In this document: positions 1 to 32,000 of the stretch, one piece after another | Numbering within the stretch: the stretch's first letter is position 1 | Layout of the letters: each line of letters starts with the position of its first letter | NCBI GenBank assembly: GCA_017475605.1 | Contig: JAFVFD010000005.1 | Location: 60,001-92,000 of the forward strand | Direction: 5' to 3' | DNA length: 32,000 nt | Origin: Alphaproteobacteria bacterium | GTDB taxonomy: Bacteria > Pseudomonadota > Alphaproteobacteria > Rs-D84 | Made by a program: the position numbers and the translations under genes | The notes under the pieces: generated by a model | Databases searched by the model: none | What the model was told of the DNA's origin: nothing | Seen by the model: only the letters and a program-made list of their open reading frames with translations

Positions 1-973
1 TTTCACAAATATTACGTTTCGCATTCAACATTTCCATAGTTGATGCCGTAATATCAAAAACATCAACTGTTTGAACTTTGGTTTTAGCCGTACTTGTTGC
101 TGCATTATTCTGCATATTTTCCGATGCTATTGTTGAAACACAATTCACCCAATCCGCCCCACAGGCATCGTCCGTCTGCATACATTTGCGGAATTCAACC
201 ATACATTGCCCCAGGTCGTATTTATTTGCTTCTTCGAAACTTTCCTTTAACGCGGCCCGTACATCCGCATTGGCATTAGCCAGTTCCGCGTTCGCCTTAG
301 CCTTGCTCTGTGCAATACTGTTTTCAAATGCCTTGCAATCAGATGTAATTTGACGTGCGTATAATTGGTGCAAGAAATTTAAATCTTTATTACAAGATAC
401 CGGCATTTGTTCGCGGCACAATTCGTCGGCGGCATTAAACAGGGCATTGCCAGTCTTGTCGGCAATATTTTCCACAGAATCTTCAAACAAATCTTCATCG
501 AAATTAAATGCTGAATTATCCCACAGGGCCAACAAATTTGCGCGTTTCTGTTCCTTGGTTTCTTCTAAATTAGAATATACAACATTGCCATTATTATCAT
601 ATTGGCGCGTTCCATTAAAGATAATATCTGCCTGGGCACCGGCCTTGACACGTTCAACCTCAACCGTACGGATACGTTCCGCCTCGGACAAAGTATCCTG
701 AATAGATGCCAGTTGCGATTCAAGATTTGCATTCAAATCACTACACGCACAACTGCCCCCGTTGACATTATCCATTATACAAAACTGATCCATACAACCA
801 TAATAGGCATCATAACAACTTTGGTCATATACCCCAGTTGCCGCGACACGCGCCCGAACCGTTGTACCAGTTTGAATTGCCGATTGTTTTTTTGTAACCG
901 CCGCATTAGCACCGACACCCACCACAACAGATGCCGCCAGTACACATAACGATAAAGTTTTTTTTGATATCAT
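1..973 (-). CDS. Cys-rich secreted protein, family member P1 (3' part of the gene runs off the left edge)
   Basis: Absent from the ORF track because there is no stop in the window. Manual minus-strand translation from ATG 973 stays open to position 1 (324 codons). RBS GGGGGAGAGGGG lies at 974-986. The protein starts MISKKTLSLCVLAASVVVGVGANA/AVTKK, a signal peptide, followed by CYDAYYGCMDQFCIMDNVNGGSCACS and later DC-x43-C-x6-C-x6-CG modules shared with P2 and P3. Confidence 0.8.
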   Translation of the reverse strand, partial: MISKKTLSLCVLAASVVVGVGANAAVTKKQSAIQTGTTVRARVAATGVYDQSCYDAYYGCMDQFCIMDNVNGGSCACSDLNANLESQLASIQDTLSEAERIRTVEVERVKAGAQADIIFNGTRQYDNNGNVVYSNLEETKEQKRANLLALWDNSAFNFDEDLFEDSVENIADKTGNALFNAADELCREQMPVSCNKDLNFLHQLYARQITSDCKAFENSIAQSKAKANAELANANADVRAALKESFEEANKYDLGQCMVEFRKCMQTDDACGADWVNCVSTIASENMQNNAATSTAKTKVQTVDVFDITASTMEMLNAKRNICE

Positions 974-1005
974 GCCCCTCTCCCCCGATTTGACGCACGA
1001 TGCGA

Positions 1006-3180
1006 TTACATATTTATATCTTCGCAAGATTCAATTTCTTGGCAGAATTCTTCTTTACCCCCCGAAGCAAAACCCATAAGTCCACCACCAATCAAACCTA
1101 CGACACCACCGATTGCCGTTCCCCAGCCAGGTGTTACCATTGTGCCCGCCGAAGCACCCGCCGCCGAGGCACCCGCACCAGCCTTTAACGCAGATGTCCA
1201 TTTGCTTTCGCCACCTGTTTCACAAACCTGCTGCATACGGCAAACATGGCAATTACGTAATTCTGGTTCAAAATTTACCGAACGAATATAACTGTAATTT
1301 TTGCTACCTTGTTTTGGTGTTTCAACCGCATATGTGTTATAGCAATTCTGACGCGCTTTTTCGACATCTTGTTCGCGGGACAATTCCGCAATACGCGATT
1401 CCAACGCACGCAAGGCACGATTTTCCGCACTTATATTTGCAATCAACTTTGCACTGTTAAACACACTTGTACCCAAACTGGCACGTCCCGCTGGTTTTTG
1501 ACTATCTTGACACGCAGCAACGGTTATATCTTTTTCAAATTGAGCAAAGAAAGCATCTACTGCGTTTGATGCATTTGCGCGAACTTCCGACCGCAATTCC
1601 GCCATTCCTTCTTCCGAATCAGGCAGAGTCATTAACGAAGCGACCGTATCATCATTTGGCAAACAAGACATATCTGTACCACACACACGTCCCAATTGAT
1701 CACCAAAATAATTCAAACACCCCTGCATCAAACGATAATCCATCTGCATCAAAGTTGCCTGTAATATGATATCGAACTGTGTTTCATTTTTACAGGATGG
1801 GAACATAGATTGTGGACATAATGCCGCGATTTCGTTTGATTTTTTGCCAAGACATTCCGGCGCAGTAAAGTTCTGACCACATTTATCGCGTAAACATTTA
1901 TCTACATCGTTTTGACAAAATTGAGTCCGCAAATAACCCAACTTATCATTAACCGCGGAACGAATACCCGGCACTAATTCTTCGCATTCTGTGATAACCG
2001 TACAAATTCCAGCCGCCACATTAACATTAGTTAAACATGCGCTGTTTGTGGCCGTTGAGCAATTATCTTCCAAGCATGCCTGAATTCGCGCCAGACAGGT
2101 TTGACGCGCATATTTATCGGCATATTTAGATGCATCAACTAAAATGCTCTGCGCTTCGGCATTCCAGTCTTCCAAAACATATGAACGCGATGCCATACAT
2201 TGATCCAAGACATTTTCGCATGCGTTTGCACGACGCCCCAACAAATCGGCATCAAGGCAGTTTTCAAAATTAACACCACAACCGCCCTTGTCTGCTATAC
2301 AGGAACGATATGCCAACAAGCATTCACCACGATTATACTTGTTGGTTGTATCTAACATTTCCAAACGCGCCTTGCGTACAGCGGCCTCGGCCGTACGTTT
2401 ATTAGCCTGGGCATTTGTTTTTTGATCCGCCAAATAAGACTCGAACGCTTTACAATCTGCGACAATACGACGGGAATACAAAACCTCTTCCATTTCGGCA
2501 CGCGTTCCACATGACTTTAATGTGTCGGCACAATAATTTGCCGCCATGGAATACAGATTATCCCCAATATCTGTATCCGCACCCAAACTATCATCTGTTG
2601 TATTGCCACTGTTTAACCATTCAGAAAAACTTAAACCAGACGCACGCGTTGCTTTTTGTGCAGCGGCCGATTGTCCAAACACCAGCGACACCTTGGCACC
2701 CAATTGTTCGCGTTCAACACCCTCGGTATATAATTTGTCTGCTTCGGCCTGAATTTTCTGAATTTCTTGAATTAAATCTTTTGATTTATTGATATTATCG
2801 GAACACGCGCAACGGTACCCTTCGCTTTCATCCAATAAACAAAATTCATCCATACACTGACGGTACGCATCGCGACAAGAACTGTCCCCAGATGCCACAT
2901 CTTCGCCACCATCGTTATTATTACCACCACCGTTATTACCACCATTCCCCGAATCGGAATTACCACCATTGTTGTTACCACCGTTACCGCCGCTTATCAC
3001 AACCGCTTTTGTCCCAGTATCAGAAGAATCCTTGTGTAAATTAACGGCCATATTAGGTATACTGCGCATACCAGCCATCGAGACACGATTAACACTAATT
3101 CGTGCGTTTTCGTCCCGTCCAGCAGAAAATGCAACACAAGGGGCCATACACAACAGCAATGTAATAACATGTATTTTCAT
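1006..3180 (-). CDS. Cys-rich secreted protein, family member P2 (724 aa) with Gly/Asn-rich linker and C-terminal glycine-rich hydrophobic tail
   Basis: The ORF track frame is 1006..3513, but the upstream 111 codons run antisense into infA. ATG at 3180 is preceded by RBS AGGAAGGAA and gives MKIHVITLLLCMAPCVAFSA/GRD, a signal peptide. Motif CRDAYRQCMDEFCLLDESEGYRCACS is present. Dozens of Cys are spread over the whole mature protein. Confidence 0.85.
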   Translation of the reverse strand: MKIHVITLLLCMAPCVAFSAGRDENARISVNRVSMAGMRSIPNMAVNLHKDSSDTGTKAVVISGGNGGNNNGGNSDSGNGGNNGGGNNNDGGEDVASGDSSCRDAYRQCMDEFCLLDESEGYRCACSDNINKSKDLIQEIQKIQAEADKLYTEGVEREQLGAKVSLVFGQSAAAQKATRASGLSFSEWLNSGNTTDDSLGADTDIGDNLYSMAANYCADTLKSCGTRAEMEEVLYSRRIVADCKAFESYLADQKTNAQANKRTAEAAVRKARLEMLDTTNKYNRGECLLAYRSCIADKGGCGVNFENCLDADLLGRRANACENVLDQCMASRSYVLEDWNAEAQSILVDASKYADKYARQTCLARIQACLEDNCSTATNSACLTNVNVAAGICTVITECEELVPGIRSAVNDKLGYLRTQFCQNDVDKCLRDKCGQNFTAPECLGKKSNEIAALCPQSMFPSCKNETQFDIILQATLMQMDYRLMQGCLNYFGDQLGRVCGTDMSCLPNDDTVASLMTLPDSEEGMAELRSEVRANASNAVDAFFAQFEKDITVAACQDSQKPAGRASLGTSVFNSAKLIANISAENRALRALESRIAELSREQDVEKARQNCYNTYAVETPKQGSKNYSYIRSVNFEPELRNCHVCRMQQVCETGGESKWTSALKAGAGASAAGASAGTMVTPGWGTAIGGVVGLIGGGLMGFASGGKEEFCQEIESCEDINM

Positions 3181-3208
3181 AGTTTCCTTCCTACAATTAT
3201 CTTGATAT

Positions 3209-3237
3209 ATTTTATCAAATAAAGCCCCCCAGCGCAA
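3209..3237 (-). promoter_or_regulatory. Candidate sigma70 promoter for P2: TTGCGC-17 nt-TAAAAT with TG extended -10
   Basis: The minus strand reads cTTGCGCtggggggctttattTGATAAAATatatc. The spacer contains a G6 run. The -10 element ends 28 nt upstream of ATG 3180. Confidence 0.4.
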
Positions 3238-3253
3238 GCATATTAAAAACAAC

Positions 3254-3282
3254 TTGCTTTTTTTTTCGCATGGCAATATCAT
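3254..3282 (+). promoter_or_regulatory. Candidate sigma70 promoter for infA: TTGCTT-17 nt-TATCAT
   Basis: Hexamers are read directly from the sequence. A T9 run lies in the spacer. The match is weak. Confidence 0.25.
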
Positions 3283-3322
3283 ACAATCCGTCAAAAAATT
3301 TGTGAAAATACAAGGTATAATT

Positions 3323-3571
3323 ATGGCAAAAGACGATGTTATAGTTTTTAGTGGTGTGGTTGAAGATAAATTACCAAACACTATGTTTCGTGTAAAATTG
3401 GAAAATGGACACGAAATTTTGGCGACTGTCTGCGGCAAAATGCGCAAGGCGCGCATTTGGGTTAACATTGGCGAACATGTCCGTGTTGAAATGACACCAT
3501 ATGATTTGGACAAGGGCCGTATAACCTTTGTTGAACGAAACCGCGCAACACCAGACCAAACAAATCAATAA
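3323..3571 (+). CDS. infA: Translation initiation factor IF-1
   Basis: [69 protein letters not shown] is near-colinear with E. coli IF-1 (S1-like OB fold). ATG 3323 is preceded by AAGG. The ORF track start at 3254 is an upstream extension. Confidence 0.95.
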
Positions 3572-3575
3572 AAAG

Positions 3576-3599
3576 ACCCATCGTTTGATGGGTTTTTTT
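3576..3599 (+). terminator. Rho-independent terminator after infA
   Basis: Stem acccatc/gatgggt, loop gttt, followed by a T7 run. Confidence 0.7.
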
Positions 3600-3667
3600 G
3601 TTGATTTTATTAAATAAGCCCTTGCCCGAAATCAATTTTTTTTGTTATCATTGTAATTGTAGTAAGG

Positions 3668-6109
3668 ATGAGAAAGGTTTTAGCGCTTATTTTCGCGTGC
3701 TGCATTGGCATCGGTGTCGCCGATGCTGCTGTTCGTGATGCCGCAACTGTTTCCAGACAAAACACAACACAAACTGTTTCCCGCCCCCGAACAACAAAAT
3801 CTAATGTTGTTTCACGCACAACAACCGCCCCAATAACAACACCAAGAAAACAAAAGGATACATCAACCGCGCGAACAACGACAACGCGTACTGTTAACAC
3901 AAATGCTTCACGCGCGGCTGTTACACGAAGCACAACAAACACAACGACTGGCGGCCGCGCAACCACCACGAAATCGCGCGCAGCAATAACAAATAAAACA
4001 CGATCTCGCGCAGTTACGGACCTTGATACAACTAATTCAAAAACGTTTGGCTCGGGGTACAACACATGCCGTGATGCGTATTTTACCTGTATGGATCAAT
4101 TCTGTGCATCAACCGATGACACATACCGTCGATGCATATGTTCATCTAGATTATACGAAATAAAAAAGAAGCAAAATGCCCTGGGACAATCTGCTGACCA
4201 ATTACAAGATTTCAAAGACTTAAACCTGGAAGCAATACCTAAAACCGCGGCCGAAGTTAAAGCGATGCAGCAGGCCAGCGAAGGTGAAATGGTTGCTTCT
4301 GTGATAAAAGACAAATCATCATCTGTTGCCCAGTTGGCCGGCATAAGTGCCGTATTATCTAACACGAAATCAAAATCTTTATCCACTGCTGGACAACTGG
4401 ATATTGCTGGGGACATAAATGCTATTTGGGCAACCACTGATTTAACATCGGGATTAAACATTTCCAATCTGACCGGCGAAACACTGTACAGCGCAGTTCA
4501 CAGCCAATGTGTAAATTTGGTTGCGGATCATTGTTCTTCTAAATCTTTACTGAATATGGTTGTGTCTGCATACAACATGTATATAGAAAATGATTGTTCC
4601 CTTATTGCTAATTCTTTGGACAAAAAGAAAACTGCCGCCAATGCATCTATTCGCCAAACAGAACGCGAAATGAATGTGGCACGACTGGAAAATTACAATG
4701 CCCACAATTCGTCATCTATCAATGATTGTATTGCCCTGGTCCGCAAAGATGTTACTGCAGATTCCGCATGTGGTACCGATTATGTACATTGTCTTGATAT
4801 ATCTGGTTTGTATTTGAATAAATCAACAGGTGAACCAATATATACATCTAACTTTTATCAACTGGGCAGCACCCTGTCCTTGTCTGGTGATATTTTAACA
4901 AACCAAACCAATCTTATATTCGTTTCAGAATTAAAAAATAAACGTATGTTCGCCGAAAAAAGTTTGGACACCTGTCGTGATTTGGCCGATGAAGTTTGGG
5001 ACGAATTTATGCGCCAGGCCATCATAGAAATATACCAAGGACAACAAAACCGTATTCGTGATGTAAAGAATGAATGCTTGAATGTTGTGAACCAATGTTA
5101 TGACAAACAAAGCAATTCCTTGAAAGATTTTAGCAAAGTCAAGGAACAATTGCTTATTGGTGCCCGACTTGAACTATCAGAACAATTATGCCGCGAAAAA
5201 TTAAGTGCTTGCAGCAACCTTTATGGCGGTGGTCCAAACGGTATGCAAGAATTACTTACCACGATGTACGATATCACGACACAAAAAATTGCACAAAATT
5301 GTTTCACAACATTACAAGAATATGCCCAACAACTATGCGCGGTCCCAAGCAATGATTCTTTACATTCATATCCATATGCTTGTCGCGCGTATGCGCCTGG
5401 CGAGCAACGTTACGCATCCGATTGGTCGTGTAACCAAGATTCGCGCGCCACAATTGACGTAGATACAACCGCATCAAGTTCATACTCTACCGAACCAACA
5501 ACCAAGGCGGATACAGAAGAAGAACCCCAGGCACAAACATCAACCGGGGGGGGATATTCTTGTACCAAAACTTACATAAGTTGTAATACAAACTATTACA
5601 TGGCAAATGCGAACGGCGAATTTATTACCACCCCAGAACCCGGCAACCAGTGTCTGCCATGTTCCCCGACCAAGGGCTGTCCAACAACAAACGAAGAAGG
5701 TGAAACCGTCGCAGTGTTCCATTGTGGTACCGACTATGCAGGCAGTTTATATCAAAAACTGGTCCGTTATGCCGTCCAGGCTTGTATGCGCCCAAGTGAA
5801 ATAGAACAGTTATCCGATGGTTCAACCCTGCCAGATACGTTGTTACAAGACGTCAATGCCACGATGGATTTAATCAAGGCATCAATGGCCACATCGTTAA
5901 AGGCCGAATGTGAACGACTGGGTGGATATTGGGTTGCGGCCCAATGGAAAGATTCTATTGCGGAAACCACAGGAATAAAGTTATTCCTGCAATTCTATAA
6001 CGAAACCGGCGCAAACAAGAAATGGGGTTATTGCGCCGATCCCGATACAATCAAAAAATATTATACAGGTGAAGATACAACGCAAGAAACAAACGATGGT
6101 GGCGAATAA
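3668..6109 (+). CDS. Cys-rich secreted protein, family member P3 (813 aa) with Thr/Arg-rich N-terminal region
   Basis: ORF track. Signal peptide MRKVLALIFACCIGIGVADA/AV, then about 105 aa of T/R/S low-complexity sequence, then CRDAYFTCMDQFCASTDDTYRRCICS and the shared downstream Cys modules. AAGGA lies just upstream of the ATG. Confidence 0.9.
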   Translation: MRKVLALIFACCIGIGVADAAVRDAATVSRQNTTQTVSRPRTTKSNVVSRTTTAPITTPRKQKDTSTARTTTTRTVNTNASRAAVTRSTTNTTTGGRATTTKSRAAITNKTRSRAVTDLDTTNSKTFGSGYNTCRDAYFTCMDQFCASTDDTYRRCICSSRLYEIKKKQNALGQSADQLQDFKDLNLEAIPKTAAEVKAMQQASEGEMVASVIKDKSSSVAQLAGISAVLSNTKSKSLSTAGQLDIAGDINAIWATTDLTSGLNISNLTGETLYSAVHSQCVNLVADHCSSKSLLNMVVSAYNMYIENDCSLIANSLDKKKTAANASIRQTEREMNVARLENYNAHNSSSINDCIALVRKDVTADSACGTDYVHCLDISGLYLNKSTGEPIYTSNFYQLGSTLSLSGDILTNQTNLIFVSELKNKRMFAEKSLDTCRDLADEVWDEFMRQAIIEIYQGQQNRIRDVKNECLNVVNQCYDKQSNSLKDFSKVKEQLLIGARLELSEQLCREKLSACSNLYGGGPNGMQELLTTMYDITTQKIAQNCFTTLQEYAQQLCAVPSNDSLHSYPYACRAYAPGEQRYASDWSCNQDSRATIDVDTTASSSYSTEPTTKADTEEEPQAQTSTGGGYSCTKTYISCNTNYYMANANGEFITTPEPGNQCLPCSPTKGCPTTNEEGETVAVFHCGTDYAGSLYQKLVRYAVQACMRPSEIEQLSDGSTLPDTLLQDVNATMDLIKASMATSLKAECERLGGYWVAAQWKDSIAETTGIKLFLQFYNETGANKKWGYCADPDTIKKYYTGEDTTQETNDGGE
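5546..5553 (+). repeat. G8 homopolymer inside the P3 coding sequence (codons T-G-G-G)
   Basis: Read directly as acc ggg ggg gga. It is the longest G/C homopolymer I saw inside a CDS in this window. Confidence 0.9.
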
Positions 6110-6172
6110 AAAACAAAGCAACTTGCAGGCAAGTTCAAAATCTGATAGAATAAAAACAACAGGAATATTGAT

Positions 6173-6829
6173 ATGAAAAAAATATTTATTTTATCTTTAA
6201 TTTTCGCGATGTCCGATGCAATGGCGGCAACACCATGGTGGGAACAACCGACTGTTTGTCGTTTAAACCCGGCCAATTGCTATACATCAATGGGTGCGGG
6301 ATACGAACGCGAAATGTGGGATGCCGATGCGAATTGTTGGGGTGTAAAAATAGTTTGTGGTGATGCATTAACAAACACGAACAATGCCACACCTGTTGGA
6401 AAAAACACTATATCGCGTGGCACAAACATAAGTGCGGACTATGATTTATCCGTACTTGATGGCGATTGTTTTGGTGTGCGTAAAACATCATCTGATGGAA
6501 CAATGGCATCTGTAAATGGCAATTTGGTACGTGTGTGGTGTAATGGCATTTTAAGTAATGCCGACGAAACAATTGAAACCGGTGAAATTACATATGGGAC
6601 CCAACCAACCTGTGCGACCTTGGCGGCTGATGGCTATGTTGCGGTTCAAAATGGCAAGTGTTTTGGTAAATATTATGACGAATCGCGTTACTTTATCCAA
6701 TGCGACGGCGAAACCCCTACATTGATTGTATTAAACGGCGCAAATTATGAAACGGGCAACACATCATATCCAAAAACCCAGGAAGAAGCCGATACCATCT
6801 TTAATCGTATGTACGAAAACGTACATTAA
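6173..6829 (+). CDS. Small Cys-rich secreted protein P4 (218 aa), hypothetical
   Basis: ORF track. RBS AGGAA. Signal peptide MKKIFILSLIFAMSDAMA/AT. It has 10 Cys, lies 63 nt downstream of P3 on the same strand, and is followed by a terminator. Confidence 0.75.
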   Translation: MKKIFILSLIFAMSDAMAATPWWEQPTVCRLNPANCYTSMGAGYEREMWDADANCWGVKIVCGDALTNTNNATPVGKNTISRGTNISADYDLSVLDGDCFGVRKTSSDGTMASVNGNLVRVWCNGILSNADETIETGEITYGTQPTCATLAADGYVAVQNGKCFGKYYDESRYFIQCDGETPTLIVLNGANYETGNTSYPKTQEEADTIFNRMYENVH

Positions 6830-6850
6830 AACAAAATCGGAATAACAAAA

Positions 6851-6876
6851 AAACGGTCGCATTATTGCGACCGTTT
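6851..6876. terminator. Bidirectional hairpin terminator between P4 and clpX
   Basis: Perfect 10-bp stem aaacggtcgc/gcgaccgttt, loop attatt, flanked by A-run and T-run. It sits between convergent genes. Confidence 0.7.
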
Positions 6877-6896
6877 AATTTTTATACGCCTGACTA

Positions 6897-8168
6897 TTAT
6901 GCCGCCTTTTTCGCATCGGCAAAGATTTCCATCGGAGCCTTTTTGCCTGCAACAACATTTTTATCAATTACAATTTCTTTCAAATCAGACTTATCTGGCG
7001 CATCAAACATAGGTTGCATCAAAATCTTTTCCAAGATTCCGCGCAAACCACGCGCACCAGTCTTGCGGGCGACCGCCATTTTTGCGATTTCACTTAATGC
7101 ATCATCTTTGATATTTAATTTAACACCATCCATTTCCAGCATCGCGACAAATTGTTTTACAATCGCGTTTTTAGGTTCTGTCAAAATCTTAACCAATGCC
7201 GCTTCGTCCAGGTCTTGTAAAGTTGTAATTACTGGCAAACGACCAACCAATTCTGGAATGATTCCGAATTTTACCAAATCAGACGGCTGAACATCGCCAA
7301 GATAATTTTTAGATTCACGCGCTTCTTTGCTTTCAACATTCGCACCAAACCCAATTCCACGACGTTCGCTTGTACGATTCGCAATAATTTTATTCAACCC
7401 ATCAAATGCCCCACCACAGATAAATAATATCTTGCTTGTATCCAACTGAACAGTTGCTTCGCCCGGGTGTTTGCGCCCCGCCCCACCGGCCGGAACATTG
7501 GCAACTGTGCCTTCGACCAATTTTAATAATGCCTGTTGTACACCTTCGCCGGAAACATCGCGGGTAAGCGACGGGTTTTCCGATTTGCGTGAAATCTTGT
7601 CTATTTCGTCAATATAGATAATTCCGCGTTGCGCACGTTCAACATCAAAATTAGCATTTTGTAATAAACGCGTTAAAACACTTTCAACATCATCGCCGAC
7701 ATAGCCAGCCTCGGTTAAAGTGGTGGCATCAGCAATCGCGAACGGCACATCCAAAATGCGCGCCAATGTTTGTGCAAACAATGTCTTACCCGTTCCAGTT
7801 GGCCCAATCAGCAAAACATTTGATTTCTGAATTTCCACCTTGCTTGATGCGGCAACACTGTGCCGTTTATAGTGATTATACACCGCGACGGACAAAGTGC
7901 GTTTTGCATCATCTTGACCGATAATATATTCATTAAGGAAATCATAGATTTGATGTGGTGTCGGCAACTTCGCCGCATCTTTGTGTATTTCATCGACCCG
8001 TTCATCAGTCATGATGTCGTTACACAATGCGATACATTCGTCGCAAATGCAGACCCCGCGGCCACTGACCAACTTTTTTACTTCATATACCGCCTTGCCA
8101 CAAAAACTGCAGAACTGCTGATTATCAGCAGTGGTGGTATTTGTATCTTTGGTTTTATCGTTGCTCAT
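6897..8168 (-). CDS. clpX: ATP-dependent Clp protease ATP-binding subunit ClpX
   Basis: C4 zinc ribbon CSFCGK..CICDEC, Walker A GPTGTGKT, and full-length ClpX colinearity. ATG 8168 (MSNDK) is preferred over the GTG at 8177 used by the ORF track. Confidence 0.97.
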
Positions 8169-8193
8169 TTTTCCCACATCCCATCAGATAAAA

Positions 8194-8775
8194 TTATTTT
8201 CGTGTTAACACACCATCAATAAGGCCGAAATCTTTTGCCTCGGTCGGTGTCATCCAGTTATCGCGTTCCATCGCATCAAAGACTTCTTTTTCTTTGCGTC
8301 CTGTAAATGTTGCCATTTGCTTAACCAAAGTCTTTTTATTTTTCTGGAATTGTGCCAATTGAATTTCCATGTCGGTAATTTGCCCCTGGGCACCGGCCAT
8401 TGGCTGATGAATCATAACCTGGGTATTTGGCAACACGAAACGTTTACCCTTTTCCCCGGCCGCCAACAACACAGACCCCATAGATGCAACCAGTCCCATA
8501 CCGATTGTGGAAACAGGTGCCTTGATATATTGCATTGTATCCATAATTGCCCAACCGGCCGAAACATCACCCCCCGGTGAATTTATATACATAGAAATAT
8601 CGGCATTTGGGTTTTCCGATTCCAAAAACAATAATTGGGCAACAACACTGTTTGCCATATTGGGTTCAATTTCACCGCCGACCATAATGATACGGTCCCG
8701 CAAAAGTCGCGAATAAATATCGAACGAACGTTCGCCACGCGGTGATTCTTCTATAACCATAGGTATTAAAGCCAT
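8194..8775 (-). CDS. clpP: ATP-dependent Clp protease proteolytic subunit ClpP
   Basis: ClpP colinearity, with GLVASMGS (Ser), MIHQP (His) and ERD (Asp). ATG 8775 (MALIP) is preceded by AAAGGA. The ORF track start at 8778 is TTG. Confidence 0.97.
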
Positions 8776-8799
8776 CAAAAATCCTTTATTTCAAACGAA

Positions 8800-8808
8800 A
8801 TTATACCA
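8800..8808 (-). promoter_or_regulatory. Extended -10 promoter element TGGTATAAT upstream of clpP
   Basis: The minus strand reads tatatGGTATAATttcg. It has a perfect TATAAT with a TG dinucleotide and lies about 25 nt upstream of the clpP ATG. Confidence 0.4.
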
Positions 8809-8851
8809 TATAAAAACCCGATTCGCTAATTTTCATCAGGTCATAGCACAA

Positions 8852-8879
8852 ATATAGGACTTTATTTTCTTTTTACAAG
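8852..8879 (-). promoter_or_regulatory. Possible sigma32-type heat-shock promoter for clpP (CTTGTAA-13 nt-TCCTATAT)
   Basis: The minus-strand sequence compares to the E. coli sigma32 consensus CTTGAAA-N13-15-CCCCATNT. The match is partial only. Confidence 0.3.
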
Positions 8880-8888
8880 GTCCCACCC

Positions 8889-8917
8889 TTGACAAACCAA
8901 TAAAAATGATTACTATT
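8889..8917 (+). promoter_or_regulatory. Candidate sigma70 promoter (TTGACA-16/17 nt-TACTAT) for the 8947 ORF
   Basis: Perfect -35 TTGACA at 8889-8894, with a -10-like TACTAT at 8911-8916. Confidence 0.35.
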
Positions 8918-8946
8918 CGGGGGCTAAAAAATATAGGGTTTTTCTT

Positions 8947-9381
8947 ATGTTATGGGCTTTGATTACGGCATTGATTTTACGCGGACAAATTCATAAAAAC
9001 GATTCGGTTTATCCTGAAATGGCACACACACCGGGATTTTATAAGTTGGAAATGGCGCGATTGAATAATTATTCCGCGGCCATGGATAAAAAGTTGAAAC
9101 ACGCGATGACACACCACGAACGCGCCAGCGATACACTGTTCTATGCCGCGCACAACGGGAAATCACGCGCGATTCAAAACCGCGCATTTATGCGACTGCT
9201 GGCATCGGACAATCGTGTGTTACACAGTAAAAAGTTAGCCGCTGTGGCAAAACAAGACCTTGCCGACATATCAGCAACCGCAACATCGGTGAACAGTATT
9301 GTCGACACCGCCTACGATTTAGCATACCGTTCCAAGCTGGAATTATTGAAATATCGCCTTAATCAAATTCGTGCGAAATAA
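8947..9381 (+). CDS. Hypothetical protein (144 aa), predicted mostly helical
   Basis: ORF track only, with no recognisable motif. A candidate promoter lies upstream. Its stop codon directly abuts the pgk stop (convergent, 0-nt gap), so the gene is uncertain. Confidence 0.4.
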   Translation: MLWALITALILRGQIHKNDSVYPEMAHTPGFYKLEMARLNNYSAAMDKKLKHAMTHHERASDTLFYAAHNGKSRAIQNRAFMRLLASDNRVLHSKKLAAVAKQDLADISATATSVNSIVDTAYDLAYRSKLELLKYRLNQIRAK

Positions 9382-10551
9382 TTATTTGTCCGACAATGCG
9401 ACAATTCCGGGCAACGCACGCCCTTCGATATATTCCAAAAATGCACCACCACCGGTGGAAACATATGAAATATCATCTTTGACCCCACACGCTTCCAGTG
9501 CCGCGACCGTATCACCACCACCAACAATGCTTTTTAATTTACCGTTGCGGGTTTGTTCTGCAATCGCGCGCGCAATCGCAAAGGAACCCGCCGACCATAC
9601 AGGCGACCATTCCGCCATACCAACAGTCCCGTTCCAAATAACTGTCTTGGCCGATTTAATAACATCAATATCACGCGCCGTCGTTAATGCACCCGCGTCT
9701 AAAATTATGTCGTTGGGTTGTATTTCATCAAATGTCTTGTCGGTGCGCACCGCATCACGTACGAATTTGGTTGCAACCCCTTTGTCCAATGGAACAAGTA
9801 TTTCGCAATTATTTTCGCGACCATATTTTAATATTTCCAACGCGGTGTCGGTCTGGTCCGCCTCGTATAACGAATTGCCAACATTTGCGCCCAACGCATA
9901 GTTAAATGTTGTCCCCAGCGCACCACCAATTATTAATTTATCTGCGATTCGTGCCAGCGCACGCAACACACCAATTTTAGTTGATATCTTGGACCCCGCC
10001 ACAATCGCAACAAATGGATGTGCCGGGTTCGCCATAACCGCATTCAACTGTTCTATTTCTGATGCCAACAATTTGCCAGCATACGACGGCAAAAAATCAG
10101 TTACCCCAACGGTCGATGCGTGCGCCCGATGTGATACCGCAAACGCATCATTTACAAACAAATCAAAACCCGCCGCCAATGCCCGCGCAAATTCCAAATC
10201 ATTTGATTCTTCGCCTGGATAAAAACGCACATTTTCCAACAACACCACATCACCATCGCGCATATTTGCCATAAAGTTTTTATCAAGTGCATCCGCAACC
10301 AATGGTACCCCCATATATTCCGCAACGGGTGCCAACGAATATTCCATATTTCGCGCCCCCTTTGGCCGCCCCAGGTGTGCCACAATTGCGATTCGCGCCC
10401 CCGCATCACGCAGTGCGTTTATGGTCGCCATACTCTGTTCAATACGGAAAGCATCGGTAATTTTTCCATCAACAATTTGTACATTAAAATCATCGCGCAA
10501 CAACACATATTTCCCGCGAACATCCAAATCATCAATCGTGCGTATTTTCAT
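9382..10551 (-). CDS. pgk: Phosphoglycerate kinase
   Basis: RDDFNV and AHLGRPKG N-terminal motifs, with full-length PGK colinearity (389 aa). Confidence 0.97.
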   Translation of the reverse strand: MKIRTIDDLDVRGKYVLLRDDFNVQIVDGKITDAFRIEQSMATINALRDAGARIAIVAHLGRPKGARNMEYSLAPVAEYMGVPLVADALDKNFMANMRDGDVVLLENVRFYPGEESNDLEFARALAAGFDLFVNDAFAVSHRAHASTVGVTDFLPSYAGKLLASEIEQLNAVMANPAHPFVAIVAGSKISTKIGVLRALARIADKLIIGGALGTTFNYALGANVGNSLYEADQTDTALEILKYGRENNCEILVPLDKGVATKFVRDAVRTDKTFDEIQPNDIILDAGALTTARDIDVIKSAKTVIWNGTVGMAEWSPVWSAGSFAIARAIAEQTRNGKLKSIVGGGDTVAALEACGVKDDISYVSTGGGAFLEYIEGRALPGIVALSDK

Positions 10552-11152
10552 TTTTTATCCTTTCCTTTACCGGCCCATAAGACTTCCTGTACTGTTCATT
10601 TATACCATATTTATCGATGGCCTGTAAATGTGATTGTGTGGGATAGCCGGCATTTTTGTCCCAGTCATATTCTGGGTATTTTTTTGCCAAATCATGCATA
10701 ATTTTATCACGCGTTTCCTTGGCAATAATTGATGCCGCGGCAATCGACATTGATTTCGCATCCCCCCGCACAACCGATTCGCCGGCCAGGTTTTTCGGCA
10801 CGCGATTACCGTCAATCAGACAAAAATCTGGCTTTGTGGTTAGTCCCTCAACCGCGCGTTCCATTGCCCGCATTGATGCCCAGAGTATATTTAATTCATC
10901 TATCTCTGCCGGCCCACATTCGCCGGTTGCCCAGATACAGTTTTGCGTTATCCAATCATACGCCACCGCGCGTTGTTTCGCGGTCATTTGTTTAGAATCA
11001 CGAATCACAACGGGAATATCAATATCTGTATTTGGAAAAATCACCGCCGCCGCAACCACCGGGCCACAAAGGGGACCGCGACCGGCTTCATCGACACCGG
11101 CGATTAAACCACCATGCGCCATTTCCAACGAAAAATCAGGATTGGTTTTCAT
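10532..11152 (-). CDS. rnhB: Ribonuclease HII
   Basis: GVDEAGRGPLCGPVV catalytic motif and typical length (206 aa). Its 3' end overlaps the pgk start by 20 nt. Confidence 0.95.
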   Translation of the reverse strand: MKTNPDFSLEMAHGGLIAGVDEAGRGPLCGPVVAAAVIFPNTDIDIPVVIRDSKQMTAKQRAVAYDWITQNCIWATGECGPAEIDELNILWASMRAMERAVEGLTTKPDFCLIDGNRVPKNLAGESVVRGDAKSMSIAAASIIAKETRDKIMHDLAKKYPEYDWDKNAGYPTQSHLQAIDKYGINEQYRKSYGPVKERIKNENTHD

Positions 11153-12864
11153 TATATCGCCCAGCGATTTATAACATATTCATCTTCGCTGTTATAAAGT
11201 GGCCATTGTCCACCCGCCAATTCTTCCATGGATGTTAACGGCTGATTCAAACGCGCACGATACAGCCACAGGTTCGACATTACGCGTTTAATATAACTGC
11301 GCGTTTCGTATGCTGGGAAACTTTCGATATAAAGCAACGGATCCGATGTTTCAAATGTCTTTTCAAACTTTACCAATGTTCCCATACCCGCGTTATATGC
11401 CGCCAGCATTTTAATAATATTGTTTTCAATATTAGGATGCGCCAACAAATCAACAATATATTGTTGCCCCAGGAACATATTATGTTCCGGTTTTGACATA
11501 TCAATATCAGACATACTTACATTGTTTCGCTTTGCGACACGCTTTGCGGTGCTGGGCATAATCTGTATCAGTCCGTTTGCCCCCGCCCCCGATTTTGCAC
11601 CTGCGCGGAAACCACTTTCCTGTTTTGTAATTGCCAACAACAATGCGCGGTCAATAGACCATCCGCCCATCGGTTCCCAATCAGGCAACGGATATTGCGC
11701 GGTATAAATAATATCATCATCAATTTCCAAAATACCGCGGTCGCGAATAACACTGGCCGACTGAATCGAAACACGCGGCAGACCATATGCCGTTGCCACC
11801 GAATTAACCGCATGTAATGTTCGATCGGATGCCCGCGCAGTAATTAAATATTTAAGGTATTGTTCCGCGCGTTCGCGATTTTCCACCTGAAGCAATGCCA
11901 GCGCAATTTTGCCGTATTTGGTTTCGCGCAACGCATCATAATCATCTTCGGTACAGTCCTGTTCAAAAAACTCATATTCCGGACGATTCCCCAACATAGT
12001 TGCCGACAATGCACCATAAAAAGCCATCGGGTGCGCCGCGGAAATTGCCCAATATTTTTTCGCAGTTGCGCGATCGCCATTTGAATCCGCCGCGCGCCCC
12101 GCCCAAAATGCAGCCTCGGTCTTGCGGGCATTATTAATCTGCTGTAAATCAAGTATACGGGCAAAATATTTTTGGCTTTCTTTATATTTTCCTTCTTTGA
12201 AATAGAGCAACCCCATCGCCCACAACCCATATTCAGATTTGGCATCCGCAGCGACAAACCCCCACTTTTTTGCCAATTCAAATTCGCCATTTGTATAATA
12301 AATATATGCCATACGCCCCGCCAGACGACCATAATCCGATTCGGTTATTTTGCGTTTAAACGAACGGTCTTCCAGTATTTGACGCGCGGTTTTTGTGCTG
12401 CCGCTGCGAATCGCTTTTTTGAACTTGGCTATTTTATCCGCAACCTTGCCGGTATATTGTTTCGCGGTCCATGTTTCAGATTGCGCCGTCTCGATAGATT
12501 CACTGCCGGAAATAGAATTCGGTAATTCCGGTTTGCGCACCGTAACCTTTTTAATATTCGCCAATTTTGCCATACGATCCGCACCGGGCATATCGTAATA
12601 TTTATTCATCCAGGCGACAACCTCGGCCCCCTTGGTGTGATATGTTTTGGAAATATAGCGTTGAAATAAAACCTCGTTCAAAAGCAATTTATCTTCTAGT
12701 TGCTTTTCCAACTTCATCGCGGAATCAATTTTTTCCTTGTCCTGTAACATAAAAATTTGTTCATACAAACTGGCATCTACATCGGACAGAACATCAGGCG
12801 AACTTACCGCGAACGCGGCAAGTGGCAAAAATAGTGCAACAAAAAAGCCTATGATTTTTCTCAT
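11152..12864 (-). CDS. slt: Soluble lytic murein transglycosylase (Slt70-like, GH23 catalytic domain)
   Basis: C-terminal ITKQESGFRAGAKSGAGANGLIQIMPSTA and AAYNAGMG motifs, with a long helical-repeat N-terminal domain. ATG 12864 gives signal peptide MRKIIGFFVALFLPLAAFA. The GTG at 12897 in the ORF track would overlap nrdR. Confidence 0.9.
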   Translation of the reverse strand: MRKIIGFFVALFLPLAAFAVSSPDVLSDVDASLYEQIFMLQDKEKIDSAMKLEKQLEDKLLLNEVLFQRYISKTYHTKGAEVVAWMNKYYDMPGADRMAKLANIKKVTVRKPELPNSISGSESIETAQSETWTAKQYTGKVADKIAKFKKAIRSGSTKTARQILEDRSFKRKITESDYGRLAGRMAYIYYTNGEFELAKKWGFVAADAKSEYGLWAMGLLYFKEGKYKESQKYFARILDLQQINNARKTEAAFWAGRAADSNGDRATAKKYWAISAAHPMAFYGALSATMLGNRPEYEFFEQDCTEDDYDALRETKYGKIALALLQVENRERAEQYLKYLITARASDRTLHAVNSVATAYGLPRVSIQSASVIRDRGILEIDDDIIYTAQYPLPDWEPMGGWSIDRALLLAITKQESGFRAGAKSGAGANGLIQIMPSTAKRVAKRNNVSMSDIDMSKPEHNMFLGQQYIVDLLAHPNIENNIIKMLAAYNAGMGTLVKFEKTFETSDPLLYIESFPAYETRSYIKRVMSNLWLYRARLNQPLTSMEELAGGQWPLYNSEDEYVINRWAI

Positions 12865-12866
12865 TC

Positions 12867-13367
12867 CTAAAACAATGTGGTCTTTGGTAATTGACACACA
12901 ATGGCTCCCTCGTCATCCTCTGGTATCTGGTCTATAATCTTTTTAAAGTCTGATATTTTTGAAAACTTGCGATAAACAGAAACGAAACGCACAAACGCAA
13001 TCGGGTCCAGATTCAACAACGAATCAGACACCAATTGTCCGACCATACTGCTGGGGACAACATCATCCGCGGTTTCTGTTTCCAAACGGCGATGAATAGA
13101 TGTAACAAGTTTATCAATTTGATCATCACTTACATCGCGATTGCGACATGCCAATTTAATACTGCGCGTTAATTTTTCCCGATCAAACGGTTCCAACTTT
13201 CCGCTGTTTTTGCGCACAGTCAAATCGCGCATTTGTATGCGTTCAACCGTTGTGAATTTCGCACCGCATTGATTACACACGCGCCGACGACGGATGATTG
13301 AATCCTCGGTATCTGGGCGCGAATCTGCAACGCGGCTGTCGCTAGAATTACAATATGGGCATCTCAT
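12867..13367 (-). CDS. nrdR: Transcriptional repressor NrdR (zinc ribbon plus ATP-cone)
   Basis: MRCPYCNSSDSRVADSRP...RRRRVCNQCGAKFTTVE is the canonical NrdR N-terminus. ATG 13367. The ORF track start at 13433 is an upstream extension. Confidence 0.95.
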   Translation of the reverse strand: MRCPYCNSSDSRVADSRPDTEDSIIRRRRVCNQCGAKFTTVERIQMRDLTVRKNSGKLEPFDREKLTRSIKLACRNRDVSDDQIDKLVTSIHRRLETETADDVVPSSMVGQLVSDSLLNLDPIAFVRFVSVYRKFSKISDFKKIIDQIPEDDEGAIVCQLPKTTLF

Positions 13368-13545
13368 GATTAGTATAAAGGTAGCAATCAATTGCCCCGC
13401 ACGCAAGTATATTTTGTATTTTTGCCTAATCAAAAAAATGCATTTTTTATAAAAATCAAGACATTTATTTCATATTCCCCCCTTGCGCAACGCTTTTTAA
13501 TAGGTCGCAAATATGGTAAAATGTATTTATTAAATGGCAGAGAGA

Positions 13546-14646
13546 ATGGACAAATACCTTAATCAAATTTTGATGGGTGATTGTATTGAACTTATGCGCG
13601 GCATTCCCGACGCATCGGTCGATGCAGTATTTGCCGATTCCCCATATAACTTACAACTGGGCGAAAAAACATTATACAGACCCGAAGATCAAACCGCCGC
13701 GCGTGCGGTCCGCGATTCGTGGGATGCTTTCGAAAGTGCCGATGATTATGCCGAATTTACGCGCCAATGGATTGCCGAATGTAAACGTGTTCTTAAACCA
13801 GACGGGGCATTCTGGACAATCGGCAGTTATCACAACATTTTCCGCATCGGCGCAATTTTACAAGATTTGGGTTTCTGGATTTTGAACGATATTGTTTGGG
13901 TAAAAACGAACCCTATGCCGAATTTCCGCGGAACCCGCTTTACCAATGCCCATGAAACATTGATTTGGGCAACACCACACAAAACAGGCAAATATACATT
14001 TAATTACGAAACAATGAAACGTCTGAATGGCGGCAAACAAATGCGTTCCGATTGGAACATTAACATTTGCCTGGGCGAAGAACGCGTCAAAGATGCCGAC
14101 GGGAAAAGCCTGCACAACACGCAAAAACCACTGGATTTATTACGTCGTGTGATTTTGGCAACGACAAAGCCAGGCGACATTATTCTTGACCCATTTGTTG
14201 GTTCTGGAACAACGGCGGCGGCGGCACGCGAATTGGGCCGTAACTTTATCGGCATTGACCGCGAACCGTCCTATGTTGCGGCGGCACGCGAACGTGTTGA
14301 AAACACTGCCCCAATTGACCTTTCGGAAATCGAGGTTTCTGCCCCGAAACGCGCAGAACCACGTATTGCGTTTTCCGAACTTATCGATGCGGGATTATTG
14401 TATGTCGGTCAAACATTGGTAAGTCCGCGTGGCGAACGCGTTATGATTTCGCGCGATGGGCAATTGGTTCATACCCTTTACGGCAAGGCATCTATTCATG
14501 TTATGGCGGCGCGCATGCAAAACAGCGTCAGTTTTAATGGCTGGGACTATTGGTCCGCGGAAAAGCGCGACGGCACATTGGTTCCGATTGATGAATTACG
14601 CAAATACATCCGCAACATAAAACGCGACATGAAGGTTGCCGCATAA
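13546..14646 (+). CDS. ccrM: CcrM-family N6-adenine DNA methyltransferase (beta class; GANTC specificity is inferred from family membership only)
   Basis: Near-colinear with Caulobacter CcrM as I recall it: GDCIELM, FADSPYNL, GSYHNIFR, LGFWILNDIVW.K.NPMPNF.GTRF.NAHETLIWA, TQKP, DPF.GSGTT, and the C-terminal domain. Starting at MDKY (13546) reproduces the CcrM M-to-GDC spacing. An alternative in-frame ATG lies at 13534. Confidence 0.93.
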   Translation: MDKYLNQILMGDCIELMRGIPDASVDAVFADSPYNLQLGEKTLYRPEDQTAARAVRDSWDAFESADDYAEFTRQWIAECKRVLKPDGAFWTIGSYHNIFRIGAILQDLGFWILNDIVWVKTNPMPNFRGTRFTNAHETLIWATPHKTGKYTFNYETMKRLNGGKQMRSDWNINICLGEERVKDADGKSLHNTQKPLDLLRRVILATTKPGDIILDPFVGSGTTAAAARELGRNFIGIDREPSYVAAARERVENTAPIDLSEIEVSAPKRAEPRIAFSELIDAGLLYVGQTLVSPRGERVMISRDGQLVHTLYGKASIHVMAARMQNSVSFNGWDYWSAEKRDGTLVPIDELRKYIRNIKRDMKVAA

Positions 14647-14676
14647 CAAGTTTCAACTCTCCTTTGTTTGTCCAGT

Positions 14677-14713
14677 CATAAACCGCCATAATGGGCGGTT
14701 TATGATTTTATTT
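14677..14713 (+). terminator. Rho-independent terminator after ccrM
   Basis: 11-bp stem cataaaccgcc/ggcggtttatg, 6-nt loop, then a T-rich tail (attttattt). Confidence 0.7.
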
Positions 14714-14721
14714 GCAAAAAG

Positions 14722-14845
14722 AAAAATGCCCCAATGGGCATTTTGTTAACTTTGGTTGGGGCAGCTGTTCCTTGATAAACAAAAACGCCCCGTTGGGGCA
14801 TTTTAATTTTATCTTGGTTGGGGCAGCTGCTCCTTGATAAACAAT
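14722..14845 (-). repeat. Two tandem 62-bp pseudo-copies of the tRNA-Gln 3' end plus its terminator hairpin (att-like remnants)
   Basis: tggttggggcagctg occurs at 14753-14767 and 14815-14829, identical to the genuine tRNA 3' end at 15005-15019. Each copy is preceded by a copy of the aaaatgcccc..ggggcatttt hairpin and followed by yTCCTTGATAAACAA. Confidence 0.85.
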
Positions 14846-14948
14846 AACCAACCATAAACGCAAAAACTCTATTAAATATATCCGTTTTTGCATGGTTGCT
14901 AATTGTTCATCTGCGTATTGGTCATGCGTGCCAATGGCACTCTGACCG

Positions 14949-14962
14949 ATCCAGCTGCCCCA
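14949..14962 (+). repeat. Inverted 14-nt copy of the tRNA-Gln 3' acceptor/T-arm segment
   Basis: atccagctgcccca at 14949-14962 is the exact reverse complement of tggggcagctggat at 15009-15022. Confidence 0.8.
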
Positions 14963-14994
14963 GATAAAACAAAAATGCCCCGTTGGGGCATTTT
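14961..14994 (-). terminator. Rho-independent terminator of tRNA-Gln
   Basis: 10-bp stem aaaatgcccc/ggggcatttt with a 3-nt loop. On the minus strand it is followed by tttttgtttt. Confidence 0.7.
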
Positions 14995-15004
14995 AATTTT
15001 ATCT

Positions 15005-15078
15005 TGGTTGGGGCAGCTGGATTCGAACCAACACTAGCGGAGTCAGAGTCCGATGTTCTACCATTAAACTATGCCCCA
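15005..15078 (-). tRNA. tRNA-Gln (anticodon CUG)
   Basis: Folded by hand into a 74-nt cloverleaf. Acceptor stem TGGGGCA/TGCCCCA has the U1:A72 pair typical of tRNA-Gln. D-arm is GTTT-AATGGTA-GAAC and the anticodon loop is CTCTGAC. T-arm is GTTGG-TTCGAAT-CCAGC, followed by discriminator A and an encoded CCA. There is one U-C mismatch at 27:43. Confidence 0.9.
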
Positions 15079-15090
15079 AGGCGTGCGGCT

Positions 15091-15119
15091 ATTATATACT
15101 CTGTTTTTTGATTTTGCAA
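15091..15119 (-). promoter_or_regulatory. Strong sigma70 promoter for tRNA-Gln: TTGCAA-17 nt-TATAAT
   Basis: The minus strand reads TTGCAAaatcaaaaaacagagtaTATAATagccgcacgcc, followed by tRNA position 1. Confidence 0.6.
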
Positions 15120-15125
15120 ACAAAA

Positions 15126-15662
15126 TTATAATTCTGCCCTTTCCTGTACCGGTTCCCATATTTTCATAAGTGTCCCAATATCCATATTTTGTTCGATATA
15201 ATCAATCGCATCTGAAATAATTTTTAATTGCGACCGCGTCCAATTATGGTGTCGCATTTTCGCATTAAACCATTCATGGACCGTATCAAAATCGCCATCG
15301 TGTAAAATATATTTCTGTTCAAAATTAGCACTAAACCAATCACAAATCATTTCAACCAAACACACATTTGGCACCATCGCAACATTTCCACCATAAAATT
15401 CAATATGGTGCGATGTGTGCCTATGATGCGCCGCATGCGCCATTTCAAAAAGCCCGCTGTACATTGGCAACATATTATAATTTTTGTGATATTTCGCATA
15501 GTTTTGATATGCGTACCCCGTCCGCATGGGTTCCAGGTTTTTATCATTATCGTGTTCTGGAAAATGAAACCCCAGAATGTCCGCAAAATAATTCACAGAT
15601 GCCACATGGCATGCCGTACGCACCCGATGAAATTCATAAATAGTATCAACGGAAATATTCAT
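15126..15662 (-). CDS. Hypothetical His-rich protein (178 aa), possibly a DUF5662-like or HD-like metal-binding fold
   Basis: ORF track. Motifs are FPEHDNDK, AHAAHHRHTSHHIEFY and VEMICDWFSA, which resemble the HDxSK / HH.E.W / EM..D pattern I recall for DUF5662. There is no signal peptide. The family assignment is tentative. Confidence 0.65.
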   Translation of the reverse strand: MNISVDTIYEFHRVRTACHVASVNYFADILGFHFPEHDNDKNLEPMRTGYAYQNYAKYHKNYNMLPMYSGLFEMAHAAHHRHTSHHIEFYGGNVAMVPNVCLVEMICDWFSANFEQKYILHDGDFDTVHEWFNAKMRHHNWTRSQLKIISDAIDYIEQNMDIGTLMKIWEPVQERAEL

Positions 15663-15728
15663 ATTGGTTATTTTATCACAAATTACACAACATATCTAAA
15701 ACAAAAAACCGTCCATGCGGACGGTATT

Positions 15729-16130
15729 TTATTCAAATGTTACCTTGACCAGACGGTGCTTTTCATATGGCCGCCCATGTTCCACACCATGCCAATCGGC
15801 CACAATACGCGCATCATCAACCCCATGCGCCACAAGGTAATCGCGCACCGCCTTGACACGTTTTTTAGACAATTCAACATTATATGATTCAGGCCCGATT
15901 TCATCGGCATAACCGTCAAGATATATTTTCTTGAACCTGTGTCCATGGATATAAATTAACCCCTGGTCCAGTTGTTGCGTAAATTCTGGCCGCACCACAT
16001 ATGACCCCAATTCAAAATAAATCGGTGTTTCCGCCATTGTTCGATTTGTTGCGCACAAATCTGCCGCATCATTATTATGGCATGCCGCCAATGCGAACGC
16101 CCCAAATATAACGAACAAATATTTTTTCAT
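15729..16130 (-). CDS. OmpA C-terminal-like (peptidoglycan-binding) lipoprotein
   Basis: ATG 16130 gives MKKYLFVIFGAFALAAC, a lipobox. OmpA_C signature is GYADEIGPESYNVELSKKRVKAVRDYLVAHGV. The ORF track start at 16262 overlaps the adhesin's 3' end. Confidence 0.85.
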   Translation of the reverse strand: MKKYLFVIFGAFALAACHNNDAADLCATNRTMAETPIYFELGSYVVRPEFTQQLDQGLIYIHGHRFKKIYLDGYADEIGPESYNVELSKKRVKAVRDYLVAHGVDDARIVADWHGVEHGRPYEKHRLVKVTFE

Positions 16131-16162
16131 AGAAACACCCTTTTTACCCATTGGCAAAACTA

Positions 16163-16188
16163 AATCGTGGGCGAAACCGCCCACGATT
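16163..16188 (-). terminator. Hairpin downstream of the adhesin gene (possible attenuating terminator)
   Basis: 11-bp stem aatcgtgggcg/cgcccacgatt with loop aaac. The U-tract on the minus strand is only partial (tagttttgcc). Confidence 0.45.
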
Positions 16189-16194
16189 ATTTCA

Positions 16195-19100
16195 TTACAG
16201 ACCGAAAGTGATACCTGCGCGGAATGCCCAATCACTTGTTCCGCCGTATGATGCACCAGCATTCAACAACACATGGTCATTAAAGTAATGGAATGCACCA
16301 ACCGCGACACCTGCACGATCGGCATACGCACCCGTACCGATTGATATCTGGGTATCACCGCAATCACGCGCATTTGGAACCAACGCCGTCAAAGCAGCCA
16401 TTGATGCCATACCGCTGTTGACTTTCTTTTCCAACTTTTCAACCTTGTGATCGACTTTCGCTATGTTGGAATCCAGGACACGTACCGCTTCGGACAAATC
16501 GGTAACAGATGCCAGGTAATTTGTTCCATCAAATGTCATATTACCAATCAAATTACCCGTTGTTTCCAATGCGGTTGCGACATCTGTTTTCGCCGCGTTA
16601 TTGATAGCGGTATTAAGCGATGCCAAACTGCTGCGGTCGCCGATTGCGGAATCAATCGCAGTCAGGTGTTCTTCAACCGTTGTCCCGGTGGCAAGGTTAC
16701 CCTTGTATGTGCCGGCACTTTCCAACTTGGTCTTTAACCCATGGATTGTCCCCAGGGTTGCGTCAATGTTATTCAATGCCGCGACAACTGTTGTTGGTGT
16801 TGTTGTACCGCCATTAGCCAGCGCATTACCGACCGAGTTCGCATCGTCGCGCGCGTTCAACCCGCTCATATCGCCTATTGTCGCATCCAGGTTGGCAATC
16901 GCCGCGTTCAATGTTGCGCCGGATACATTACTGCCACTTGTGATGGTGTTGGTATAGGTCGCATCTTCGGCCTGATTCTTGATGGTTGCGACCACACTTG
17001 ATGTTGTGGCCAACGCGGAATCAGAACCCGCCACATTACGTGCCAGACCCGCCGTATCAATCGATGTTATGGTGCTGGTCCCCAATGTGATTGAATCGGT
17101 TGCGGTCAATGTTTTGCCGGATACACCGTTTGTTGCAGACAAAGAATCTGCTGATACTGCGCCGGTAAATGTCGCGGTTGAACCAGACAGCGCGCCGGTT
17201 ACACCCAATGTGCCACCAACCGTCGCATTACCCGCAATTGTCGCCGCCGCCGCGGTCAGACCAGTCGACGTCAATGTGTTGTTCGCATCAACTGTAAATC
17301 CGTTCGCCGCCGTTACAGATGCCAATGTTGCAGCACCGTTTTCGTCAATACTGTAATCAGAGCCAAACTTTACACCCTTTTCGGCAACAATTTGTTTTTC
17401 AAATGTGTTGGTTCCTGTAAAGGTGTTGTCCGTATCTGTTCCGACCGCTGTTGTCGCGATTGTATTAACCGCATCAACCAACGACACAGTATCACCGATT
17501 TTTTCACCACTTAAGATACCGGTTGTTGCAGCGGTGGTTTGCGCGTCGCCAACAACGTTCTGTAACGCATCAACCCCTGCATCCAAATTGCTTAACGCGC
17601 CCGCGATAGTAGTTGTCGACCCGATAACCTCTTTTGATGTCAATGCATTTTGTAATTGGTTATTTACATTTTCATCAACATCAACCCCCAGCAAGTTTTC
17701 CGCCCAATCGTGTGCCTGGTTATATACCGCGGTTACACCGGCTTCAACTGTGCTTAAGGCACCGGCAATCTTGTAATCGACAGAACCGACCGTTGACGCA
17801 TCGCCGTTCAAGACATCAATTGCGTCTTTGTTTGCAGCAATGTTTGTTGCATTTGTCGCAATGGCATCGGCATTTGTTTTGGCCTGGCCATCCAATGTCT
17901 TCAAAGCACCGCTAAACGATGTATCACCCCCAAGGTAATTTGTCGTTCCCAAAGCGGCCTGTAACGCATCATCTGCATCATTTGCAGTGGAATCAATACC
18001 CAACGCGGTATTCATCCATGCTTCTGCTTGATTCCATGCGGTCGTTGCGGTCGTTGCGATATTTGCAATTGCCGCCGTATTCGCATTGATTGCCCCGGCG
18101 ACAGTTTTATCCGTTACCGAAGCATCATTCAAGACATCAATTTTCATCTTGCCGGCAACCAGGTCATGTGGAAGACCGGTATTCAAATCCCAACCAAAGT
18201 CATATTGGGACATAACATCCGCACTAAGTTTCATATACTCTGCAACTGCTTCGGCTGTGGATGCCGCCGTCAATGTTTTGCCGGCGTTCGCCCCCGTTGT
18301 CAACAGTGCGCCCAGTGCATTTCTTTTATCCTTGGCTTCGACGGATGAACCGTCAATGGTTAAAATCGCCGTGTGCAAATCTGCGGCATCGACGGTGCTT
18401 GCCACAATGCGAGCATCCGCCATGGCATTTACCTGGTCTATCAGTCCGACACCCGTCGCCGCGCCCAACGCATGTGCAATGGAACTTGCATTATCGCCCG
18501 CCGCCATAAGGTCAGATTGAACGTTCATCAATTTCTTGCTTAACACATCAAATGTTGTTCCAACGGTTGCAACATTTGTCGCATTATCTGCCGCCCAAGT
18601 TGCGATTTCCGCATCGGTTGGGGTAGCAGCGTCCAGATTGGCCGCCAAGTTTGTTGCGGCGGTTGTGCCCAATGTGACTTCGCCCGATTGTGCGGCACCG
18701 GTTCCGATTTTGATTCCGGTTACCGCCGTGATATCAACCGCCTTGGCTGCATCAGGTGTCAATGCCGTGCCATTAACCTTGACAGATTGTATCGCGCTGT
18801 CTGCCTTTGTGCCCTGGGCCGCGGATGCGAATTCCGCCGCGTCATGTGTCACAACATCGCCATATGTACCCAATGTTGTGTTGATTGCTGCGACGTTGGT
18901 TGCGTTTTCATCAATTGCACCCTGCAATGTCGTAGCCGTCAAACCAGACGTTGTGTTATCATAATCTGCCAAACGTGCATTTGCCTTCATCCCGGATGCA
19001 TTTACCAATTTATCACTAAATACCAAATTCGTTCCGTCTTTTTCAACCTTGGTATAGTAATTCATTGCACCGGTAATTTGTAAATCATCCGACAACGTGG

Positions 19101-22100
19101 CATCGCCCACCGCCAGTGTTATTGAATCCGCCGTTCCATATTCAGACGATGTAAGGTTAATCGACTTAATCGTTGAACCGGTTGTTCCCGCGAACGAATC
19201 TATTGCCGGTGTTGCACCCTTCAGGTTTGCATCGACATACAGATTTGCATTTTGCACCGTTCCCAGCCCGGTATCGATATTGTTATTGCGCGTATCCAAA
19301 GACCCACCAATCAGCGAACCGCTGAACCCTGCGCCATTTGCCACGAATACATTGTTTGTATTTGCGGTATCGTTAAACACCGTTGTCCCGGACACCAGGT
19401 TCATTACACCCGCGCCAGTGATTGATGCACCCGATGCAAATTTAACACCGTTTTTCAAATCAACCGTTCCGGCATTTGCCAATGTCGCGGTTGCGCCAAA
19501 TGTATCGTTATCAAATTCGGCGGTTGCGCCGGCGACATTATTAACCGTTCCCGCATATGTAGTCGGGTCAGATTTCAACACACCAAAGTTATTAACATTT
19601 ACACCGATAAATGAATCTTTGATGTTAAGGGTTGCGCCCGCCTTGTTCACGATATCGGACGAACCAGTAAATTTAACATCGTTCAACGACAACATGGCAT
19701 TTTCAGAAACGTTCAAATCTTTCTGTAATTCGATTGCAAAACCGTCGGCACCGGTTCCAGTAATTCTGAAATCAGAATTATCGATTGAATCATCTGAATC
19801 GAACACTTCATTTTCTGTAACGGTATAGTTCAATGCCAAACGCGCACCGTCTGCATCGGTTGTTTCGACCGCGGTGTTAATACCGCCGGCGAAACCACGA
19901 ACAATCATTTGACCGTCCGCCACACCCGATGAGTTGAATGTCACACCGGTATCAGATGTAAATATTGCCTCGGCAATATCAACGGTTGTGCCGTCGGACA
20001 CGACCTGGAATGCCTTTTCGCCCGTGCCAATATCACCGTTCAGCAGATTTCCAACATAGTATTTAACCGTTCCAGCGGCGGACGCATATTTATCGGCGGT
20101 TCCGTTATTCCAGTCAATATCGCCCTTGATTCCCGCGCCATCGGCCAGGGTAATATTGGACGACAAATCTTGGATAGCATCGTCAATAGTGTTAATAATC
20201 GCACCCGACGCGACATTGATGGTTGAACCTGTCAAATCGGCATTTGTCAAATGCAGTTCACCGGAATTCACATCGACGGTGTGCTTCTTTAATGTATTTG
20301 CGATATTGGTGGTTCCTGCACCATTGATATATAACTTTGAACCTGCAACACCATCAAATCCACCAGCAAAGGTGTTTGTTTCACCCGCGCCAGAGATAAT
20401 ATTTATTGTTCCCATATTATTGTAAATATCATTTGCAGTGGATGCGGTTATATTACCATTTTCTTCATCCCACGTTACATCAGATTTGTTTCCACTGAAT
20501 GTGTTTGAACCATCAAATGTAATTGTTTTGCTTGCAGCATTAAAGATTGCACCACCCTTTTCCTTTGCAATATTGTTGGTAAATGTCGCATCTTTGATAT
20601 TCAACGTATCAAGATTACGAATTGCACCACCACCAATAACTGATGATGTTTTCGAAACCCCTGATGCTACGTTTCCGTTAAAGGTTGTGCCATCTATATT
20701 AAGGGTCCCTTTGTTGTTATATATTGCACCACCAGTCGCTGCCACGTTCTGCGAAATACTACCACCGGTTATGGTTGAGGTTTTTCCACTAGTGCTGTTA
20801 TAAATCGCACCACCATTACCGGTCGCACCTGTTCCTGCCGGCACAAGACCTAAACCTTCAACAACATAAATCGGTGCATCATTTTTAATACCACTGTTAT
20901 TATCTATTGTTGCGTTGTTTATTGTAAATCCATTACCACCATTAACCCAAATAACACCAGAACCACCGGTTGATGCATTACCGGTAATTTCAGTTCCGTC
21001 AATACTCAAACTGCCTGATGCTACATAGATAGCACCGGCTTTATTTGCCATATTGTCGGTAATGGAACCACCGCTGATTTCCAATGTTCCGCTATTGTTA
21101 TAAATCGCACCGCCGGTACCCGTTTTCATAGTTTCAGTATTACCATCAACAAGCTTACCGTTGCCGGTAAACGTATTGTTTGTTAACGTCAATTTACCAG
21201 AACCGTTATAAATCGCACCACCCGATCCACCTGTGGAAGATTTTCCGGTATAGTTACCCGAAAATGTTGTATTTGATATTTCGGCATCAACAGTTGCATT
21301 GTTTTGAATTGCACCACCATTTGTTGCCACTGTATTACCAGTAAATATCGAATTATCAATGGTTAATTCACTGGTACCAAGATTTGTAATTGCACCACCA
21401 TTTGTTGCGGTATTATTTTCAAATTTTGCATAATCAATGTCCAAACTGCCGCCGGTTGCAGCGAAAATAGCACCACCGGCGCCACTAAACTCACTGCCTT
21501 TAAACGATGCACCTTTTGTTGCATTGACTGTCAACCCAGCACCCGATGCAATATTTGTCCGACCGGTTGATTTTAAACTCTCGCTGACGGTCATATCACC
21601 ACTGTTAATTGTCAAGCCACCCGCACCAACAGCCAGGTTTTCAACCTCTATACCGTTTGCACGATTAACAACAACATTACCACTGTTAACATCCAGATTC
21701 TTTAATGCTGTATAATAGCGTCCATTTGTTGCAACGCCTGGTTCCGCCGATTCTGCGACTTCTGTTGCGGTCCATGTTGCACCATCCGTCATCTTAATCG
21801 TTGCACCGTGATTGATTTGCAATTTATCATCACTTGGTTTATCCTCATAACTTAGCACCGTGTTTCCGGTCCAGTAAGATTCCGCACCATTCAATGTCAC
21901 ATTAACCGTTGCATCAACAGGTGCCCCCGAGTTTGGCCCTTGTCTAAAATCTATATCGCCGTCCATTTTGACAGTTTTATCACCGGCGGCATTGATATTG
22001 GTTACAGAAAGACCAGATGCATAAATGGCATCTTTGCCCTTGATGGTTGCATTACCGTTAATATTTACGCGCCCCTCGCTAAGAGCAGCAATTGCAGACG

Positions 22101-22659
22101 CATTCAAATTCGTTAAATTGATTTGATTCGCAGTTAAATTAACCGTTGCATAGGTATCTGTTTGCCCTGGATCAGAGCTGTTTTGAACCCACAACGCACC
22201 ATACCCAACACCACCATCATAAGCTGGGTCATTAACAGTTGATGTAATGGAAATTGTGTCATTCGCACGCACATCAACAACACTTTTTGTCCGAACAAGA
22301 ATACCATCACCACCCGTGTTGATATTAATGGTGTTTGTGTTATCGCCCCCCAAATGCAACAGTGTCGGTTCAGTGGCACTATACACGGCATTTTTACCGA
22401 TTTCAATTGCACGTCCATCACCAGGTTCCGTAACACTTATATTTTCCGCCAACCATGTAACATTTTGATTACCAGTATATTTAAAAGAACCCGCTGTCCC
22501 TGTTGGATATAATTCATCCAATGACACATTTGTGTATTCAGCCATTGCGGGCGCGGTTGCGATTAAACCCAGTGCGATTGCGTTACACAAAATGCCATGA
22601 CGTAAAACTGCGCGATACATAGCGGTCAATTCTTTCAGTACGGTTCTGGTTTGTTTCAT
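16195..22659 (-). CDS. Trimeric autotransporter adhesin (type Vc, YadA-like anchor) with an N-terminal Pmp-type GGAI/FxxN repeat head (2154 aa)
   Basis: RBS AAAGGAGAG and a long signal peptide ending TAPAMA/EY. Residues about 394-725 carry around 10 G-G-A-I motifs alternating with FxxN (FENN, FTGN, FSGN and others). A long Ala/Thr/Asn-rich stalk has NxxAI..N-type repeats. The C-terminus ...KLEKKVNSGMASMAALTALVP...AGASYGGTSDWAFRAGITFGL is a YadA-type 4-strand anchor. Confidence 0.92.
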   Translation of the reverse strand: MKQTRTVLKELTAMYRAVLRHGILCNAIALGLIATAPAMAEYTNVSLDELYPTGTAGSFKYTGNQNVTWLAENISVTEPGDGRAIEIGKNAVYSATEPTLLHLGGDNTNTININTGGDGILVRTKSVVDVRANDTISITSTVNDPAYDGGVGYGALWVQNSSDPGQTDTYATVNLTANQINLTNLNASAIAALSEGRVNINGNATIKGKDAIYASGLSVTNINAAGDKTVKMDGDIDFRQGPNSGAPVDATVNVTLNGAESYWTGNTVLSYEDKPSDDKLQINHGATIKMTDGATWTATEVAESAEPGVATNGRYYTALKNLDVNSGNVVVNRANGIEVENLAVGAGGLTINSGDMTVSESLKSTGRTNIASGAGLTVNATKGASFKGSEFSGAGGAIFAATGGSLDIDYAKFENNTATNGGAITNLGTSELTIDNSIFTGNTVATNGGAIQNNATVDAEISNTTFSGNYTGKSSTGGSGGAIYNGSGKLTLTNNTFTGNGKLVDGNTETMKTGTGGAIYNNSGTLEISGGSITDNMANKAGAIYVASGSLSIDGTEITGNASTGGSGVIWVNGGNGFTINNATIDNNSGIKNDAPIYVVEGLGLVPAGTGATGNGGAIYNSTSGKTSTITGGSISQNVAATGGAIYNNKGTLNIDGTTFNGNVASGVSKTSSVIGGGAIRNLDTLNIKDATFTNNIAKEKGGAIFNAASKTITFDGSNTFSGNKSDVTWDEENGNITASTANDIYNNMGTINIISGAGETNTFAGGFDGVAGSKLYINGAGTTNIANTLKKHTVDVNSGELHLTNADLTGSTINVASGAIINTIDDAIQDLSSNITLADGAGIKGDIDWNNGTADKYASAAGTVKYYVGNLLNGDIGTGEKAFQVVSDGTTVDIAEAIFTSDTGVTFNSSGVADGQMIVRGFAGGINTAVETTDADGARLALNYTVTENEVFDSDDSIDNSDFRITGTGADGFAIELQKDLNVSENAMLSLNDVKFTGSSDIVNKAGATLNIKDSFIGVNVNNFGVLKSDPTTYAGTVNNVAGATAEFDNDTFGATATLANAGTVDLKNGVKFASGASITGAGVMNLVSGTTVFNDTANTNNVFVANGAGFSGSLIGGSLDTRNNNIDTGLGTVQNANLYVDANLKGATPAIDSFAGTTGSTIKSINLTSSEYGTADSITLAVGDATLSDDLQITGAMNYYTKVEKDGTNLVFSDKLVNASGMKANARLADYDNTTSGLTATTLQGAIDENATNVAAINTTLGTYGDVVTHDAAEFASAAQGTKADSAIQSVKVNGTALTPDAAKAVDITAVTGIKIGTGAAQSGEVTLGTTAATNLAANLDAATPTDAEIATWAADNATNVATVGTTFDVLSKKLMNVQSDLMAAGDNASSIAHALGAATGVGLIDQVNAMADARIVASTVDAADLHTAILTIDGSSVEAKDKRNALGALLTTGANAGKTLTAASTAEAVAEYMKLSADVMSQYDFGWDLNTGLPHDLVAGKMKIDVLNDASVTDKTVAGAINANTAAIANIATTATTAWNQAEAWMNTALGIDSTANDADDALQAALGTTNYLGGDTSFSGALKTLDGQAKTNADAIATNATNIAANKDAIDVLNGDASTVGSVDYKIAGALSTVEAGVTAVYNQAHDWAENLLGVDVDENVNNQLQNALTSKEVIGSTTTIAGALSNLDAGVDALQNVVGDAQTTAATTGILSGEKIGDTVSLVDAVNTIATTAVGTDTDNTFTGTNTFEKQIVAEKGVKFGSDYSIDENGAATLASVTAANGFTVDANNTLTSTGLTAAAATIAGNATVGGTLGVTGALSGSTATFTGAVSADSLSATNGVSGKTLTATDSITLGTSTITSIDTAGLARNVAGSDSALATTSSVVATIKNQAEDATYTNTITSGSNVSGATLNAAIANLDATIGDMSGLNARDDANSVGNALANGGTTTPTTVVAALNNIDATLGTIHGLKTKLESAGTYKGNLATGTTVEEHLTAIDSAIGDRSSLASLNTAINNAAKTDVATALETTGNLIGNMTFDGTNYLASVTDLSEAVRVLDSNIAKVDHKVEKLEKKVNSGMASMAALTALVPNARDCGDTQISIGTGAYADRAGVAVGAFHYFNDHVLLNAGASYGGTSDWAFRAGITFGL

Positions 22660-22694
22660 TGGGACTCTCCTTTCTTCACCTTGACGAATATTTT

Positions 22695-23042
22695 TTATTT
22701 TTTGTTATTGGTTGGTTGTGCCGGCTCGGTCTGAACACGACAGAGTGATATTGCCGACGAAATTGTTTGTGCAGATGCCTCGTCCACAAATTCCATTATG
22801 TTGGTTGTGGGACGCGTCTTCATTGAATTTAAAAACTTGTTAAATGCGCGAACCTGGTCATTGCTAAGGCGGTTATCAACAATGTTCGCAAAACATGCGC
22901 AATCCATTCCCGCGCCACATTGTTTCTTTAAACTGCTGCGCGCACGCGAATCGGTTGTTGCAACGAAAAACACCGCGCCCAAAACGCATATACCCCCCAG
23001 GATATAAGCCCCGCGCAGCAATATTTTATTATCTATTTGCAA
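22695..23042 (-). CDS. Small single-pass membrane protein (about 115 aa), hypothetical; start uncertain
   Basis: The ORF track frame is 22695..23249. A TTG at 23042 preceded by GGGGGAAAG gives MQIDNKILLRGAYILGGICVLGAVFFVA (a TM helix) plus a soluble domain. The upstream part of the ORF overlaps a highly structured non-coding-looking region. The gene ends 35 nt upstream of the adhesin gene. Confidence 0.45.
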   Translation of the reverse strand: MQIDNKILLRGAYILGGICVLGAVFFVATTDSRARSSLKKQCGAGMDCACFANIVDNRLSNDQVRAFNKFLNSMKTRPTTNIMEFVDEASAQTISSAISLCRVQTEPAQPTNNKK

Positions 23043-23172
23043 TTGCTTTCCCCCATGTAATAAGAATTCTTTCGATGATTTAAGATAGCACACAAAAAAC
23101 CCGGTGCAACATTTTTTGTGTCTATACAACGCATTTTTGGGGGACTTAGGAAAACAAACCCAGGTTTTGTCC

Positions 23173-23331
23173 ATACCACCAAAAACCGCTACCCCGTCGG
23201 CATTCGCCGACACCCCTTCGCCAGACGAAGGGGATTTAATCCCCTTCACATCGTGAATGGGTGGATTGCGAACAATGTGAGCAAGACGGGGTAGTTACCT
23301 GCCCCCGTACGCAGTTATGATACCACCAAAA
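23173..23331. other. Candidate structured RNA or regulatory element (multi-helix junction, unclassified)
   Basis: A 10-bp closing helix pairs 23189-23198 with 23285-23294 and encloses hairpins at 23196-23211, 23213-23233, 23228-23246 and 23246-23280. The hairpins at 23213-23233 and 23228-23246 are mutually exclusive. The whole element is bracketed by the 12-nt direct repeat ataccaccaaaa (23173-23184 and 23320-23331). Confidence 0.35.
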
Positions 23332-23396
23332 GGTTCCTATTAAAAATCGCACGCCTTGTACGCATAATAAAAATATAACAATTGGGGGGAAATAAT

Positions 23397-24476
23397 ATGA
23401 ATATGAAATACTTTGCCGCAACAATTGTCGGCATTTTGGGAATCGCACATTACGCAGATGCATGTACGGGTATTACCCTGCGCGCGAAAAACAATGATAT
23501 GGTTGTCGCACGAACTGTCGATTGGCATGGCGACGAAATGAATAACATGTATGTAATTGCGCCACGCGGACACACACAAAAATCTTTGACCCCGGACGGC
23601 AAAATGGACGGCCACGAATTCACATCGGTATATGGCTATGTTGGTATTGCGGTCCAGACACCAGATTTTGTAATCGATGGCACGAACGAGGCCGGACTTT
23701 CCGCAGGGTTATTCTATTTCCCTGAATATGGTGAATACCCCTGGTATAATAAAAATGATAAAGAAAACAGCATTGCGGACTTTGAATTGGTGGCGTGGAT
23801 GCTGTCGCGGTTTTCAACCATCGACCAAATCAAAGAAGCCATCAAAGATATTACCGTTACCAATATCGACCCGTCTGCTTCAACGGTGCATTGGCGCATC
23901 ACCGACGCGACCGGCAAACAGGTTATCCTTGAATTCATTGATGGCGAGGCGCATTTTTACGACAGCAAGGTCGGCGCGATTTCGAATTCGCCGGGCTATC
24001 CATGGCACATTACAAACCTTAATAACTATATAAACCTGGAACCCGGGACCAGCAATCCAAAAAAACTGGGCGATTTTACATTGCGACCATTTGGCTCTGA
24101 CAGCAAGATGCTGGGCCTGCCCGGCGACTTTACACCGCCATCGCGATTTATTCGTGCCGCGCTGTTAAGCAACTATTCCATACCGCAAAAGGACGGTTAT
24201 GAATCTGCGATGAAGGCGTTTCATATCTTGAACAACCTGGACGTGCCGTTGGGGGTTGAATTTGATTCCGGCCGCGCAACAAACAATATGCCGTCCGCAA
24301 CACAATGGACAATCGCAACCGATTTGGGCAACCGGGTTATTTACTATCACACGATGTATAACCGCACAATCCGTTCTATCGATATGAAGAATATTGACTT
24401 TGCGAATGTCCGGTTCCAATACGCGCCCCTGGACACAGCCAAGGTACAAACGATTATTCCAATAAAAGTAAAATAA
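23397..24476 (+). CDS. Choloylglycine hydrolase family Ntn-hydrolase (penicillin V acylase / bile salt hydrolase-like), exported
   Basis: RBS GGGGGGA. MNMKYFAATIVGILGIAHYADA/CTGITLRAKNNDMVVARTVDW shows signal peptide cleavage exposing the N-terminal nucleophile Cys, with conserved Arg and Asp positions following. Confidence 0.9.
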   Translation: MNMKYFAATIVGILGIAHYADACTGITLRAKNNDMVVARTVDWHGDEMNNMYVIAPRGHTQKSLTPDGKMDGHEFTSVYGYVGIAVQTPDFVIDGTNEAGLSAGLFYFPEYGEYPWYNKNDKENSIADFELVAWMLSRFSTIDQIKEAIKDITVTNIDPSASTVHWRITDATGKQVILEFIDGEAHFYDSKVGAISNSPGYPWHITNLNNYINLEPGTSNPKKLGDFTLRPFGSDSKMLGLPGDFTPPSRFIRAALLSNYSIPQKDGYESAMKAFHILNNLDVPLGVEFDSGRATNNMPSATQWTIATDLGNRVIYYHTMYNRTIRSIDMKNIDFANVRFQYAPLDTAKVQTIIPIKVK

Positions 24477-24535
24477 ATCGATTTACCTTTCATTTTTTCG
24501 TGTATATAATCGCCATACTATCAAAAGGAGATTAT

Positions 24536-25774
24536 ATGAAAATTAAACCATTTCGGGGTATTCGCCCACCACGCGAACTGGCAGAAGAAGTCGCATCGCG
24601 TCCGTATGATGTTCTGAACTCTGCCGAAGCAAAAGCCGAGGCCGGCGAAAAATCATTACTGCACATTATAAAACCAGAAATCGACTTTGACCCAATTGCC
24701 GGTGAACACGAACAGCGCACCTATGACAAGGCCGTTGAAAACTTCAAGAAATGGCAGGACAATGGTTGGCTGGTCGCGGATGACCGGGAAATGTATTATA
24801 TCTATGCCCAAACAATGAACGGCCGCACACAATATGGCCTGGTTGCCGCCGCGAATGTTGACGACTATATGACCGGCAAAATTAAAAAGCACGAATTGAC
24901 ACGCAAAGAAAAAGAAGATGACCGCATGATTCACGTGCGTATTCAAAACGCGAATTTGGAACCTGTGTTCTTTGCGTATCCAGATGTAGATGAAATGAAT
25001 AAAATTGTTGCGGACTTTGTTGCGAACAACGCGCCCGAATACGACTTTGTTGCGCCGGACGGTTTCGGACACACATTCTGGGCAATTCGCGACGATGCAA
25101 TAAATGCACGCATAACCGAAATCTTTAAAAACATTCCGGCAATGTATGTCGCCGATGGCCACCATCGTACCGCCGCCGCCGCACGTGTTGGCGCGGAAAA
25201 GCGCGAACAAAACCCGAACCACACCGGAAATGAAGAATACAATTATTTCTTGGCTGTGATTTTCCCATCGTCGCAATTGCACGTTATCGACTATAACCGC
25301 GTTGTGCGCGATTTGAACGGTTTAACAAAAGAAGAGTTCTTGAACAAGCTGTCTGAATCATTCGACGTTACCGAAATGGGTGCCGATATTTACAAACCAA
25401 ACAAATTACATAACTTTGGAATGTATCTGGGCGGGAAATGGTATTCGTTAACCGCGAAACCCGGCACATATAATGACAGCGACCCGATTGGTGTTCTGGA
25501 CGTAACAGTGTTATCGAACCTGGTGTTTGATAAAATCTTGAACCTGGGTGATTTGCGCACCAGCGCCCGCATCGACTTTGTCGGTGGTATTCGCGGCCTT
25601 GGCGAATTACAGAAACGTGTTGATTCCGGTGAAATGGTGGCGACATTTGCGCTGTACCCTGTTACAATGCAGCAAATTATCGATATCGCCGACACCGGCA
25701 ACATTATGCCACCAAAAACAACATGGTTTGAACCAAAATTGCGCAGTGGTTTGGTTATCCACAAATTGTCATAA
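24536..25774 (+). CDS. DUF1015 family protein
   Basis: RBS AAAGGAG. MKIKPFRGIRP....SRPYDVL N-terminus and the VADGHHR motif, as I recall for DUF1015. The ORF track start at 24500 is an extension. Confidence 0.85.
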   Translation: MKIKPFRGIRPPRELAEEVASRPYDVLNSAEAKAEAGEKSLLHIIKPEIDFDPIAGEHEQRTYDKAVENFKKWQDNGWLVADDREMYYIYAQTMNGRTQYGLVAAANVDDYMTGKIKKHELTRKEKEDDRMIHVRIQNANLEPVFFAYPDVDEMNKIVADFVANNAPEYDFVAPDGFGHTFWAIRDDAINARITEIFKNIPAMYVADGHHRTAAAARVGAEKREQNPNHTGNEEYNYFLAVIFPSSQLHVIDYNRVVRDLNGLTKEEFLNKLSESFDVTEMGADIYKPNKLHNFGMYLGGKWYSLTAKPGTYNDSDPIGVLDVTVLSNLVFDKILNLGDLRTSARIDFVGGIRGLGELQKRVDSGEMVATFALYPVTMQQIIDIADTGNIMPPKTTWFEPKLRSGLVIHKLS

Positions 25775-25777
25775 AAG

Positions 25778-25806
25778 AAACCGCCCAAACGGGCGGTTTT
25801 TATTTT
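25778..25806. terminator. Bidirectional terminator between the DUF1015 gene and the convergent 135-aa gene
   Basis: Stem aaaccgccc/gggcggttt, loop aaac, followed by ttttatttt. Confidence 0.7.
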
Positions 25807-26207
25807 GTTTTTGCCTTATAGTTTTCAATATATTTACGATAGTTTGGATCTTCTGTATATTTGGTTATATTGAATTTATCCATTTTGTGTAATCTGTTTG
25901 CGATTTGTCGCGCAGATGACGACACACCATGCCCTATGTGCGCACGAAAAATAATTTGCGCTGGAACATATTTATGACTTTTGTGCATACGTGGTTCAAA
26001 ACCCATGGCACGCACAATCTCGAACGACTTGGCATCCATTTGTTCAAAGTAAACATACGGCTGTCCGTTGCGCGCACGCACAACTTCTGGAACCATGTCA
26101 AAAATATCGACCAACAATGCCGCATCAAAGTCCGCATTGTGCCGAAAATTATTTGGCAATTTTATCTCTGGTTTAATAATACTTTTTAAGCATTCTTTTA
26201 TTGTCAT
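25800..26207 (-). CDS. Hypothetical cytoplasmic protein (135 aa)
   Basis: ORF track frame. ATG 26207 (MTIKECL) is preceded by AAAGGTG. A TTGACA-16 nt-TATTCT promoter-like sequence lies upstream. No recognisable motifs. Confidence 0.6.
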   Translation of the reverse strand: MTIKECLKSIIKPEIKLPNNFRHNADFDAALLVDIFDMVPEVVRARNGQPYVYFEQMDAKSFEIVRAMGFEPRMHKSHKYVPAQIIFRAHIGHGVSSSARQIANRLHKMDKFNITKYTEDPNYRKYIENYKAKTK

Positions 26208-26276
26208 AAAAACACCTTTATTCTTGCAACACAAGAATACACGAAAAACACTTTTTGTCAATATAATTATTATTTG

Positions 26277-29200
26277 CTAGATTCCCACCCGATGTGTCAA
26301 TTTCATCATAAAGATGGACTCATTACCAAATTCATCTGTATTATTTGGATTTACCCGATAAATGAAGCCCAACGCGCCGTCTGTAAACGCGCCAAAGTTA
26401 TGGCGATATTCCGCATTGAATCGCAATTCCCGTTTATCCGCACTTAAATCTAGTTCCGCGATATGTGCATTCGCAATATCAAGTGCAAAATTACCATCAT
26501 CGGTATCAACAATATGATAGTCGGCATACGCATATTGCAGCGCACCATGCCGCACCGCCAATGGTTGCGCAACACTTAACCGGAAATTACCAATTTCGGC
26601 ACCAATTCCAAATGCGTTTGATTCAAGTTCTGATACCCCCAGGACAAAGTCCCCCGCCCCATCGGTTGTTGTGCGCGCAAATGTCGCACGCGCGGTAAGT
26701 GTAAAATTATCAAATGGACGAACACGCAATTCATTATCAACATATATCGTTTCACCCGCACCCATATCAAGCAAACCATTCGTATATGCCCCCAAAACAG
26801 TATCCGTTTCGTTCACCGCACCAACGGTTGTATCAAACCCAAAATATTTACCACGCCATGCAACATTTGCACCCGCACCACGTACCAGGCCCAACCGCGC
26901 CGGCGCATAATTTGCCGCTATTGTTGGGTCATGTTCCAACAAAGATTCATCAGTTACCGCACCTGAAAACGCGCGCGCACCAAACGACCATTTACCGAAA
27001 TTATATTCAGCATCCGAAATAACTGCATTTGACGCAAGGTTCAAAATCGGATTGCTCATCCCTGAAAAACGCGACACCCCGTCGGTAAGATGCCGCTGAT
27101 ACCCCGCTGCCATATTCCAATTACCCGTTGTCCAATCTAATTTCATATTATCCAATCCGCCCATATTGTCATTATAGGCACGCGGTGATACCGCCATTGA
27201 AAAACCAAGTTTCCCCATCTGAATCCGATTTTCATCCGCATCATGCGTTTTCAATTCGCCCAACACATCGCCCATATAAAGTCCATGCCTTGAATTCGTC
27301 CCCAGTGCGAATTCATTTGTCCAAACACGTGGCAACGACAATTCACCATCAACACTGGTCAACACATCAAATGCCGATGTCCGTAATGTTGCATTACGCG
27401 CACCAAATGCCGACGACGACATAAATGCTGTATTAGATGCCGCCCGCCAATACGCATTACCGGCATCTGACACAATATCGGTTCCATTATAATAGAAAAT
27501 ATTTTTCCCCGGTGTTGTTGCGCGTTCAACATTGATTAACCCGTAACCAAATACTTCCTTGAACGCATCAAGATAATCAAGATTTCCAGCATTCACCATA
27601 TACTGATATTCATTTGGCAATTCATACATACCCTGTAGATACGATTTCAAGTCATCTTTTGTAAATGTGGTACCCGATTCATTTGTTCCCAAGTACGCAC
27701 CATCGGCGGTCAATGCCACCAGCGCAAATATTTGTTGATTTGTCAGATACGGAAAGGCCGACTTTACCGCCCCAAATGCACCTGCGGCACTTGCCACCGC
27801 TAATTCATCGGTAACACCCGCCGCGGCAAAGCACCATGGGTCAATTCCGTTTGCCCCCATACCCCCAACACCACACATACGCGCCCGATAATATGTATCA
27901 TCGGTTGTGTCCGGCGTATTATTTGTATTTTGCCATTGTGCCAAAATATATTTATTATTCGGCGAATAACCGGAAACAGTTGATGTTCCATTGGTCCCTG
28001 TCCCCTTTTGTCCAACGGCAACAATGGACGCAAATAAATGTTCCATATTCGCACCGTATACCAGCGGTGCCGCATTTTCAAAAGTCGCAACCCGCGCCAC
28101 CCCAGAATATGCCGCATCCGTTGTTACCCCACCGGTTGAAAACAGGACCAATGGTGAATAAGACGAACCCAGCCCACTGAAAAACTGTTTTGCTATCGCC
28201 CCCTGGGTACTGGCTGTTGAATCGGCATTATAATATTTATTCACATATAAAGAAAATTGGTTTTGATAATCTTCTGATGTTGTTGCGGATATAGACAACA
28301 AATCGTCAATGGTCGCTGTGTCCGTCGCATACAAAGGTGTAATCACCGATGCATTTGCTAATATGTTTGGACGCGACCGCCCCATTGTAACATCACCCGC
28401 GGTGTACAATGCCGCCCCCGCCAACAATGCCCGATAATTATAATAGTCAATAGTATTTCCGTTATTATCAACGCCTCCACCCGTTCTAAAAATTGTCATT
28501 TGTCCGTTTGGCATAAATCCCATAAAGTCGGCAGTAGACCCTGTTGTAACGGAACCCGCCACCACCTTGGCCAGCAAATTATCCATATCGGTTGCCGATG
28601 TATTGTTTATCGCGGTGCCATTACCCGATAAATCAAACGACGCGACCAACGTCGAATCTTCCGATGTAGTATCATCGGTCAATGTTCCGGTGTCTGTGCC
28701 ATAGGTTATCTTGTTATTATAATATTTGCTGGAAATCATATTGTTGGACGCGGCATTCACTTCTGTTCCGTTGTTATTAAGTGTTGTCCATGGCATCAAT
28801 TTATCCGCCAATGAAGTATCATCCGCGGCATTGATACCATTTGCGGTAATTAACGCAACATTTATCGGTCGGCCCCCCAACACAGGTTCTGTTCCCAAAT
28901 TATTTCCACCGATATTCAACGGTGCATCGGTTGATTTATTGCGTAATGTTGACATACCCATATATCCGCGTGCGAATGCCGAATAGCCACGCATCATAAG
29001 CAGGTAATTTTGCCCATATGTATTTGTCATTAAATTAAAGTTTTTATATAAAATACTGTCTGTATCAGATGGGCTGTATAAATCCAGCGCATTTGTATAA
29101 TTATAATCTTCCGCCAATGATGCCGGGCCATCTGGCAAAGTAAATGCCGCGGTTGCATTTGTCGAACCACCGCCACCATTGTTGCCACCACCATGTGATC

Positions 29201-29657
29201 CAGACGAAGAAGAAGATTTATTATCGTTTCCCGGATCCAACCAATCGGTTAACAAAAACAGCCCCCCAACGATAACGGCGGCCCCCGCCGCCGTTAATGT
29301 TATGCTTTGGGCAGAAGATAACCCGCCGAATAACCCACCACTGCTGCCGGTTGGTTTATTCCTGGAATTATACTGCTTAATCTGACGGTCGCACTTTGAT
29401 GCATCGGCACCATACATTTGTAATATTTGCGCGGCCCGAACATCGTTATTCATTAACGCGGTACACACCAACGACAGCCCAGTTGAATCAACATAATTTA
29501 CGTTTGCGCCATTGTTGATAAGTGCCTGCACCTGCTGAATATCGGCATTTTTAGCCGCAGACAACAACTGTGCCGCAACCATAAATTCATTTGTTGCACC
29601 AAACGAAACCGCCGGTATCAAGAACAATAAAAAGCCGAAAACTCGCATAAATCTCAT
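26277..29657 (-). CDS. Classical (type Va-like) autotransporter with N-terminal ankyrin repeats and a subtilase-like, apparently non-catalytic passenger (1126 aa)
   Basis: Signal peptide MRFMRVFGFLLFLIPAVSFG/A. Two ANK-like repeats (AAKNADIQQVQALINNGANVNYVDSTGLSLVCTALMNNDVRAAQILQMYGADASKCD). A hydrophobic segment and a G/N/S linker follow. S8-like blocks are GRPINVALITANG, LAKVVAGS, SIVAVG, AAGVTDELAVASAAGAFGAVKSAFPYLTNQQIFALVALTA and FGYGLINVERA. The C-terminal about 300 aa shows an alternating beta-strand pattern. Confidence 0.85.
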   Translation of the reverse strand: MRFMRVFGFLLFLIPAVSFGATNEFMVAAQLLSAAKNADIQQVQALINNGANVNYVDSTGLSLVCTALMNNDVRAAQILQMYGADASKCDRQIKQYNSRNKPTGSSGGLFGGLSSAQSITLTAAGAAVIVGGLFLLTDWLDPGNDNKSSSSSGSHGGGNNGGGGSTNATAAFTLPDGPASLAEDYNYTNALDLYSPSDTDSILYKNFNLMTNTYGQNYLLMMRGYSAFARGYMGMSTLRNKSTDAPLNIGGNNLGTEPVLGGRPINVALITANGINAADDTSLADKLMPWTTLNNNGTEVNAASNNMISSKYYNNKITYGTDTGTLTDDTTSEDSTLVASFDLSGNGTAINNTSATDMDNLLAKVVAGSVTTGSTADFMGFMPNGQMTIFRTGGGVDNNGNTIDYYNYRALLAGAALYTAGDVTMGRSRPNILANASVITPLYATDTATIDDLLSISATTSEDYQNQFSLYVNKYYNADSTASTQGAIAKQFFSGLGSSYSPLVLFSTGGVTTDAAYSGVARVATFENAAPLVYGANMEHLFASIVAVGQKGTGTNGTSTVSGYSPNNKYILAQWQNTNNTPDTTDDTYYRARMCGVGGMGANGIDPWCFAAAGVTDELAVASAAGAFGAVKSAFPYLTNQQIFALVALTADGAYLGTNESGTTFTKDDLKSYLQGMYELPNEYQYMVNAGNLDYLDAFKEVFGYGLINVERATTPGKNIFYYNGTDIVSDAGNAYWRAASNTAFMSSSAFGARNATLRTSAFDVLTSVDGELSLPRVWTNEFALGTNSRHGLYMGDVLGELKTHDADENRIQMGKLGFSMAVSPRAYNDNMGGLDNMKLDWTTGNWNMAAGYQRHLTDGVSRFSGMSNPILNLASNAVISDAEYNFGKWSFGARAFSGAVTDESLLEHDPTIAANYAPARLGLVRGAGANVAWRGKYFGFDTTVGAVNETDTVLGAYTNGLLDMGAGETIYVDNELRVRPFDNFTLTARATFARTTTDGAGDFVLGVSELESNAFGIGAEIGNFRLSVAQPLAVRHGALQYAYADYHIVDTDDGNFALDIANAHIAELDLSADKRELRFNAEYRHNFGAFTDGALGFIYRVNPNNTDEFGNESIFMMKLTHRVGI

Positions 29658-29718
29658 GAATTTCTCTCTGTGTACATAATCTTAACACAGATTTAACAAT
29701 TCTGTCTAGCAAAAAATA

Positions 29719-29744
29719 ATATCCCCATGCGAACATGGGGATAT
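29719..29744 (-). terminator. Rho-independent terminator after the PAK-repeat gene
   Basis: 11-bp stem atatccccatg/catggggatat, loop cgaa. On the minus strand it is followed by tatttttt. Confidence 0.7.
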
Positions 29745-29772
29745 ATTTACATCAACACATATATAATATGTA

Positions 29773-30573
29773 TTAATAACATTTAGAACGAGAACCCAAA
29801 ACAACGGTCGTTGTTGTACGGCACGCGTTTTGATACAGACGTTTCTTTTTCTGTGGTTCTGTTGTGTTCACATTATTATCATGGCCGTTAACATTACCAT
29901 TTGCGTTAACAACACCATTTGCATTAACAATCACATTACCATTGTTATCGCCAGTGATAACAACTGTTTGTGTTGGTGTGTGTGCATTTGTACGAACAAC
30001 AACAGTATCCGGTGTGGCAACAATTTCTGTTTTCTGTTCCGGACATGGAGTTGGTTTCACCGGTGCCGACTTCGCTGGCTGCGCTGGTTTAACAGGTGCT
30101 GGTTTTGCCGGTTTCACAGGCTGTGCTGGTTTTGCCGGTTTTGCAGGCTTTTTGGCTGGCTTGGCCGGCTTTTTAGCCTGTTTCGCTGGTTTTTCACATT
30201 TGCAGCAATCACATTTGTTTTTCGCATCCTTGCAATCACAACCTGTCTTATTACCTTGGCATGCGCAAGCCTTGGCTTCACGACAAACCGCCAAAGAATC
30301 ACGCAAATCTGCTATTGTGGAATCACGTACGACAATTGTATCGCGCAAAGCGGAATTTTCATCATTCAATTCACTAATGCGCCCATTTGCCGCTTCGACT
30401 GCGTTGCTGGCATCTGTCAATGCTGTATTGTTCTTTGAAACAAGTGTATGCCATTCCTGTGCTTCATCACGTGCAGCACGTTTATCGCTGCACTGTTTAA
30501 CACCGAAAACAATAGCGATAACCGCAACCGTTCCCAGTGCGATATTTGCCCAAGTTCTTTTATCCATAGCCAT
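29773..30573 (-). CDS. Membrane-anchored protein with coiled-coil, metallothionein-like Cys cluster, PAKPAK repeats and Asn-rich C-terminal region (266 aa)
   Basis: RBS AAAGGGA. N-terminal TM helix ANIALGTVAVIAIVFGV. Cys cluster CREAKACACQGNKTGCDCKDAKNKCDCCKC. Repeat region (PAKPAK)n from about aa 128 to 176. The C-terminal part contains GDNNGNVIVNANGVVNANGNVNGHDNN. Confidence 0.75.
   Translation of the reverse strand: MAMDKRTWANIALGTVAVIAIVFGVKQCSDKRAARDEAQEWHTLVSKNNTALTDASNAVEAANGRISELNDENSALRDTIVVRDSTIADLRDSLAVCREAKACACQGNKTGCDCKDAKNKCDCCKCEKPAKQAKKPAKPAKKPAKPAKPAQPVKPAKPAPVKPAQPAKSAPVKPTPCPEQKTEIVATPDTVVVRTNAHTPTQTVVITGDNNGNVIVNANGVVNANGNVNGHDNNVNTTEPQKKKRLYQNACRTTTTVVLGSRSKCY
30046..30192 (-). 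repeat. Imperfect tandem coding repeats (Pro-Ala-Lys / Pro-Val-Lys units)
   Basis: Recurrent gctggttttgccggttt-type units on the plus strand, encoding KPAKQAKKPAKPAKKPAKPAKPAQPVKPAKPAPVKPAQPAKSAPVKP. Confidence 0.8.
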
Positions 30574-30674
30574 TTTTTATCCCTTTGGTTATACTTGATG
30601 ACTAAAATATAGACAAAATATTATGTTTTGTCAAGTATAAATTTCATTTTTATTATTTTATCTTGTTTTTCCCT

Positions 30675-30703
30675 TTGCGCCCCACACCGTTTTTTGATAT
30701 AAT
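30675..30703 (+). promoter_or_regulatory. Candidate sigma70 promoter for P5: TTGCGC-17 nt-TATAAT with TG extended -10
   Basis: Reads cttTGCGCcccacaccgtttttTGATATAATtagg. It has the same architecture as the P2 promoter. The -10 element ends 16 nt before ATG 30720. Confidence 0.5.
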
Positions 30704-30719
30704 TAGGCATCAGAGAGAA

Positions 30720-31580
30720 ATGATAAAAAAACTTGCTTTTGTAATACTATCTTGTGCGCTGGTGCCTGTGGTTGGGCATTCGGCGTGTTCACGCGCGAAT
30801 TTAACACGTTGTTTGGATTCTGCGTGTGCGGTTAACATATCGTCAAATCCGGCGGCACGTTGTCAATATTGTGGTACTGCGGATGCCGGCGAACCGAACG
30901 ACGCGGGGTTGCGTGCCGTATCCGTTGGAACATCTGCGAAATACAATATTTCGGCGCGCGATTTGAAAAGCGCCCCAACCGATCCCGGCGAACGCTATGT
31001 TTGGGCATCAAAAAAATGTATTTCTATTGTTGATGGCTGTACCGCGGACGATGTGTCGGATGTGTACGATAAATTAATTGAACAATCTTGTACCGCCGCG
31101 GGAATAAGTGCACAAATGGCCGTACTATTCGAAAATGCGCGCAAGGTTAAGACAGAATCTGCATGTAAATCTGAAATAACGGCGTGTATGGTTGGCGAAG
31201 CAAAATGTACTTCTAAATACAGCGGCTGTGCCGAAGATGCCGATTTTGATAAATATTTTTCGGAATGTTCCATCGCATCTGTTGGTTGTGATGCGTATTT
31301 GTCGGACATCCGTTCAACACTTGCCACCGCACGCGATCGCGCAATTAAAAACGCCGAGGAAACACTTTTGGCCATTGTCCAATCGTACAGGGATGCGCGT
31401 GCAAAACGTTTGGCTGCAATTACCAAATCGTGCGATGATAACTCTGCGCGCGACGCGTGTATAACATCTGTATGTAACCGCAGTATGCCGAACAAGTGCG
31501 ATGCGGCATATCCATCTGAAAAATCTATGGCAACACAGTTGTGCAAGTTTTATGACATAGCGTGTTCGACATTAAAATAA
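30720..31580 (+). CDS. Cys-rich secreted protein P5 (286 aa), remote relative of the P1-P3 family
   Basis: ATG 30720 (MIKKLAFVILSCALVPVVGHSA/CS, a signal peptide); the ORF track start at 30663 is an extension. The opening module CSRANLTRCLDSACAVNISSNPAARCQYCG is a variant of the family signature. About 28 Cys are present, and GCDAY and ARDACITSVC motifs echo CRDAY..C. Confidence 0.8.
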   Translation: MIKKLAFVILSCALVPVVGHSACSRANLTRCLDSACAVNISSNPAARCQYCGTADAGEPNDAGLRAVSVGTSAKYNISARDLKSAPTDPGERYVWASKKCISIVDGCTADDVSDVYDKLIEQSCTAAGISAQMAVLFENARKVKTESACKSEITACMVGEAKCTSKYSGCAEDADFDKYFSECSIASVGCDAYLSDIRSTLATARDRAIKNAEETLLAIVQSYRDARAKRLAAITKSCDDNSARDACITSVCNRSMPNKCDAAYPSEKSMATQLCKFYDIACSTLK

Positions 31581-31586
31581 ACGGAA

Positions 31587-32000
31587 TATGTTGAAAATGA
31601 ATACGAACAGAACCGGAATCTTTGGCAGAAAAATTTGTAGTGTGGCCTTTATTATTTTGGCGGTCGTTGCCGATGCGTCGGCTGCAAATGTGGTCCAGCG
31701 AAATACGGTATCTTCAACAAATCGGGTTTCGGCCACACGTCCATCCGCCGCGGCATCTCGTATGCCAACAATGATGGTTAATGTTGGCGCAACATCACAA
31801 AGCACAACACCGGCAGTATCGGACACACCCGCCACGACAACAACGAAAACCACAACTACAAACACCCCGGAACCAACACCAAACATTGAAAACAAATCAT
31901 CACAATTTGGTACGGGCCTTACATCTAAATCAGAAACCCAGATTGACACCGCGGCAACAAACCTGGCTGAATTGGTCCGCGCACAACGTGCTGCACTGGA
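31587..32000 (+). CDS. Secreted Thr-rich protein P6, N-terminal part only (runs off the right edge); N-terminus resembles P3
   Basis: Absent from the ORF track (no stop in the window). Manual translation gives M(LK)MNTNRTGIFGRKICSVAFIILAVVADASA/ANVVQRNTVSSTNRVSATRPS...TTTTKTTTTNTPEP and stays open to 32000. An alternative in-frame ATG lies at 31596. Confidence 0.7.

Follow-up and report, generated by a model that had tools for sequence, protein, structure and literature searches.

The P1, P2 and P3 proteins described here are large exported Cys-rich proteins which, on sequence comparison, are true paralogs and constitute an undescribed protein family matching no described one. The gene set is conserved and subject to purifying selection, and the proteins are not a fast-diversifying surface antigen. 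The reading that we consider the most likely, with about an even chance of being correct, is that they serve as a Sec-exported, disulfide-stapled structural scaffold of the cell envelope. This role is argued from conservation and architecture, not from homology.

The three open reading frames reported in the preliminary description are present in the window, i.e. the whole 32,000-nucleotide stretch of DNA analysed. P1 (1-973, minus strand) is cut by the window's left edge and comprises the N-terminal 324 aa of a protein of ~831 aa; a full-length P1 ortholog has 831 aa (L001:12206-14701). P2 (1006-3180, minus strand) encodes 724 aa and is separated from P1 by an intergenic gap of 32 bp, and P3 (3668-6109, plus strand) encodes 813 aa. 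The ATG at 3180 is the true start of P2, since the Shine-Dalgarno sequence ahead of it (GGAAGGA), the signal peptide and the ortholog lengths of 697-780 aa all fit; a longer ORF starting with TTG at 3513 was rejected as the P2 gene on the same grounds. Upstream of P2 we found a promoter-like site on the minus strand (TTCACA-17-TATGAT, 3278-3306) which, judged by its 10 of 12 consensus matches, would drive a P2-P1 operon. C218 (6173-6829, plus strand; 218 aa with a signal peptide and nine Cys, an odd number) starts 63 bp 3' of P3 and probably belongs to the P3 operon. A single terminator is common to both genes, a bidirectional intrinsic-terminator hairpin with an 11-bp stem (6851-6876) that closes the P3-C218 unit as well as the convergent clpX. 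C218 showed no detectable similarity to P1-P3 or to described families. Opposite-strand ORFs within P1-P3 (e.g. 3610-4065) were treated as spurious.

Each of the three proteins begins with a putative signal peptide (aa 1-24 in P1, aa 1-20 in both P2 and P3) with a hydrophobic h-region and an AxA-type site (ANA/A, within GANA/AV, in P1; FSA/G in P2; ADA/A in P3; the slash marks the predicted cleavage). These peptides were called by direct reading of the sequences, and cleavage is predicted from them. Across family representatives the domain starts at residue 50-180, with a Sec signal peptide and a variable spacer before the first Cys. The low-complexity linkers that had been noted earlier hold for P2 (aa 21-99, G/N-rich and hypervariable) and P3 (aa 21-131, basic, T/R/S-rich, pI 12) but not for P1, whose linker is short (~27 aa) and hardly of low complexity. 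In P1 the conserved N-domain with 12 Cys covers aa 53-278 (nt 140-817). The conserved core of P2, predicted to be helical and Cys-stapled, extends over aa 100-520 (nt 1621-2883) and is followed by a C-terminal module (aa 626-724, nt 1009-1305) composed of a beta hairpin with C-x2-C-x5-C, a hydrophobic stretch of the Gly-zipper type and a terminal C-x5-CEDINM. In P3 the conserved Cys core occupies aa 132-575 (nt 4061-5392), and a variable Cys-containing insert lies at aa 588-686. We detected neither a lipobox or known sorting signal nor a beta-barrel or autotransporter domain in P1-P3. A lipoprotein reading was rejected, as the Cys in the signal peptide stands outside a lipobox context and is unconserved in orthologs.

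The opening module C-x-DAY-x2-CMD-x-FC-x9-C-x-CS and the second module DC-x43-C-x6-[C/D]-x6-CG-x-[DN]-[WFY]-x2-C, both proposed beforehand, are exact in P1-P3, including the 43-residue spacer in all three. The spacing also holds in orthologs and distant relatives: C-x43-C occurs 130 times in 132 full-length representatives. The family N-domain profile, which P1, P2 and P3 match end to end with 232-254 bits, reads as the opening C-x6-CMD-x-FC-x9-C-x-C followed by G..L..C-x6/7-C, Y-x3-I-x2-DC, C-x43-C and C-x6-C-x6-CG-x5-C. Among 147 representatives with less than 50% mutual identity, 11 N-domain Cys columns are 99-100% Cys, and the twelfth, which is Asp in P3, is 67% Cys. The conserved framework extends ~250 residues past the second module, so that it comprises ~500 residues with at least 24 near-invariant Cys and many C-x6-C spacings. 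Moreover, the core is internally repeated (hhalign, 93-96% probability, E 3e-7 to 8e-10), with at least three copies of the C-x6-C-x6-CG-x5-C unit. A relation of the opening module to these repeats was not significant (E 0.07-0.57).

Pairwise BLASTP comparisons gave 32% identity for P1/P2 (E 2e-33), 27% for P2/P3 (E 5e-16) and 26% for P1/P3 (E 5e-17), a similarity far above chance which supports the earlier view of exported paralogs with a common fixed Cys scaffold. The family comprises 738 clusters (50% identity) at E<=1e-3 and 247 at E<=1e-30. The absence of a named domain family, as suggested earlier, was borne out. Pfam-A 2025, NCBIfam 2026 and PHROGs returned only sub-threshold noise for P1-P3, for C218 and for 16 diverse members, PDB sequence searches with three profiles and P3 reached no lower than E 0.19, and Foldseek searches with two AlphaFold models gave best E values of 0.79 and 1.9 against the PDB and 1.2 against BFVD. 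The proteins are nowhere described in the literature searched for Enterousia, Rs-D84 and the motif strings, and every source annotates proteins of this type as "hypothetical". All named family matches derive from gut MAGs assigned to Ca. Enterousia or to unnamed Alphaproteobacteria (order Rs-D84), and tblastn against plasmids and phages gave no match to the family. In the genome scan with the three-paralog profile the best 80 of 312 matches were listed, all of them P2 orthologs.

A diversifying surface family next to adhesins had been proposed for these genes. Our data do not support a diversifying family, and the placement next to adhesins is inaccurate. The gene order P3, infA, P2-P1 is syntenic in ~80 species-level genomes, each paralog is a 1:1 ortholog and the copy number is fixed at three, with a fourth copy now and then. 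Gene-wide dN/dS amounted to 0.05-0.16 compared with 0.08-0.12 for PGK, these values being rough with dS saturated (>1). In the P2 core 45-65% of the columns are invariant in 196 orthologs, and the variability is concentrated in the N-terminal linker, not in the helices. The generic marks of variable antigens, namely copy-number variation, raised gene-wide dN/dS and hypervariable exposed parts of the folded core, were not seen in P1-P3; neither cassettes nor DNA-level repeats nor an association with mobile elements were seen, and plasmid and phage matches were lacking. An antigenically variable family, in which a fixed disulfide scaffold shows fast-evolving surfaces to the host or to phages, is thus quite improbable. 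It would fit the merely 26-32% identity of paralogs on an invariant Cys scaffold, the hypervariable N-terminal linkers, the P3 insert that varies in length and Cys number, and an evolution faster than that of ClpX or SLT (median ortholog identity of 54% for P3, 59% for P1 and 68% for P2 versus 86% for ClpX). However, the duplication already exists in a relative with just 43% identity, and the low identity between paralogs is explained by this old duplication. As for adhesins, the only recognisable one is a YadA-anchor protein (2154 aa, 16195-22659) which lies 10 kb off, with genes for ClpXP, PGK, RNase HII, SLT, NrdR and a methyltransferase in between. P1-P3 differ from such trimeric autotransporters in that they have no C-terminal YadA anchor, which is restricted to this separate gene.

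The numbers of Cys point to disulfide bonding. P2 has 36 mature Cys in all 79 loci, each 100% conserved in 196 orthologs, and P1 orthologs have 36 in 66 of 68 loci. P3 carries an odd number in 64 of 69 loci although the totals span 29-43 (29 in the mature P3 of the window), C218 has nine in 71/73 loci, and both are odd in 60 of 66. The additional Cys of P3 are located in its insert (aa 588-686). In P3-type lineages that branch deeper, 28 Cys, an even number, is the usual count, and the unpaired Cys of P3 may be specific to the genus. The odd counts of P3 and C218 lead to the prediction of one intermolecular disulfide, with C218 as the predicted partner of P3. This parity rule (36, 36, odd, odd) is a cheap and specific biochemical prediction. 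Besides, 84% of the 132 full-length representatives have an even Cys total, and between subfamilies Cys vanish pairwise (294 with 321, 374 with 382, plus one block of six Cys). Accordingly, the P3 core is without the 294/321 and 374/382 pairs of P2 and without its 422-463 block. It is very improbable that the proteins bind or store metal through helices lined with free Cys thiolates, as copper storage proteins do. This alternative draws on C-x6-C spacings (i, i+7), which set Cys on one helix face, on conserved Met and Asp beside Cys in CMD-x-FC, and on an anaerobic, reducing habitat with no respiratory chain to drive DsbB. Nevertheless, strict even parity in P1 and P2, pairwise loss, odd parity limited to two co-operonic proteins and a genomically linked DsbA suggest disulfides; in addition, no conserved His was seen, and no Pfam family of Cys-rich metal-binding proteins, Csp-like storage proteins included, was matched at E<=1.

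AlphaFold predicted a nearly all-alpha fold with helices of up to 54 residues, typically 45-55 in the core. The models are of moderate confidence only (pLDDT 71.8 over aa 95-439, 62 over the complete mature chain), and we infer from them the shape of a helical rod. The alignment depth was limited by the homologue search, as the domain profile retrieved fragments only and the 16-member full-length profile P2-type proteins only.

For the proposed scaffold we envisage the following course. Behind a Sec signal peptide that can be cleaved off, each protein would have a disordered spacer differing in length, a long-helix core of ~400-500 residues and a small Cys-containing C-terminal beta module. 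Once the proteins are exported, DsbA, a periplasmic thiol oxidase whose gene lies nearby, would oxidise the 36 Cys in each of P1 and P2 to 18 intramolecular disulfides, and these would fix the helices as rigid rods that resist proteases. P3 and C218 would each keep one unpaired Cys for an intermolecular disulfide, either with each other or with themselves, and the fixed set of paralogs would then most likely assemble into a structural, disulfide-cross-linked scaffold in or on the envelope of very small, partner-dependent cells. A DsbA gene is located within ~8 kb in Enterousia loci, and in a distant relative it stands directly beside a 944-aa paralog, together with OmpA-domain and M23 genes. 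For bacteria without a respiratory chain (PMC12306168), the route by which DsbA would be re-oxidised is a puzzle that speaks against this mechanism.

It is also conceivable, if rather unlikely, that the proteins are elongated surface rods for attachment to a host or partner cell, acting as non-variable adhesins or spacers and not as an internal scaffold. Long helices on a disordered N-terminal stalk would suit such rods, disulfide stapling would fit the protease-rich gut, Rs-D84 bacteria have been proposed to live in dependence on a partner, and the genome neighbourhood codes for a secreted ankyrin-repeat protein besides the YadA-type adhesin. On the other hand, the proteins showed no known adhesin domain, no signal for a secretion system and no anchor for the outer membrane, and the strong conservation of the core argues for a conserved, probably self, binding partner. 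The large size, the export and C-terminal regions that differ between the paralogs could likewise indicate effectors or toxins that are secreted and act on the host or on neighbouring cells, the Cys-rich N-terminal part being a stable module for delivery or receptor binding, and a weak PHROG tape-measure match (E 0.001) was obtained over a Gly-rich segment. We regard this as improbable since no toxin, enzyme or immunity-gene signature was found, the C-terminal regions are conserved and not polymorphic among orthologs, and the Cys framework spans most of the protein.

Several known systems resemble parts of the proposed scaffold. The Hcp proteins of Helicobacter (Sel1-like repeat) are exported, all-alpha repeat proteins with neighbouring helices stapled by disulfides and several paralogs per genome. 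P1-P3 are similarly exported, predicted all-alpha, Cys-rich and repeat-bearing, with multiple paralogs in a host-associated proteobacterium. However, they and 16 diverse members showed no Sel1/SLR profile match at E<=1, members of the family are much larger (700-1100 aa) and have helices of 45-55 residues with C-x6-C spacing, and their Cys-unit repeats are not SLR-like. By analogy only, mitochondrial twin-Cx9C/CHCH proteins also place Cys at whole-helical-turn spacing on antiparallel helices, where paired disulfides lock a helical hairpin after export to an oxidising compartment. Our family is ~10 times larger, bacterial, repeated and without a CHCH Pfam match, and it mostly uses Cx6C (23% of neighbouring Cys spacings versus 4% for Cx9C in 132 full-length representatives). 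The glypican core, an elongated helical protein stiffened by many conserved disulfides (seven in glypican), was among the Foldseek matches; the match is insignificant (E 4.8, TM 0.12), glypican is eukaryotic, and we claim no homology.

A functional analogy exists to chlamydial OmcB/OmcA, Cys-rich exported proteins of a dependent bacterium with a reduced genome, for which envelope stiffening by inter- and intramolecular disulfides has been proposed. Unlike these, P1-P3 are predicted all-alpha and alphaproteobacterial, they did not match the Pfam families of chlamydial Cys-rich OMPs at E<=1, and their cross-links are only predicted. A bolder version, which we hold to be doubtful, is that P1, P2, P3 and C218 would form a lattice covalently cross-linked by disulfides and built on a distinct fold. 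The lattice would be an envelope layer resembling an exoskeleton, or an organelle for attachment, found solely in the ultra-small, partner-dependent Rs-D84. If true, this would be the first case beyond the Chlamydiae of an analogue to their cysteine-rich envelope complex, and its formation in an anaerobe without a respiratory chain would imply an unusual route of oxidative protein folding. In any case, oxidative folding on this scale would have to be kept up in an anaerobic habitat and without a quinone-linked respiratory chain, which calls for an explanation.

Rs-D84/Enterousia bacteria have genomes of 0.75-1.0 Mb and are devoid of a respiratory chain (PMC12306168). Common in the guts of humans, livestock, birds and termites, they have so far escaped cultivation, and they are without ordinary transporters and respiration. 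The retention of ~7 kb for this gene set in a 0.75-1.0 Mb genome indicates that the set matters. Three or four very large, Cys-rich exported proteins take up ~1% of a genome below 1 Mb, which makes them strong candidates for a key component of the envelope or the partner interface. The family is also cleanly delimited and lends itself to structure determination as well as to a new Pfam entry.

Further along the window, orf305 (30720-31580, plus strand) encodes 286 aa, counted from MIKKLAF, which include a signal peptide and 21 Cys. Its Cys blocks follow the same order as in the P1-P3 family, with a shortened helical hairpin. An alignment of 27 orf305 orthologs matched the N-domain profile with an hhalign probability of 75% (E 2.5e-5) and the full-length family with 80% (E 1.5e-5, 180 columns). 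These suggestive scores indicate that orf305 is probably a miniature, remote member of the P1-P3 superfamily.

The three neighbouring genes for cysteine-rich exported proteins were all found in the window as the preliminary description had reported them. P1 (1-973, minus strand) is truncated at the window edge and has an ortholog of 831 aa in a related contig. P2 (1006-3180, minus) encodes 724 aa, with orthologs of 697-780 aa, and its ATG at 3180 is preceded by a GGAAGGA Shine-Dalgarno sequence, while P3 (3668-6109, plus) encodes 813 aa. The motifs quoted for them and the 43-residue spacer were exact when the cysteine positions were checked. In BLASTP comparisons P1 and P2 shared 32% identity (E 2e-33), P2 and P3 27% (E 5e-16) and P1 and P3 26% (E 5e-17), and on these alignments they can be regarded as real paralogs. 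The infA gene (IF-1; 3324-3600, plus) separates P2 from P3, which are oriented divergently. It has a clear intrinsic terminator hairpin of its own at about 3575-3600, and therefore P3 is probably not read through from infA.

The proposal that the family is unrecognised was upheld against every library searched. P1-P3 had no match above threshold in Pfam-A and NCBIfam, no search gave them a family match at a curated threshold, and among 16 diverse full-length members no Pfam family was common to more than two. PHROGs returned a single weak match, on a Gly-rich segment only. Profile searches of PDB sequences gave no match below E 0.19, and Foldseek against PDB and BFVD (AlphaFold2 models) gave no significant one. 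Plasmid and phage collections yielded no match with tblastn, no literature on the motif of the family was found, and every recovered relative was named "hypothetical protein" in its source. This is a solid new protein family.

A profile of the three N-domains, the conserved cysteine-bearing domains near the N-terminus, retrieved 738 clusters from 1.84 billion representatives at E<=1e-3, of which 247 reached E<=1e-30. The best 150 listed members were mostly of 600-1150 aa, and the shorter entries among them seem to be partial sequences from short contigs. A leader of 50-180 residues usually precedes the N-domain. When GTDB species genomes were scanned, 312 stretches were confirmed. The best 80 of these came from MAGs carrying the label Candidatus Enterousia, uncultured Alphaproteobacteria or "Rickettsiales", except for a few whose labels were generic or evidently reflected mis-binning, and isolate names among these 80 referred to human, ruminant, horse, chicken, rabbit and mouse gut samples. 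The distribution appears narrow. Enterousia belongs to the order Rs-D84, has genomes of 0.75-1.0 Mb without TCA cycle, respiration and standard transporters, and a partner-dependent lifestyle has been proposed for Enterousia/Rs-D84 (PMC12306168). The window also carries a choloylglycine (bile-salt) hydrolase family gene (23382-24476, plus) with a lipoprotein-like N-terminus, which is consistent with a vertebrate gut habitat. A distant member, 43% identical to P2, was located on JGI metagenome contig 3300010049 (Alphaproteobacteria MAG) near a second paralog (944 aa), DsbA, an M23 peptidase and an OmpA-domain protein. A second paralog beside so distant a relative indicates that the duplication is old.

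Across 147 representatives with pairwise identity below 50%, 11 cysteine columns of the N-domain were 99-100% Cys. A twelfth, missing from the P3 type, was 67% Cys, and M16, D17, F19, R29, S33, G, L, Y, D, N and G were also near-invariant. In the full-length alignment the framework extended to at least 24 cysteine columns, which are conserved between subfamilies and span about 500 residues. Full-length representatives had a median of 36 Cys per mature protein, an even count in 84%, and C-x6-C as by far the commonest spacing (23%). According to hhalign, the internal repeats consist of a C-x6-C-x6-CG-x5-C unit (P2 280-330 vs 415-470, probability 96.5%, E 8e-10; 355-405 vs 415-470, 93%, E 3e-7). 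AlphaFold2 predicted an almost all-helical fold, the longest helices reaching 54 residues, with a beta element of three strands at the C-terminal end (mean pLDDT 62 for whole mature P2, 71.8 for aa 95-439). A conserved Gly-zipper-like hydrophobic stretch of P2 (aa ~661-708) and the conserved terminus common to P1 and P2 (...C-x5-CEDI[NQ]M) could be anchoring or sorting elements; neither fits a known signal.

Several observations, among them the prevalence of even counts, point to disulfide bonding of the cysteines, and we consider metal-binding proteins a less likely reading of this framework, in which cysteines are lost between subfamilies pairwise. Positions 294 and 321 are both missing from the P3 type, as are 374 and 382, together with a block of six Cys, and this makes 294-321 and 374-382 candidate disulfide pairs. 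P2 orthologs had exactly 36 mature Cys in 79/79 loci and P1 orthologs 36 in 66/68. P3 orthologs had an odd count in 64/69 loci (totals of 29, 31, 33, 35, 37, 39 and 43); the seven extra Cys of P3 are in an insert at aa 588-686. Downstream of P3 lies C218 (6173-6829, plus), a signal-peptide protein of 218 aa without family match, syntenic in about 75 loci. With a gap of 63 bp and a common terminator at 6851-6876, it is probably co-operonic with P3. C218, whose cysteines include two C-x6-C pairs, had 9 Cys in 71/73 loci; its odd count mirrors that of P3, and both were odd in 60/66 loci. From this parity, each protein is predicted to keep a single unpaired Cys and therefore to form an intermolecular disulfide, in a P3-C218 heterodimer or in homodimers. 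In Enterousia, DsbA is encoded about 8 kb away from P1, and in the distant relative its gene directly adjoins a paralog. The disulfide-parity prediction for P1-P3 and C218 is testable.

The preliminary description had suggested a diversifying surface family next to adhesins, and neither part held. The order clpX / C218 <- P3 <- (infA) / P2 -> P1 -> mscS... was kept in essentially all 80 species loci. A fourth paralog of ~1000 aa within 10 kb occurred in 5/80, from Enterousia species (L026, L027, L030, L061 and L081, about 500-5000); the window has none. Median ortholog identity to the window was 68% for P2, 59% for P1, 54% for P3 and 52% for C218, compared with 86% for ClpX, 81% for SLT and 78% for PGK. 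The dN/dS values, rough since dS was saturated, were 0.05-0.16 for P1-P3 vs 0.08-0.12 for PGK (Nei-Gojobori, four close relatives). No variation was seen across 196 P2 orthologs at any of the 36 Cys or in 45-65% of core columns, most of the variability falling in the N-terminal linker (entropy 2.1 bits) and in a few loops. P1-P3 thus present themselves as a fixed gene set under purifying selection without diversification, and antigenic-variation proteins are a less likely explanation. Only one adhesin could be recognised in the window, a YadA-like protein that lies 10 kb from P1-P3. This trimeric autotransporter (16195-22659, minus; 2154 aa) has a C-terminal YadA-like anchor, and its gene is followed by that of a small OmpA-domain protein (15729-16262).

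The results support a family of elongated helical proteins that are exported, stapled by disulfides and specific to Rs-D84. As localisation and role we infer a structural envelope or surface scaffold. We favour this explanation because the core is highly conserved, the paralog set is fixed and retained in a genome of <1 Mb, covalent coupling is predicted and the neighbours are envelope-related. The main rival is a non-variable adhesin or spacer; effectors are less likely.

Elsewhere in the window, an ankyrin-repeat protein with signal peptide (26277-29657, minus; 1126 aa) carries a eukaryote-like domain typical of bacteria interacting with host cells. An N6/N4 DNA methyltransferase with a C-terminal RAMA domain (CcrM-like; 13534-14646, plus) lies among housekeeping genes. 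The Cys-rich exported protein orf305 (30720-31580, plus; 286 aa, signal peptide, 21 Cys, 6.9%) had 35 orthologous metagenome loci. Its hhalign probability to the P1-P3 family of 75-80% (E about 2e-5) suggests that it is a compact, distant member of the superfamily. Divergent from orf305 is a 266-aa protein (29773-30573, minus) without Pfam match. A transmembrane segment lies at its N-terminus, and it also has a stretch resembling a coiled coil, a dense cluster of cysteines (CACQGNKTGCDCKDAKNKCDCCKCEK) and PAKPAKK-type repeats. Immediately upstream of the adhesin gene, a 184-aa ORF without family match (22695-23249, minus) has 9 Cys and a hydrophobic segment at its centre. Further exported or anchored ORFs of the window are likewise rich in Cys, with contents of 3.8-6.9%; its housekeeping genes have 0-1.9%, except the zinc-ribbon protein NrdR with 3.2%.
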